The notes under the pieces: model-generated
What the model was told of the DNA's origin: nothing
Database searches by the model: none
The model's input: the letters and a program-made list of their open reading frames with translations, nothing else
Origin: Gammaproteobacteria bacterium
Lineage (GTDB): Bacteria > Pseudomonadota > Gammaproteobacteria > UBA4575
Assembly: GCA_965222615.1 (NCBI GenBank)
Contig: CBDCUI010000009.1
Span: 288,001-352,000, forward strand
Reading direction: 5' to 3'
Length of the DNA stretch: 64,000 bases
Position numbers and translations under genes: made by a program
In this document: positions 1-64,000 of the stretch, piece after piece
How positions within the stretch are numbered: position 1 is the stretch's first letter
Layout of the letters: every line of letters begins with the position of its first letter

Positions 1-4
1 TGCC

Positions 5-745
5 GTGATTACTCCAACTGTCAACACCACAAAAGCCATTAAACCTCAGCCTCGACCTCAATATGACCGTCGAATTGCTCAAATGCATATAATGGGTAAA
101 CCAGTCGTGAGTACGGCCAAAAAGATTGAAGACGCCCCAGATACAACCTTAAACCTTAAACTATTGGGCGTACTTGCAGGAGGTAAAGAGTATGGCTATG
201 CGATTATTTCTAGTGGTACCAATAAAGTAAAGCATTATGCATTGGGCGACGATGTGCCTGGTGGAGCAACATTACATGCAGTATACCCTGACCGTGTGAT
301 TTTAGAACGCGATATCCGTATGGAAACTTTGCGCTTACCCAAATCTCAAGCAACAAAATTTAGCAAAACTAAGTCTAAAAAGCCCAAGCAAAGCCCCCAA
401 GCTGCCGATATAACCACACAGTCGTTTGAAACACTAGGCCAATTCCGCCAAGAAATGCTGAAAAATCCTGTCAAGCTCACTCAGTTTATCAATGCTATTC
501 CAGAACAAGATAGCGAAACGGGAGAATTCAAAGGCTATAAACTCACTCCCAGTACTAATTCTGAAATGTTTTATCAATTGGGTTTGCAGCCAGGAGACCT
601 TGTAACCAATATCAATGGTATACAACTTGATCAACCAAATAAGGGCCCAGAGGCACTTAATGCACTAGCGGATGCTTCGGAGATTACTTTGATTGTTCAG
701 CGGGAAGGAACCGAGTTAACGTTGTTTCAGGATTTAAGCCAATAG
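5..745 (+). CDS. gspC: Type II secretion protein GspC (probably 5'-truncated by the window edge), HR + PDZ domains
   Basis: LKLLGV...VYPDRVIL...ETLRL HR-type segment; C-terminal PDZ-like GLQPGDLVTNING; directly upstream of the secretin. Confidence 0.85.
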   Translation: MITPTVNTTKAIKPQPRPQYDRRIAQMHIMGKPVVSTAKKIEDAPDTTLNLKLLGVLAGGKEYGYAIISSGTNKVKHYALGDDVPGGATLHAVYPDRVILERDIRMETLRLPKSQATKFSKTKSKKPKQSPQAADITTQSFETLGQFRQEMLKNPVKLTQFINAIPEQDSETGEFKGYKLTPSTNSEMFYQLGLQPGDLVTNINGIQLDQPNKGPEALNALADASEITLIVQREGTELTLFQDLSQ

Positions 746-907
746 TATCTTTAAACCGTTAGTCAAAGAATATTTGACACAGAGATGTAACTTTATGTGG
801 GATAAGGAATTTTCGTGTATAAATATAAAAGTCTGCCAAACTGAGCATTGCATCTTTACCAACTTGAACCATCATGATAATTTACTCTGTATAAGCGTGA
901 TAACTAT

Positions 908-3031
908 ATGAAAAATAAAAATATAATTTCTAAATTTCTTAAAAAGTTATGCGTTTTTGCAACGTGTTTATTAGTTTATTCTGTTTCAATTGCCGAAACT
1001 GGCGTTACGCTGAATCTCAAAGATGCAGATATCCGCTCGTTTATTGAAACAGTCGCTGAGGCAACTGGACGTAACTTTGTCGTCGATCCAAGAGTTAAGG
1101 CAAAAGTCACTGTCGTATCTGCGCGGCCAATGAACCGCGAAGAAGTATATCAAGTATTCCTATCTGTTTTACAAGTTCATGGCTATGCAGCCGTAAAAGT
1201 TGGTCAGATTATCAAGATTCTTCCTGATGTAAATGCCAAGCAAGGCCCGGTTGCAACCTCAGAAAAACTTCAAGGTAAGGGGGACGAGCTTGTTACTCGT
1301 GTAATACCCATTAAAAATGTCCCGGCTGCACAAATGGTTCCAATCCTGCGCCCTCTTGTTCCGCAACAAGGACATTTAGCTGCCTATCCGAACAGCAATG
1401 TACTGGTCATTTCGGATCGCGCTGCCAACATTCAACGATTGATCAACATCGTAAACCGTATCGATCGTCCTGACAGCCAAGAGATTGAAGTTGTACCTTT
1501 GCAGCATGCTTCCGCTACCGAAGTCGTGCGCATCATTAATGGACTCAACCGTAAAGATGCTCAAGGTGGACAAGTCCCTGGGCAAGCGACTTTGGCAGCT
1601 GATGAACGCTCGAATAGTATTTTATTGTCTGGTGACAGTGCTGCCCGTTTGCGAATTCGTGGGATTATTGCGCATCTTGATACACCGCTCGAAGGTGGCG
1701 GCAATTCTCAGGTTGTATTTCTGAAATATGCAAAAGCCGCAGAACTTGCACCAATTTTACTTGGTATTAGTCAATTTGAAGCCAAAGAAAGTCAACAAGG
1801 TGGAAATGCCGCAGCAACTACTACTACGGCTGGCGGCTCTCAAGAGGTAGATATTCAAGCCGACGAAACCAACAATGCCCTTATTATTACGGCATCACCT
1901 GCCAAGTTTGAAAGTTTACGTAGAATCATAAGCCAGCTAGATATTCGACGAGCTCAGGTGTTGGTAGAAGCCATTATTGCCGAAGTCTCCACAGAACTAT
2001 CCAAAGAATTGGGTGTGCAATTTGCTTACGTACCTACTGATCGTTCATCTGGAACAACACCGGCATTTGGGGCGCTGTTTCCAAATGCCAATGCAAATTT
2101 GTCTGGACTTTTTTCTGACAGTGTCGCTGATCAGATTGGAGCGGTAAGCTCTGGATTTTTTGTCGGTGCTGCAAAACTAAGTGGAAAAGACCGCTTTGCT
2201 GCACTTCTACGTGCACTGGAAGGCGATACTGCAACAAATATTCTATCTACACCTCAACTTTTGACCCTTGATAATGAAGAAGCAGAAATCATAGTAGCCC
2301 AAAATGTGCCCTTTATTACTGGACAATTTACCAATACGGGTTCTGGCACTGATTCAGCCGTAAACCCATTTCAGACAATTGAACGCCAAGATGTGGGCAT
2401 TACGCTACGAATTACTCCACAGATCAATGAGGGCGATAGTGTCAAATTAGATGTTGAGCAAGAAGCTTCTTCGCTTTCCACTTCTGCTGTTGCCAGCGAC
2501 TTAATTACGAATACTCGTTCTATTAAAACGAGTGTATTAGCTAGAGATCAGCAAACAATTGTTCTGGGCGGATTAATCGAAGACGAATTCCAAGACAATG
2601 AGCAAAAAATTCCATTACTTGGCGATATTCCATTACTTGGACATTTATTTAAGGCAACAGTAACAACGAAGGATAGGCAAAACCTAATGGTGTTTATCCA
2701 TCCAGTCATCATCCGTGATCCAGCAACTACCGATTCCGTTACCAATTCTAAATATAGTTTTTTACGTGCTAGGCAAATTGAGGCCGAAATTGATGATCGT
2801 GGTTTAATTCGAAAAGGTGCTGAATTATTACCTGACTTAGATGAATTAGTGACCCAAGTCCCTGGCGGTGGCACCTCGACTTCCCCTGTCTCAGTAGATC
2901 AGCTATTACAACAATCTCCAGGTGTAGAGACTACACCGATAGACGAGATAGAAGGCGTTGAATTAGAAGAAATAGAACCTGAAAATATCTCAATCCCTAC
3001 TGATTCTGACGATGTAATCATTGTCGAATAA
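908..3031 (+). CDS. gspD: Type II secretion secretin GspD
   Basis: Signal peptide; LNLKDADIRSFIETV N0 domain; QVLVEAIIAEV; KIPLLGDIPLLGHLF secretin signature. Confidence 0.97.
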   Translation: MKNKNIISKFLKKLCVFATCLLVYSVSIAETGVTLNLKDADIRSFIETVAEATGRNFVVDPRVKAKVTVVSARPMNREEVYQVFLSVLQVHGYAAVKVGQIIKILPDVNAKQGPVATSEKLQGKGDELVTRVIPIKNVPAAQMVPILRPLVPQQGHLAAYPNSNVLVISDRAANIQRLINIVNRIDRPDSQEIEVVPLQHASATEVVRIINGLNRKDAQGGQVPGQATLAADERSNSILLSGDSAARLRIRGIIAHLDTPLEGGGNSQVVFLKYAKAAELAPILLGISQFEAKESQQGGNAAATTTTAGGSQEVDIQADETNNALIITASPAKFESLRRIISQLDIRRAQVLVEAIIAEVSTELSKELGVQFAYVPTDRSSGTTPAFGALFPNANANLSGLFSDSVADQIGAVSSGFFVGAAKLSGKDRFAALLRALEGDTATNILSTPQLLTLDNEEAEIIVAQNVPFITGQFTNTGSGTDSAVNPFQTIERQDVGITLRITPQINEGDSVKLDVEQEASSLSTSAVASDLITNTRSIKTSVLARDQQTIVLGGLIEDEFQDNEQKIPLLGDIPLLGHLFKATVTTKDRQNLMVFIHPVIIRDPATTDSVTNSKYSFLRARQIEAEIDDRGLIRKGAELLPDLDELVTQVPGGGTSTSPVSVDQLLQQSPGVETTPIDEIEGVELEEIEPENISIPTDSDDVIIVE

Positions 3032-3048
3032 AGATGGAGTAAGGATCT

Positions 3049-4590
3049 ATGGAAGCTGAAAAAGCACAACAACCTTCTCTAGCCCCGCGTGAAGTACGTC
3101 GCCCTCCGTTTAGCTTTGCGAAACGTCATGGAATTTTAATCGGCAATGAAATTAATGGACGTGTGATGATTTTCCAGCGCCCCGATGTCAAGCCCCCTTC
3201 GCTTGCAGAGGTGCGACGCTTTGTTGGCAAGCCCCTTAATATTCGCACTTTATCGGATGAAGAGTTTGATGAGTTGCTAACACAGCTTTATGACGAAAGC
3301 GCCACCGGTGCATTGGCGATGATGGAAGGATTTGAGGATGATCTTGATTTAGCCAGCTTAGCGGAAGCCTTACCTGAACCACAGGACTTAATGGATGCCG
3401 ATGATGATGCTCCAATCATCCGATTGATTAATGCGTTACTTACTCAGGCAGTAAAAGAAAATGCATCGGATATTCACATTGAAACTTTTGAATCGCGCTT
3501 ATCGGTGCGCTTACGCGTAGACGGTGTTTTACGTGAAGTACTACAACCTCCACGTAACTTAGGTGCTTTGGTAGTTTCACGTATTAAAGTCATGGCGCAA
3601 CTTGACATTGCTGAAAAACGTCTGCCACAAGACGGCCGCATTTCGTTGCGTATTGCTGGTCGGCCGGTTGATGTGCGTGTGTCTACCCTACCTTCTGGGC
3701 ATGGCGAGCGCGTGGTGTTGCGTTTGTTAGATAAGCAAGCAGGACGCTTAGACCTTGCGCATTTAGGTCTACAACCCGACATCCACCGTAAAATTAAACA
3801 AGCAATTGAAAAACCTCATGGCATTGTCTTGGTTACTGGCCCTACTGGCTCTGGTAAAACTACTACTTTATATGCTGCATTAAGCGAGATTAACAATAAG
3901 AAACGCAACATTCTTACTGTTGAAGATCCCATAGAATATTTTATTGATGGCATTGGCCAAACTCAGGTTAATCAAAAAGTCGATATGACGTTTGCACGCG
4001 GATTACGTGCGATTTTGCGTCAAGACCCTGACGTAGTAATGGTGGGCGAGATTCGAGATTTAGAAACTGCACAAATTGCAGTGCAAGCAAGTTTAACTGG
4101 CCATATGGTGTTTTCTACCTTGCATACTAATACTGCCGTAGGCGCCATTACTCGGTTACGGGATATGGGCGTAGAGCCTTTTTTGCTTGCATCTAGTCTA
4201 ATAGCGGTCTTAGCACAACGTTTAGTACGTGTGCTGTGTGATGAGTGCAAAGTATCCCACACGGCAAGCTCTATCGAATATGAACAACTGAGCTTTGCCA
4301 GTGCTGGTAAAGCAATGAGCGATACTCCTATTATTTATCGCCCTGGCTCATGCTCAGCATGCAATGGCACGGGTTACTCTGGCCGTACAGGGATTTACGA
4401 GTTAGTTGTAATCGATGAAACCCTGCGTAGCATGATTCATGATATTGGATCGGAACAAGAATTAGAAAAATATGCGCACCAGCATACTGCGAGCATACGT
4501 CAAGATGGGTTGCGTTTAGTCCTTGAGGGAGTGACTACACTTGAAGAAGTGATGCGTGTGACGAAAGATGACATCGTAATTGAACAATGA
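3049..4590 (+). CDS. gspE: Type II secretion ATPase GspE
   Basis: ASDIHIE, Walker A GPTGSGKT, LRQDPDVVMVGEIRD, two CxxC zinc motifs. Confidence 0.97.
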   Translation: MEAEKAQQPSLAPREVRRPPFSFAKRHGILIGNEINGRVMIFQRPDVKPPSLAEVRRFVGKPLNIRTLSDEEFDELLTQLYDESATGALAMMEGFEDDLDLASLAEALPEPQDLMDADDDAPIIRLINALLTQAVKENASDIHIETFESRLSVRLRVDGVLREVLQPPRNLGALVVSRIKVMAQLDIAEKRLPQDGRISLRIAGRPVDVRVSTLPSGHGERVVLRLLDKQAGRLDLAHLGLQPDIHRKIKQAIEKPHGIVLVTGPTGSGKTTTLYAALSEINNKKRNILTVEDPIEYFIDGIGQTQVNQKVDMTFARGLRAILRQDPDVVMVGEIRDLETAQIAVQASLTGHMVFSTLHTNTAVGAITRLRDMGVEPFLLASSLIAVLAQRLVRVLCDECKVSHTASSIEYEQLSFASAGKAMSDTPIIYRPGSCSACNGTGYSGRTGIYELVVIDETLRSMIHDIGSEQELEKYAHQHTASIRQDGLRLVLEGVTTLEEVMRVTKDDIVIEQ

Positions 4591-4609
4591 TTAGATCCCT
4601 CAATCACTT

Positions 4610-5827
4610 ATGCCTGCATTCGAATACACTGCTCTAGATAACCATGGCCGCGAGAAACGTGGCGTTATTGAAGGCGATAGTCCTCGCTCTGCTCGCCAAC
4701 AACTTCGCTCAAAGGGTTTTGACCCACTTGCAATCAACCAAGTAAAAGAACGTCAAGATAAAAAGTCGGTTGGTAGATTTTTTTCACGTGGAATGAGCTC
4801 CACCGATCTGGCGCTGTTTACACGGCAACTTGCAACCCTGGTTCGCTCTGGAACCCCTTTAGAAGAAGCTTTACGTACCATTGGTAAACACACCGAAAAA
4901 CCTCGTTCTAAGCGCATCATCATGGGGGTACGATCACGAGTTACAGAAGGTTACTCACTGGAAAAAGCTTTAAGTGAATTTCCTTCGGCATTTCCTGAAC
5001 TATTTCGTGCAACCATTGCTGCCGGTGAAAAATCGGGACATCTCGATGCAGTATTGGAACGCTTAGCCGATTACACAGAAACACGTCAAGAAACACAACA
5101 AAGTGTGATTGGCGCTTTATTTTACCCTCTTGTGTTATTGATTATTGCCATTTCTGTGGTAGTTCTTTTAGTCACGCTTGTCGTTCCCAAAGTGGTAAAC
5201 GTCTTTACTGATATTGGGCAAGAGTTGCCCCTACCCACAAAAATTTTAATTGCTACCAGCGATTTTTTAATTGCGTATGGAATATACATATTGATTGCCA
5301 TTATTGTTGGGATTTTTCTATTTCGACGTGCTATGCGCAGTGAAGTATTTCGCGCCAGAGTACAAAAGTTTTATCTTGGTTTGCCAGTAGTCGGTCGATT
5401 AACGCGAGGATTAAATACCGCGCGATTTGCACGTACTCTCAGTATTATGGTGGCATCAGGGGTACCGGTACTTGATTCTTTAAGAATCGCAGCAGAAGTA
5501 GTGGTTAACCGGCCGATGCGTCATGCTGTCCAAGAAGCAGCGGTAAGCGTGAGCGAAGGTGCAAATATTCATACTTCGCTGGAACGCTCGGGACATTTTC
5601 CGCCTATGACGTTGCATTTAATCGGTAGCGGTGAACAAAGCGGTAATCTTGAAGAAATGCTAGATCGCGCTGCATCTCAACAAGAACGCGAACTAAATAC
5701 CATTATTAACACGACTCTTAAATTATTGGAGCCACTAATCATTGTACTCATGGGTGTTTTTGTATTAGCGATTGTGATGGCCATTTTGATGCCGATATTT
5801 AATCTAAATCAGATGGTAGGCCAATAA
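4610..5827 (+). CDS. gspF: Type II secretion inner-membrane platform protein GspF
   Basis: FTRQLATLV, GEKSGHLDAVLERLADY, LLEPLIIV; position in operon. Confidence 0.96.
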   Translation: MPAFEYTALDNHGREKRGVIEGDSPRSARQQLRSKGFDPLAINQVKERQDKKSVGRFFSRGMSSTDLALFTRQLATLVRSGTPLEEALRTIGKHTEKPRSKRIIMGVRSRVTEGYSLEKALSEFPSAFPELFRATIAAGEKSGHLDAVLERLADYTETRQETQQSVIGALFYPLVLLIIAISVVVLLVTLVVPKVVNVFTDIGQELPLPTKILIATSDFLIAYGIYILIAIIVGIFLFRRAMRSEVFRARVQKFYLGLPVVGRLTRGLNTARFARTLSIMVASGVPVLDSLRIAAEVVVNRPMRHAVQEAAVSVSEGANIHTSLERSGHFPPMTLHLIGSGEQSGNLEEMLDRAASQQERELNTIINTTLKLLEPLIIVLMGVFVLAIVMAILMPIFNLNQMVGQ

Positions 5828-6063
5828 AGGTTTTGTATTTCAGGGTGAAACTACTTTAATTATTCAATATATCTATTTGATATAGAAGAATATTATTTTT
5901 CTTAGCCCCTTCTAATTGCAACGATTCAGTACTCGCCAATCATCTACCTAAAATGACCAATAAAGACGATCGGTGGTCAGACTGCAGTGTAATTCTTGTT
6001 ACAATTTAACAATATTTATCTTTAATAATCAGCGAGTTATTAACCTTCGAAAGAGAGAATAAA

Positions 6064-6501
6064 ATGTCTACAAAAAACTTTTCTCGCCGGATGCGAGGCT
6101 TTACCCTAATAGAAATCGTTGTAGTTGTTGTCATTATTGGATTGCTGGCGGCAATGGTTGCACCCCGAGTGATGAAACGAACTGATGATGCAAAAATAGT
6201 ACGTGTAGCGAATGATATCCGCGCTATTGAGGCTTCTTTAAATCTTTATAAATTAGATAACTTTAATTATCCCTCTACAGAACAAGGCTTACAGGCACTA
6301 GTCACTCAACCTACCGGTACACCTGAAGCAAAAAATTGGAAGCAAGGCGGCTATCTGCGTAACGTACCGAAAGACCCTTGGGGAAATGATTACCAATACA
6401 CAAGTGATAGTTCATCATTCGATCTTTATTCCTTAGGTGCAGATGGAAAAACCGGTGGTGAAGATATGAATAAAGATTTATCCATTGCAGACCTTAATTG
6501 A
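6064..6501 (+). CDS. gspG: Major pseudopilin GspG
   Basis: RGFTLIE class III signal; YPSTEQGLQALV; PKDPWGNDY. Confidence 0.96.
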   Translation: MSTKNFSRRMRGFTLIEIVVVVVIIGLLAAMVAPRVMKRTDDAKIVRVANDIRAIEASLNLYKLDNFNYPSTEQGLQALVTQPTGTPEAKNWKQGGYLRNVPKDPWGNDYQYTSDSSSFDLYSLGADGKTGGEDMNKDLSIADLN

Positions 6502-6510
6502 TTACTAGAC

Positions 6511-7029
6511 ATGAAAAAAGAAAACTACGGGTTTACCCTTATTGAGCTACTCGTAGTAATTTTTATTATCGCAGTCGTGATATCTGCAGCAACCATCACA
6601 CTTGGTGATAATCAAGCTAAAAGGATGGAACAAAAATCACAACAATTGGCTGCAATTGTTAATCTTGCGAAAGAACAAGCCATATTTAATTCTGAAGAAC
6701 TTGGTGTACTCTTTAGTAAAGATGCCTACTCTTTTTATCGATTAACTACACAACAAAATAAAGACGGAAAAGAAGTATCAACCTGGGTACCTATTCAGGA
6801 TAATAAATTATTGAATAAAAGAAGTCTGCCTGAAGGTCTTGAATATGAGTTATTTTTAGAAGGAATTAAAGTTGCCTACACTAAAAAAGAAAAAGTCTCA
6901 CCACAAGTATTTATTCTCTCAGATGGTTCGATTACCCCTTTTCAAATAAAAATCACAGATAAAATTGATCATAGCCATACTTTAAAAGTTGCTGAAAATG
7001 GTGAATTTGAGTTTTATGCAATCAATTAA
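6511..7029 (+). CDS. gspH: Minor pseudopilin GspH
   Basis: GFTLIELLVV prepilin signal; PQVFILSDGSITPF; operon order. Confidence 0.9.
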   Translation: MKKENYGFTLIELLVVIFIIAVVISAATITLGDNQAKRMEQKSQQLAAIVNLAKEQAIFNSEELGVLFSKDAYSFYRLTTQQNKDGKEVSTWVPIQDNKLLNKRSLPEGLEYELFLEGIKVAYTKKEKVSPQVFILSDGSITPFQIKITDKIDHSHTLKVAENGEFEFYAIN

Positions 7030-7036
7030 GTAGCAA

Positions 7037-7420
7037 ATGTATTCATCATTCAATAAAACTACAGGATTTACTCTTTTGGAAGTACTTGTAGCGCTTGCGA
7101 TTATTGCGCTTGGTATGGCGGCTGTTATTAAAACGGTTGCATCCACTACTGTCAATTCATCTTACCTACGCGATAAAACCTTTGCTAATTGGGTTGCGCA
7201 AAATCAATTAGCGGAAATTGAACTGAGTCCGGTGAAGCCAAAATTTGGATTTAGAGATGGGGATGAAACACTAGGCGGCATCAAATGGTATTGGACAAGC
7301 AAGGTAGATAAAACAGAAGATCCTGATACAAACCGAATTGAAATTACAGTGCGCAGAGATAAAGATAAAAATGCCCAAAATTACGCGACACTCGCCAGTT
7401 TATTCTATGACCCTAACTAG
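7037..7420 (+). CDS. gspI: Minor pseudopilin GspI
   Basis: GFTLLEVLVALAIIA; ANWVAQNQLAE. Confidence 0.92.
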   Translation: MYSSFNKTTGFTLLEVLVALAIIALGMAAVIKTVASTTVNSSYLRDKTFANWVAQNQLAEIELSPVKPKFGFRDGDETLGGIKWYWTSKVDKTEDPDTNRIEITVRRDKDKNAQNYATLASLFYDPN

Positions 7421-7428
7421 TCAATGCA

Positions 7429-8037
7429 ATGATTAATCCTCGTAATATTAATATTCATGGCTTCACGCTTATCGAGATGGTGGTAGCTACTGCAATATTT
7501 GCTATAGTTGGTGCACTTGCCTATGGCGGTTTGAATCATGTACTGAATAATCAGGAACATATACAAGATTCTGCTGAACGATTAAAAGATCTACAACTTA
7601 CCTTTCGTTATTTAGAAAAGGACATTAGTCAAGTAATCGAGCGTTCTGTGCGCGACCAATATGGTGATATCCAATTTGCGTTTGCAGGCGATCAAGATAA
7701 AGTTTTCAGCTTCACGCATTCAGGATGGCGTAATCCGGCAAATTTAGTACGTAGCAGATTACAACGTGTCACCTATGAACTTTCTGACAATACTTTAAAA
7801 CGCTATAGCTGGACCCATCTCGATGGTGCAATCACAGAAGAGTTCTTCTCCACAAATTTACTAGAAGAAGTTGAATCTATAACACTTCGCTATCTTGACC
7901 AAAATAACCAATGGCAAGACACTTGGCCACCTTTGAACTCCAATCCTCAAACGATTGGTATACCCAAAGCCTTAGAGATCACGGTTAAAGCAAAACCTTG
8001 GGAAGAAATTAAACGAATTTTTGCTGGACCAACCTAG
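7429..8037 (+). CDS. gspJ: Minor pseudopilin GspJ
   Basis: GFTLIEM; GWRNP; RSRLQRVTY. Confidence 0.92.
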   Translation: MINPRNINIHGFTLIEMVVATAIFAIVGALAYGGLNHVLNNQEHIQDSAERLKDLQLTFRYLEKDISQVIERSVRDQYGDIQFAFAGDQDKVFSFTHSGWRNPANLVRSRLQRVTYELSDNTLKRYSWTHLDGAITEEFFSTNLLEEVESITLRYLDQNNQWQDTWPPLNSNPQTIGIPKALEITVKAKPWEEIKRIFAGPT

Positions 8038-8991
8038 ATGGATAAAACAATTACCTATACAAAACAGTCGGGTATTGCAGTGATCACCGCGGTATTAGTA
8101 CTTGCCATCGCTGCGACAGCAGCAGCTACGATTGCGGCAAATTATCAGTTAGATATGCATCGCACTGAAAATTCCATTATGAGTAGTCAGGCATGGGCGT
8201 ATGCAAAAGGTGCAGAACAATGGACGATGGCAATTTTAGCAAGAGATTTAAAAGATAGTGGTAACTATGATGGTTTTGATGAACCATGGTGGAATGATGG
8301 TCAACCCCTTACCTTTCCTCTACCTGGAGGCTACATTCAAGGTAAAATTGAAGATGCAGAAGGCAAGCTGAACTTGAATAAACTGGTTGAAGCAAATAAG
8401 CCCAATCAATTGATGAAAGAGCGTGTATCACGCTTATTATTTTTATTAGATATGAATCCAAGCCTAGTTGATGCCATTATTGACTGGATCGACGGGGATC
8501 CCAATCCTGCTGGACCGAATGGGGCTGAGCAAGATATTTATCGAGGTTTAGAAAATGCATATTTGCCAGCTGATCAGCCTATGAAAGATATATCAGAATT
8601 GAGATTGATCTATGGCTTTAGTCAAGAGATGTATGATGAACTCACCAAATATTTGACTGTTTTGCCCGCTCAGGACTCATCATTAAACTTAAATACTGCC
8701 CCTGCATTAGTATTAGCAAGCTTAGATACAAAAATAGGCTTAAATCTTGCAGAGCAGCTTGTAGCAGAAAGAGAAGATAAGCCTTATGAGAGTGCAGCCG
8801 ATTTCTTAAGGCATCCAGAGTTACAAAGGCAAGGGGTTTCAATTAACCCTGATGGGCTTAATGTAAGAAGTAGTCATTTTAATTTAATTACTACATCAGT
8901 AATAGGCAAAAGCCAAGTTAAAATTACCAGCACGATTCATCGTGGTGGAGCAAATAATTTGCAAGTAATTAAGCGAAGCCAAAATCTATAA
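8038..8991 (+). CDS. gspK: Minor pseudopilin GspK
   Basis: QSGIAVITAV (no Glu5); GKLNLN; IIDWIDGD; LNLNTA. Confidence 0.92.
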   Translation: MDKTITYTKQSGIAVITAVLVLAIAATAAATIAANYQLDMHRTENSIMSSQAWAYAKGAEQWTMAILARDLKDSGNYDGFDEPWWNDGQPLTFPLPGGYIQGKIEDAEGKLNLNKLVEANKPNQLMKERVSRLLFLLDMNPSLVDAIIDWIDGDPNPAGPNGAEQDIYRGLENAYLPADQPMKDISELRLIYGFSQEMYDELTKYLTVLPAQDSSLNLNTAPALVLASLDTKIGLNLAEQLVAEREDKPYESAADFLRHPELQRQGVSINPDGLNVRSSHFNLITTSVIGKSQVKITSTIHRGGANNLQVIKRSQNL

Positions 8992-9002
8992 AGAGGCATC
9001 CA

Positions 9003-10250
9003 ATGCAAGAAACTGTAATTATATATGTGCAAACAGATCTGCTCGAAACGCTTGATATTGAAGACTCACATTTTGTCAAGTGGATGAAGTTAGACGAAGA
9101 AGGCATTCCTATTACACGTGGAGCAGAAGCTCGTTTAGAACAAGTATCCTCTGTTACACAAAATGCGCACGTGATTGTGTTACTGCCCCTGCAGCAGATG
9201 CTACTTACAAAAGTAAATACACGCGCACGTAAAGTGAAGCATTTACAAAAAGCAGTGCCGTTCGCCTTAGAAGACGAGCTGGCTGATGATATAGAAGACC
9301 TGCATTTTGCGCTTGGCCAGCGTTATGGAGAAAATGATTACCCGGTTGCAGTAATTGAAAAAACTACGTTAGATACTATATTAGAAACACTAGCAAGTGT
9401 TGGTATTTATCCCGATATCTTGACTGCTGATGTTTTTGGCTTACCAATTCGAGAAGGTAGTTGGACTATTTTAATTGAAGATGACCGTGCTTTGGTACGC
9501 ACATCAAGATTTAATGGTTTCACTATTGACTTGCATAATCTCCAACAAATTTTAACCTCTTCATTACGACAGGCTGATGAATCTCCAACAGAATTAAATG
9601 TTTATCGCTGCGAAAGTAGTGAAAGCAATATTAAAAAATTTAACTTCCCAATAAATAGCAATGAGTTAGATGATTGCCCTCCTGGCTTATTCGCGGATGG
9701 CTTGGATGAAGATGAATGTATAAATTTATTACAAGCAAGTTATCAAAAGAAAGATAAAAGACATCGACAGTTTGCACCATGGAAATACGCTGCAATATTG
9801 TTTGCAATTTGGATAGGATTATCTCTTGTATCTGTATTTATTGACCATGCCCGTTTAGAAAAGGAAGAAAAACGTTTGGATACGCAAATTGAGCAAGTAC
9901 TGCGAGAAACTTTTCCAAATATACAAAATGTATCCAATCCTCGACTGCAAATGGAGCAACGCTTAAAGAATTTCATTGCAGATACAGCACCTGGCTCCCA
10001 AGCTAGCTTTATGGAATTACTCGCAGTAAGCGGTGAATCCATGAAACAAGCTGGCAAAGTCGGTATCAATACCATGAGCTACCGTGAAGGAAAATTAAAC
10101 GTCGAGGTAGAATCTCCAGATATTCAAATCCTAGATACAGTTAAACAATCATTAAAAACTAAAAACTATTTTGCTGATATAAGATCAGCAAACACTAAAG
10201 GCTCAATCGTTGCAGCTAAGCTTGAAATTAGTAAAGGAGAAGGCAAATGA
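9003..10250 (+). CDS. gspL: Type II secretion protein GspL
   Basis: AVPFALEDELADDIEDLHFA; INLLQ; one transmembrane segment. Confidence 0.9.
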   Translation: MQETVIIYVQTDLLETLDIEDSHFVKWMKLDEEGIPITRGAEARLEQVSSVTQNAHVIVLLPLQQMLLTKVNTRARKVKHLQKAVPFALEDELADDIEDLHFALGQRYGENDYPVAVIEKTTLDTILETLASVGIYPDILTADVFGLPIREGSWTILIEDDRALVRTSRFNGFTIDLHNLQQILTSSLRQADESPTELNVYRCESSESNIKKFNFPINSNELDDCPPGLFADGLDEDECINLLQASYQKKDKRHRQFAPWKYAAILFAIWIGLSLVSVFIDHARLEKEEKRLDTQIEQVLRETFPNIQNVSNPRLQMEQRLKNFIADTAPGSQASFMELLAVSGESMKQAGKVGINTMSYREGKLNVEVESPDIQILDTVKQSLKTKNYFADIRSANTKGSIVAAKLEISKGEGK

Positions 10251-10732
10251 AAGAATGGTGGGACTCATTACAAGCCAAAGAGCGCTTGTTAGTTACAATA
10301 GGAGCTGTAGCTGTTGCCATTGCAATTTTATATCTAATAGTGTGGTCACCAATTGTAGAAAGCCGTAATAATAAAAAAATGCGAGTTGAAAATAAGCGTG
10401 AGACACTAGTTTGGATGAGCCAAAAGCAACAAGAAGTTACACATTTAAAAAGGATGAATCCAAATTTATTCAATCAGGCTACCGATAAACGATCATTACT
10501 TGCTATTGTTGATACTGGTGCTAAGCAAATGGGAATCCGCTCTTCAATTACTAGCATTACTCCAAACGGTGAAGATAAAGTACAAATAGCACTTGAGGAC
10601 ATGATATTTGACCGTTTAATTGTTTTATTAGGGGAATTAAATCGCAGGAACCATATACTGGTAGCAAGCACATCATTAACGAAATCTGATCAAATTGGCA
10701 AAGTTACGGGGAAAATACTTCTGTCAAAATAA
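10247..10732 (+). CDS. gspM: Type II secretion protein GspM
   Basis: MKEWWDSLQAKER followed by a transmembrane helix; overlaps the gspL stop. Confidence 0.88.
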   Translation: MKEWWDSLQAKERLLVTIGAVAVAIAILYLIVWSPIVESRNNKKMRVENKRETLVWMSQKQQEVTHLKRMNPNLFNQATDKRSLLAIVDTGAKQMGIRSSITSITPNGEDKVQIALEDMIFDRLIVLLGELNRRNHILVASTSLTKSDQIGKVTGKILLSK

Positions 10733-10758
10733 TTCTGCATCATGCATAAGTATGTAAA

Positions 10759-11499
10759 ATGAAATTGGCACTTAAAATAATTGCAGGGCTTGTAATATTC
10801 GCATGTGCATTTGTTTACTTTGCCCCTGCAAGTCTTATTCAAAAGTTCCTACCAAACGATATTACTGTTTCTGGCGTAAGCGGAACAGTATGGAATGGAA
10901 ATTTACAAACTATTGTCTTTGATCAGATTGGTATTCAAAATACAAAATGGTCATCAAACCCACTTAGCCTGTTAACAGGAAAGCTTAAGGCAGACGTTTC
11001 AATCAACTCCAATAATCTTAAGGGTAACTTTGAAACTAGCTATTCTGGTACGAAAGTAAGTGCTAATGATGTCCTGCTCAAGGGCGACTTATCTCTGCTG
11101 ATGCCATATTTTGAAAAATATGGGCTAACCATAAGTGGCCAATTCAATGCAGACTTTAATTCACTAGAAGTTGCTAACGGCTTGCCTAAATATGCCGATG
11201 GAGTCTTACATACTTATAACACCAATATACTTGGGATATTCCCACTTAACTTAGGCGATATTACAGGTGTATTCGAACAACAAGGACAAGACATGCTGAT
11301 TAAGGTTGATAATAGCAGCGGTGAACTAGATTTAAATGGTGCTATTACCGTTGATGAACATGGGAACTATTTTGCAGATATGACTTTTTCTAAAAATTCA
11401 AATACGTCTGATCAAATTTTACAAACTATTCAACTATTGGGAACAAAAATTGGTGAAGACACTGTTAAAATGACACAGTCAGGTCAACTTCGTATTTAA
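10759..11499 (+). CDS. gspN: Type II secretion protein GspN
   Basis: FAPAS...VSGTVWNG motif; last gene of the gsp operon. Confidence 0.85.
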   Translation: MKLALKIIAGLVIFACAFVYFAPASLIQKFLPNDITVSGVSGTVWNGNLQTIVFDQIGIQNTKWSSNPLSLLTGKLKADVSINSNNLKGNFETSYSGTKVSANDVLLKGDLSLLMPYFEKYGLTISGQFNADFNSLEVANGLPKYADGVLHTYNTNILGIFPLNLGDITGVFEQQGQDMLIKVDNSSGELDLNGAITVDEHGNYFADMTFSKNSNTSDQILQTIQLLGTKIGEDTVKMTQSGQLRI

Positions 11500-11515
11500 T
11501 TCAAGTAGTAGATTT

Positions 11516-11749
11516 TCAATTATTACTTTCTGGTAGAGTGTTCTGAAATAACAAATCAAAGATAGAGTCTTTAACTTTCCACTCTTTTACTTCAATACTA
11601 GAAACTCTCCTCTCTGGTGTATGGCGACGGTCACGTCTTACACAAACACCCTGAGTAGTGATAATTGGAAATTGAGCAACGATGTCACTACTGCGACGAT
11701 CAGATCGTTTGCGTCGGTTATCGTTATAGTAATTATGAACTTGTACCAT
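11516..11749 (-). CDS. Small Arg-rich hypothetical protein (repeated DRR/ERR motifs)
   Basis: 77-aa ORF with NRRKRSDRR and RRDRRHTPERR, filling the gap between gspN and tRNA-Ala. Confidence 0.6.
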   Translation of the reverse strand: MVQVHNYYNDNRRKRSDRRSSDIVAQFPIITTQGVCVRRDRRHTPERRVSSIEVKEWKVKDSIFDLLFQNTLPESNN

Positions 11750-11789
11750 GAGCCAAATCTGTGTAGTTCATATACAATTATACTATATT

Positions 11790-11865
<76 letters not shown>

Positions 11866-11886
11866 ATATTTATCCAGGTAAATAAT

Positions 11887-13317
11887 CTATACTGAAGCAT
11901 CGATATATTCAATTGCTTTATCAATACGCTCTAAGGTTTTAACAGACCCCAATAATTCCAAGGTAACATCGATGGAGGGTGATTTTGATTTGCCGGTTAC
12001 GGCTAAGCGTAACACAGGGGCAACTTCTCCAAATTTAAGGTTTAATTCTTGCACAACCGATTTAATGCATTGCTGTATATTTTCTGCATCCCATTTATCC
12101 AATGTATTTAGCTTGCTTTTTATTAACCTTAAAATATTTATGCCATCAGAAGTAAAATACTTTTTTACCGCTTTCTCTTCATAACTATTTATATCACTAT
12201 GTAAAAAAGCGCTTTCATCAATAAACTCTTTTAACGTTTTGCTTCGATCTTTTAATATGTCATAAATAACAGTTAAATCACGATTGACAAGGACATTTAT
12301 ATCATATTTAAAGGTAAAATCAGATTGAACAGAAGTAATGTATTTGTCAAGAACTGGCCTTAACTCTGAACCACTAATATTTTTCATATGCTGATGATTG
12401 ACCCACAATAATTTTTCATAATCAAACGTTGCTGCAGATTTTTGTATCGACCCTACATCGAATAATTCAATCATTTGTTTTACGGTGAATAACTCTTGGT
12501 CTCCATATGACCAACCGAGTCGAAGTAAATAATTTAATAAAGCTTGAGGCAATATCCCCTCTTTCCTATATTGGGTTACCGAAACTGCACCATGACGTTT
12601 GGATAGTCGTTTGCCGTCTTTGCCATGAATCAATGGAATATGAGCATATACTGGTGGTTGTTTGTTTAATGCATTGAAGATATTTATTTGTCTAGGTGTA
12701 TTATTTAAATGATCATCTCCTCGGATCACATGGGTTATTTTCAAATCCAGGTCATCGGCCACTACGCATAGGTGATAAGTAGGTGATCCATCTGAGCGTG
12801 CAAGAATCAAGTCATCTAGCTCACTATTTTGTATTTCTACATGTCCACGTACTTGATCTTCAATGATTACCAACCCATCCAATGGGTTTTTAAATCGAAT
12901 TACAGGTTTATTGCTTGTATTTGGCTTATTTTTTAAATCTCTACAAAAACCATCATATCTGGGTTTTTGTTTACTTTTTATTTGTTGCTCACGCAGTTTC
13001 TCTAAACGTTCTTTTGAACAATAACAATAATAGGCATCACCTTGTTCTAATAGTTGTTGTATAGCCTGCTCATACCTCTTTGTTCTTCTCGATTGGTAGA
13101 TAGGTTCTACATCCGAATTTATTCCCAACCATGCTAAACTTTTCAGAATATCTTGAGTAAATTCTTGGCTAGAACGAGCTCGATCAGTATCTTCGATACG
13201 TAAAATGTACTCACCATTTTGTTTCTTTGCGTACAGCCAATTAAATAAAGCCGTTCGAGCACCACCGATATGTAGAAAGCCTGTGGGGCTAGGAGCAAAA
13301 CGAGTTCGTGTTGTCAT
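11887..13317 (-). CDS. gltX: Glutamate--tRNA ligase
   Basis: RFAPSPTGFLHIGG (HIGH-type), LRIEDTD, KRLSKR (KMSKS-type). Confidence 0.97.
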   Translation of the reverse strand: MTTRTRFAPSPTGFLHIGGARTALFNWLYAKKQNGEYILRIEDTDRARSSQEFTQDILKSLAWLGINSDVEPIYQSRRTKRYEQAIQQLLEQGDAYYCYCSKERLEKLREQQIKSKQKPRYDGFCRDLKNKPNTSNKPVIRFKNPLDGLVIIEDQVRGHVEIQNSELDDLILARSDGSPTYHLCVVADDLDLKITHVIRGDDHLNNTPRQINIFNALNKQPPVYAHIPLIHGKDGKRLSKRHGAVSVTQYRKEGILPQALLNYLLRLGWSYGDQELFTVKQMIELFDVGSIQKSAATFDYEKLLWVNHQHMKNISGSELRPVLDKYITSVQSDFTFKYDINVLVNRDLTVIYDILKDRSKTLKEFIDESAFLHSDINSYEEKAVKKYFTSDGINILRLIKSKLNTLDKWDAENIQQCIKSVVQELNLKFGEVAPVLRLAVTGKSKSPSIDVTLELLGSVKTLERIDKAIEYIDASV

Positions 13318-13320
13318 AAA

Positions 13321-13464
13321 GGAAGCTCTGATTTATTCTGATATGTCCCAAAAAGGTAAATTAGCAATGATTTCTGAAAATACTCATGTATGCTTATATA
13401 CACTCCGTTTTTTCGAAATCATTTTGCCTAACTTCAGTCATTTCATTAATAAATCAAAACTTCC
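13321..13464. mobile_element. 144-bp miniature inverted-repeat element (MITE), copy 1
   Basis: Terminal inverted repeats GGAAGCTCTGATTTATT / AATAAATCAAAACTTCC; about 90% identical by eye to the inverted copy at 63348-63491. Confidence 0.85.
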
Positions 13465-13537
13465 TTAAAGTAAGACATATTGTATTAGTCAAGGGATTTG
13501 ATCACCCTCTATTGTACATGGAAATATATGGTTATTA

Positions 13538-14431
13538 TTATAATGAACTGAAATGGATCAAGTCAGGTTCACTATCATCGACGATTGTTTTTCCTAGGCT
13601 AATCTGGCCTTCTCCCCAAAGAGGGAATTCTTCACGGCGTAGATATATACTTCTTCCATCATCAGTCAGTATATAAGTTCCATTAGTGCTTTTATCCATT
13701 AGCAAGAACTTGCCCCTACGATATTCAATCGTAGCATGTTGTCGAGAAACTAATGTGCCTTCAATGATAATGCTGCAACTTGCATCTCGCCCTAGCGTTA
13801 ATGCCGGCATATTTGCTAACAATGCTAGCTCAGTTTCTTGAAAAGAGAGCTGCAATTTTGATGATCTCATTTTTTCCAACGAAGTCGTACCAGACAAAAT
13901 TTGTGTAGATGCTTCACCCTCCCAGAGGATCTCATAAATTATGGTTTGTTCTTGACGACCCTTAATACGGGAGGTGTCATAGCGACGAGTAAAATGACTA
14001 ATCTCAGGTGGAATATGTTGAACCATCTCGTCAGTTGCAATGATTTGGCCGCCTTTAGCAATATCACGCATTGCAGCTGCAACATTCACGGCATCTCCAT
14101 ATAGATCAGTGTCTTCAATAATTGCAGATCCATAATGCATCCCTATACGCAGTGCTAACTGGACACCATTGGGGTCAACGGTTTCTTTAGCAATTTCCTG
14201 CAATTTAAAAACCGCTTGAAAAGCCATTTCAGGATCCGTCAAATAGCATAAAATTTCATCGCCAATAAATTTAACCACCGTTCCACTGTGACGCTTGATA
14301 ACTTCTGAAAGTCTGATTAGGCATCGAGCAATACTATCTTGTGCAAGGGTGTCACCATATTCTTGATATAGTCTTGTACTGCCCGCGATATCCACGAACA
14401 TAATCGTACAATCTTTAGTTTCTTTACCCAT
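13538..14431 (-). CDS. Class III adenylate/guanylate cyclase domain + C-terminal FHA domain protein
   Basis: MFVDIAGST, VKFIGDE, GDAVNVA cyclase motifs; FHA motifs LGR, VSRQHA, STNGT. Confidence 0.9.
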   Translation of the reverse strand: MGKETKDCTIMFVDIAGSTRLYQEYGDTLAQDSIARCLIRLSEVIKRHSGTVVKFIGDEILCYLTDPEMAFQAVFKLQEIAKETVDPNGVQLALRIGMHYGSAIIEDTDLYGDAVNVAAAMRDIAKGGQIIATDEMVQHIPPEISHFTRRYDTSRIKGRQEQTIIYEILWEGEASTQILSGTTSLEKMRSSKLQLSFQETELALLANMPALTLGRDASCSIIIEGTLVSRQHATIEYRRGKFLLMDKSTNGTYILTDDGRSIYLRREEFPLWGEGQISLGKTIVDDSEPDLIHFSSL

Positions 14432-14439
14432 TATCAGAT

Positions 14440-15111
14440 TTAAAACTTTTGCTCGAGCTTCATGACCCGGCCTTCATTGACTATGTTCAATCGTCCAAGA
14501 TAAGACATTCCAAGCAACGGAGTAGAAGGTTCATTGCCATCGATAACTACAGCGGCAACATTTCTCAACATTATTTCACCAACTTTTACTTCATCTAGAT
14601 TGACCGAATAGGCCATTTCAGTCCCGGAAGCCGTAGTGACATAAGTATGATCACCGTTAAGTTTATATTGCAAACCCAATCTCTTGGCTGTATTTGAATT
14701 CAATGCGATGCTACTTGCTCCTGTATCAACCAGAAAATCAACAGTATAGCCGTTGATGGACCCTGTTGTCTTGAACATACCATTGCTATCTGGGTAAACC
14801 AGGAGCTTCTTCTTATCTTGTGTTGCGTAACTAGCTTGTACACGATTACCCAGGCCAAATTTTGACTGTTTCCCATGCACTTCAAGAACAGCATATTTAC
14901 TCGTGGCTTTGATTAATTTAACCCCAGCTTTTTCTGGCTCACCAACTTTTAATAAGTGCTGTTCATTATTTATCATAACCATAGCTTTATTTTTAAATAA
15001 GGCCATAACTTCGATACTGGTATCTGCAAAAACTTCACTTATACACACTAATAATGCAAAGAAAGTTACATATACATAATGCCTTGTCTTATATGTGTAT
15101 AATGTAGTCAT
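14440..15111 (-). CDS. Retropepsin-like (clan AA, TIGR02281-type) aspartic protease with N-terminal signal/anchor
   Basis: FLVDTGAS catalytic motif; LLGMSYL C-terminal motif. Confidence 0.9.
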   Translation of the reverse strand: MTTLYTYKTRHYVYVTFFALLVCISEVFADTSIEVMALFKNKAMVMINNEQHLLKVGEPEKAGVKLIKATSKYAVLEVHGKQSKFGLGNRVQASYATQDKKKLLVYPDSNGMFKTTGSINGYTVDFLVDTGASSIALNSNTAKRLGLQYKLNGDHTYVTTASGTEMAYSVNLDEVKVGEIMLRNVAAVVIDGNEPSTPLLGMSYLGRLNIVNEGRVMKLEQKF

Positions 15112-15117
15112 TTCCAG

Positions 15118-16185
15118 CTAGGCTGAAACTTTCTTTAAGTATTGAGTAAACTGCCCTTTGTCGTTAGCAGCCTCAAATGCTATTTCCGGTGATATGGCTT
15201 CATCCGTTAATAATTTCTTAATCGCTGTATCCATACTTTGCATACCAAAAGAACCACCACCTTGAATGGAATTATCGATCTGATCGGTTTTACCTTCGCG
15301 AATAATATTGCCCATCGCAGGCGTATTAACCATGATTTCTAGAGCAGCTACTCTACCCTTTCCATCTTTACGTTTTAGTAATTGCTGAGATATTACTGAA
15401 CGTAGTGAAGTCGACAGCATCGTACGAATATGATCCTGCTTATTTACTGGGAAAGCATTAATGATTCGATCAACGGTTGACGCCGCACTATTCGTATGCA
15501 AGGTTCCAAGTACTAAAATTCCTGTTTCTGCAGCTGTAACTGCAAGACTCATGGTTTCTAAATCACGCATTTCACCAACAAGGATTACATCTGGATCTTC
15601 TCTTAATGCCGAATGTAGTGCACTTGCAAAAGTTTTAGTATGCTCGCCAACTTCTCGTTGACTTATTAAGCATTTCTTTTGTTCGTGAATAAATTCGATT
15701 GGGTCTTCGATAGTTAAAATATGTCCTTTATGGGTAGAATTAATTGCATCTACCATAGCCGATAAAGTAGTGGACTTTCCTGATCCAGTTTTACCCGTTA
15801 CTAAAATCATACCTGCTTTCTGATTACAGATATTGCTTAAAGCTGCTGGTAGATTTAGATCTTCTAAGGTTGCAGTTTCCGCAGGTATCGATCTAAAAAT
15901 TGCTCCAATACCATTTAAATGTCTAAATGCATTGACTCGAAAACGACCAGTCCCCTCTATAGTGTAGGCGAAATCAGCATTATCATCCTTTTCAAAAATA
16001 GTTCGAGCACGGTTCGGCATCATATTCATAATCGGTTCTAGCATTTCTTTAGCTGGAATTGAGTCTTCTGAGATAGCTTCTAGATCACCAAATACCCTCA
16101 TTCGAGGTGGATCGCTAGATACTAAATGCAAATCTGAGCCGCCACGTGCTACAAGCATTTCTAAAAGAACATCAATATCTACCAT
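15118..16185 (-). CDS. pilT: PilT-family ATPase (paralog 2)
   Basis: GSDLHL, GKTGSGKSTT, EDPIEF, LREDPDVILVGEMRD, GTLHT. Confidence 0.85.
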   Translation of the reverse strand: MVDIDVLLEMLVARGGSDLHLVSSDPPRMRVFGDLEAISEDSIPAKEMLEPIMNMMPNRARTIFEKDDNADFAYTIEGTGRFRVNAFRHLNGIGAIFRSIPAETATLEDLNLPAALSNICNQKAGMILVTGKTGSGKSTTLSAMVDAINSTHKGHILTIEDPIEFIHEQKKCLISQREVGEHTKTFASALHSALREDPDVILVGEMRDLETMSLAVTAAETGILVLGTLHTNSAASTVDRIINAFPVNKQDHIRTMLSTSLRSVISQQLLKRKDGKGRVAALEIMVNTPAMGNIIREGKTDQIDNSIQGGGSFGMQSMDTAIKKLLTDEAISPEIAFEAANDKGQFTQYLKKVSA

Positions 16186-16202
16186 TGTGACTTTCTCATG
16201 AT

Positions 16203-17285
16203 CTAACTAGCTTTGGGTAACAACGCCGGATCAGTGACAAAACGTTGCAGCAATTTTTTATCACTTGCATGTAAATAAGCATCATCTGGATCAATTTGCT
16301 TCGCTTGCACTGCCTCAAGCAACGCTTGATCTTTTAATTGCATACCAATAGCGCTTCCAGTTTGAATTTGATTAGGTATCTGGAAAGTTTTATCAGACAT
16401 GATCAAATTAGAGATGGCATTGTTCATCATCATAATTTCAACAATTGCCCTTCTTCCCCTACCATCAATTGTTTTAACCAGCTCTTGTGTTACCACGGCA
16501 TGCAAGTTTTGCGATAAGAAAATTTTGCCTTGTCCTTGTTGCTCTGCTGGTAATGCATCAATGATACGGTCTAGTGATTTAGTTGCCGATGTGGTATGCA
16601 AGGTGCCAAACACTAAATGTCCTGTCTCAGCGGCAAGCATGGCCATAGATATGGTCTCTGAATCTCGCATCTCACCTACAAGTATAATATCCGGATCCTC
16701 TCTAAGAGAGGCGCGCAAACCATCAGAGAAGCTTTTCACATGCGTACCAACTTCGCGTTGTATGACTTGTGATTTTTTACTTGGATGAATAAATTCGACT
16801 GGATCCTCTAGAGTAATAATATTTTCCTTGCGGGACTTATTGATGTGATCAATTAAGGATGCAAGGGTAGTAGATTTACCTGTTCCAGTAGAACCCGTGA
16901 CTAACACCATTCCTTGTTTAAAGTCTGCAAATGTCTTAATTACTGGGGGTAAATTTAAAGTTTCAAATGAAGGGATCTCTGTTGGTATATGACGAAACGT
17001 AGCTCCTACTCCCGAAGATTTTCTAAATAAATTAATACGAAATCTCCCCACGCCTTCCGACATATATGAAAAATCTAGATCATTTCCATTGCGGAACTTT
17101 TCTTTTTGTGATTTTGTAAGAATTTCGCTCATATAGCCTTCCAGCTCGCTATCACCTAAGTCCCTAAATTTAATGGGAACTAAGTCCCCATGCATGCGAA
17201 ACATAGGAGGCACACCAACTGCTAAGTGAATATCAGAACAACTTTGTTCACGGCCAAGTTTTAAAAATGCATCTATTCTTGCCAT
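16203..17285 (-). CDS. pilT: PilT-family ATPase (paralog 1)
   Basis: CSDIHL, GSTGTGKSTT, EDPVEF, LREDPDIILVGEMRD, GTLHT. Confidence 0.85.
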   Translation of the reverse strand: MARIDAFLKLGREQSCSDIHLAVGVPPMFRMHGDLVPIKFRDLGDSELEGYMSEILTKSQKEKFRNGNDLDFSYMSEGVGRFRINLFRKSSGVGATFRHIPTEIPSFETLNLPPVIKTFADFKQGMVLVTGSTGTGKSTTLASLIDHINKSRKENIITLEDPVEFIHPSKKSQVIQREVGTHVKSFSDGLRASLREDPDIILVGEMRDSETISMAMLAAETGHLVFGTLHTTSATKSLDRIIDALPAEQQGQGKIFLSQNLHAVVTQELVKTIDGRGRRAIVEIMMMNNAISNLIMSDKTFQIPNQIQTGSAIGMQLKDQALLEAVQAKQIDPDDAYLHASDKKLLQRFVTDPALLPKAS

Positions 17286-17295
17286 AACTAATTTC

Positions 17296-19680
17296 TTAAT
17301 TCATCGAATTTTGAATACTGTCTTTTAGCTCTGTCATAGACTGAAAACGGTGGTCAGCTTTTACACTCATACATTTTGCAACCAAATCATTTAAATCAGC
17401 AGGTACCGCTTCATTTTTTTCGCTTATTTTTTCTGCTTTCCCCTGCACGTGTTGATACATTATCGACATACTGTCTTTGCCAGAATAAGGCGGTCTTCCA
17501 GTCAGCATTTCGTACATGATTACACCTAAGCTGTAGATATCTGTTCTTTCATCTACTTCTTTACCTAATACTTGTTCTGGCGCCATATAGGTAGGTGTGC
17601 CAACAAGTAGGCCGGTTTTTGTTAATTTTGTATCTGTAGATTGTGTTGCTGCAGCTACCCCAAAATCTACAATTTTTAGCAAGCTATCCTCGTTTATAAG
17701 TATATTATTGGGCTTTAAGTCACGATGCACTACATTAGCAGCATGTGCACTCTCCATTCCACTGCACACATCAAAAGTAAGTTTCTTTGCTCTTTCAATA
17801 TCCATTGGTTTTTTATCTTTTACTTCTGCGCTTAAAGTATGACTTCTAAAGTACTCCATAGAAATAGCATGAGCCTTACCAAAAGAAACCATGTCATAAA
17901 TTCGTATCACATTGGGATGTGTAATTTTACGTGCAAACCGTAATTCATAAATAAAGCGTTTAATAATGCTTTCATCTGTTACAAATTGTGTATTCAAAAA
18001 TTTAAGAATGATTTCCTCGTTAATCATCATATCTTCAACTAAGAATACAGAGCCAAATGCGCCTTTACCGATTTTTTTAATATATCGGTAGCGATCGGCT
18101 AACATATCATCAGGCTGCAATTCATCAGGATTAATGGTTAAGGTTTCCATGGTACGGTTACCACGTACCACTTTATCTGGCATCGTAATAGGACCTTCCT
18201 CACCGGCTTCCTCTGTCTCGTCCTTGAATACCTGAATGGAAGAACCTGGAGGTTCTTGTTCAACAATACTGTTTATTGCCTTTTGTCCCAGCTCTTGGAT
18301 TTCTTGGTTTTGATCTGCGATAACGTCATCGATTGCTTTGATTGCTATTTCTACATCTTTTTCTGTAGTGATAACCTTAAGTGTTTTAATCGCCTCCTTG
18401 ATGACGTTTTCAGAATCTGTTTTTAATTGTTTGATTGTAATCCTTACCGCTTCTTCAGCTTTGAGTGTTGCAAAAGCCTTTAACAGTACCACTACCATGG
18501 CAGTATTATCTGAATTTTCAGATAACATTTTCATTAAAATAGGCACACACTTTTTATTACCTAATTCTGCGAGCCCATCTATAGCACGCTCTCGCACCCA
18601 CCAATCAGAATCATCGAGCGCTTTCACTAGTGCATCAAAGGTACTTTGATCTTTAGTAGCATTGATAATTTCAATTGCAGACCGCCGAATAAATTCATCG
18701 TCATCTTTTATTAACTGAATTACGGCATTCACTACACGTTTACCACCAATTTTACCAAGCGCATCTGCTGCCCGACTCCTCACCCACCAATCTTCATCTT
18801 TTATTGTATTGAGTAAATCTTTAACAGAATCTTTACTTGCTATTTCATTTAGCACTTCGACTGCAGCCCTGCGTGTGTATTCAGACTCGTCTTTTAAGTG
18901 AGGGATTAAGTGGAAGACCGTTTTAGGATGTTTAATTTTTACTACGGCTTCGATTGCTTTAGTCTGAACTTTATAGTCAGGATCATTGATTAATGCGCAA
19001 AGTTTTTCTATATCGATTTTGTTGCTAGAATTTGACAGGCCTTCTAATGCAGCCAACCGTACAGCCTTATTTTCATCAGATAATAATTTTTCGAGTGACT
19101 CATTGACACCTGGCTTATCAAACTTGGACATTAGCTTAGTTATATAAGTCCGTACTATTGGGTCTTTTGTGTCTGCTCTGTTAATTAACTCTGGAACCAT
19201 CGTTTCACTAGCAATGGCATCTAACAAACGAAATAAAGAGGCTTGGTCATTATGTTCAAGCTTATAGGCATAACGTAAAAGTTTTGATGAGTTAACTTTT
19301 TGTTTTTGTGTGCTTAAGAAAGTTATTAACATAGGTTTAGATGCATCTTGTTTTTCGAACAAGTCAACAAATCTATTTGGATCTATATTCTGTGATCGTG
19401 ACATTGCCTCAGCTACACCATCACGCACTAAATTACTTTGGTGAGAAAATAAAGGTCTAAAATATTCTGAATTTTCGGTGGTTGCGAGATCAGACAGGAT
19501 ATTAATAATCTGCTTAGCTTCTTCTTTATTGCTGGTTTCAAATCTTTCGGCAAGTTTAGGAATTGCAGATTTCCCGGCCTTATAAAGCTTTTTTACATTC
19601 TTGTCATAGTCAGGCTCAGATCTTTTTGTTAAGACCTGATCGATCAAACCATCAACTCGAATTGCTCCGAAAACTCCCAT
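17296..19680 (-). CDS. HEAT-repeat protein fused to a C-terminal Hanks-type Ser/Thr kinase
   Basis: Repeated D.DWWVR..A..AL-type HEAT/PBS repeats; kinase motifs GKGAFG, HRDLKPNN, DFG, GTPTYMAPE, DIYSLG; no evident transmembrane helix. Confidence 0.92.
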   Translation of the reverse strand: MGVFGAIRVDGLIDQVLTKRSEPDYDKNVKKLYKAGKSAIPKLAERFETSNKEEAKQIINILSDLATTENSEYFRPLFSHQSNLVRDGVAEAMSRSQNIDPNRFVDLFEKQDASKPMLITFLSTQKQKVNSSKLLRYAYKLEHNDQASLFRLLDAIASETMVPELINRADTKDPIVRTYITKLMSKFDKPGVNESLEKLLSDENKAVRLAALEGLSNSSNKIDIEKLCALINDPDYKVQTKAIEAVVKIKHPKTVFHLIPHLKDESEYTRRAAVEVLNEIASKDSVKDLLNTIKDEDWWVRSRAADALGKIGGKRVVNAVIQLIKDDDEFIRRSAIEIINATKDQSTFDALVKALDDSDWWVRERAIDGLAELGNKKCVPILMKMLSENSDNTAMVVVLLKAFATLKAEEAVRITIKQLKTDSENVIKEAIKTLKVITTEKDVEIAIKAIDDVIADQNQEIQELGQKAINSIVEQEPPGSSIQVFKDETEEAGEEGPITMPDKVVRGNRTMETLTINPDELQPDDMLADRYRYIKKIGKGAFGSVFLVEDMMINEEIILKFLNTQFVTDESIIKRFIYELRFARKITHPNVIRIYDMVSFGKAHAISMEYFRSHTLSAEVKDKKPMDIERAKKLTFDVCSGMESAHAANVVHRDLKPNNILINEDSLLKIVDFGVAAATQSTDTKLTKTGLLVGTPTYMAPEQVLGKEVDERTDIYSLGVIMYEMLTGRPPYSGKDSMSIMYQHVQGKAEKISEKNEAVPADLNDLVAKCMSVKADHRFQSMTELKDSIQNSMN

Positions 19681-19857
19681 ATTGCTAAGTAGTCACTACC
19701 CTTACATTGTTGCGGTAAATATTGCGAAAGTTTAGCTGTCCTTAGCTCAACAATAAGCCCCAGTATTGTAATGTGAAAATGTCCATATCTAACTGATATA
19801 TAATAGTATATTTTATTATCCGAGCAGTTTACCCTGGCCTGAGCTCAAGGTCATGAG

Positions 19858-20355
19858 TTACATAAATTGGGCCGACCAAATCACGATATGTAGGGATAAC
19901 AGGCCATAGAGGCCCGCTATGAGGTCATCCAACATAATGCCAAACCCGCCTTTGACCCGTTTGTCGATCTGGGAAATTGGCCATGGTTTCCAGATATCGA
20001 ATAGCCTAAATAATAAAAATCCGGCTACGATCCAATACCAGCTAGTGGGAACCAATGCCATGGTAAGCAAATAACCTACGATTTCGTCAATCACAATACC
20101 TGGATGGTCATGCACCCCTAAGGCCTCTGCTGTGAGCTGGGCCGCCCAACAGCCAGCAAAAAATAATGTAAAAACAGCTAACAAATAGATTATTGGTGAA
20201 AATGATGCAAGCAACAGATATACCGGAATCGCAATTAAAGTACCGAATGTCCCTGGCGCTATAGGAGCAAATCCTGCACCAAATCCAAATGAAATGATGT
20301 GTACTGGATTGCGCAACACTATCTGGTTAATACCAGATGACTTACTTTTTTTCAT
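19858..20355 (-). CDS. pgpA: Phosphatidylglycerophosphatase A
   Basis: APGTFGT, IVIDEIVG, FRLFDIWKPWPI, GIMLDD. Confidence 0.95.
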   Translation of the reverse strand: MKKSKSSGINQIVLRNPVHIISFGFGAGFAPIAPGTFGTLIAIPVYLLLASFSPIIYLLAVFTLFFAGCWAAQLTAEALGVHDHPGIVIDEIVGYLLTMALVPTSWYWIVAGFLLFRLFDIWKPWPISQIDKRVKGGFGIMLDDLIAGLYGLLSLHIVIWSAQFM

Positions 20356-21317
20356 TGAAAATGATCAAAGCCCAAATTTTTAGGTAGTGCCATTTTAGTC
20401 TGACTTTTGTAAATACTTATTCCTTTACCTTGTACAATTTGTCCTATATCCGTGATAGGACATCTAATACGTTCACTAATTTGCTTTATCTGTGCACGAT
20501 ATTTTTCATCGGCAGTAAATAACAGCTCATAGTCCTCTCCACCTATTAGCGGCAGTGACCAATCTTGCGAGGTTTCGATATATGTCTGCATAGCACGTGA
20601 GATTGGTATTTTTTCAATATCTATTTCTGCCGCAACTTGACTCAGTGTTGTTAGCCGTTGCAAGTCTTGCAATAGACCATCCGAAATATCAATCGCAGCA
20701 GATGCAAAGTTTAAGATATTCAGACCTAGATTAATTCTAGAAATGGGTTTGTAGAGACTGTTGTATAGTTCATTTTTTTCTTCACTAGTTAATTCTAAAT
20801 TTAAATTTTCTTCGTGTAATTTTAATCCCAGCGAAGCGTTACCAATAATTCCTGAAACAAAAACATGATTATCAACTACTGCATTTGACCTTGTCAGTAC
20901 TTTTTCTAATGGAACATAACCTATAGCTTGTATTGAAATAGACAAAGACCCTCTTACCAAATCACCTCCAATGATTTTAATATTATTCTCATTTGCCAAC
21001 GCGAAAAGCCCGTCACTAAACGAACTAAGCCAAGTATGTCTAATTTCAGGCAAAGACAAATTTATCGTGGCCCATAGTGGTGTTGCCCCCATTGCGGCAA
21101 GATCACTTAGATTTACAGCTAACGCTTTATGTCCGATATATTCAGGCAAGCAATCAGAAAAAAAGTGCACCCCCTCATTTAATGTGTCAGTTGTAATCAC
21201 TAACCTAGTATTATCAGGGGAAGCGACCACTGCTGCGTCATCACCGATACCGATATCTACGAGATCATCAGGTTGATGACGAGAAAAATATTTTGAAATA
21301 ATTTCTTGCTCTGACAA
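20352..21317 (-). CDS. thiL: Thiamine-monophosphate kinase
   Basis: GIGDDAAV, NLSDLAAMGA, DISDGL, GGEDYEL. Confidence 0.95.
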   Translation of the reverse strand: MSEQEIISKYFSRHQPDDLVDIGIGDDAAVVASPDNTRLVITTDTLNEGVHFFSDCLPEYIGHKALAVNLSDLAAMGATPLWATINLSLPEIRHTWLSSFSDGLFALANENNIKIIGGDLVRGSLSISIQAIGYVPLEKVLTRSNAVVDNHVFVSGIIGNASLGLKLHEENLNLELTSEEKNELYNSLYKPISRINLGLNILNFASAAIDISDGLLQDLQRLTTLSQVAAEIDIEKIPISRAMQTYIETSQDWSLPLIGGEDYELLFTADEKYRAQIKQISERIRCPITDIGQIVQGKGISIYKSQTKMALPKNLGFDHFQ

Positions 21318-21350
21318 AACTAAATATTCTGTTGTAAGTATTTAGATAAG

Positions 21351-21776
21351 CTAGTTTTCGTCACGCACTTTTGCAATTTTATCTAATACACCGTTGATAA
21401 ATTTATAACCGTCTATTGATCCAAATTTTTTACAAAGCTTAACGGCTTCAGAAATGACGACATCAGTTGGAGTTTCAGTTATGTTAAGAATTTCATGGGT
21501 TGAAAATAGCAAAATAGCTTTTTCAACTGGGTCGATTACTTCACTTGATGAATCGACATAGCTCTCAAATACAGTTGAAAGTTCATTCGCATTGGTAATG
21601 GATGCACCCAACAATTCTACAAAATAATCCTTATCAACTTTATCCCAGTTTTCATCAACAGAATACTGCGCAAGCAACTCATCTATACTTTGATCAGTTA
21701 ATTGCCATTGATATAGCGCCTGTAATGCAAAACGTCTAGCCCAATGACGTTTTTGGGGGTCCACTTTATTATTCAA
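21351..21776 (-). CDS. nusB: Transcription antitermination factor NusB
   Basis: ARRFALQALYQW; KFINGVLD. Confidence 0.95.
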   Translation of the reverse strand: MNNKVDPQKRHWARRFALQALYQWQLTDQSIDELLAQYSVDENWDKVDKDYFVELLGASITNANELSTVFESYVDSSSEVIDPVEKAILLFSTHEILNITETPTDVVISEAVKLCKKFGSIDGYKFINGVLDKIAKVRDEN

Positions 21777-22255
21777 GAACTGATCTTTCTCAGAGCATTT
21801 ATCATCTCAAGTACACACAAGGCAGCATCGCGTCCTTTATTGTCTTCTACTTTATCCATAGATGACCGTGACAATGCCTGTTCCACAGTATCTGTAGTTA
21901 AAACACCAAATGCAATGGGTATATTTGTTTCTAGGCTAGCTTGCTGAATTCCCATCGTACAGCCCTGACTTACATATTCAAAATGAGGTGTACCGCCTCG
22001 GATAATACATGCTAAAGCAATTATGCCATTATATTTTTCAGTAAGCGCGAGTTGCTTACAAGTAATCGGTAATTCAAAAGCACCTGGAACAGGTATATGT
22101 GTGATAGAACTTTCTTCAACACCGTTATCAAGCAATGTGCTATATGCTGCTTGATACATTGATTCAACGATCTCACCATTGAAACGGGCAGAAACAATAG
22201 CAATTCTAGCCTGTTTGCCAGAATAATCCGCTCCCGAAGTAAAGCTTTGTTCCAT
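21773..22255 (-). CDS. ribH: 6,7-dimethyl-8-ribityllumazine synthase
   Basis: ARFN, VPGAFELP, IRGGTPHFEYV, NKG. Confidence 0.95.
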   Translation of the reverse strand: MEQSFTSGADYSGKQARIAIVSARFNGEIVESMYQAAYSTLLDNGVEESSITHIPVPGAFELPITCKQLALTEKYNGIIALACIIRGGTPHFEYVSQGCTMGIQQASLETNIPIAFGVLTTDTVEQALSRSSMDKVEDNKGRDAALCVLEMINALRKISS

Positions 22256-22265
22256 AAAAATATAA

Positions 22266-22859
22266 TTAAGTATGTTGAGTTAGTTGTTCAAGATAACGAG
22301 CTAAAAGATCTACTTCGATATTTACCAAATCACCATTACTTAAAGAATTTAAAGTCGTATGCGCTAAGGTATGCGAAATAATGGTTACACAATGTTGGTC
22401 ATCTTTTATTTTATTTACCGTCAAACTTATTCCATCAATACACACCGAACCTTTCACAGCAATATATTTAATCAGCTCAGTGGGAGCTGCAAACCAAAAA
22501 ATAGACTCGTTTTCATTATCTGTTCTTTCAGCAACTTTACCAATTCCATCTACATGACCACTTACAATATGGCCGCCCAAACGCGTTGTTGGCGTTAATG
22601 ACTTTTCTAAATTTACTTCATTATTCCTAATCTCACCACCAAAGGTCGTACATTGTTGTGTTTCTTGAGAAACATCTACAATAAAACTGTCCTTTTCAAC
22701 ATTATATGCAGTCAAACAAACACCATTGGTGCATATACTATCTCCATTCTTTACATCTTTAGCAAAAGATTCTGAAGTTTTTATTTGGTATTGATTGATA
22801 TCTTGTTGTTCAGCAATTTTGCTGATAACTCCTACCTCTTCAATTATGCCTGTAAACAT
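22266..22859 (-). CDS. ribE: Riboflavin synthase (alpha chain)
   Basis: MFTGIIE N-terminus; NGVCLT; GGHIVSGHVDG. Confidence 0.95.
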   Translation of the reverse strand: MFTGIIEEVGVISKIAEQQDINQYQIKTSESFAKDVKNGDSICTNGVCLTAYNVEKDSFIVDVSQETQQCTTFGGEIRNNEVNLEKSLTPTTRLGGHIVSGHVDGIGKVAERTDNENESIFWFAAPTELIKYIAVKGSVCIDGISLTVNKIKDDQHCVTIISHTLAHTTLNSLSNGDLVNIEVDLLARYLEQLTQHT

Positions 22860-22868
22860 TGATATCGG

Positions 22869-23438
22869 TTATTGAATGTTTAGGGTATACATCGTCATGG
22901 GCATTGCAGAAGAGTTGTTGAAGGTTGCACCCGCCTCGATGCCAATTTTTGCAATATTTTCAACATCATCTTCTTGATCATATATTGCATACATTGCGCC
23001 TAACGCAATGTCTCCTCCAGAACCGAGTGCCCAAAACTTCGAGTATTCAAACACTTCTCTGAGCGAATAAACTGCAAAAATACCATGTGGATTTACAATT
23101 AAAGTATCGATACGCGAAGATTCATAGGGGTCATCCTCTTCATCCTTCGGATTTAGATAGTAATCTTCTTTTAGGATTGGATGAAGCTTACGAAAAGACT
23201 CAAAAACTTCAAAGTGACTTTTAAAACTAAGTTCCTCGCCATGGTTTTCTAAAATACTTTTTATTACCATATGATGTGCAGCACTACCAACAATTCCAAA
23301 GTAATTGTTTTTATATAAATGAATTTTTTCATGGGTAAGATCATATTCACTTGACTGCTTAATCTCACCAAAAGTGGTCAAAGTATCAGCTGCTATACAC
23401 ACCTTACTATTTTTCTTAACTGCGACTATTGTTGACAT
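22869..23438 (-). CDS. Proteasome-beta/HslV-like Ntn-hydrolase (BPH-like)
   Basis: N-terminal MSTIVAV...IAADT; ALGSGG; 189 aa. Confidence 0.7.
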   Translation of the reverse strand: MSTIVAVKKNSKVCIAADTLTTFGEIKQSSEYDLTHEKIHLYKNNYFGIVGSAAHHMVIKSILENHGEELSFKSHFEVFESFRKLHPILKEDYYLNPKDEEDDPYESSRIDTLIVNPHGIFAVYSLREVFEYSKFWALGSGGDIALGAMYAIYDQEDDVENIAKIGIEAGATFNNSSAMPMTMYTLNIQ

Positions 23439-23439
23439 A

Positions 23440-24558
23440 CTATTTTAATATCGGTTTTGCTTTAATTTTTAATTCTTCACCAACGACGGTGGTTTCTAAT
23501 ATTTTCAAGTTTACACGGTTTTGCATGGCTACAACTGATGGCAAGTAAGCTATACCTTTACTAGCATCACCAAGTAAATGCGGTGCGATATAAAAAATCA
23601 ATTCATCCGTTAACTGCTGTTCCAATAAACTACCGACTAGTGTGGGGCCAGCTTCTACCAATACTTCATTTATTCCCCTTTGCGCCAAATCAGACATTAC
23701 TTCTTCCAGATTTATCTGCTTATTAGTTAAATTAGTTCTAACACATTCAACATTCTGGTTATTTAAAGAAGCCAATTTTTCTTCATCATTCGATGCAGTA
23801 TAAATAATCACCTTGCCAGGAAGATTTAAAAGCTTAGCATTGGAATTTATACGTAATTGTGTATCTACAATTGTTCTTATTGGCTGTTCAAAATGACCTT
23901 TAATATTTAAGTCTTGCTTAGATAAACGCACAGTTAACGAAGGATTATCGGCGATTACCGTATCAATACCAGTTAAAATAGCACAGCTGCGAGCACGTAA
24001 TTTTTGCACATCTAACCTTGCCTGTGGCGATGTAATCCATTTACTTTCTCCCGATGCCAATGAGGTTTTCCCATCCAAGCTGATTGCCGTTTTTACTGTT
24101 ACATAGGGTCGCTTTTGTGTGACTCTTTTAATAAAACCTTTATTCAGCTCGCGAGCTTCGGCCTCTAATATTCCATTACGTGTTGTCACTCCATGTTTCT
24201 CTAAATACGCAAACCCATTGCCATTGACTTGTGGGTTCGGGTCTTGCATTGCTGCAATTACGCAATCTACTTTGGCTTCTACAAGTGCTTCAACACAAGG
24301 GGGAGTATTGCCGTGATGGGAACAAGGCTCTAACGTCACGTATACCGTGGCACCAGTTACGTCTTCAACGACATTGTTTAGAGCCACGATTTCTGCGTGA
24401 GCTTGACCGGGATAGTCGTGGCAGCCAGTACCTATGACTTTGTTTTGTTTAACAATAACACAGCCTACTCGTGGATTAGTGCGGGTGGTAAATAAGCCCT
24501 TACTTGCTTGACGCAGCGCTTCGGCCATAAAGGCATGATCATTTAATACTTGTTGCAT
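23440..24558 (-). CDS. ribD: Bifunctional riboflavin deaminase/reductase
   Basis: NPRVGCV, HAE, TLEPCSH..TPPC, SLDG, VLVEAG. Confidence 0.95.
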   Translation of the reverse strand: MQQVLNDHAFMAEALRQASKGLFTTRTNPRVGCVIVKQNKVIGTGCHDYPGQAHAEIVALNNVVEDVTGATVYVTLEPCSHHGNTPPCVEALVEAKVDCVIAAMQDPNPQVNGNGFAYLEKHGVTTRNGILEAEARELNKGFIKRVTQKRPYVTVKTAISLDGKTSLASGESKWITSPQARLDVQKLRARSCAILTGIDTVIADNPSLTVRLSKQDLNIKGHFEQPIRTIVDTQLRINSNAKLLNLPGKVIIYTASNDEEKLASLNNQNVECVRTNLTNKQINLEEVMSDLAQRGINEVLVEAGPTLVGSLLEQQLTDELIFYIAPHLLGDASKGIAYLPSVVAMQNRVNLKILETTVVGEELKIKAKPILK

Positions 24559-24594
24559 ACTGACTTGGTGCCAGTGAACTTTTGTTCTAGTAAT

Positions 24595-25113
24595 CTAATG
24601 CGTGCTTTTATCGAAATCGTCAGAGATTAATGAAAGTTGGCTCTCTAGCATCTCGGGAGTTAAATCGTTCTCTACTCTATCAATGATTTCTTTAAACGCC
24701 TGCACATCTTCAAAACTTCGATACACAGATGCAAACCGAACATAAGCTACTTGGTCAAGTGCCCGTAATTCCATCATTGTCCACTCACCGATCAAGCTTG
24801 CAGGAATTTCTCGCTCACCCAGGCCTAAAGACTTATGCGAAATTCGACTAATAATTGCATCGATTTTCTCTGTTGGCACAGGTCTCTTTTCACAAGCCAA
24901 CGTAATACCTTTACGTAACTTTTCTTCACTAAATGGTTCACGTCTTTCATCGCGCTTTACTACACGTGGTAAATTTCTTTCGGCACATTCATAAGTTGTA
25001 AAACGCTCAGAACAGTTTATACATTCACGCCGACGGCGAACTTGGTCTCCCTCGCTAGCAAGGCGTGAATCTACAACTTTAGTATCTTCAGAATGACAAA
25101 AAGGGCAACGCAT
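24595..25113 (-). CDS. nrdR: Transcriptional repressor NrdR
   Basis: MRCPFC, RRRREC, ATP cone, AYVRFASVY. Confidence 0.97.
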
Positions 25114-25147
25114 TACACTACAAGTAAACTACGTTTTGAATTTTCAA

Positions 25148-26428
25148 TTAAGCGACGGCTTGTTGAGCAGAGCTAGCACCATATACAGGAAAACGTTTAC
25201 ATAAATCTAATACTTGATTTTTAACACGCTCTATTGTTTCAGTATTTTCTAAATCATCCAGAATATCGCACATCCAATTGACTAATTCTTTACACTCTTG
25301 TTCTTTAAACCCACGCGTGGTCGCGGCCGGCGTACCTATGCGCAAACCACTCGTTACAAAAGGAGATTGTGGATCATTGGGTACAGTATTCTTATTAACT
25401 GTGATGTTAGCTTTACCAAGTGCGGCATCTGCGTCTTTACCCGTAATACCCTTATCAATCAAATCGACTAAAAATAAATGATCATCGGTACCACCAGATA
25501 CGATCTTATAACCACGATTCATAAATTGCTCAGCCATAGCTTTTGCATTGCTTAGAACTTGCTGCTGATATTCTTTAAATTCAGGCTGCAGAGCTTCTAA
25601 AAATGCTACTGCTTTCGCTGCAATGACATGCATCAATGGGCCACCTTGTGTACCTGGAAAAACCGTAGAGTTTAGCTTTTTAGTAATTTCTTCATTTTCC
25701 CGAGCCAAAATAATTCCACCACGTGGGCCGCGTAAGGTTTTATGAGTAGTAGAGGTCACAACATCGGCAACAGGGACCGGATTAGGATATAAACCAGCTG
25801 CAATCAAGCCCGAAACATGCGCCATATCCACGAAGAATAATGCACCAACTGCATCACAAATGTCTCTAAATCTTTGCCAATCCCAAACACGAGAATATGC
25901 AGAAAACCCTGCAACAATCATTTTCGGTTTGTGTTCTTTGGCAAGTCGTTCTACTTCATCGTAATCCACTTCGCCGGTATCGGGATTTAAACCATACTGA
26001 ACTGCATTAAAAATTTTGCCAGAAAAATTAACCGGACAACCATGAGTCAAATGACCGCCATGTGATAAGGCAAGACCCATAATCGTGTCATGCGGTTCTA
26101 ATAAAGCCAGATAAACAGCAGCATTCGCCTGTGAACCAGAATGTGGTTGTACATTTGCATAATCGGCATCAAAAAGTTGCTTGATACGATCGATCGCTAA
26201 TTGTTCAGCAATGTCTACATACTCGCATCCGCCATAGTAACGTTTTGCCGGATAACCCTCGGCATATTTATTGGTGAGAACACTACCTTGAGCCTCCATG
26301 ACTCGTGGGCTGGTATAGTTTTCCGAAGCAATAAGCTCCACATGTTCTTCTTGACGGCGAATTTCTGATTTAATGGCGTCAGTGAGTTCCTTGTCAAAAT
26401 TGGCAATGGCCATGTCTGCTGTAAACAT
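25148..26428 (-). CDS. glyA: Serine hydroxymethyltransferase
   Basis: [27 protein letters not shown]. Confidence 0.98.
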
Positions 26429-26529
26429 TTGTGTCTCCTACCTGGAATATTCTTAAAAAACGTAGAACCGAATAATGGCTGAATTATAGCTTATTTATCA
26501 TAACTGGATGAGGAAAATATGGGTATATT

Positions 26530-27474
26530 TCAAGCATTTATCATGGTTTCTGTGACAGCAAGCCAACCCTTGGAGATATTACCCAGGTTATATCCACCGC
26601 CGCCAAGTGCCACTAAACGGCCATCACAGTGCTTGTTCGCATAGTTAATTAACTCTTGTGTCACAAAACCATGTGTTGCTTGACTGTACTGCATATCGGT
26701 GATCGGATCACCAGCCATGCTATCAACGCCACACTGTAATAGAACGAATTCCGGTGTGTATTGAGCTAAAAATTGTTTGGCCTTTTGCCACTCATTTAGG
26801 AGTTTTTCGTCATTACTTCCAGGGGGCATTTCAATATTTAATTTAGTCCCGATGGCTTGCCCATTACCAGTCTCAGTAGATCTGCCTGTTCCAGGATACA
26901 GGGTCTTACTATCTTGATGAAAATCTAAAAAAATAACCTGTTCATTATTCGCATAGGAATAAAAAACACCATCTCCATGATGCGCATCGATATCGACATA
27001 TAAAATTTGTTTTAGCTTGTAATGAGTTTGTAAATATTCAATTGCCACACCGCAGTCATTGAAAACACAAAAGCCACTTGCACCATCGCGCCGCGCATGG
27101 TGTAACCCACCAATTGGATTAAATGCATGTCGACACTTTTTTTGTATAACCGCATCGATTGCAGCAAGCGTTGTCCCCACCACTGTTGCGGCAGCTTCAT
27201 ACATGCCGGGAAATACTGGCGTATCGCCATGGTCTAGATAGCCACTCCCTAGTTCTGATAAATACTGTACTTTAGACAGGTAGTCTTTAGTGTGAAATAG
27301 CTGGATGAGATCAATATCGGCTATCTGTGGCGTACGGATACAACATTTATTAATAAGCTTCGATGCACTTAGAGCTGAATAATAGGCAGCATGTCGTTGC
27401 AGGTTGAATGGATGACCGTCTGGAAACCCATATTTAGCAAGCGCATCACCTACAAATACACATGTCTTTGCCAT
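26530..27474 (-). CDS. Histone deacetylase family protein (AcuC-like)
   Basis: GGLHHA, GFCVFND, DIDAHHGDG, GGGGY. Confidence 0.9.
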   Translation of the reverse strand: MAKTCVFVGDALAKYGFPDGHPFNLQRHAAYYSALSASKLINKCCIRTPQIADIDLIQLFHTKDYLSKVQYLSELGSGYLDHGDTPVFPGMYEAAATVVGTTLAAIDAVIQKKCRHAFNPIGGLHHARRDGASGFCVFNDCGVAIEYLQTHYKLKQILYVDIDAHHGDGVFYSYANNEQVIFLDFHQDSKTLYPGTGRSTETGNGQAIGTKLNIEMPPGSNDEKLLNEWQKAKQFLAQYTPEFVLLQCGVDSMAGDPITDMQYSQATHGFVTQELINYANKHCDGRLVALGGGGYNLGNISKGWLAVTETMINA

Positions 27475-27621
27475 TTCAGTGGAAATACCAATTTTAGATC
27501 AATAGAAGTTCATGCTAACACGCGTATCACGACGTGCTACTGGAGTTGAACATTTTGTGAAAGAAAAAAGACTTAATAAACTACATCACATAGTTTATTT
27601 TATAAGTGTTTAATAAATTAA

Positions 27622-28215
27622 TTAAAATTTGAACTTGAGTTCAGTAGATAAGTAATCTACATCAGACTCCTGCATCTGATAACGTTCCCATTCGGCACTG
27701 ATACCGAATCTTGGATTTAAATCGTAATTCGCCCCAAAGCCATAGAAAACATCCGTACCGCGCGTTTTTTCAAGTAAGTCATTGCTATTCTCTTCTAAAA
27801 ACCTAGAGTCTATTTCCCAGTTAAATACACCACCCTTCATATAAAGTGAGGCGCTATCATTGATGGAATAACTACTAATGCCAGATAAGAAAAGCGCATT
27901 TGATTCAAAGCTTGTTGATTCAGTTTCTGGAAACCATAAAGATGAACCAGCAAACATGTTATCGATCCCAAATGCCAGATCATCTTGGTATTCAAGCTGC
28001 AAAGAAAAAAACTTATTGGTACGGTAACCACCGATTAAAGAAATACCATCTTCTTCTTCAGGTCTAAATGTAGAAGAAGAGTTTTCTCTTAAACTATCTA
28101 GATAAGGAATGGCATTATTCTCAATTGCCTCTGCACCGATATACCACTCTGCTGTTGCGGTTTGTGTAAGCAACAAACTAAATGAAATCAATCCAGTTTT
28201 GATTATTATTCGCAT
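27622..28215 (-). CDS. OmpA-like outer-membrane beta-barrel protein
   Basis: Signal peptide, amphipathic strands (GGYR, AEWERY), C-terminal Phe. Confidence 0.75.
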   Translation of the reverse strand: MRIIIKTGLISFSLLLTQTATAEWYIGAEAIENNAIPYLDSLRENSSSTFRPEEEDGISLIGGYRTNKFFSLQLEYQDDLAFGIDNMFAGSSLWFPETESTSFESNALFLSGISSYSINDSASLYMKGGVFNWEIDSRFLEENSNDLLEKTRGTDVFYGFGANYDLNPRFGISAEWERYQMQESDVDYLSTELKFKF

Positions 28216-28390
28216 ACCTAACGCCTATCCTTGAGTTCATCAATTATATTCTAATTTTCGACTATAGAATACCTATTAAACATTACAAATTAGCAAATTT
28301 AAGCAATTTTACTCGTCAAAATTATGCCGTCCATATGAAAATTAATACCGTTTATTCGACATAATTACTAAGCTTTATAGGCTATATTAG

Positions 28391-31300
28391 CTAATTTATT
28401 GCCTTGCGAGCATTATTGAACAACTGCATCCAAGGTCCATTTTCGGACCAATATTTGGGATGCCATGAATATTGCAGACTACGAAACAATCGTTCTGGGT
28501 GCGGCATCATAATAGTAAAACGCCCATCCGAAGTGCAAAATGCGGTCGCACCTTGTGACGAGCCATTTGGATTAAATGGATATCTATCAGTTATTTGCAA
28601 GTTATTATTAATGTATTGCATTGATATTAATTTATGTCTAGTCAGATAATCCAAAGACTCGCTTGAGCATTCAGCTTTGCCTTCACCGTGGGCCACAACA
28701 ATCGGTAAATTAGACCCGTGCATTCCTTCAAAAAATATTGAAGGAGACTCAGATACTTTAACCATCACCAATCTGGCCTCAAATTGTTCTGAGGTATTGC
28801 GTACAAATATGGGCCAGTGCTCTGCGCCCGGAATCAGCCCCTTAAGTTGAGAAAGCATCTGGCAACCATTACACACACCTAATACAAAGACGTCTGGTCG
28901 CGAAAAAAATTCCGCAAAACTGTGTTTTAGTTGTTCATTAAATAAGATGGACTTTGCCCAACCACCCCCTGCACCCAACACATCCCCATATGAAAAGCCG
29001 CCACAGGCCACTAAGCCTTGAAAATTATCCAGATCATGCCTTTTTGAAATCAAGTCCGTCATATGCACATCAACCGAGTCAAATCCGGCGCGATCAAATG
29101 CGACTGCCATTTCCATATGTCCATTTACGCCTTGTTCTCGTAGCACGGCGATTTTAGGTCGTATACCTGAATTAACGAATGGTGCTTGCTCGGCAAAATT
29201 AAAAGAAACCGTAGCGGATAAACCAGGATTGTTTGCATCTAAAATAGACTCCAGTTCTTGCTCTGCACATTTGGGATTGTCACGTAACGACTGAATACGA
29301 TAACTTGTTTGCATCCATAACTGCTGTAACTGAATACGCGTATTCCTATAATAATCTTCACCATGAAAATGAAATACGATTTCATCTGTGGAGCTAAGCT
29401 CACCTATCTTATAAGTGTCGTTTGCCAAATCATGTGCTGCCAATATTTCCGCTGCTTGTTCTTTATCCTGACCAGCAATTTGTATTACAGCCCCCAACTC
29501 TTCAGTAAATAAGCTTGCGATGGGATCCGAGCCTAATTCATCCAGTGAAATATTCATGCCAATGTGACTGGCAAAACACATCTCGCTTAGTGTTGCAAAC
29601 AATCCACCATCAGAGCGGTCATGATAAGCATGAATTAATTTTGCTTCTTTCAGTGCTGTTATTGCATTGAAAAAGCTTATAAGTTTCTTTGAATTGGTGA
29701 GATCGGCAGGTTCTGCTCCGATTGTTGAATACACTTGAGCAAGTGCAGAACCACCTAAACGATTTTTTTTACCACCTAAATCGATAAGTAAAATTTCACT
29801 ATTCTCAATTTCCTTATCGAGAACCGGTGTTAAAGTATTTCTTACATCACTAACTGGAGCAAAGGCAGAAATAATAAGTGATAGTGGTGCCGTTACGGAT
29901 TTTTCATGCCCATCTTCTTGCCAAACACTTTTCATGGAAAGCGAATCTTTGCCAACGGGTATGGCAATTTTTAATTCAGGGCATAATTCTTGAGCAGTCG
30001 CATATACCGTCGCATATAAATTTGCATCCTCGCCCGGATGTCCGGCTGGTGCCATCCAATTTGCAGAAAGCCTAATATCTGCAAGTTGCTTAACATCTGC
30101 AGCTACAATATTGGTTATCGCTTCCCCAATTGCCATGCGAGCGGATGCCGGACCCGAAAGCAGCGCAATTGGTGGACGTTCGCCCATCGACATGGCTTCA
30201 CCGCTATAACCTCGATAATCGCTACATGTCACTGCGACATCGGCAACCGGAACTTGCCAAGGTCCAACAAAAGGATCTCTTGCAACTAAGCCCGTTACAG
30301 TTCGATCGCCAATAGTGATTAAAAAGTTTTTCGCTGCTACCGTTGGCAATTGCAAAATTCTTTGCACAGCATCTTGAATAGAAATTTGGTTAGTTTGAAA
30401 TTCTTTTGTGGGACTATTTACACGACTGACATCACGCAACATTTTAGGTGTTTTGCCCAATAACACATTCATAGGCAAATCGATTGGCGTATTCTCAAAG
30501 AAATTATCGATAAGCTTTAATTGTTGCTTTGCAGTGCTATGGCCTAAAACAGCATATGGGCAACGTTCGCGTGCGCATATTTCCTCAAATACATGTAGCT
30601 TATCGTTCTCAATCGCTAACACATAACGCTCTTGCGCTTCATTACACCAAATCTCTTTTGGTGACATACCAGGTTCCGCATTGGGAATTTTACGCAGATC
30701 AAATGTACCGCCTTGTTCTGCGTCATTGATTAATTCAGGAATGGCATTCGATAAACCGCCTGCACCTACATCATGAATTGAAAGAATTGGGCTTTCTTCA
30801 CCATAAGCAGTACATTGTTCGATCACTTCTTGACAGCGTCGTTGCATTTCCGCATTACTTCTTTGTACTGAGGCGTAATCAAGATCAGCAGAACTTGTTC
30901 CACTAGACATTGAAGATGCAGCCCCACCACCCAAGCCGATTAACATTGCCGGTCCTCCTAACACGATAATGGGAGTGCCTTCAGGAAATTTATTCTTTTC
31001 AATGTGCTGTGAGCGGACATTGCCTAACCCGCCGGCAATCATAATGGGCTTGTGATAACCACGAACATTTGAACCACCAGTCGCAGGCGAAATATCCATT
31101 TCCAAGGTTCTAAAATATCCACAAATATTAGGCCGTCCAAATTCATTATTGAATGAAGCCGCTCCAATCGGACCCTGCAACATAATTTCTAAGGGCGTAA
31201 CAATGCGATCGGGTTTGCCATACTCAATTTCCCAGGGTTGAATCGCATTGGGCAGTCGCAGATTCGAAACTGAAAATCCACATAGCCCAGCTTTTGGTCG

Positions 31301-32275
31301 CCCGCCACAACCCACTGCACCTTCATCGCGAATTTCTCCACCGGAGCCGGTTGCCGCCCCGGGAAAAGGCGAAATTGCCGTGGGATGATTATGGGTCTCA
31401 ACTTTCATTAATATATTTACATCTTCGTTTTCGTACTCATAATGTTTAGCACTTGGGTTTACTTGAAAACGAGTTGCAGCATGCCCACGCATTACTGCAG
31501 CATTGTCACTGTATGCAGACAAAATATTTTCTGGGGAATGCTTGTAGGTATTTCTTATCATGCCAAACAAGCTAAATTCTTGTGGTTGTTGATCAATTAT
31601 CCAGTCAGCATTAAATATTTTATGCCGACAATGTTCTGAATTGGCTTGCGCAAACATCATGAGCTCAGTATCGGTAGGATTTCTGCCAAGCTTTTGATAA
31701 TTTTCAATTAAGTAATCAACTTCATCGTCCGCTAAGGCCAGTCCCATTTCTCGGTTTGCAGTCAATAATGCCTGTTTAGCATTATTTGTTATGTCTATGT
31801 ATTCGAGTTGACGTCTTTCCTCTTCAACAAACAAGGCCTTCGCATCTTGCAAAGAAAAACACACCGACTCCGTCATACGGTCATGCAATAAATTCGCTAT
31901 TTTATGTTTTTCATCTTCGTCCAAATCTGAGGCTAACGAAAATTGGTATAAAGTCCCACGTTCAATACGCTCTATGTTTTGTAAGCCGCAGTTATGTGCA
32001 ATATCGGTAGCTTTAGAGGACCATGGAGAAATCGTGCCTAAGCGAGGAATGACTAAAATATTAAAATCATTTTGAATAATCAAAGGACTTGGAGCGTAAG
32101 CAAGCAGCGCCTTTAAATGCTCAGATTCACTTTCGTTGAGTTCTTGTTCGCTTTTAATAAAGTGAAAAAATGTGGCAGAAAACGTATGTATTTTTGCAGA
32201 AACACCTTGAAGTTCACGCAGTAGACTTTGGGTACGAAAATCAGATAGTGCATTGCCTCCTTCAATGATTAGCAT
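28391..32275 (-). CDS. purL: Phosphoribosylformylglycinamidine synthase (large type)
   Basis: [34 protein letters not shown]; 1294 aa. Confidence 0.98.
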
Positions 32276-32404
32276 GTATTTCAGTACACCTTAATAAATA
32301 TAGAGATATAGGTTGAGTGAAGGCGGGAATCATAGCGAAAACATATGGTCTAATCACCTAGTGAATTGTGCTGAATATCAGCAAATACATGTATAAAAAT
32401 ATAG

Positions 32405-32410
32405 TATAAT
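32405..32410 (+). promoter_or_regulatory. Putative sigma70 -10 box for ssrA
   Basis: TATAAT 11 nt upstream of the mature tmRNA 5' end; no clear -35. Confidence 0.5.
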
Positions 32411-32421
32411 TATGCGGTTAT

Positions 32422-32777
32422 GGGGGCGACTTGGTTTCGACGTGGATTACGAAACTAGAGGTGCATGCCGAGGATGTAGCTAGCCTCGTAAATAAAGCTG
32501 CAAACATATAGTTGCAAACGATGACAACTACGCTTTAGCTGCTTAAAAACCAGTCTAATGCCGTCCGACCAGTTCAGCTTACGGTTCTGACTCGGGCGTA
32601 ACCTCAGTAAGCTCGTGGTGAAGTATGCCTGATGCGGATCCATTAAAACTTTTCCAGGCTCCCCGTTATATGCCCTGTCGTTCGGGAGTGTAGCGGTTAA
32701 GTTAAAGAGCGACTAAGCATGTAGTACCAACGGCAGAGGGTTCGCGGACGCGGGTTCGATTCCCGCCGCCTCCACCA
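32422..32777 (+). ncRNA. ssrA: tmRNA; tag peptide ANDDNYALAA* at 32514-32546
   Basis: GGGGGCG/CGCCTCC-ACCA acceptor stem with G3:U pair, GGTTCGATTCC T-loop, internal tag reading frame. Confidence 0.97.
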
Positions 32778-32825
32778 GGTCATGTCCACTGTGGTTGAAA
32801 AGACAGCAGGAGGAACACATGACCT
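32777..32825. repeat. 49-nt hairpin directly after the tmRNA CCA (copy A)
   Basis: AGGTCATGT-N31-ACATGACCT followed by ATCATC; homologous to 36142-36190. Confidence 0.75.
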
Positions 32826-32869
32826 ATCATCCTATGTATGAAGTGTACTGAGCAAAGTGGACAAGTTAA

Positions 32870-33769
32870 TCAAGCGTTATCATACAACAATTCAGTTTGG
32901 TTTGGTGTTTGATAATTCAGTGTTTGATGTAAGCGTTTACGATTATAAAAGAGTTCCATATATTCAAAGATCGCACTCCTTGCTTCATCTTGGTTTTTAA
33001 AAGTTCGATGATGAATCAATTCGTTCTTTAAGTTAGCAAAAAAGCTCTCGGCTACCGCATTATCCTAACAATCTTTCTTGCGACTCATACTCGAAAGGAT
33101 GCCATGCGCTTCAAGTAAGACGCGATAAGATTGCATCGCATAGGTTGAACCTTGGTCGGTATGGTGAATCAACCCTGGCTTAGGCTGTCGATGCGTAATC
33201 GCCATGTTCAAACAATTTTCCACGAGTTTCCCATCGTTACGATTGGACATCGACCACCCCACGACTTTGCGTGAATATAGATCAATCAACACCGCAAGAT
33301 AGAGCCAACCTTGCCTTGTCGCGATAAAAGTCACATCACCTACCCAAACTTGATTGGGTTGATCGGTGACAAAGTTGCGTTGTAACTGATTGGGGGCAAT
33401 CCAGTGACGATGCTTGGAGCGCGTAGTAATAACGAATCGCTTACGACGCTTGGCATAAATATCATGTTCACGTCGAAGTCGTGCAACTCGATCACGACCA
33501 CAATTGATACCTTCTTGTTGCAGTTGTTTCCAGCATTTCAAGATGCCGTAGCATTCTTTAGATTGACCATGGATACGGCGGATATGGACCAATAAGCGTT
33601 TGTCTTCTTCATTGCGCAGACACGGCTTGCGGGTACACCAGGCATAATAACCGGACCGACTTATTTGCAAGTGACGACACATTGCAATAATTGGAAATTG
33701 CTTTCGGTGTTGATGGATATAAGCGTACTTTACTTCACTTCTTTGGCAAAGTACGCGGCGGCCTTTTTT
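32870..33769 (-). pseudogene. IS3 OrfB (DDE transposase) with in-frame TAG at 33065-33067
   Basis: WVGDVT, HHTDQGSTY, then SRKKDC*DNAVAESFF; the frame continues to TGA at 32870. Confidence 0.88.
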
Positions 33770-34029
33770 AAGATATCACGCTCCAACTTCACTTCGGCCA
33801 ATTCTTTACGAAGCTTTGCCATTTCATCACTTGGATCAATGGGCTTTCTTCCTGATCCACAAAAGGCCGCATCGCCTTTCTCTTTGAGCTGGCTTTGCCA
33901 TTTATAGAGTTGATTGCGACGTACACCGAGCTCTAGGGCTAAGTCATTTGGATTACGTTCACCTTCTTCTAATAAACGTACCGCTTCTATTTTAAATTCT
34001 TTTGTATACGTACTTCGTTTGGCCATCAT
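33730..34029 (-). CDS. IS3 OrfA (HTH transposase subunit)
   Basis: YTKEFKIEAVRL...ERDILKKAAAYFAKE; A-AAA-AAG slippery site at 33763-33769. Confidence 0.9.
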   Translation of the reverse strand: MMAKRSTYTKEFKIEAVRLLEEGERNPNDLALELGVRRNQLYKWQSQLKEKGDAAFCGSGRKPIDPSDEMAKLRKELAEVKLERDILKKAAAYFAKEVK

Positions 34030-34106
34030 GTCCTCCTCGGGTACTTGACCCTAGTTTATGATGTCCAGCTTTTTCAGTACACTTCAGAGCCCTTTTATAG
34101 ATAACT

Positions 34107-34116
34107 GCCTCCACCA
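34107..34116 (+). repeat. Duplicated tmRNA 3' end (att-like scar B)
   Basis: GCCTCCACCA identical to the last 10 nt of ssrA (11/12 if extended). Confidence 0.65.
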
Positions 34117-34352
34117 CATAGTAATTACTGCTACATCCCTACTCTATTTAAATTAAACATGAATTTGGCAGAGGGATGAAAGATCGAATGCACACTAAAA
34201 TACGTTAACTTATTGAGATTCTTAACATCACTCCATAAACTAGCTACACCAAAAACAATAAAAATAAAACCTACTCATCCATGATTAACATTGATCTGTT
34301 TGATTATATTTTGATCAACTCCTAGTTTCACAGTTATCCCTTTCATTTAGAG

Positions 34353-34376
34353 TCTGCCTCTGCCTCTGCCTCTACC
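34353..34376. repeat. Hexanucleotide tandem repeat (TCTGCC)3 TCTACC
   Basis: Read directly from the sequence. Confidence 0.7.
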
Positions 34377-34509
34377 TTTTCCCTGAAAAGTAGTGTGATA
34401 ACATCGCCCGTTGGGGGAAATCGATACAATTAGGCTTGCTCTCTGGTTTGTTTATCTTGAGCTTTTTATTAATTATCAGAACCGTAAATGTGTAATTACA
34501 TAGGGATAT

Positions 34510-35886
34510 TTGAAAATGACGAATGAATTAATCTCTCCACTTTCTGGACTTCGACGCCTTATCGAAACGAATCAGATGGAAGCATCCGATGTCGACTTTA
34601 TTAACGATAAGTCTTATGTCTGGTCACCACATAACAAAATCATCAACGTAACACCAGGTCCTGCCTTTGGGTCTGAATTGGTGACTCAATTTACATCTAA
34701 CCAAACAAGAGGCATGCGTGGTCCTGGTGTGGCGAAGTATTTTGCAACGGTTCGCAACGATTACGCAAAAATGGTGGATATGCAAGAAGGCGGTAGAGCT
34801 TTGTTCTACACCGGCTCAGGCACATCGGCTACTGAGGCAGCTGCAGGCTCATGTCGCACACCGGACGAAGTCGGTTCCGACAAAAAAGTCATCGTAACGT
34901 TAGAGATTGGCTGCTTTAGTAACGCCATGGGAAATTGCGTTGAAAACCTAGGCAGAGGTGTAATCCGTCTAGAAGGTGAACTTGGAGAAGACCTACCCTA
35001 TGCAAAGCTTAAAGAAGTCTTAGAGCAAGACACAGAACAAAACATCAAAATGGTGATGGCGCCGCATAACGAAACCGGTGCCGGCGTAACGACCGACCCT
35101 AAGAAGTTACGTGACCTACTAGATGAACTCAACCACCCTGCGCTACTTGTGATCGACGGCATTTCTTCCATTGGTTGCATGCCATGTTCGATGAAAGAAA
35201 TGGGCATCGACATGCTAATTGGATGTAGCCAAAAAGGTTTAATGGGTACACCCAGTATCGGCATGATTACTTTAAGTCCTAAAGCGGTGCAGAATATTCA
35301 AGAATCTGAACAACAGATAAAAGATGCAGGACTTAAGAAAGGCAATCACTATCTTAATCTTGGCAAAATGATTGAGGCCATGGATACCCTCGGTCTACAT
35401 ATCGAAACGCCAAGTAATTACTCACAATTTGCTGTGGCCTTAGATTCCATTGCGATTGAAGGCATCGATCGCGTTTGCGAGCGCCATAAAGAGTGTTCTG
35501 ATGTGTACCGCACCGCCGCTCAGGCTGCCGGCTTTGAACTGGTCGCAAAAGATCTGAATACGGCATCGAATGCAGTGACAGCCATTAAAGCACCGGAAGG
35601 TCATGGCGAGAAAGCCATTACTCAAGTACTAATGATCATGTTCTACAAACACGCCGTGGAAGCGGCCGCGATTCCGGGCTATCCTGATATGGGTTGGCGA
35701 CTATGTGCCACCGGCGGAATCCAACCGCAACATGCGTTGATGGCTTCCATCGCCTTTTTGAAATCAGCTGAGGAAGCTGGTTTACCGATTGATGCGGATA
35801 AAGGAATAGCAGCTGCATCTAAAAAGTATGCAGAGGTTGTTCAGTATCATCGCCCTCTTCCAGGAATAGATGTATACGGTAGGTAA
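34510..35886 (+). CDS. PLP-dependent class V aminotransferase (serine/alanine-glyoxylate or serine-pyruvate type); start may be ATG at 34516
   Basis: TPGP, GSGTSA.EA, HNETGAG, IDGISS, SQKGL (PLP lysine). Confidence 0.85.
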   Translation: MKMTNELISPLSGLRRLIETNQMEASDVDFINDKSYVWSPHNKIINVTPGPAFGSELVTQFTSNQTRGMRGPGVAKYFATVRNDYAKMVDMQEGGRALFYTGSGTSATEAAAGSCRTPDEVGSDKKVIVTLEIGCFSNAMGNCVENLGRGVIRLEGELGEDLPYAKLKEVLEQDTEQNIKMVMAPHNETGAGVTTDPKKLRDLLDELNHPALLVIDGISSIGCMPCSMKEMGIDMLIGCSQKGLMGTPSIGMITLSPKAVQNIQESEQQIKDAGLKKGNHYLNLGKMIEAMDTLGLHIETPSNYSQFAVALDSIAIEGIDRVCERHKECSDVYRTAAQAAGFELVAKDLNTASNAVTAIKAPEGHGEKAITQVLMIMFYKHAVEAAAIPGYPDMGWRLCATGGIQPQHALMASIAFLKSAEEAGLPIDADKGIAAASKKYAEVVQYHRPLPGIDVYGR

Positions 35887-35937
35887 GTCAGTCAAAAATA
35901 TTGAAGAAGTTTAAGGAAAGTCACTATTACATTAACT

Positions 35938-35968
35938 AAAGCCGAGGACGTATGTCTTGGGCTTTTTT
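35938..35968 (+). terminator. Rho-independent terminator after the aminotransferase
   Basis: AAAGCCGAGGAC-GTAT-GTCTTGGGC followed by TTTTTT. Confidence 0.7.
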
Positions 35969-36130
35969 AATTCGTGATAGTAAAAGCTATATGGATACTC
36001 TCATCCGAAGAGGTTTATAGTGATCTAACTACAGCCAAGATATTTAAAGGTACTATTAGGGGCACGTGATTTAGCTATATTTCATGTTATATAAGGAAAA
36101 CAATTAGTTACATTTTAAGTTAAGTATCTA

Positions 36131-36190
36131 CCGCCTCCACCAAGTCTCGTCTTGTATAGTTATTTAATGAGCAGGAGTACCACGAGACTT
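36131..36190 (+). repeat. Duplicated tmRNA 3' end (att-like scar C) + 49-nt hairpin (copy C)
   Basis: CCGCCTCCACCA (12/12 with ssrA end), then AAGTCTCGT-N31-ACGAGACTT and ATCATC. Confidence 0.8.
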
Positions 36191-36316
36191 ATCATCAATT
36201 TTACAAAATATAAAAATTACTTTCGAGTGAGGATATTCCATGCAAATTAATTTGTGAAGAAGCCATACAATTTACAACGATATAGTTTTAGTTAAAAAAT
36301 ATTAGCTTTTTAAAAT

Positions 36317-36778
36317 CTACCAACAATTGGCAGGTGTCTTGACACCATCTGAGTTATAGGTAAGTGCACCACAAGGGTCAGAAGCTTGAGGGCTCCCAGC
36401 GGGTGGTGTGCCCCGCAAAACATAACAGCGAGCAATTGGACAGCCAGCGGTGGGGGCATCGACTGACAAAGTATAGTAATCACCTTCGGTATTGGTTGGA
36501 AAATTAAGTCCAGTACTACCAAAAGATGTTGTATAGGTTTTGTTATTAAGAAAAAACTGTTCTTGTTGAGATGCTGCATCCGCTAGAGCGGTATGTGCTG
36601 TACTACGTCTCGTTTTTCTAGTCTGATCGGTGTACATGGGATATGCAACCGATGCGAGTATGGCAACAACTACTACTACAATCATCAGTTCGATTAGTGT
36701 AAGTCCTTTGTGTTTCGTTGAAATCGAGAAATCGCGAGCTAGCATGTTTTCATTTTCCTGTTTAACAGTATGTTTCAA
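36317..36778 (-). CDS. pilE: Type IV minor pilin PilE
   Basis: KGLTLIELMIVVVVVAILASVAYPMY; C-terminal DPCGALT...CW. Confidence 0.9.
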   Translation of the reverse strand: MKHTVKQENENMLARDFSISTKHKGLTLIELMIVVVVVAILASVAYPMYTDQTRKTRRSTAHTALADAASQQEQFFLNNKTYTTSFGSTGLNFPTNTEGDYYTLSVDAPTAGCPIARCYVLRGTPPAGSPQASDPCGALTYNSDGVKTPANCW

Positions 36779-36793
36779 ATTATATGCGCTTCT

Positions 36794-39700
36794 TTAATTG
36801 GTATATTCATGCCAATAGGTTTTAAAGCTATTTTTTCCTTCAGTCTTCATTATATTGTCAGTGGGCCCTCGGCCTTGCACTAATATATAACCATTACCAA
36901 TTATCACTGGTTGTGTTGGCAAACCGCCCGCAACAAGTTTTCCAGATCGTTCGAGCGTTTCAATGCCAGGTAAATCATTTGTTGTGTTAAAGTTAATTTT
37001 CGCGGTCGCATTTTGGACATCGACTGCATAAAGATAGCCTTCACCGTCGTTTAATGCACATGCTAATCCAACTGAAGGGACAAATGTTGTAAAGAATATT
37101 GTACCTCCCGCGGTTACTGCAGGTGATACATTTTTTTCGCCAGAAATGGTTAATTGAATTCTCCAGCCATTTGTTAAATCAGGTTGAGTACTACATGAAT
37201 CATTTTGTAAACAATTACTGGTTAAGTCCGCTAAGTCTGAGGGTTCATATAATGTAGTTGAAGGCGCTCCACTATTAATAGCACGGTCTTTAAACATATA
37301 GAACCAGTTTTCAGTAGCTGAAGCATTCGGATTTTCACGGTCACCACTTCCAATAATGATGCCGTCAAATGGGCCTATACTATCACGGCTTTGAATAATA
37401 TCTGGTAGGTTTATAAAACGTCGGTCGTTGGTAGTATCGTTGTTGCCAGTAAGATGTCTTCCTACAGATAAAACTTTATTAACTTGCCACAAAGATGGGT
37501 CCGTAGCATCAAAATTACTACCTACAAGATCTACTCGCCAGACTGCACCTCCTGTATCACCAGCATAAATCCTGTCTGTTATTCCATTTCCATTTGTATC
37601 AATTGCTGCAATATCAGCAGCGATACTGTCATTCAAATCAGGATGTGAATAACTTTTAGTACTAGAATTGTAACCTTGAGAGCCGCCTTTAACAGTTTTC
37701 CAGATTAGATCTCCCGTAAGCGCATTAACAATAAAGATCGCATTGCCTTCATCATCATTAGTACCTACTGGTTGTGGTGTAACTCGATTAGATTCATCCT
37801 TGCCTAAATCACCTTGATTATCACCATCATCATCTCCATTGTAACCGCCACCAAAAATTAATACTGGAAGCACATTCGTACCTACTGTTACCCTACCTAA
37901 CTGAGGTGTCGACCATGACTGTGCCAGTTCTGCAAAGTCAGTACCTGATGCACCTTTCATGATTGACCAGAGAAACTCTGGTGCATCAGGATCACTTATA
38001 TCTAATGCATAATAAGATTTTCCACCGCGCCGTAATCCAAAATAAGCATATACTTTGTCACCATCGGTGTGATCTAACGTCCCATCTTGGTTCACATCTA
38101 AGCGATAAGTAGTAATGTTGCCATCCACTGTGATGGGGTGAACTGGTGTGCCTGCTGTATTCGAATGCAAACGATCCATAACATCGAGAACTTCTCGAGG
38201 CATAATTGCCCACGTCTCTGATCCATCTTGTGCACCACCTGATGTAGTGTTTTTAAACATATGTAGAAAACCATCATTGGTACCCGCAAGAATTCGAATA
38301 TCTGGATTGGTTGCACTGAACCCTGATCTTGCGCCATAGTTGATGGGTTCAGGTCGAGAATGTAATGGGTCTCCTAACAACCAAGAACGCACTGTAGTGC
38401 CATCATCTTCCAGGCCACGAACAAAACGTAATATGTTGAGTGCTTTTTGTTGTTCGGCTGTAGTTGCTCCAGAATAAGTTGTGGAAGATGCTGCAGGATT
38501 CCAATTTGCAGTCAATTCTGTCCACAGGTTAGCCGCCGTTGTTGCATCTGCATTTAATTCCATTAGACCATCTGTGAGGTCAGTGACATCTTCTACAAAG
38601 AGTTGTCTTGCACCCGTGCTACTGTTTGTCTGCCCAGGATTACCCGAATCAATTCCAGGAATTTTTTGCCCTGCACCGCCTCTGCCTACTGAACGACCGT
38701 CTTTTCCTGCAACTTCATTATCAACGGGTGGAGGCAACGTTACAGCATTAGTCCAGTACGTGAGAGCATCATGTCGAATACGTCCATCCACATCGATCGC
38801 GTTCATACCTGTTACATCTTGCAACTCTCGTTTACCTGTTAATGAATTTTCACCAATCGTTAGCTTTTTAATATTGCCTTTCCACTGAGGAAATCCATTT
38901 TCTTCAGGTAAAAAGAGTGCTAAAAATACTTCATTGGCCGTTTCTGCACGATTAAATACATTTACAGGTACAGCAGGAGCTACGAATGTTGTGCTAACAC
39001 TCAAAATACTTTTAAAAATATTATTAAGTGTTGCGATTAATTCGTCTGGATCGCTACTTAAAGCAAGCGCATTACCTGTACCACCTGCATTAGCGTAGCC
39101 ATTAGTAGTTTGGTTAATTTTAGTTGGATCAACTATAAAATATGAAATAACATTCTGAAGACCCGCAATATCTGGCACTGTGCCAAAACTGCCATCACCC
39201 AAATCAGCATCTCTTAAATACCGTATTACTGTTTCAAACCTATTGTTTGTTCCACTTAAATTTATTCCTCCTAACCCACCATTTGCTGTACTTTCTGTAA
39301 TAGCACTATCAGAGTCATCCTCTTGATTGGATACTTGAAACATTAAATTAATGGTAAATATTTTGCTGCATGCCAAAACATTGGCTAATGGGCTTATATA
39401 AGTAGTTCCATTTTCAATACTCGTATCCCAACTAATTGAAGGATTATCAGTTGGTAAATTATCAATGTTGTTTGTGCCATAGTCTGTCCAACCGTTATGC
39501 GCGTTATAAACGTCTTGTCCAGTTAAGTATCTAAAGAACTCAAAAAATAACTCTTTACCTTGATAGCTATGCGCAACATTTCCAGAGGGAGTAGGAATTG
39601 CCGCAAGTTTTGTATGCAGTGCAGATTTAGCACCATTGGAATCGCTAGAATCAAAAGGAGTAAATCCACTTAATATATAACCCCCGTTACTACAACCTGT

Positions 39701-40132
39701 TTGAGAAGGTCCTTCACAGTTATTAATATGGTCATGATTAATCATGAATCCAACTCTTACACCAGTGAGTGGTTCAAATACTTTCTTAAATACACCCTGC
39801 AACACATCATAAAATGTATAAGGCCCAGTTGGAGGAAGATACCCTTCTGCAATTAACGTATCACATTCTGTGCCGTTGCATGCTGTTGCACCTAGATTAG
39901 ATCGATAATCTAAACTAAACATCACTAAAGGTTCTGCTCCACTAGGCACCGATGGATTTAGATATACGTCGGTATCATCTGCAAATCCTAAATTGCAAAC
40001 TAGAAGATAAATAAAAGCTATAAAAATAGTTTTAAACTTATATCGCTTATAATTAAGTGATATAAAATTTGTAAAGTTTGGTGTTAAATTGCTAAACATT
40101 TTGAATCCTTTCATTTGTTTTAGATTTAACAT
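36794..40132 (-). CDS. pilY1: PilY1/PilC-family pilus tip adhesin
   Basis: LLGDPLHSRP, NDGFLH, GLRRGG, QSWSTP, Ca-binding DTNGNGITD, beta-propeller-type C-terminus. Confidence 0.9.
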   Translation of the reverse strand: MLNLKQMKGFKMFSNLTPNFTNFISLNYKRYKFKTIFIAFIYLLVCNLGFADDTDVYLNPSVPSGAEPLVMFSLDYRSNLGATACNGTECDTLIAEGYLPPTGPYTFYDVLQGVFKKVFEPLTGVRVGFMINHDHINNCEGPSQTGCSNGGYILSGFTPFDSSDSNGAKSALHTKLAAIPTPSGNVAHSYQGKELFFEFFRYLTGQDVYNAHNGWTDYGTNNIDNLPTDNPSISWDTSIENGTTYISPLANVLACSKIFTINLMFQVSNQEDDSDSAITESTANGGLGGINLSGTNNRFETVIRYLRDADLGDGSFGTVPDIAGLQNVISYFIVDPTKINQTTNGYANAGGTGNALALSSDPDELIATLNNIFKSILSVSTTFVAPAVPVNVFNRAETANEVFLALFLPEENGFPQWKGNIKKLTIGENSLTGKRELQDVTGMNAIDVDGRIRHDALTYWTNAVTLPPPVDNEVAGKDGRSVGRGGAGQKIPGIDSGNPGQTNSSTGARQLFVEDVTDLTDGLMELNADATTAANLWTELTANWNPAASSTTYSGATTAEQQKALNILRFVRGLEDDGTTVRSWLLGDPLHSRPEPINYGARSGFSATNPDIRILAGTNDGFLHMFKNTTSGGAQDGSETWAIMPREVLDVMDRLHSNTAGTPVHPITVDGNITTYRLDVNQDGTLDHTDGDKVYAYFGLRRGGKSYYALDISDPDAPEFLWSIMKGASGTDFAELAQSWSTPQLGRVTVGTNVLPVLIFGGGYNGDDDGDNQGDLGKDESNRVTPQPVGTNDDEGNAIFIVNALTGDLIWKTVKGGSQGYNSSTKSYSHPDLNDSIAADIAAIDTNGNGITDRIYAGDTGGAVWRVDLVGSNFDATDPSLWQVNKVLSVGRHLTGNNDTTNDRRFINLPDIIQSRDSIGPFDGIIIGSGDRENPNASATENWFYMFKDRAINSGAPSTTLYEPSDLADLTSNCLQNDSCSTQPDLTNGWRIQLTISGEKNVSPAVTAGGTIFFTTFVPSVGLACALNDGEGYLYAVDVQNATAKINFNTTNDLPGIETLERSGKLVAGGLPTQPVIIGNGYILVQGRGPTDNIMKTEGKNSFKTYWHEYTN

Positions 40133-40608
40133 TTAGGGCCTAGTAATATGTATCCTAGGGACATTGCTGATCGCCCCATACCACTATTCGTTTTTTCCAC
40201 TTCTGTGTTGATATCGAAATGAAATGCCGAAAACGCTATTAAACTACTTGCATTACGTGCACGCGGCGGGTTTTGACAGTCTGCGATCCGTGTTGCAGAG
40301 GTATTAATGTAGTCTGGGGAAGTTACTGTAAATGCATTGCCTGTAGGTGTAATAGGACTCGCTTGGTTTAAAGGCCCCAGCATTGGTAAATTACTAGTAT
40401 CCGAAACTGTAAAATCAAGTGTGGCCTGTGCAGTTTGAAATGCATTAACAATAGATTCTTCGTTACCTGCAATACGTAATGACATTACACCACTGTTAAT
40501 TGCTGACAAGCTAATTACCGTAATACTAATTAAAATTATCAAAGCGATAATCAAGACAGTGCCACGTTGCTTGTCCTTTTTCACAATATCTTTTTTAATC
40601 GCATTCAT
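40126..40608 (-). CDS. pilX: Type IV minor pilin PilX
   Basis: QRGTVLIIALIIL (no Glu5), IAGN, AFQTA. Confidence 0.85.
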   Translation of the reverse strand: MNAIKKDIVKKDKQRGTVLIIALIILISITVISLSAINSGVMSLRIAGNEESIVNAFQTAQATLDFTVSDTSNLPMLGPLNQASPITPTGNAFTVTSPDYINTSATRIADCQNPPRARNASSLIAFSAFHFDINTEVEKTNSGMGRSAMSLGYILLGPKC

Positions 40609-41651
40609 TAATTTAAGAGTGCCAGGTTGGTTGGATTTCTTAATCCAATAGTGGTTGAAAGTACTTTGCGATAAAAATTATCGTTAAAGGCCGCATAAGT
40701 TACATCGCCTAACTGATATGTTTTTGAATTAGTATAGCTAGGGTCTTGAGTTGCACTTCGTATCAGCAAGTGAACCTTGGCGCTCACTACCTGCGTTAAT
40801 TCTGTAGCAGTAGGTGTAGACAAATATCGATTTGCATAACCATCATTATCTGAGTCAATTCCAAATTCTAAATGAAGATCTTCCACACCCTGTGCAATAC
40901 ACTGCGGCTCGTCAGTGTTACCCGTTTCGGTATTTCCTAAACTGCCACCTGCTAATAAAGACATACGGCATAATGCAGGAATTCCATCACCAGAGGTTTC
41001 AAAATGATTGCGGATAAAATATGCGCTAACGTTATAGTGCCAGTCTCCCTCCCCTGTTGCGGGAAGATTAGTTGAACTAGCAGTGTTTATAAAACTGCCG
41101 GCGGTTCCATTTGTCCGTAGATAAATTTCACCATTAACTAAATTACTGCCGCCAGTAGTAATAATTTCAGTAGTATCTGAATCTCCATCAATATCGTTTG
41201 TATCAATAAAAGTAGACGCAGTAGGAGAACCTTCCACGCGTTTTATTACCAGAACATCTGTATTTGCCACTCGATCAGTCGCTATACCTGGGCAAAGAGT
41301 GAAGGTTTCTGTCGAAGGACTTACATGGTAATTATTATATAGTATTGCTTCACTCGCATCTAATAGGTTGACTTCATCAGCACAGCTATTTACTGAAACG
41401 GCTAACGAAGTTGAAATAGTATCAGGGCTCAACATTTGTCCCCAAAAATCAGTCATAACTAAATCTTTAGTAATTTGTTTTAACGCGTAACGTGCGTTTT
41501 CTTGTAAATAGGAATGTTTTTCATCTTGTGCAATATTTTTAGAGGTTGTGATATACATTGCTAACACAGCACCCGTTGCAATTAAACTGAGCAACAGCGC
41601 AATCATCATTTCAACTAATGTAAAACCTTTAACTTTATTGCTTGCTTTCAT
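40608..41651 (-). CDS. pilW: Type IV minor pilin PilW
   Basis: KGFTLVEMMIA, LQENARYAL, GVEDLHLEFGID, TIGLRN. Confidence 0.88.
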   Translation of the reverse strand: MKASNKVKGFTLVEMMIALLLSLIATGAVLAMYITTSKNIAQDEKHSYLQENARYALKQITKDLVMTDFWGQMLSPDTISTSLAVSVNSCADEVNLLDASEAILYNNYHVSPSTETFTLCPGIATDRVANTDVLVIKRVEGSPTASTFIDTNDIDGDSDTTEIITTGGSNLVNGEIYLRTNGTAGSFINTASSTNLPATGEGDWHYNVSAYFIRNHFETSGDGIPALCRMSLLAGGSLGNTETGNTDEPQCIAQGVEDLHLEFGIDSDNDGYANRYLSTPTATELTQVVSAKVHLLIRSATQDPSYTNSKTYQLGDVTYAAFNDNFYRKVLSTTIGLRNPTNLALLN

Positions 41652-41673
41652 TTTTACCTATTCACAATGAACT

Positions 41674-42306
41674 TTAGATGGGTTCAGAAATAAATGTTTG
41701 AAGTACTAGCACCTGACGATAAACATCATCTTCAGTATCTGAATCATAAAAACCTGAACCTTGTCCGCATGTGCTTATTGTTGGATCGCTTAATTTAGTC
41801 AGCCCTTTCCATGCGATGGTTACGGTATAAGTACCAGAGCCACCCGCAGGACCAGTGATACAAGCAATTGGAGCAGTTAATCCACCCACATTACTGGTCG
41901 CCACTTGTTCTGAAACACCAAGAAGAGATTGTTCCCATTCAAATAAATCGAACTGAGCGATTTGATTTGGTGCGCATCCAGCTGAGCAAGTAATTGAAGT
42001 GATCGAACCATTTGGGGTTGGTGATACTTCAGTACCTGCGCCTAATACTCGTCCAACACTATTGTTTGTATAAACTGTCAGCTGATTAGGATTAGCACGC
42101 ATACGTTCCACAAGTTCTTGTAAATGAAGTGTGGCTATTTCACGTTGAGATGCTTCAAATATTGCACGCTTAGATTTAAGCTGTAGCCCTGCTACCCCTA
42201 GTGTTCCAACCGATAACACAAAGATAGTAATCATGACTTCTAGCATAGAAAAGCCAATTATTTTTTTTACACTATAATAATTCTTATTTGCGATTGGCAT
42301 CTTCAT
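41674..42306 (-). CDS. pilV: Type IV minor pilin PilV
   Basis: GFSMLEVMI...LGVAGLQ; ERMRAN; DLFEW. Confidence 0.88.
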   Translation of the reverse strand: MKMPIANKNYYSVKKIIGFSMLEVMITIFVLSVGTLGVAGLQLKSKRAIFEASQREIATLHLQELVERMRANPNQLTVYTNNSVGRVLGAGTEVSPTPNGSITSITCSAGCAPNQIAQFDLFEWEQSLLGVSEQVATSNVGGLTAPIACITGPAGGSGTYTVTIAWKGLTKLSDPTISTCGQGSGFYDSDTEDDVYRQVLVLQTFISEPI

Positions 42307-42307
42307 A

Positions 42308-42892
42308 TCAGGTAGGATTTGTACAGTTGATTGCTACACTAGGAGTGCCTTTTTTTAAAATTGGGCGACCTAGTGGACTAATATTTATTTGTCTTCCGTA
42401 ATTGCCTCCACGATCATCACATATGGCCATTCGCGCAGTCGCACCTCCTTCGTTCGTGGTTCCATCGGCGTTTAATTCAATATTGTTATTCGCAGTAGAA
42501 TTCGTGCGAATGTTGATGTTAGGTGGAATATTACTACCAACTTTTAACAATGTGTCAGTCCCAGAGTTATACACATCATTATCATCGGGATCTGTAAAAA
42601 TTAACCAACCTGTTGTCCATGTATTAGCAGTGCCGCCACAAGTAGGAGATGAAGCGGTAGGATTTGCACTTCTGCATAACACAACTCGCTCTTTTCTTTT
42701 AATCGCTTCACTACGTGCGTAATTTAATGTTGCTGAAAAAGAATATGCTTGAGCTTTTAATTTATTATTTTTAAGAAAATCAGCCATAGATGGGACACCA
42801 AATGTAGCAATGATGGCTAATACAACTAAGCTAATCATTAATTCAATAACTGTGAATCCATCATCTCTTTTTAATTTAATCAACATAATCAA
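42308..42892 (-). CDS. fimT: FimT/FimU-family minor pilin
   Basis: GFTVIELM; ARSEAIKR; WTTGWLIF. Confidence 0.85.
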   Translation of the reverse strand: MIMLIKLKRDDGFTVIELMISLVVLAIIATFGVPSMADFLKNNKLKAQAYSFSATLNYARSEAIKRKERVVLCRSANPTASSPTCGGTANTWTTGWLIFTDPDDNDVYNSGTDTLLKVGSNIPPNINIRTNSTANNNIELNADGTTNEGGATARMAICDDRGGNYGRQINISPLGRPILKKGTPSVAINCTNPT

Positions 42893-43018
42893 AATATCTT
42901 AGAATTTTAAAGTTGCTTGGATTACAAACTTCTTAGTTCAATAAAAAAGTTGGTTTAAATTAACCTAAATGCTTGAAATTGCTGAAAAAATACGGATAAG
43001 GTAAAAAAGAATTCAGAC

Positions 43019-43040
43019 AAACGTGTGTTATTTCACATTT
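43019..43040. promoter_or_regulatory. Putative CRP/Vfr binding site upstream of fimT
   Basis: AAACGTGT-GTTATT-TCACATTT versus consensus AAATGTGA-N6-TCACATTT (14/16). Confidence 0.55.
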
Positions 43041-43347
43041 TTTATTTGAAATGAGTCTCAGAAATAATTTTTTAAAAAACATGGAGATAATAAAATTTTG
43101 AAAAATTTTACAAAATCACAAATAGTTATAAAAAAGTCCATTAATCGCTATTTTCAAACCACTTATCTTTGTTTAGAAAGTTAACAACATGTCGAAAAAG
43201 AGATCAGGTCCCTTTTACTCTTGATTAACGTATGTGTGTGGGGTTCGAAGAACTGTCTAACGGGTTCAATAAAATGTCAGGGACATTTTGGTCCGCCAAA
43301 AACGCTCGTAGAGCAAAACACATGTATGCCTAACTACAGATGCTAGC

Positions 43348-43715
43348 TCAACCGATGACGCAACACATTGGTTAAAACATTCTGTCGGTATTTCAAAGTG
43401 TAAAGTTTTTCTAGGTCGCTCATTAAGCTCGCGTGCGACAGCATTCAGTTTCTGTTGAGAGTGTACCGATAAGTCTGTGCCTTTGGGGAAATACTGTCTG
43501 AGTAATCCATTGGTGTTCTCATTCGAACCCCGTTACCATGGACTTTGCGGATCACAAAAGTACACGTTGATGTCCGTCGCTAACGTAAATTTCTGATGAT
43601 CCGCCATCTCTTTGCCTCGATCCCAGGTTAAGGATTGATATAATTCGTTCGATAACTTCTTCGATTGTTTGATTAATGCTCCAATCACACTTTTAGTGTC
43701 TTTCGGCAAGCCCAT
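43348..43715 (-). pseudogene. IS30-family transposase C-terminal remnant with internal stop
   Basis: SLTWDRGKEMA...[26 protein letters not shown]...LNERPRKTL; N-terminal part missing. Confidence 0.88.
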
Positions 43716-44171
43716 ATGGTGGCACCTTTTGATGACTTGAAATAATGTTGGCGGTCATGGTTTCTAGAAACTGCATTTTTCGAATCACACCACACGATGT
43801 TTGGGGGAAAAGCGGCCTAACTTTTCACTCTTTCAAATTGGTGAATCATCTACACCAAAGCGGTCTAGCCAGAAGCAAGAATACTTCGCTATCGGCCAGG
43901 TTAATAATAGTTTCAACATTTTATTCGCGTTGTTAATGCTGGTTTAATTTGGATGCGACCGCTCTAACCCCTGAAAATTTTATTCTTACATAACAGAATG
44001 TCTTTTCAGCGATTTTTTGTAACCAGTTATCAAATACCAAACTATCTACAGTCATTTCTTTTATAGCCTCTACGAGTGACAAGATGTCTACAATGTAATT
44101 GTTTCACTTTAATAGGTTAGTTGTTTGCGAATAGGTGCAAATTGAACGCCCATTTATCTGAAAGGACTCTC

Positions 44172-45398
44172 ATGAAACTATTTTACTGTAATACTGCTAT
44201 TATTGTTTTTTTGGTATCGTTGATCAGTGCTTGCGGCACAACTCAGCCGATCACGTCTTCCGGGACAAACAAAGGTCAGGACGTACTGGAACAAGCACTG
44301 GCTCGCGAGGCTAGCTTATCCGGCAATTATCCAATCTCAGCTCAAGACGGTTTCTTCTCAGCCTCTATCACCGGTAGTGCTCAACCCTCGGTACAAGCGC
44401 ATGAGGGTGTATACCAGGTATCCGTACCGATAGGTACGGAGGTTATGGCGGAATGCTTTATTTATCATGAACCACTGGACACGGCAGCCACGCTCAATCT
44501 CCTGTTTGATGAGTCACTAGCATTTACAGAAGAGACAGAAATACACGAGATCGATGCTGGAGTCTTTGACAAGGTGCCGTACTTATATCAAGAAAAACTG
44601 TATTTAACGAAGCAAAACAAAGTCGGCATGTTAAAGATTTTCGTGTCACCTTTTGATTCCTCTCTACTAGCCTGCATGCATGATACGGCTGGCTACCGTG
44701 AGACCTTCCGGAAAATGGCATCCAGTTTAGCAAAGTCGCTGGTATTACATAATGTAGATAGCGAAAACTGGCAGCATGAAGAAATTCTCGTTTGGAAACT
44801 GCATGATATGAAAATCGGTTACACTTTGAGTCGTGCTGTACCAGATGAAAACGGCGATATCAAAAGCGTCGTCGAAACAGCCCTGGTGATCCCGCGTTCC
44901 GAACAAGAAACCTTAGTTCACGACGAATATAATCTAACTTATGAGCAACCAGATGGAGCGTTGATCAATGGCCGTTATTCGGAGGCTGAGAATGGCAAAC
45001 TCAAGGTCAATGTCAGTCTCGATCCAAACGAACAAGGCGGTTATCAAGTCTCCGGTACTTTTCAAGGCAAAGAAATTAATGCGCCACTGAAGTCAGCCAA
45101 GAGTGTAGACGGCCCTTATTACCAGCACCGCGAGATGATTCGCGCGGCGGATCCGAACAATAGTCAGTTGCAGTCCGTACATATCAATGCCTATATGCCA
45201 TCTGCCAATCCATTGGAGGCGGTGGAAATGGACATTGAACCCACCGGCGAACAGATTGATGGCCTGCCACAATATGAGATCCTGTTCGCGGGAATGAAGG
45301 CGACAACACTTGTGGACAATCAAGGACACAAGTCTATGACGTTGGAAATGGGGCAAGTCGAAATCGAGTTGTCCCGTGCATACATCAATCACTTTTAA
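44172..45398 (+). CDS. Hypothetical lipoprotein (ORF track starts at 44121; ATG 44172 has an AAGGA RBS)
   Basis: Lipobox LISA-C; long open frame; upstream of transglutaminase-like gene. Confidence 0.75.
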   Translation: MKLFYCNTAIIVFLVSLISACGTTQPITSSGTNKGQDVLEQALAREASLSGNYPISAQDGFFSASITGSAQPSVQAHEGVYQVSVPIGTEVMAECFIYHEPLDTAATLNLLFDESLAFTEETEIHEIDAGVFDKVPYLYQEKLYLTKQNKVGMLKIFVSPFDSSLLACMHDTAGYRETFRKMASSLAKSLVLHNVDSENWQHEEILVWKLHDMKIGYTLSRAVPDENGDIKSVVETALVIPRSEQETLVHDEYNLTYEQPDGALINGRYSEAENGKLKVNVSLDPNEQGGYQVSGTFQGKEINAPLKSAKSVDGPYYQHREMIRAADPNNSQLQSVHINAYMPSANPLEAVEMDIEPTGEQIDGLPQYEILFAGMKATTLVDNQGHKSMTLEMGQVEIELSRAYINHF

Positions 45399-45413
45399 CA
45401 ATCAAACCTGAAT

Positions 45414-46196
45414 GTGTCATTAGTGAGCGCACGTCTCAGTTTGGTGATACTGTTGTGGTTCACCACCAGCATGTCATTCGCAACGGACAGTAAGCTATTT
45501 ATTGGTCAGGTGCGTGTGGAAGATGCACGAACCGACATTACAACTAATAAACCGATATTGCAGTATGAATTCGTGCATACGTTCCCTGCAGTATTGCAAC
45601 GGCATCTAACTGCCTGGTTCCCGCAACAGATCACACAACCTTCCGGGGCAGTCATCAGCGTCTCTGACTATCCGCTGACTATGGAGCCACTTGCAGGTGA
45701 CGAACACCGAGCCACAACTTTCTTGATAGATTATGCTGAACCTGCGGTACAACAGCTGGCTTCTGCGATAGAAACTGCATATGGCAAAGTGCCCAGTGCT
45801 GTTGAACTAGAGCAGTTCGTATATGACTACATTGTTGATAAAAATGCAGCAAATGGTTTTGATATTGCCTCACAGGTAGCTCAATCACGTGAGGGTGACT
45901 GTACGGAACACGCTGTATTATTAACAGCCTTACTACGAATGTACGGTTATCCAGCACGCGTTGTTGTTGGGTTATATATTGCTCTAGATGAACCTGTGCT
46001 TGCTTATGGTCATGCATGGACGGAATACTATAGTGAACGTGGCTGGAATGGACTTGATGCCACTCGCATTAGTGACTCCGTTGGCCGACAACATGTGCCA
46101 CTCAGCGTCGTTGAAAATGAAACGATAAGTTACACTATGGGGTTAATGAAGACATTACAGACGCAGTCGATCGAGCGCATTATCGTTACTAACTGA
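45414..46196 (+). CDS. Secreted transglutaminase-like (Cys-His-Asp) protein
   Basis: GDCTEHAVL, PARVVVG, HAWTEYY, LDAT; signal peptide. Confidence 0.88.
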   Translation: MSLVSARLSLVILLWFTTSMSFATDSKLFIGQVRVEDARTDITTNKPILQYEFVHTFPAVLQRHLTAWFPQQITQPSGAVISVSDYPLTMEPLAGDEHRATTFLIDYAEPAVQQLASAIETAYGKVPSAVELEQFVYDYIVDKNAANGFDIASQVAQSREGDCTEHAVLLTALLRMYGYPARVVVGLYIALDEPVLAYGHAWTEYYSERGWNGLDATRISDSVGRQHVPLSVVENETISYTMGLMKTLQTQSIERIIVTN

Positions 46197-46570
46197 ATTC
46201 AAAGCCCTCCATTTAGATAACATTAACTTCACGCTTTTATTTAATAGCATTTTAGTTCTGCGGTTCACTATACCAACCCAACCAGGTGTCTCGATTACAA
46301 AGACATCACACGCAAGTTAATACGTGGCGAAACCATTCATAATCATATATCTTACAATCTGCATATCAAGTTGTGGATCATGAGTAAATATAAATTTATA
46401 AATAACATTCCAGATGTAGATGCCGCCTACATAGCATGTATTAAAAAAAATCAATAGAGCCAAACACGATTGATCCGCTCATAGCTAACATAGCAGATTG
46501 AGTACGAATAATTGGTTAGAAATTCATTTGAGCAAACTAATAAATACTTAGGTAAAAAGAAAAAATAGTA

Positions 46571-47185
46571 GTGAATTATATGGATACAAAACAAGCAATA
46601 GAAAAACGACGAGCTGTAAAGCACTATGACGCAAACCATAGAATGACGCCTGAAGAAGTAAATGAGCTATTGTCATTAGCGATTCTTTCTCCTACGGCAT
46701 TCAATATTCAAAATTGGCGTTTTGTTGTAGTTACTGATACAGAATTGAGGAAACAAATCAGAGAAGCAGCCTGGGATCAATCACAAGTTACGGACGCATC
46801 ACTATTCATTGTTTTGTGCGCCGATATGAAGTCTTGGGAGAAACAACCTGAACGATACTGGACTGATGCACCAAAAGAAGTTCAAGAGTTTATACTACCT
46901 GCTATCGATAATTACTATCGAGGCAAGGACCAGGTTCAAAGAGACGAGGCAATGCGATCCTGTGGTATAGCTGCACAAACACTGATGCTTACCGCAAAAT
47001 CAATGGGGTACGATTCATGTCCAATGGATGGTTTTGATTTCGATAAAGTAGCTGGTCTTATTAATCTACCCGCTGACCATGCAATTGCTATGTTTGTTGC
47101 AATTGGTAAGGGAATAAAAGAGGCATGGCCGCGAGCTGGGCAGCTAAGTCTTAACGATGTAGTTATCAATAACAACTTTTCTTAA
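46571..47185 (+). CDS. Nitroreductase family protein (likely start ATG 46580)
   Basis: RRAVKHY, SPTAFNIQNWRFVVV, SCPMDGFD. Confidence 0.92.
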   Translation: MNYMDTKQAIEKRRAVKHYDANHRMTPEEVNELLSLAILSPTAFNIQNWRFVVVTDTELRKQIREAAWDQSQVTDASLFIVLCADMKSWEKQPERYWTDAPKEVQEFILPAIDNYYRGKDQVQRDEAMRSCGIAAQTLMLTAKSMGYDSCPMDGFDFDKVAGLINLPADHAIAMFVAIGKGIKEAWPRAGQLSLNDVVINNNFS

Positions 47186-47244
47186 CAACATAATAATTGC
47201 ATTCATGAAATGGTAAGAAGTAAAGCACTATTATCGAGTGTAGC

Positions 47245-48660
47245 TTGAGTGAAAACATTGTTATTCACTGGTTTAGGCAGGATCTTCGCATTTCTGACAA
47301 TCCAGCTCTGTTCGCGGCGTCTCGGCATGGAACCGTTTTACCCATTTATATCCTAGATACTAAAAATGCAGGTGACTATTATTTAGGTGCAGCAAGTCGC
47401 TGGTGGCTACATCACTCCCTGTTAGCATTAGATAAATCATTAAATGGGACTCTCTCGGTATATAAAGGTGATCCTAAGAAAGTCCTTGTCGATTTAGCAC
47501 AAAGACAAAACATCAAAGCCATCTACTGGAATCGCTGTTATGAGCCTTGGCGAATTACACGGGATGAACAAATTAAAAAAACTTTAGATACACACAATAT
47601 CGAAACCCATAGCTTTAATGGTGCTCTACTTTGGGAACCATGGGAAATTCTAAAAAATGATGGAACTCCTTATAAAGTATTTACGCCTTTTTATAAATCA
47701 GGATGTTTAAACGCGCCACCGCCAAGACAACCAATATCTAAGCCTAAAAGCTTTAAGCTAAAAAAAGATGAGCTTAACGAGTTATCGATACATGATTTAG
47801 GATTGTCACCCAAGATTAAGTGGACTAAACAATTGGAGCCACATTGGAAAATAGGAGAAGAAAACGCTAAGAGAAAACTAAGCAAATTTATAAAAAAGCA
47901 ACTGGCTAATTATAAAGAAGGGCGAAATTTCCCAGCCAAAAACAATGTCTCTCGATTATCTCCACATCTACACTTTGGAGAGATATCTCCCAACCAAATT
48001 TGGAATGCTGCCATGAACACTGAAGATAGTGATGATCGAGCACATTTTCTACGTGAGCTTGGTTGGCGAGAGTTTTCTTGTAACCTTTTGTATCACTTTC
48101 CAGAATTACCCCGCAAAAATTGGCAAACCAAATTCGATCAATTTCCTTGGTTAGAAAATGATACGAACCTCCAAAGCTGGCAAATGGGTCAAACCGGTTA
48201 TCCATTGGTCGATGCTGGCATGCGTGAATTGTGGCAAACAGGCTATATGCACAATCGAGCACGTATGGTGGTAGGTTCATTTTTGGTGAAGAACTTATTA
48301 TTACACTGGCACCACGGTGAGCGATGGTTTTGGGACTGCCTGGTGGATGCGGATCTTGCTAATAACAGCGCGGGTTGGCAGTGGATCGCCGGATGTGGTG
48401 TTGATGCTACACCCTATTTTCGCGTTTTCAACCCTACTACTCAGGGACAAAAGTTTGACGCTAAAGGTGAATATACCCGTCAATTCGTACCAGAATTAAA
48501 AAAATTACCTCATAAGTTTTTGTTTAATCCATGGGAAGCGCCCGTCAAGATTTTACAAGAAGCGGGGATTACTCTAGGAAAGGATTATCCTTTACCAATT
48601 GTTGATTTGAAGTCATCGCGTCAACGAGCTTTGAGTGCGTATCAAAAAATCAGAGTTTAA
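47245..48660 (+). CDS. phrB: Deoxyribodipyrimidine photolyase (class I CPD)
   Basis: WFRQDLRISDNPAL, SRLSPHLHFGEIS, WREF, GYMHNRARM, DADLANN.GWQW. Confidence 0.95.
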   Translation: MSENIVIHWFRQDLRISDNPALFAASRHGTVLPIYILDTKNAGDYYLGAASRWWLHHSLLALDKSLNGTLSVYKGDPKKVLVDLAQRQNIKAIYWNRCYEPWRITRDEQIKKTLDTHNIETHSFNGALLWEPWEILKNDGTPYKVFTPFYKSGCLNAPPPRQPISKPKSFKLKKDELNELSIHDLGLSPKIKWTKQLEPHWKIGEENAKRKLSKFIKKQLANYKEGRNFPAKNNVSRLSPHLHFGEISPNQIWNAAMNTEDSDDRAHFLRELGWREFSCNLLYHFPELPRKNWQTKFDQFPWLENDTNLQSWQMGQTGYPLVDAGMRELWQTGYMHNRARMVVGSFLVKNLLLHWHHGERWFWDCLVDADLANNSAGWQWIAGCGVDATPYFRVFNPTTQGQKFDAKGEYTRQFVPELKKLPHKFLFNPWEAPVKILQEAGITLGKDYPLPIVDLKSSRQRALSAYQKIRV

Positions 48661-48888
48661 ATTTTAGCAAAATTATAAAGATTTCTAAGTTAGCGATGCA
48701 AAGTTGAATATACTTGAAAAAACATCGTAACTCCTTGTTAAAAAAGAGAAAATAATTTAATAACCATTATCTAAAACGAAAATCAAAAGTCTTGGTCTAA
48801 TCCGCATGTAACCCGCTTTTTAATAGTTAATAAAAAGAAAATATTTATTTGGTATGAAGGTTCCAAAAATATCAACCTACGTACTCTC

Positions 48889-49047
48889 ATGCTAGAAATC
48901 ATTAAAAAATTTATTGTGTTGGCAGTGTTCTTTTCCTTAGGGATATTGACTGTGGTCTTCAGCGAATCAGAAGAGACTAAATCTACTTTTGGACCTACAG
49001 CTAATCCAGCAAATGGAATAAATTTACATCGGACAAGTATTTTTTAG
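48889..49047 (+). CDS. Possible 52-aa small membrane/secreted protein (below the ORF track cutoff)
   Basis: MLEIIKKFIVLAVFFSLGILTVVFSESEETK...; basic residues followed by a hydrophobic helix. Confidence 0.35.
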   Translation: MLEIIKKFIVLAVFFSLGILTVVFSESEETKSTFGPTANPANGINLHRTSIF

Positions 49048-49132
49048 AGTTATTTCGATCATAAATAAACTCTAAATAAGCACACCTCTTTACTGATAAA
49101 AATGCTTTAATCCTTTAGGACTTTAAAAATTT

Positions 49133-49600
49133 ATGGATGTAGTAGCCTTACTATTGTTAGTTGTTGTTATCCTTTTAGTTTTCATTGTTTTTCTCGGACC
49201 GTTAACCACTATTTACAAAAAATTTAGTTTTAAAAAGCCGTTATTCTGGACTGGCGCAATAGTTATGCTCTCAACTATTTTCGGTGCTGGCTACTTGATG
49301 CATTACTTAAAACATCTTAAACAAAGACACCCTGCTGACCCAAGACTTATTTCAGCGATTGTTTACGTCGAAAATTTTCGAAACCGAAGTAATCGCCTCC
49401 CCAATAAACAAGAATTTGAAAAGTGGGAAAATCAATCAGATCACAAAGGTTATTGTTGTGACTGTTCATATGAAACTTACTTACTTGATAAATCCGGCAA
49501 ATTTTCTGAAACTGGATTTCCTGCATACACTATCAGTTGCTTTGATGGCGATATCTCACATTATTATTCAACCCCACCGAATAGGTTCTATATCCGTTGA
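49133..49600 (+). CDS. Hypothetical membrane protein
   Basis: Two hydrophobic segments; AGGA upstream; Cys cluster YCCDC. Confidence 0.6.
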   Translation: MDVVALLLLVVVILLVFIVFLGPLTTIYKKFSFKKPLFWTGAIVMLSTIFGAGYLMHYLKHLKQRHPADPRLISAIVYVENFRNRSNRLPNKQEFEKWENQSDHKGYCCDCSYETYLLDKSGKFSETGFPAYTISCFDGDISHYYSTPPNRFYIR

Positions 49601-49805
49601 TAGTTTAGAACAAATTTTATCCAGGCTTACAAACCAAAAAGAACAGTTTTAGCTCAACTTATTCTTGAATTAGGTATAGAATTAGTCCTTAAATCACAAA
49701 AACAAGACTAACAATGGCTTTGTACAATCTTATATATTTAATTTTTGGAATAGCGTTTGTTTATATACTCTGGAGCAATCTGCGCTGAGTTAGTTTTACT
49801 AGCTC

Positions 49806-50033
49806 TCACCAATGCTCCCAAACTTCAAAATACGTCACTCCGTCTTTAACTACTGTACGTATCCCAACTTCGCGCTTAACTTTGAGCGCCTTTTCCATAG
49901 CCTTATTGTATGCCGTGGAACCTTCACCACCTTCACGAGATCTATACAAATCTACTAGATGCCAGCCTCTTCTATTTAAAGTTGCCGTCTCATTTTCATC
50001 AAGGGTTTGTATTTTTTTTTCAGATTCTGACAT
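49806..50033 (-). CDS. Small hypothetical protein
   Basis: 75-aa ORF co-oriented with upstream genes. Confidence 0.55.
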   Translation of the reverse strand: MSESEKKIQTLDENETATLNRRGWHLVDLYRSREGGEGSTAYNKAMEKALKVKREVGIRTVVKDGVTYFEVWEHW

Positions 50034-50072
50034 GTTTTGTACGCTTTATGAAAACCTTTAAGAATTAATATC

Positions 50073-50624
50073 TTATTCGATACCTTTTTCTTTTATTTCT
50101 TTCTTTACAATTTCTATATTTTCTTCGATTTGTTTTTTGACAAACTCACTAATCACAGCATCGTACTTTTCTGCTGTTTTTTTTGTCACTTGTTGTGACA
50201 GTTTTTGTGATGCCACAACCGATTTTTTCCCCACTGGGGTTTTGTAAAATGCAATTAATTCCTTTACTTCACTTTCAGTATAAGTTTCCTTATACAGTGG
50301 GATGAACACTTCTTCTTCCATTTTTTGGTATGGCATGGCTTCTTTAACGTGATTTTCGTAATTCTTCACCATTTCAGTAAATCTACCTTTTAATACTTCA
50401 CCAACTTTCTGTCTCTGCTCTTCTGATAAAGAATTTGCATCAATATTTTGATCTGCTGCTTGAAAAAAGCTTGCTTGCATCTGGTTAATGATAAGAGTGT
50501 TTAAGCTTACATAATTACCGCGAACACCCGTTAATTCAAATAGTTCTTTAAGATTATCACTGTAAGAATCTGCTACAACAGAATGGCTGAGTACTAATAA
50601 AACAAAAAATAATATTCTTTTCAT
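50073..50624 (-). CDS. DUF2059-like periplasmic protein
   Basis: Signal peptide; YTESEVKELIAFYKTPVGKK motif. Confidence 0.8.
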   Translation of the reverse strand: MKRILFFVLLVLSHSVVADSYSDNLKELFELTGVRGNYVSLNTLIINQMQASFFQAADQNIDANSLSEEQRQKVGEVLKGRFTEMVKNYENHVKEAMPYQKMEEEVFIPLYKETYTESEVKELIAFYKTPVGKKSVVASQKLSQQVTKKTAEKYDAVISEFVKKQIEENIEIVKKEIKEKGIE

Positions 50625-50647
50625 GTAAATCCTATGTTAATAATGAA

Positions 50648-52129
50648 CTAGCAAATATTGCCTTCATATAAGTCGATTACAATTCGTCTAACGGCATGTG
50701 TGGCTTCGTTTATCTGTAATCCATATTGTTTGGCAACTAAGGTACCTATTTGTTCAATACTCCTGCTTCCGTCTATCGCCCCAATTACCTGTGCTTGAAG
50801 TAAATATCTAGATGCTTCGATTTCATACTGATTATGCTTTGGAATGGATTTATTCGTATCAAGTACCCAGTTAGGCAAATAATTATATTTGGGTGGTACC
50901 ATGGCATCTTTTATCTTTTTAACACAGAAGTTAAATACTTTCTCTGTCCGACCATTGGCACTTATAGGTGAGTTTAGATACTGAATTTCTTTGCGATTTG
51001 AAGCTACTATTTCAAAGCCGTTTTTTTCTAACAAATCCAGAACCTCTTTTTCACTATAGCACCAGGTTTGGTCGCTATGTAGAAATGCTAAAGATCCAGT
51101 ATTGACCCACCTTCCCCCTTTCTTCAAGATTTGATTAATACGCGGTATAAAATCTCTAAGGTTTTGTGGAACAATATCTATCAACCAAGGTGTCAACACC
51201 GTATCCAAGCTATGTGCTTGAAATGGTGGGTTCATCCCATCCGCAAATAGGTACAATATATTTTCCTTAATAGCTTCCGGTGCTTGACACTTTTGCAATG
51301 TTGCAAAGGAGTTTTCATCTAAGGGTGCTATGGGAAACTCGTACAAGGAAATATTATCACCTTGAATCGCCCGATTACCAGCGAACAAGAGTACCGGGTT
51401 GATATCTAATAATACTGAAAGTTTTGGAGAAAACTTTTTATGTATGTCATAGGAAAGCCGGCCTGTGCCTGCACCTAGAGTAAGTACTTTTCCGAGATCT
51501 CGTGGTTCATTTAGAACGCTTTCTACTGCTGCGAGTAATTGCTCATTTTCTCCATTATCCCAAGTCCAATCACGAAAAATATTATCGTAATAGCTTAATA
51601 AGCCTTGCACCTTAGGCACTTTTGCATAAAGCGCTTGTGTAGGATCAATTTGATTATCAAAATTTTCCTGTTCCAGCTCTAGAGGTGCGATCAAATCCAA
51701 TACCTGAGCTGTATGTGTTTGTTTGGCTTTAAAAATTTTAGTAATACGTTTTTGAGCAGCTTTGCTCAGGCGTTTATCTTTTAGGGCTGCTTTTAAGCGT
51801 TGTTGCTCTACCTCGTTTATATGTAAAAAGCCATTTAAGCGTGCTTTCCATTCCAGTAAAGACAGATTCGGGCTCTCAAATAACCAAGGGATACAGGCTT
51901 CCCCACTGATATATAAAGGAAAAGTAACCCCACAAGCAGAACACTCAAGCAAGCTATCTTGAATAAGTAAGGATGAGGCATTACTACGACATGTTGGACA
52001 TGCCATATCAGGCAATAGCTTCAACCAGGCGGCGTTGTGCTGTTGCGTATAGTCGATTTGCGAAGCAGGTGTAGCGCTCAAGATCGTTTGAGGATGACAG
52101 TATGCGATAAAAACATTGTCGCGGCTCAA
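50648..52129 (-). CDS. SAM-dependent methyltransferase, carnosine N-methyltransferase/N2227-like, with N-terminal Zn ribbon (true start probably 52024 or 52006)
   Basis: CPTC...CSAC; IFRDW; VLTLGAGTGRLSYDI; TPWLID; LKKGGRWVNTG. Confidence 0.7.
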   Translation of the reverse strand: MSRDNVFIAYCHPQTILSATPASQIDYTQQHNAAWLKLLPDMACPTCRSNASSLLIQDSLLECSACGVTFPLYISGEACIPWLFESPNLSLLEWKARLNGFLHINEVEQQRLKAALKDKRLSKAAQKRITKIFKAKQTHTAQVLDLIAPLELEQENFDNQIDPTQALYAKVPKVQGLLSYYDNIFRDWTWDNGENEQLLAAVESVLNEPRDLGKVLTLGAGTGRLSYDIHKKFSPKLSVLLDINPVLLFAGNRAIQGDNISLYEFPIAPLDENSFATLQKCQAPEAIKENILYLFADGMNPPFQAHSLDTVLTPWLIDIVPQNLRDFIPRINQILKKGGRWVNTGSLAFLHSDQTWCYSEKEVLDLLEKNGFEIVASNRKEIQYLNSPISANGRTEKVFNFCVKKIKDAMVPPKYNYLPNWVLDTNKSIPKHNQYEIEASRYLLQAQVIGAIDGSRSIEQIGTLVAKQYGLQINEATHAVRRIVIDLYEGNIC

Positions 52130-52176
52130 GCAATTCTTGTCATAGATTTTTGTCGCGTAAAATCCACCGGCTATAT

Positions 52177-52208
52177 AAAAAACGGGGTGATTTTAAATCA
52201 CCCCGTTT
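52177..52208 (-). terminator. Rho-independent terminator ending the 57146-52237 operon
   Basis: AAACGGGGTGATTT-T-AAATCACCCCGTTT perfect stem; A-run on + gives a U-tract on -. Confidence 0.85.
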
Positions 52209-52236
52209 CTAGAAGTACAATGTATATTATTGAATA

Positions 52237-53778
52237 TTATACTATTTGGTTAAATGCAATATGTTCAACACCTGGTGTAGCACCTAAAGTTGGATTACCT
52301 AACACATTTGCAAAGTTACCTTGCTCACCATGCAGTGCCATATAGTTTAATATACACAATTCGCTAAGCGTGGTTACACTATTCGCGTAAGGGCTGGAAC
52401 CGGTATCAACAGCACCATCTGCTTTAAAGTAACCGAGCTGTTGAGAGGCATTACCATTTCTCATAAGGCCTGCAGATGCGATGGCTGGACTGTACACAAA
52501 CATAATACTAGCTGCTCGTGAAGAATTATCTGAACGCCAGCGGAATTTTGTGGTGCCATTGCCATCATCTTCAGGATTATTCCGATCCGCCGAAACTGCC
52601 CCGTCACTGAAAACGTAAATCATTAAAGGTTTACCAAGTGCTGCGGCATATTCCAGTGACGCACCGATGACTTGACCAATTTTAAAGTCTTTACCATCGG
52701 TTTCTGGACGTGGATCTTGGTGATAATCACGACCACCGAATTCCATGGTGCCACATCCACCATAGCCGTTTACCACAACCTTCATGGTTGCTGCGGCTTT
52801 GCGGAAATCACCATCATTGCTAATTTCACCGTTAGGAAAGATATTAGTAAGAATTGCATCTGCCTCTGGATCTAAATCCGACGGCAAGATCGGTGAATTT
52901 AATGTAGCGACTGTCTGATCATACCCACATTGAATAAGTTCTTCTGTAGCTGTCGCTTCATTAATCACACCTAGTTTCAGCTGATTCAGGATTGCAGTTG
53001 CTGCTGCAACACGACCACTTGGAAACCCTTCAGTTTCACCACCACTAAGACTAATGGCTTGACTGCGATTGCTGACTCGAACTGGGCTCAGTGAAGCATC
53101 AATCATATACTCGGGTGCAGTAGAACGCCCACCGGTATCCGAATTACGTGTTCCAATGGTTGCCACAAACTCCCCATTGGCACCGGCTTTGGCGATACCA
53201 TAAATAGGATTATGCGGATTATCACCTGTATCGTTATCCGAACGAGCAGGAATTATTGAGCCATTCACATTAGCACGTGTTGCAGCGCTGGTTTTATCCA
53301 GCATGCCACGTAATAAGGCACTGTTCGGATGCATGGCTAACCCAAAAGAACGATCTACGCCAACATTTTGCGGTGCAATAGCTTGCGGTAAACCAAGTGT
53401 TTCATAACCGTCTGTAGGTATAAAATCTTCTTGGCCTCCCGCACCACCAACCATTACATTTGAACCTGCAATATTGGCACCGCCTCCTTGGTCAATTCCA
53501 ATAAATGGAATCTTACCTGCACCGATGAGACCGTTATTTTCACTGATCTCACAAGCGGCTTTGGCTTCTCTAGAAACTATCGTTGCTAGGCTTGGTAGAA
53601 GAATTGTACTAGTGCCGGCAATAAGTCCTCGTCCTAAGAACTCCCTGCGGGTAACAGGTCTACCATGACCGGTACGTCGGCATGAATCTTTGATGCGCTG
53701 CTCAAAGCGACGATGTGCCTCTTGCGCCCGTCGTTGTTGCTCTCTGTATTTCGCCATTGTTGTTACCTCACTAGCCAA
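52237..53778 (-). CDS. Hypothetical protein with twin-arginine-like motif (DUF1501/DUF1552-like)
   Basis: RPVTRREFLGRG followed by a hydrophobic stretch; GGANIAGSN; GGRDYH; VFSDG. Confidence 0.7.
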   Translation of the reverse strand: MASEVTTMAKYREQQRRAQEAHRRFEQRIKDSCRRTGHGRPVTRREFLGRGLIAGTSTILLPSLATIVSREAKAACEISENNGLIGAGKIPFIGIDQGGGANIAGSNVMVGGAGGQEDFIPTDGYETLGLPQAIAPQNVGVDRSFGLAMHPNSALLRGMLDKTSAATRANVNGSIIPARSDNDTGDNPHNPIYGIAKAGANGEFVATIGTRNSDTGGRSTAPEYMIDASLSPVRVSNRSQAISLSGGETEGFPSGRVAAATAILNQLKLGVINEATATEELIQCGYDQTVATLNSPILPSDLDPEADAILTNIFPNGEISNDGDFRKAAATMKVVVNGYGGCGTMEFGGRDYHQDPRPETDGKDFKIGQVIGASLEYAAALGKPLMIYVFSDGAVSADRNNPEDDGNGTTKFRWRSDNSSRAASIMFVYSPAIASAGLMRNGNASQQLGYFKADGAVDTGSSPYANSVTTLSELCILNYMALHGEQGNFANVLGNPTLGATPGVEHIAFNQIV

Positions 53779-55920
53779 TTAATTAATCGTTATTGCACTA
53801 CTTGCTAAAGCAGCAGTACACACAGCTTGTAAAACTTGGCGTCCTGCAGCATCGTTACAACCGTTTGCACAGTTCAAGTCATTCATCATTGCAACGAACT
53901 CTGCAATAGTTGCTGTACGATCTGGCTGATTTACCAAGTTGTTACCTATGATCTTGTCATACACGGTCCCAGCAATTGCATCCTTCTCGCCTACTTCAAT
54001 TGCACAGTTACCGTCATTAAAGAAGTTTCTGCAGCGAGCATTGTTATTATTACCAACGACTTCGCCACAGTATGTAGTCGCAAGACGTTGAATCGCAATC
54101 TGGTTTGCACCAGCAAAGCCTAATACATTAGAAGTTGGTGGCAATGAATCTCTCAATTCGTTGTACCGATTGCGAACGTCGCTATCGTTCTGACTGATTC
54201 CAGTAAGTGCAGCCATAGTATCGTGCACTTGTGAGAAGATACGTACACCCGCATCTGGCTCTTCGACATCAACCGGATCTGCAGGAGGCACTCCAGGACC
54301 TATCGCTTCTGTGGTACCTATCTGTCCTCCGAGTACTTCAAACTCAAGGTGGAATTGGTCTAATTCCATGCCTAGATCTGATGCAATTAACGCACCTAGA
54401 GGTGAAATTTCTTGTCCAGACTGCATCACTGTCATGTCAACACGTCTAAATACTTGCATTGCCACGGGTACATTGTTGTTGATTCCGATGCGCATATTTT
54501 TCACTGCGATACCCGTTGCATCCGATACAAGTTTTGGTCTTGCAAATACGTATGCAAATGGATCTATTTGATAGGCTTGCATCTCAATATAACCTGGAGC
54601 GCCTAAGATGTTGGCAACATCGAATCGAAGTGCAGTGATTGCACCTGCTCCAGCTTCAAAGTTTTGAGAAATTTCTGCCCCATTGAGTGCTTTGTTATGG
54701 ATGGCAACCATCTTGAAAACACCTCTCCATAAGCGATTGTTGGTGGCTTCATTACCTAAGATGAAGAAATTATCATCCTGCCAATTCAGCATATCGCCTT
54801 GGACAGCCTCTTCTGCGACCAATTGACCATTTACATAAATTTTGCGTCCGCCCTGCATGTTGTCATAGGTCATGACTACATGGGTTAGTTCTGTATTCAA
54901 TACGCCATCCTCAGTGCGTAACTCTGGATTACTTCCATTAGGCGTGTTATTCAAAGTTTGTACACGTGAGATGTACTGTGTGTTGGTTTGCCCCAAAGTG
55001 AAATTACGTCGGCCGGTATCGATTGAATAAGAAACGATACGTGCAGGACCAGTTTGATTATCTGCTTCTGGAATTACCCACGCCTCTACACTGAACTGGT
55101 TTCCACCAGCCAGTAAGTTAAAGAGTTTTTGGCTATCGGTTAAGGATGCCTGAGCTTTACCGGAAACGTTACGTAAGCCACCTTGCGGGTCCCATTCGGT
55201 GCCTTCAAGGTTTAAGGTCATATCGGCGCCAACATTGCTGGTACCCACGGTGGTGTTACCGGTTCCTTCTGCAAAATTAAACACAGTAATCATGTTTGCA
55301 TCTGCACGTGCAACAGACCCTTCTACAGCTTGTGAGAAGTTTGTCGTTGCACTCGCAACCACATTATTTCCACCGCCATTACCACCACCGGCATTTGCTT
55401 GTGCAGCCCAACTCTGAATTGCAATAAGATATTCTGCAGCAATTCTACTGCATTCTGCTCCACAGTTATGATTAGTAAGTGGTCTTTGATACACGCTTGA
55501 TTGGTTTGGAACTGCCAAATTTACCAGCCCTTGACCCGTTATGACTGCATAAGAAGCCGCGGGATCAGCCAATGCAAAATCGACCGCAAGTGAAATTAGA
55601 GGATTATCGTGACACGTTGTACAAAAATTCTCTGGCTTCCTGATTTCTGGATGAAGTGTTGCAGCAAAAATTGCTTGATCATTCGCGGGTGGAGGTGTGA
55701 CGGGAGGATCCACTGGATTTGGCATTGGATCACCACCACCAGTTCCGTTACCGCCTGAATTTCCAGCAGTTTGTGGTGCTGGGTCATCAGAACCGCTATC
55801 ACCACCGCAAGCAGTTAAAGCAAACGCCAGCAAGATCATGCAAACCCATTGTAGTGTATAACTACGCGATTTTGGCGCTTCATTGCTGCTACGTTGAAAT
55901 AAGTAATTATTCTGACTCAT
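53779..55920 (-). CDS. LamG-domain lipoprotein with CxxCH heme-binding motif (ORF track starts at 55962; ATG 55920 has an AGGAG RBS)
   Basis: Lipobox LTA-C; CTTCH; LamG-type FSVEAWV, THVVMTYD, IYVNG, ILGNE. Confidence 0.8.
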   Translation of the reverse strand: MSQNNYLFQRSSNEAPKSRSYTLQWVCMILLAFALTACGGDSGSDDPAPQTAGNSGGNGTGGGDPMPNPVDPPVTPPPANDQAIFAATLHPEIRKPENFCTTCHDNPLISLAVDFALADPAASYAVITGQGLVNLAVPNQSSVYQRPLTNHNCGAECSRIAAEYLIAIQSWAAQANAGGGNGGGNNVVASATTNFSQAVEGSVARADANMITVFNFAEGTGNTTVGTSNVGADMTLNLEGTEWDPQGGLRNVSGKAQASLTDSQKLFNLLAGGNQFSVEAWVIPEADNQTGPARIVSYSIDTGRRNFTLGQTNTQYISRVQTLNNTPNGSNPELRTEDGVLNTELTHVVMTYDNMQGGRKIYVNGQLVAEEAVQGDMLNWQDDNFFILGNEATNNRLWRGVFKMVAIHNKALNGAEISQNFEAGAGAITALRFDVANILGAPGYIEMQAYQIDPFAYVFARPKLVSDATGIAVKNMRIGINNNVPVAMQVFRRVDMTVMQSGQEISPLGALIASDLGMELDQFHLEFEVLGGQIGTTEAIGPGVPPADPVDVEEPDAGVRIFSQVHDTMAALTGISQNDSDVRNRYNELRDSLPPTSNVLGFAGANQIAIQRLATTYCGEVVGNNNNARCRNFFNDGNCAIEVGEKDAIAGTVYDKIIGNNLVNQPDRTATIAEFVAMMNDLNCANGCNDAAGRQVLQAVCTAALASSAITIN

Positions 55921-55964
55921 AACATTTCTCCTAAATGGCATACCTAATTTGTTGGACAACACTG

Positions 55965-57146
55965 TTAGTTACCCATGCAATAAGCAGCCGTCTCAGCAAA
56001 GACTCGCTTCATGCTGCGGTTATTCGCCTCAAAAATATTGGCAATGTTTCGAACAGCTGCCACGTCTGCAGGTCCATTGGGACTGCGATGACAAACTTTT
56101 TCGAAAGCTTTTTTAACTTGGCACTCTGAGAATTGACGCGTTTGCGCGATCTCTACACCCAAACTTTTAGCTCCAGTACCAACTCCATCATTAGGCCCAT
56201 TCCAGCCTACCCATGAACTAGGGCCAGCTCGCCAATAATTAACCCAAGAGTCACCTTGAGTTACATAACCCGTAGGAAAGGTGCCTGCTGCTTGCAAATA
56301 CTTAGGCTGTACTACCCCTGCTGTATAGACAAGTTGTTGTGTGTCTTCGTCAAAATCGTAATAAGCAAATGCACCAGCGAGACCATCCATACCTGCATGG
56401 CAAGTGAGACAATCATTCATAAATATCTTGCTATCTCCACCAGGAGAACGAGTGACATCTTGTCGTACGCGATTTGGATAGGCGGATTTATCGCGGAACC
56501 CATCTATACCCATACACATAAAGTTTAATGTTGCGAAGTTAAGTGCCGCACGGTTAGTTCCAGCAACTAAAAATGCTTCGGCAAAACCACGCGTAGTCAT
56601 AACTCCTGCAGTTTCACCAGAGCCTAGTTGGTCATTTAAGGCAGACTGATTCATGGGAACCAGCATCGCTGGATCACTTAAATCCCTGCGTCTGTTCTGC
56701 AAATCTACGTAGTGATCATTATTATTAGTGGCATATGCAACATCCGTTGCAGCTGCCGAACCAACATACACCGTGTCTGTAGATAAAATTTGATCAAAAG
56801 GAATATCATCTCGAACAAATCCCATCACAGTTGCGGTGGAATCGTTCAGATCACGATAAACAGACTGATCACGATTGGTCCATGGTGTGGCCCAATCTTT
56901 AATAGTTGTATTAATGAAAGCGGGATTATCCATCGCTTCCATTGCTGCACCGATTGCATCTCCGCCTTGAATTTTAGCAGTCATCGAACTCAGTACAGCT
57001 TCTGTAGGAGGCACACCAGTAAGCCGGTCATGCATTCTTTTGGCTTGCTCACGCGGACCTGCGATAGAAACCGACATGCTCGCAATACCTATTAAAAAGA
57101 TAAACGCGCTAAATGCGCTAATTAATTTTTGTCTACTTAAATGCAT
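55965..57146 (-). CDS. Secreted hypothetical protein with CxxCH motif
   Basis: Signal peptide; AKRMHDRLTGVPP; CLTCH; several further Cys. Confidence 0.75.
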   Translation of the reverse strand: MHLSRQKLISAFSAFIFLIGIASMSVSIAGPREQAKRMHDRLTGVPPTEAVLSSMTAKIQGGDAIGAAMEAMDNPAFINTTIKDWATPWTNRDQSVYRDLNDSTATVMGFVRDDIPFDQILSTDTVYVGSAAATDVAYATNNNDHYVDLQNRRRDLSDPAMLVPMNQSALNDQLGSGETAGVMTTRGFAEAFLVAGTNRAALNFATLNFMCMGIDGFRDKSAYPNRVRQDVTRSPGGDSKIFMNDCLTCHAGMDGLAGAFAYYDFDEDTQQLVYTAGVVQPKYLQAAGTFPTGYVTQGDSWVNYWRAGPSSWVGWNGPNDGVGTGAKSLGVEIAQTRQFSECQVKKAFEKVCHRSPNGPADVAAVRNIANIFEANNRSMKRVFAETAAYCMGN

Positions 57147-57629
57147 TGTTGCACCTCTCGTATTTAAACTTTCATATCGATTAACTTCTTAACGCAACAA
57201 CTGCTGCGTAAGCTTATCGACAGCCATATCCCGGACTGTTGTGTTGGAATTTAAGAAAGAACGAAACGAAAAGTGACGAATTATTATCTCTACAGTGAAT
57301 TCAAATATATTTCGATTCACTACTGTTAAGATAAATACAACCCCCTAATAGCTAGCAGTAATTACTTCATGTATTTTTACTGCACGACAAGATTGCCGTT
57401 TCATTGTTCCAAACTCCAGGTACAAATAGTGAACTTAAAAATTTAAAACAATGCTTAAGGCACGATGGATGGATAGTTTTAACCTATGAATGGTAATTGA
57501 CAAAAAATGAAAATTAAATCTTCTAGATATCAATACGTTAACATTGCATAAGAAAAAATACTTAATTAAAAGTTTTTAGATTAAATCAATTTTAAGAAAA
57601 TAACGTTATGAATCTAAGAAAAATTACTA

Positions 57630-57651
57630 TAATGTGATCAAAGCCACGTTT
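57630..57651. promoter_or_regulatory. Possible CRP-type site in the long intergenic region
   Basis: TAATGTGA-TCAAAG-CCACGTTT, 13/16 match to consensus. Confidence 0.35.
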
Positions 57652-57714
57652 TTAAAAACTCTTATTTCTAATGCGGGCGATTTACTGCACACAGTAACAA
57701 TTAATAACAATTAA

Positions 57715-58161
57715 TTAGATAGGCTCAACCTTTAAAACAGTACCATCTAATGAAACCACTTTAATCTTTTGCCCGGCTTCTGTATCCGGACCATTAATCT
57801 TCCACATCGTATCATCCACATGGATTTTGCCATAATTGTTGACGATGGCTTCATTTAAAGTAAATACTCGCCCAACTAATTCTTCACCACGCTTGTTTAA
57901 AGTTGGGTAAGCATTTTTTTCAGGAACTTTTTTCCGATACTGTCGCCAAGCAAGAATAGATAACAAAGAAAGTACAGAAAACAAAGTGATCTGTATCTGC
58001 CAACTCAAATCAGGTAATACAAGTAATAAGATACCCAGTACTGCAGCCGAGACACCAAACCAAATGAAAATGGCGCCTGGTGCAAAAATCTCAATGACTA
58101 TAAAAATAATCCCCAATATCCACCAATGCCAATACTGAAGATTTATTAAAAACTCATTCAT
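57715..58161 (-). CDS. NfeD-family membrane protein (YbbJ-like)
   Basis: WWILG, IEIFAPG, LNKRGEELVGR, DDTMW; downstream of an SPFH gene. Confidence 0.9.
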   Translation of the reverse strand: MNEFLINLQYWHWWILGIIFIVIEIFAPGAIFIWFGVSAAVLGILLLVLPDLSWQIQITLFSVLSLLSILAWRQYRKKVPEKNAYPTLNKRGEELVGRVFTLNEAIVNNYGKIHVDDTMWKINGPDTEAGQKIKVVSLDGTVLKVEPI

Positions 58162-58191
58162 TTGAAACTATCCTTATAATATATCCGTATT

Positions 58192-59109
58192 TTACTCACT
58201 TTTATCTGTTAAGACCGTTTTGGCAATTTCGGCAATACCACCGACAGATCCAATTAAACTGGTAGCCTCAAGTGGTAGCATGACCACCTTTTGATTTTGC
58301 GCCGAACCTATAGTAGCCAATGCATCTACATATTTCGTTGCAACAAAGTAATTCACGGCTTGAATATCACCTTTGGCAATCGCCTCTGAAACCATTTCTG
58401 TTGCATTTGCTTCAGCTTTCGCCAAAGTCTCGCGTGCTGCGGCATCACGTTTAGCCGCCTCTAGTCGGCCATCTGCATCTAAAATAGCTGCCTGCTTCTC
58501 GCCCTCTGCACGCAAAATCTCGGATTGCTTTACGCCTTCAGAAGTTAGAATCTCAGCACGCTTATCACGCTCGGCCTTCATTTGTCTCGCCATCGAGTCC
58601 ACCAAGTCTTGTGGAGGTGCAATATCTTTAATTTCGATACGTGTGACTTTCACTCCCCAAGGTGAGGTCGCTTCATCCACTACGTGCAACAACTCTGCAT
58701 TAATTTTATCGCGCTTCGATAATGATTCATCCAAGTCCATAGAACCCAATACTGTACGTATATTGGTCATGGTCAGATTCAGGGTTGCACGTTCTAAATT
58801 ATTGACGTTGTACGAGGATTTCACCGGATCTAATACTTGGTAAAACACTACTCCGTCCACGCGTACTACCGCATTATCCTTGGTGATCACTTCCTGAGAA
58901 GGTACATCGAGAACACGTTCTTTCATATTGACTTTATTACTAATTCTATCAAACACCGGAATGATAAATCGCAGCCCAGGCTGTAAGGTTTTGCGATATC
59001 TGCCAAACCGCTCCACCGTCCACTCAAAGCCCTGTGGCACACGCTTAGCGGTCATCGTCACTACTACCGCTGCAAATACTAAAATGGCAATGACTAGCTC
59101 AACTGGCAT
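58192..59109 (-). CDS. qmcA: SPFH/band 7 protein QmcA
   Basis: [39 protein letters not shown]. Confidence 0.92.
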
Positions 59110-59124
59110 AAATCCTCCTTTTTA

Positions 59125-59204
59125 CGTAAATATATGGTTTTGAACGTAACGATATGTTTACATATTTTTACAATTATTTCAAGAAAATTCGTAATCATAC
59201 GTTA
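59125..59204. promoter_or_regulatory. Three imperfect direct repeats CGTAA-NN-ATAYG-NT(T/A) in the divergent qmcA/DUF6471 promoter
   Basis: cgtaaatatatggtt (59125), cgtaacgatatgttt (59145), cgtaatcatacgtta (59190). Confidence 0.5.
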
Positions 59205-59247
59205 CACTTGTTAATATATATTTACTTTAATAAATTATAAGTTATGT

Positions 59248-59538
59248 ATGGAAACAGTAATAAAATCCCAAGCTTCTTATCTCCACGATCCTAAGTGGGC
59301 CACCGCAGTTTCTCGTCTGGTCAAAGCCCAAATGGCATCCACCGGCACCACTTATGCCGACTTAAGCAAAAAACTCCAAGAGGTTGGTACTTCCCAATCG
59401 CCAGAGAACTTAAGAGTAAAAATCAACCGTGGTAATTTTGGAGCACAGCTACTTGTACAATTGTTTTTAGTAATGGATAAAACCGATATCGATCTCAAAG
59501 ACATGGAAAAATATATCTTTACTGATAACTCAAATTAA
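59248..59538 (+). CDS. DUF6471-like small HTH-type protein
   Basis: LVKAQM...TYADLSKKL..G...NLRVKINRGNFGA. Confidence 0.75.
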   Translation: METVIKSQASYLHDPKWATAVSRLVKAQMASTGTTYADLSKKLQEVGTSQSPENLRVKINRGNFGAQLLVQLFLVMDKTDIDLKDMEKYIFTDNSN

Positions 59539-59715
59539 ATACATACAGCATATGCACCTACTGGCCTGACTTTTCAATGGCTTACTTACCCCATTGTCTT
59601 TAGGGCTTTACTCAATAATGCTTTTCACCCCCTCAAATACACCTTTTATCCGCTATTAGACCCAACTCAACCCGATGTCGGTAACAATAAGTAGCTACTT
59701 GTTATAGGGACTTAT

Positions 59716-60360
59716 TTGTTAAGGAGAACAGTCTTGTATAAAAGACTCCCAATCATTTTGCTTGTGTTTCTTATGCCTTTGTTAGGCCTTGCTGATCAAA
59801 AGAGCCCTCATCAAATCATTCAAGAGACTGGTGAACAAGTGCTTACCGTACTAAAGCAAGATGAAAAAGCTATACGAGCCAATCCAAACAAAATAAATGA
59901 TTTGATAAATCAAATAATTTTGCCAGTTTGTGACCTAGAAAGAATGAGTAAATACATTCTTGCAAAACACTGGAAAACAGCAAGTATTGATCAACGTACG
60001 AAATTTACCAATGAATTTATGCAGATGCTAATTCGTACTTACGGAAAACACCTAGTTGAATATTCAAATGCGACTTTCACCGTTTTACCTGAGAAAAATA
60101 CGGAAAAAAAATTGTATGAAACTGTAAACACAGAACTCAATCTAAAAAATGGTTCGAAACCATTACAAATCTCCTATGTTTTTAGGACGTCAGATGACGT
60201 ATCGAAGATAGTTGATGTACGTGTTGAAGGAATGAGCATACTAAGAACCTTCCGTACCGCTTTTACTTATGAAATAGCAGAAACATCTTTAGATGAATTA
60301 ATCGAACGCATTGCTAATACAAATAGACCTTCTCTAGCCCTACATACTGCATCAAATTAA
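59716..60360 (+). CDS. mlaC: MlaC/Ttg2D-family periplasmic lipid-binding protein
   Basis: ILPVCDLERMSKYILAKHW, LIRTY, IVDVRVEGMS; not within an mla operon. Confidence 0.75.
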   Translation: MLRRTVLYKRLPIILLVFLMPLLGLADQKSPHQIIQETGEQVLTVLKQDEKAIRANPNKINDLINQIILPVCDLERMSKYILAKHWKTASIDQRTKFTNEFMQMLIRTYGKHLVEYSNATFTVLPEKNTEKKLYETVNTELNLKNGSKPLQISYVFRTSDDVSKIVDVRVEGMSILRTFRTAFTYEIAETSLDELIERIANTNRPSLALHTASN

Positions 60361-60672
60361 TCATTAAGCGAGCAGCTTATATTGCTCCTTATTATTTCCT
60401 ATTCTATAGAACCCTCTGCCCGTGTAAATGTGTAACTAAGAAGTGGGTGGAAATTATGTAGTCAAATTTCCGTCTTTCCTACATACCCAGTTCAAGCTAA
60501 AAACAAGTAAAAATAATATAACTCGTCAACATGAGTGCTCACGCTCAATATTAATTGATGCATAAATCAGCTAATTGGTAAATTTTTTAAGTGTAAGCGG
60601 TGTAATAGCTCGGCTAATATTCAAGATACAATACTCTCTTCACCGATTAGTAGGTCTAGGTGGTATCTCTTA

Positions 60673-60927
60673 GTGTCACATGCTCAAACAACACTTGATG
60701 AAGATAGCATTATCACAAACGTTGAGCCTATATTTGTTTCTCACTACAAATGCGAAATTGGAAGTTCCCCTACCTTAATCGAACTTAAACAGTATCTAGT
60801 CAGTCTTACCTCCGATAAATTAATTTCAATATTGAAAAGCTCAGATTCATTGACTTTCAAATCAATGTCTGCTCATGAGTTACTAGCAATCATTAACATC
60901 TATGTTCGCAAGCTACGTGTTTGGTAA
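60673..60927 (+). CDS. Hypothetical protein
   Basis: 84-aa ORF with GTG start; no recognisable motif. Confidence 0.4.
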   Translation: MSHAQTTLDEDSIITNVEPIFVSHYKCEIGSSPTLIELKQYLVSLTSDKLISILKSSDSLTFKSMSAHELLAIINIYVRKLRVW

Positions 60928-60985
60928 TTAGCACTATCGCGTAAGGTGCGAGTGCAGGTAGAATGTTTTTATTTGCACGCCCGTA

Positions 60986-61396
60986 ATGCTAGAAATATTG
61001 AACGAATATAAGGACTTATTCATTGTTTTAGCATGGCTTTCGGCAGCTCTACTGATAATCAGTATTGCTATCGTCCCCGTCTTAGTTATAAAAATACCTG
61101 CAGATTATTTCAGTCAACAACGACGTATTAAGCTAAGTTCAAAAAGTAACCACCCCAAATTGGCACAATTTTTTAATGGGATAAGAAATCTACTTGGGTT
61201 TATCTTGATTTTATTAGGTTTATTAATGCTAGTGCTGCCGGGCCAAGGTATTTTAACTATTTTGATCGGTTTGTTTCTGATGAATTTCCCAGGTAAATAT
61301 AGACTTGAACGAAAATTGGTTTCCTTGCCTAAGGTGTTGAAATCATTAAACTGGATTCGCGCTAAGGCTAATAAAGAACCCTTCTTTTTATCATAG
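60986..61396 (+). CDS. PGPGW-domain-like membrane protein
   Basis: IPADYF; MLVLPGQGILTILIGL; FPGKY. Confidence 0.8.
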   Translation: MLEILNEYKDLFIVLAWLSAALLIISIAIVPVLVIKIPADYFSQQRRIKLSSKSNHPKLAQFFNGIRNLLGFILILLGLLMLVLPGQGILTILIGLFLMNFPGKYRLERKLVSLPKVLKSLNWIRAKANKEPFFLS

Positions 61397-61475
61397 AGGC
61401 TAACAATCATTAATTTTTCCTGATTTTATGCATACAATACTGCTCAGGAATAAACAACAAAGACAATAACTAGTT

Positions 61476-61898
61476 ATGACAGATCAAACTACAGCGCCAA
61501 CTGCCTCGCCTTTATTCAGCGGTATAACTTTACTTATTGGAATTATTTGTATCAGTGCTGCCGCAATTGGCATTTTTTGGATCAGTAAAATTCTTCCAGG
61601 TCTATACGCATCTTTATCCGAAGACGGTTACTCTTTTATGAAGAACGCAATTATATTTCACGCAGTTTGGCTAGTTTTTTTCTTAAGTCTCTTGCTTACA
61701 GGAATCAAGTTGATTATTTCTGCAATTAATAAACGAACGACTGATCTTGTCCCAGGCCTACCACTTTATTTTGTGGGCGCATCGCTAGTGGTCATCGGAT
61801 TGTTTTACCTCATATTTCAGCAAACTACTTATGCGATAATTGCAATTGTTGCAGGAATACTATGTATCTATTTCGAAGGCGCTGTTGAAATCACTTAA
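61476..61898 (+). CDS. Hypothetical membrane protein (about four transmembrane helices)
   Basis: Hydrophobic pattern; ATG start. Confidence 0.7.
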   Translation: MTDQTTAPTASPLFSGITLLIGIICISAAAIGIFWISKILPGLYASLSEDGYSFMKNAIIFHAVWLVFFLSLLLTGIKLIISAINKRTTDLVPGLPLYFVGASLVVIGLFYLIFQQTTYAIIAIVAGILCIYFEGAVEIT

Positions 61899-62108
61899 CC
61901 AGTTAAAAATACTACACCTCTTAGGTCACCCTAACCAACTTACCCAACATATATTAAAGCTCTGTTCTAAGCTGGTATTTATGTGATTGTATACCGCATT
62001 TTATCGGTATTTTTAGCTGTCTTTATCGGTAATTCCACCATTCCAGCCAGGTTTTGTGTCCCAATACGGCAATAAAAACTCTTTACAAATTATTGTTTTA
62101 AACACGCA

Positions 62109-62732
62109 ATGCGTATAGTACTCAAGTGGGAGCATATGGAAATGCAGCATTCAGCAACAACAGTTCTAAAACACATTTTAATCGCCAGTATTTTTGGTTT
62201 ATGCATTAACAATGCACTTGCCGATGAATATGAAATTGCAAAGTCCGATGACGTCTATCAAGTACCTGATGATTACGATAAATCAGGGGACAAAAAACGT
62301 ATTCATTCTGAAAGCGAATCCATACTTGAAGATGGTAGACTTTTCTTACAGGTAAATTTAGCTTCTTATCATCCCGGTGAAGACAGTGATGATGATTTTA
62401 ATGAGTTTAACCCAGGCCTAGGACTCGAATATCATCTTAAACATTTCTATGTGGCTGGTGGTTTCTTTGAGAACAGTATTGATAAATTCAGTACTTATTG
62501 GGGCGTAGGTCATGAACGATCCATCTTTGTAGACTGGTTTGGGTTGGGTATATTAGGTGGTGTAGTTACAGGTTATGATGGCGGGTTCTCACCTCGCCTG
62601 GCTGTCGTGCCTTCTATGTTTATTAAGAAAGATCGAACTACATTTAAAGCCTATTATGTGCCAGCTGTAGGTGACGTCGATGAGGACGCTATTGGTTTTG
62701 CATTACGCTTCGATCTGGGCGGCATGTTCTAA
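62109..62732 (+). CDS. Outer-membrane beta-barrel, PagP-like
   Basis: Signal peptide; SYH...NEFNPGLGLEY; FENS; VTGY; C-terminal Phe. Confidence 0.55.
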   Translation: MRIVLKWEHMEMQHSATTVLKHILIASIFGLCINNALADEYEIAKSDDVYQVPDDYDKSGDKKRIHSESESILEDGRLFLQVNLASYHPGEDSDDDFNEFNPGLGLEYHLKHFYVAGGFFENSIDKFSTYWGVGHERSIFVDWFGLGILGGVVTGYDGGFSPRLAVVPSMFIKKDRTTFKAYYVPAVGDVDEDAIGFALRFDLGGMF

Positions 62733-62900
62733 CTGAGGTAAAGCATAAACGGGGGCAAGGATTTATTAAAACATTAGAAATGCTTTAGCCCCTATTCAGA
62801 CCATTAGTAGAGTAATTACATTTAATAAATACAAACAATATCTTTTCTTAAGCCCAAGCTCCCGTTATACTTTTTACGTCTATAGCGAAAACATATAGAT

Positions 62901-63311
62901 GTGAGCTTCAGCGATTTCATACTTAGTATTCTTGTTCTAGCCGGAATTTGCTTTGTCCTATGGGTCATGGATATCAATCCCTTTACTAAGCAATTACAGA
63001 TCTACAATCAAACATGCACAGAAATGATTTTAGATAACACCTATTGCAAAGGAGAATGGGTGGATAATCCGGTTGCTACTTACAACGTTGATAAAGCTTC
63101 TAATCAAGTAACGACATCGAACGGCGCCCAATTTAGCAATTGCACAGTAATTGATCGAAAAAACTGGGAATGTTTAGTAACGGATACGTCTGAAATAATT
63201 CAAGCAAAAAATGGGAAAGTTATCCTCGAAAACAAAGACCAGAATAGCAAACGTCAGATAACACGTTTAGAATGGTTGCAAAATAAGTTACTGGCTAAAA
63301 TCAGTCAGTAA
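62901..63311 (+). CDS. Hypothetical membrane-anchored protein
   Basis: N-terminal transmembrane helix; CTVIDRKNWEC. Confidence 0.65.
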   Translation: MSFSDFILSILVLAGICFVLWVMDINPFTKQLQIYNQTCTEMILDNTYCKGEWVDNPVATYNVDKASNQVTTSNGAQFSNCTVIDRKNWECLVTDTSEIIQAKNGKVILENKDQNSKRQITRLEWLQNKLLAKISQ

Positions 63312-63347
63312 ATATAAAAAATTAGTGTTTTTCGTTGTTATTACCCA

Positions 63348-63491
63348 AGAAGCCCTGATTTATTAATGAAATGACTGAGATTAGGCTAAATGATTTCGAA
63401 AAAACGCAGTGTATATACTCATACATGAGTATTTTGAGAAATCATTACTAATTTACCTTTTTGGGACATATCAGAATAAATCAGAGCTTCT
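63348..63491. mobile_element. 144-bp MITE, copy 2 (inverted relative to copy 1)
   Basis: AGAAGCCCTGATTTATT...AATAAATCAGAGCTTCT; reverse complement aligns without gaps to 13321-13464. Confidence 0.85.
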
Positions 63492-63509
63492 CTAAATAGA
63501 TTGTTTCTT

Positions 63510-63854
63510 ATGAGTGAAACTACCATATTTGCAAAAATCGTAAATAAGGAAATTCCAGCCGATATTATTTTTGAAGATGATCTTTGCCTTGCCTTCAAAG
63601 ATGTAAATCCTCAAGCCCCTACACATATTCTTATCATCCCTAAAAAACCCATACCTAAACTCGTTGATGCAGATAACGATGACCAAGCACTGCTTGGACA
63701 CTTGCTTTTAACTGCAAGGGATATTGCAAAAAAGCTAGATTGCCAAGACGCATTCCGTATTGCTATCAATAACGGCGAACAAGCAGGCCAAACTGTTTTT
63801 CATTTACATGTACATTTGTTGGCAGGCAGACCTTTCAACTGGCCGCCAGGCTAA
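63510..63854 (+). CDS. hinT: HIT-family nucleotide-binding protein
   Basis: TIFAKIV.KEIPA; AGQTVFHLHVHLL (HxHxH); WPPG end. Confidence 0.95.
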   Translation: MSETTIFAKIVNKEIPADIIFEDDLCLAFKDVNPQAPTHILIIPKKPIPKLVDADNDDQALLGHLLLTARDIAKKLDCQDAFRIAINNGEQAGQTVFHLHVHLLAGRPFNWPPG

Positions 63855-63894
63855 ATCCAAAAAAATACAGCCCCTGCTATTTTGACTACATAGT

Positions 63895-64000
63895 TCAGTC
63901 AGCTAACAGTTGTTCGCGGGCTTGCTGTAAGTTTTCACGTTCTTTGGCATCAATAGTCGGAAATTTTAAATTGAGACTATCTAAAGATTCTTTAATGATA
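63895..64000 (-). CDS. C-terminal fragment of a gene running off the window, probably polyphosphate kinase 2 family
   Basis: ...IIKESLDSLNLKFPTIDAKERENLQQAREQLLAD* resembles PPK2 class III C-termini; only about 34 aa visible. Confidence 0.45.
   Translation of the reverse strand, partial: IIKESLDSLNLKFPTIDAKERENLQQAREQLLAD

Follow-up and report, generated by a model that had tools for sequence, protein, structure and literature searches.

What does a Ser/Thr kinase do in an operon with two PilT-type ATPases? The question is raised by five minus-strand open reading frames at positions 13538-19680 of the window, the whole stretch of 64,000 nucleotides analysed here. They encode a soluble HEAT-repeat Hanks-type Ser/Thr kinase (17296..19680, 794 aa), the PilT paralogues K1 (16203..17285, 360 aa) and K2 (15118..16185, 355 aa), a protease predicted to be anchored in the envelope (14440..15111, 223 aa) and a class III nucleotide cyclase-FHA fusion (13538..14431, 297 aa); the parts of these genes located below lie on the same strand. 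A sequence-only reading had described co-oriented genes with gaps of 10, 17, 6 and 8 nt in an operon without pilin, pilB or pilC, and both descriptions are borne out, the former by the list of open reading frames. A dedicated phosphatase gene is also absent from the operon. Elsewhere in the window, the type II secretion genes gspC-N form a complete operon (5-11499) that stops 2 kb short of the module, with gltX as the sole gene between, and a minor-pilin/PilY1 cluster lies at 36317-42892. Promoter and terminator scans of the operon gave results at chance level and were uninformative. A search of the literature found no published description of a kinase-PilT pair module.

Co-occurrence in other genomes had been named beforehand as a point on which the sequence-only reading could fall, and it was found: the order kinase-K1-K2 is kept in 66/66 related loci whose sequence continues for 2700 nt or more beyond the kinase and in 19/20 loci of diverse families, and persists across contexts down to ~40% kinase identity. 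The exception, L159, is a kinase with no PilT pair downstream, and at L255 the 4 kb upstream of a K1-K2 pair hold no kinase gene. Strong matches to the HEAT region of the kinase were present in 51 of 401 evenly sampled Gammaproteobacteria, under 32 family labels. The flanking housekeeping genes are pgpA/gltX in the window and apbC/metG in loci labelled Woeseiaceae and Steroidobacteraceae, where the triad stands bare, which is the commonest form of the module. In none of the contexts examined did a pilus structural gene accompany the triad. The protease is confined to nearer relatives of the window (8/74 and 2/20 loci), and the best relatives of the cyclase-FHA protein had no HEAT kinase/PilT pair within 7 kb in 77 of 80 loci, some of them short. 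The core unit is thus a HEAT-repeat Hanks kinase with two PilT paralogues, to which protease and cyclase-FHA are lineage-specific additions, and the idea of a self-contained five-gene system had to be given up.

With 427 bits for K1 and 447 bits for K2, the two ATPases exceed the TIGR01420 PilT/PilU threshold of 319 bits, and their closest solved structures are PilT proteins (3jvu, E 7.5e-94). In the tree they form separate clades (SH-aLRT 100 for K1, 99 for K2), closer to PilT than to PilU, with a long stem branch leading to K1; the groupings of the K1 and K2 trees run parallel, as vertical descent predicts. The ATPase motifs of K1 are intact and its AIRNLIRE-type motif is degenerate. K2 has intact Walker A/B motifs and Asp box, Ile in place of the first His of the His box, and a largely kept AIRNLIRE-type motif. 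Across 70 orthologues K1 is 64-92% identical, and its specific C-terminal tail (16206..16256), a candidate phospho-site, contains the near-invariant residues F346, V350, T351, D352 and P357. The pair is always additional to canonical pilT/pilU genes and never replaces them: among 50 carrier genomes, the window's own excluded, 39 have at least five PilT-family genes, 10 have four and one has three. The window's genome and five relatives each possess, besides K1/K2, a tandem cluster of pilT, pilU and a third gene, which forms a PilU-like clade of its own next to PilT, PilU, K1 and K2.

Domain searches (Pfam, NCBIfam) matched five HEAT_2 stretches and a Pkinase domain at residues 531-782 (4e-56) in the kinase, which is laid out as a HEAT solenoid (aa ~1-470), a variable linker (470-525) and a catalytic domain (525-794; 17299..18108). 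A set of 71 orthologues shows no variation in the Gly-loop, K560, E579, HRD (652-654), N659, DFG (672-674) and PE (701-702); the activation-loop threonines T687, T689 and T684 are kept in 71, 70 and 66 of these sequences, respectively. No hydrophobic segment was detected in the kinase sequence; domain, motif and hydrophobicity checks thus agree with the earlier description of intact Hanks motifs, N-terminal HEAT repeats and no transmembrane helix. The most conserved part of the solenoid, aa 233-374 (18559..18984), carries two D-x-D-W-W-V-R repeats and is the predicted docking surface for K1. When the HEAT region (aa 1-480) was subjected to complex prediction with K1, an ipSAE of 0.62 was obtained (runs 0.65, 0.62, 0.61) against 0.00 for the best of three controls, with contact agreement of at least 91% between runs and partner pLDDT of at least 85. 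The ipSAE mark is passed by 116/157 solved complexes versus 2/215 mismatched pairs, counts that are only rough because our own alignments were used in the prediction. Residues 297-299, 306, 337, 360-361, 365 and 368 belong to the predicted HEAT interface, in which 9 of 25 positions are at least 90% conserved, compared with 67/455 elsewhere (Fisher p 0.009). On the K1 side, the contacts lie in the N-terminal domain (aa 1-65; 17091..17285), and L10, Q14, I38, K39, F40, R41, E47, Y51 and E54 are present in 28/28 K1 sequences, whereas the other four clades, K2, PilT and PilU among them, have different residues there. As a prediction, not a measurement, the controlled run favours contact between the HEAT "WW" repeats and the K1 N-terminal domain, in line, as regards K1, with the earlier picture of a HEAT scaffold/kinase tied to a dedicated PilT pair.

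The last gene encodes a Guanylate_cyc domain (residues 4-163) and an FHA domain (212-260, within a C-terminal region of ~197-297). The pThr-binding residues G214, R215, S229, R230, H232 and N250 do not vary among 10 orthologues, and the cyclase residues D14, D58, K54, D109, N116 and K157 are present. At the canonical position of the transition-state Arg, however, the window's cyclase and its four closest orthologues have Ala120, whereas five more distant ones have Arg, which places the activity and cNMP output of the window's cyclase in doubt. The earlier description of a canonical FHA domain fused to a class III cyclase domain is borne out. The linker holds a T-x-I-[LMIH] motif in 10/10 orthologues, 6-8 residues after a conserved Trp/Gly; its Thr176 (13904..13906) is a candidate phospho-acceptor and FHA ligand. 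Of the 20 diverse loci, 12 have an FHA gene next to the module, as cyclase-FHA (6), FHA alone (4) or FHA-GAF-HD (5), which fits a phosphothreonine hand-over, and two of the six cyclase-FHA genes are convergent, so that adjacency is kept despite inversion. Among the neighbours scanned, 8/20 loci had no FHA gene; one diverse locus (L164) has a PP2C gene beside the module. Down to ~42-51% identity (L149, L151), the gaps of 6 and 8 nt persist, as does the gene order pilT2-protease-cyclase. The cyclase-FHA proteins are a broad family that lives mostly without the module, and the window's FHA domain did not match the FHA-only proteins of other module variants at E 1e-3 and has two closer paralogues elsewhere in the same genome. 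Since this genome has 10 FHA matches and, for Pkinase, seven matches that clear the Pfam cut-off and one that falls below it, pairing of kinase and FHA by neighbourhood is not exclusive. The suggested passage of a signal through FHA to a cyclase gains from the recurring FHA neighbours and loses from a cyclase-FHA family found mostly away from the module and from the missing Arg, and the cAMP/Vfr parallel from Pseudomonas could serve as an analogy only.

The protease belongs to the clan AA family TIGR02281 (114 bits, cut-off 58) and has the DTG active-site motif. It consists of an N-terminal helix (3-23), a small beta domain (29-96; 14824..15027) and a retropepsin-like domain (100-223; 14443..14814), the last matching Rickettsia conorii 5c9b (phmmer E 4e-9; Foldseek E 4e-11; VIA-align Z 16.0, rmsd 2.4, 124 aligned). 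The N-terminal anchor and the AlphaFold2 model (pLDDT 83.7) predict a membrane-anchored envelope protein, in line with the envelope placement given to a proteolytic step. In VIA-align the beta domain was most similar to the GspC HR domain 3oss_C (Z 7.0, rmsd 2.1, 59/65 residues aligned), followed by GspB (Z 6.2), PilP (Z 5.5, 5.0, 4.9), LspC (Z 4.7) and PulC HR (Z 4.6), all in the range below Z 8, in which matches can be common arrangements; a sequence-level link to the HR type was not significant (hhalign E 0.055). Domains of the GspC-HR/PilP-like type bind secretin N0 domains. The second TIGR02281 paralogue of the genome has no room for such a domain.

Our preferred reading, which we hold to have about an even chance of being right, is a cytoplasmic signalling-motor module, in which a kinase tethered to a PilT-type motor is joined by an FHA reader with cyclic-nucleotide output. 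K1 and K2 would form PilT-type hexameric motors in addition to the canonical PilT/PilU retraction motors, and the HEAT solenoid of a sensor-less Hanks kinase would grip the N-terminal domain of K1 through its two Trp-Trp repeats, so that kinase activity might report, or set, the state of the K1/K2 motor. Phosphothreonines, possibly on the kinase, the K1 tail or the reader itself, would be read by FHA proteins that vary between lineages. In the lineage of the window the reader would be the class III cyclase-FHA fusion; binding of its phosphorylated linker Thr by FHA could pair two cyclase domains, as is reported for the FHA-GGDEF enzyme DgcB, and thereby turn motor state into a cyclic-nucleotide signal. 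This lineage appears to have added a periplasmic, membrane-anchored retropepsin, whose GspC-HR/PilP-like domain points to docking at a secretin, either that of a type IV pilus or that of a type II secretion system. The direct bases of this reading are gene linkage, separate clades, intact motifs, recurring FHA partners and the controlled docking prediction; from these we infer hexamer composition, substrates, signalling direction, cyclase activation, the filament served and the protease target. On this reading, the module would couple a pilus-type motor to second-messenger signalling in a manner that seems not to have been described before.

That five unrelated genes are packed together by chance is scarcely credible. 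Tight packing is common in small genomes and the promoter and terminator scans are uninformative, but for the three-gene core chance is contradicted by the conserved order (66/66 and 19/20 loci, down to ~40% kinase identity) and by a predicted interface on clade-specific invariant residues. A simpler use of the same core, K1 and K2 as alternative type IVa pilus retraction motors that the kinase switches on and off, with protease and cyclase-FHA as unrelated neighbours, appears unlikely to us. It would suit two full PilT/PilU family members by score, the AIRNLIRE-type motif of K2, the canonical PilT-family genes kept in all 50 carriers, the prevalence of the bare triad and a cyclase-FHA family found mostly elsewhere; it does not account for FHA genes of three architectures beside the module in 12/20 diverse loci, for two cyclase-FHA genes still adjacent despite inversion, or for the 6 and 8 nt gaps and gene order kept to ~42-51% identity.

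The module might instead serve type II secretion, with K1/K2 retracting or disassembling the pseudopilus, the HR-domain protease docking on GspD and the kinase coupling secretion to signalling. This we rate as highly unlikely: the gspC-N operon ends 2 kb away beyond gltX, the N-terminal domain of the protease is most like GspC HR in its GspD complex (Z 7.0) and we know of no dedicated retraction ATPase for type II secretion, but only 8/94 loci (7 of them distinct) have gsp genes in the vicinity of the module, every one closely related to the window, and elsewhere the triad occupies unrelated housekeeping contexts. Moreover, the HR-like fold also matches PilP (Z 4.9-5.5, below the Z of 8 under which arrangements can be common), and the protease is limited to few lineages. 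Distinctly unlikely, too, is a pilus-independent motor that acts on another substrate, in protein or nucleic-acid remodelling or in conflict and defence, under regulation by the kinase. The contexts examined hold no triad-linked pilus structural gene, K1 lacks the AIRNLIRE-type motif and sits on its long stem, and the kinase domain matches the PD-T4-6 and MADS kinase models of PADLOC; these matches are domain-level only, however, with weak matches for ATPases, protease and cyclase, and stable housekeeping neighbourhoods with parallel K1/K2 trees are unlike typical defence islands, while every carrier keeps canonical PilT-family genes.

The signalling-motor module resembles several known systems in part. 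PilT/PilU pairs of type IVa pili (P. aeruginosa, V. cholerae, Neisseria) are likewise two adjacent PilT-family genes with intact ATPase motifs, and PilT-like paralogues of M. xanthus are treated in PMC13584747. K1 and K2 differ in belonging to two additional clades and in having a HEAT kinase, not pilus genes, as neighbour; K1 also stands apart in its degenerate AIRNLIRE-type motif, its N-terminal surface and its C-terminal tail. The protease shares fold, TIGR02281 family, DTG motif and predicted membrane-anchored envelope location with APRc (ApRick) of Rickettsia conorii (5c9b, 5c9d, 5c9f). In contrast to APRc, it has a GspC-HR/PilP-like domain between anchor and protease and is operon-linked to PilT paralogues.

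The threonine phosphorylation pathway of type VI secretion comprises the kinase PpkA, the PP2C phosphatase PppA and Fha1. The module likewise groups a Hanks kinase and an FHA reader with the ATPase of a secretion-type machine, and its L164 variant has a PP2C as well. However, the kinase carries a HEAT domain, lacks a membrane sensor and is soluble, PilT-type ATPases stand in place of ClpV, the window's operon contains neither type VI secretion genes nor a phosphatase, and the reader carries a cyclase. DgcB of Bdellovibrio, as described in PMC6733907, is a diguanylate cyclase of FHA-GGDEF architecture under phosphopeptide gating, with its cognate kinase left unidentified there. Both proteins fuse FHA to a pairing-dependent cyclase and have a conserved Thr outside the domains as candidate self-ligand, whereas the window's cyclase is class III and not GGDEF, its FHA domain is C-terminal, its candidate Thr lies in the inter-domain linker and the operon itself supplies a candidate kinase. 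The proposed coupling of a type IV pilus motor to cyclic-nucleotide signalling has parallels in two further systems. Pil-Chp surface sensing activates the class III cyclase CyaB, and FimX-PilZ-PilB provides c-di-GMP control of pilus ATPases. Unlike these, the module has no chemotaxis-like Chp, PilZ or GGDEF-EAL genes, and its link would consist of Ser/Thr phosphorylation together with a kinase that docks directly on a PilT paralogue.

The module comprises five minus-strand genes within 13538-19680, and the ORF list agrees with the sequence-only reading that they are co-oriented and separated by 10, 17, 6 and 8 nt. The first gene (17296-19680) encodes a HEAT-repeat kinase of 794 aa in which Pfam and NCBIfam models detect five HEAT_2 stretches and, at residues 531-782, a Pkinase domain. 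It is followed by genes for two PilT paralogues, K1 (16203-17285) and K2 (15118-16185), a clan AA aspartic protease (14440-15111) and a class III cyclase fused to an FHA domain (13538-14431). A hydropathy scan detected a single hydrophobic segment, at the N-terminus of the protease, and none in the ATPases, the cyclase or the kinase, as had been claimed for the latter. Housekeeping genes flank the module, gltX downstream and pgpA-thiL-nusB-ribH upstream; promoter and terminator scans gave counts no higher than in shuffled sequence. Database names for the HEAT kinase are generic, and a full-text literature search found no paper linking it to PilT paralogues, just as no characterised system of this architecture had been known from the sequence-only reading. 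All parts are of known kinds; no description of their combination was found in the full texts searched.

The window also holds a type IV pilus minor-pilin cluster (36317-42892, minus strand) with GspH/FimU-like, Tt1218-like, PilW, PilX and 1112-aa PilY1-like proteins and a ComP_DUS-domain pilin of the DNA-uptake-sequence receptor type. An IS3-type transposase pair (33065-34029, minus strand; an HTH_Tnp_1 ORF followed by an HTH_21 + rve ORF) is flanked by purL and an aminotransferase gene. A 189-aa ORF (22869-23438, minus strand), located between ribD and the gene for riboflavin synthase, weakly matches a proteasome subunit family (E 4.5e-6, 26.9 bits, residues 2-71), which is odd in a riboflavin operon. 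Several ORFs of 136-513 aa at 60986-63311 (plus strand) and 52237-57146 (minus strand) have no Pfam match at E 1e-6; a 727-aa Laminin_G_3 protein is among the minus-strand ORFs.

When species genomes were searched with the kinase, more than 582 relatives were obtained and 74 loci were kept. The order kinase, K1, K2 was mapped by tblastn in each of the 66 loci that extend 2700 nt or more beyond the kinase, the remaining 8 being too short to show gene order. Among the 74 loci, the protease was present only in L009-L015 and L020 and the cyclase-FHA only in L009-L014 and L020, which are the window's nearer relatives and share its pgpA/gltX context. In loci labelled Woeseiaceae, Steroidobacteraceae and others the three genes stand alone between apbC and metG. 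Among 20 diverse loci taken from the HEAT-region matches in the class sample described below, the triad was found in 19; in the exception, L159, the HEAT kinase is followed by rpsF without PilT genes, and the genome has five PilT-family matches. The neighbourhood search thus upheld the co-occurrence of kinase, K1 and K2 and did not uphold that of all five genes beyond the window's nearer relatives.

The HEAT region (residues 1-520) was matched in 55 of 401 evenly sampled genomes of the class. Matches were strong in 51 of them, with frames of about 800 aa and 32 family labels; these 51 include the window's genome and G301, which is flagged as unpublished, as is G044, one of the four weak matches. 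A reverse search with K1, in which generic PilT motifs served as patterns, returned 79 new loci, of which only six were K1-level (64-68% identity), the other 73 being ordinary PilT genes and uninformative on the triad. In five of the six the HEAT kinase lies directly upstream of K1; the sixth, L255, has the K1-K2 pair, and the 4 kb preceding it contain no kinase. In each of the two main contexts the module is followed, on its own strand, by a gene for a class I aminoacyl-tRNA synthetase, gltX (11887-13317, minus strand) here and metG in loci labelled Woeseiaceae and Steroidobacteraceae (e.g. L056:12746-14752), probably by coincidence. At another locus an intein with a LAGLIDADG endonuclease domain was seen inside a dCTP deaminase gene, two genes from the module (L049:4981-6777, minus strand).

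The kinase domain (Pfam E 4e-56) retains its catalytic residues. G538, G540, K560, E579, H652-R653-D654, N659, D672-F673-G674 and P701-E702 are invariant in 71 orthologous sequences, so that the intact Hanks motifs noted earlier are confirmed; threonines 684, 687 and 689 of the activation loop are near-invariant. A second kinase of similar frame length in the window's genome (contig C9, 137 kb) has an N-terminal kinase domain and was rejected as a HEAT paralogue.

A complex of HEAT residues 1-480 with K1 was predicted from alignments of 71 rows each, alongside three controls. The complex reached an ipSAE of 0.62 (runs 0.65, 0.62 and 0.61), with at least 91% of contacts in agreement and a partner pLDDT of at least 85, whereas the best control gave 0.00. 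Of 157 solved complexes 116 attain the same mark, as do 2 of 215 mismatched pairs; this calibration is rough here because the alignments were user-made. We know of no solved HEAT-PilT complex, and a pass from the model's memory therefore seems unlikely. On the kinase side the predicted interface is formed by the two D-x-D-W-W-V-R repeats (297-299, 360-361) together with residues close to them, on the K1 side by the N-terminal domain (residues 3-65). Contact residues L10, Q14, I38, K39, F40, R41, E47, Y51 and E54 of K1 are shared by all 28 K1 sequences and are different in K2, PilT and the two PilU clades. Conservation of at least 90% is seen for 9 of the 25 HEAT contacts versus 67 of 455 residues elsewhere (p 0.009). 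Since the model also saw these alignments, the conservation is consistent with the predicted docking and is no independent proof of it. The check for a kinase-PilT complex hence yielded a predicted docking of K1 on the HEAT domain.

K1 and K2 score 427 and 446.7 bits, respectively, both over the curated TIGR01420 cut-off of 319.1 bits. The consensus sequences of K1 and K2 each contain the Walker A, Asp box, Walker B and His box motifs, except that K2 has Ile in place of the first His in the last of these. An AIRNLIRE-type C-terminal motif, characteristic of PilT retraction motors, is largely kept in K2 and degenerate in K1; peculiar to K1 are a conserved stretch at the N-terminus and a C-terminal tail in which Thr351 is near-invariant. 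The window's genome encodes five PilT/PilU-family proteins, by a tandem triple on another contig and the K1/K2 pair, and the same 3 + 2 pattern was found in five relatives. A tree of 74 sequences resolved five clades, PilT, PilU, a third PilU-like clade, K1 (SH-aLRT 100) and K2 (99), with K1 and K2 on the PilT side; as the tool warned of long branches meeting at K1/K2, only the separateness of the clades was used.

In the cyclase-FHA fusion the FHA domain (residues 212-260, Pfam E 2.4e-13) keeps the pThr-pocket residues G214, R215, S229, R230, H232 and N250 in all 10 orthologues, so that the description of a canonical FHA domain fused to a class III cyclase (residues 4-163) holds. In the cyclase D14, D58, D109 and N116 are invariant, K54 is near-invariant and the terminal Lys is present; these include the two metal-binding Asp residues, the substrate-specifying Lys/Asp pair, of the type typical of ATP use, and the Asn of class III enzymes. 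The transition-state-stabilising Arg four residues after the Asn is absent from the window's cyclase and its four closest orthologues (L009-L013), which have Ala120 at this position, and is kept in five more distant orthologues (L149-L155) and in the solved homologue 3mr7. Another Arg occurs two residues after Ala120, and judged by these residues the window's cyclase may be weak or may use this later Arg.

To the 20 diverse triads belong 120 flanking ORFs, of which the nearest 67, and one more ORF, were scanned. A cyclase-FHA gene was found near the module in six loci (L149-L153 and L155); those of L153 and L155 are convergent, and that of L152 is divided between two ORFs. Directly after K2, four loci encode FHA-only proteins (L158 with two copies, L160, L161 and L162), FHA-GAF-HD proteins occur in five (L158, L161, L162, L164 and L166), and a PP2C lies near the module in L164. 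The FHA domain of the window's cyclase is not the nearest relative of the FHA-only partners at other loci. Its closest paralogues in the window's own genome are the FHA domains of two proteins of 277 and 166 aa (L112, G000:C8:438683-441868; 39% identity over 105 residues), which adjoin a colicin-DNase/WHH ORF and a SUKH immunity-type ORF. Another locus of this genome (L116, G000:C9:119000-139000) holds a second filament-type cluster, made up of a secretin, a ParA-fused T2SSE ATPase, an MshEN-domain ATPase and a T2SSF protein, and then three FHA proteins, one of which has two FHA domains, and a Hanks kinase whose kinase domain is N-terminal. Kinase/FHA signalling seems to be combined with secretion-type ATPases at two places in this organism.

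The protease scores 114 bits against TIGR02281 (cut-off 57.95), and D129, T130 and G131 of its DTG active site are invariant. Its model (pLDDT 83.7) shows an N-terminal helix (3-23), a beta domain (29-96) and the protease domain (100-223), which aligns with the retropepsin-like enzyme of Rickettsia conorii (5c9b) over 124 residues (VIA-align Z 16.0, rmsd 2.4; phmmer E 4e-9, Foldseek E 4e-11). The beta domain aligned with the GspD-bound HR domain of GspC over 59 of 65 residues (Z 7.0, rmsd 2.1) and also with GspB (Z 6.2), PilP (Z 5.5, 5.0 and 4.9), LspC (Z 4.7) and the HR domain of PulC (Z 4.6), values below 8 that can reflect a common arrangement. The protease has no Pfam T2SSC match, and hhalign found no significant sequence-level link between its beta domain and the window's own GspC (E 0.055). 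Given these Z values and this E value, the likeness of the modelled domain to GspC HR and PilP is suggestive only. If real, it would aim the protease at a secretin, PilQ or GspD, and would be the operon's only physical pointer to an envelope machine. In a second TIGR02281 paralogue of the genome the anchor leads directly to the protease, with no room for a beta domain; a fusion of a putative secretin-binding-type domain to a retropepsin was not found reported.

Just upstream of the kinase, 12 of the 20 diverse loci encode a small protein of 155-200 aa (e.g. L149:4485-4955). Six of these 12 match Pfam DUF6812 at E 7e-4 or better, two outright over the gathering score, two marginally (27.9 and 27.2 versus 27.1 bits) and two below it. 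One-sequence and 12-row profile searches did not find the protein in the window's genome, which is 99.8% complete. Its model (pLDDT 89.6) consists of two small beta barrels. Foldseek returned no match with an E value of 1e-3 or lower, and the highest VIA-align Z was 4.5, Sm/Hfq-like entries scoring Z 3-4. A PilZ-like domain, suspected from a short motif, found no clear match in these structural searches.

Several explanations of the module were weighed. That the genes are mere chance neighbours is extremely improbable and is contradicted, for the three-gene core, by its constant order. Relatives of the cyclase-FHA number more than 570 and come from many phyla; among the best 80 of these loci only 3, all close kin of the window, carry the triad, while some other kinase domain lies nearby in a further 7. 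This reverse test weakens the exclusivity of the pairing and, together with the restriction, within the 74 loci, of the protease and the cyclase-FHA to nearer relatives, speaks against the earlier proposal of one self-contained five-gene system. Another reading is that the kinase simply switches alternative retraction motors by phosphorylation and that the other genes are unrelated passengers, which we consider unlikely. An FHA gene adjoins the module in 12 of the 20 diverse loci, far above chance placement given about ten FHA matches in the 3.1 Mb of the window's genome. The picture is one of interchangeable phosphothreonine readers on a fixed kinase-motor core.

The machine served by this core was considered as well. 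Among 50 other strong carriers of the HEAT region, 39 have five PilT-family matches (the scoring ceiling), 10 have four and one has three; as all have at least three, the K1/K2 pair is additional to the canonical motors and no replacement for them. This content backs a pilus-linked role, giving it only mild support since four in five genomes have PilT anyway (at least one match in 326 of 400 scored genomes of the class sample) and kin are not independent. No pilus gene was found linked to the module, and a PilT-fold machine independent of any pilus is a doubtful alternative, though not a negligible one. A partnership with type II secretion, to which the beta domain of the protease might point, appears very unlikely: gsp genes were found near the module in 8 of 94 loci (7 distinct), all from the window's close kin. 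In the window itself a complete type II secretion operon, from gspC (cut at the window start) to gspN (5-11499, plus strand), is convergent with gltX, and 2 kb separate its end from the module, an adjacency kept only in close relatives.

We therefore favour, at roughly even chances, a pair of PilT paralogues docked to a kinase, whose state is passed to FHA-fused second-messenger enzymes. In this model-based reading the kinase appears physically coupled to a dedicated PilT paralogue while its output enzymes are interchangeable. How pilus retraction motors are regulated, how their activity is converted into second-messenger signals and what extra PilT paralogues do are questions in the field, for which the module offers a concrete, testable answer in about one in eight sampled Gammaproteobacteria, mostly uncultured. 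A further-reaching proposal, tentative and as a whole rather unlikely, is that kinase, K1 and K2 form a self-contained mechanosensor. The kinase, seated on the N-terminal domain of K1, would read how a pilus-type retraction motor is loaded or engaged; this state would be written as phosphothreonine and turned into cyclic-nucleotide signals by FHA-fused enzymes, and in this lineage the system would reach into the envelope through a secretin-docked protease. If true, this would be a surface-sensing route without the chemotaxis-like Chp system.

Among known systems, anti-phage defence was rejected, as PADLOC matched the kinase at the level of its kinase domain only (PD-T4-6, mad6) and the other four proteins weakly. 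Membership in the T6SS threonine phosphorylation pathway was likewise rejected. That pathway combines a PpkA-type membrane kinase with a PppA phosphatase, Fha1 and T6SS core genes. The kinase here lacks a transmembrane segment; neither a PP2C nor a T6SS gene lies in or beside the operon, and the two PP2C genes of the genome are located away from it. A parallel is the FHA-GGDEF enzyme DgcB of Bdellovibrio, whose FHA domain binds a phosphorylated Thr of its own tail to give an active dimer, according to PMC6733907, in which the kinase is not identified. The linker of the cyclase-FHA protein contains a T-x-I-[LMIH] motif in 10 of 10 orthologues, and by analogy with the DgcB tail threonine Thr176 is a candidate phospho-site. 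The module would also provide a candidate kinase-reader pair for FHA-gated cyclases.
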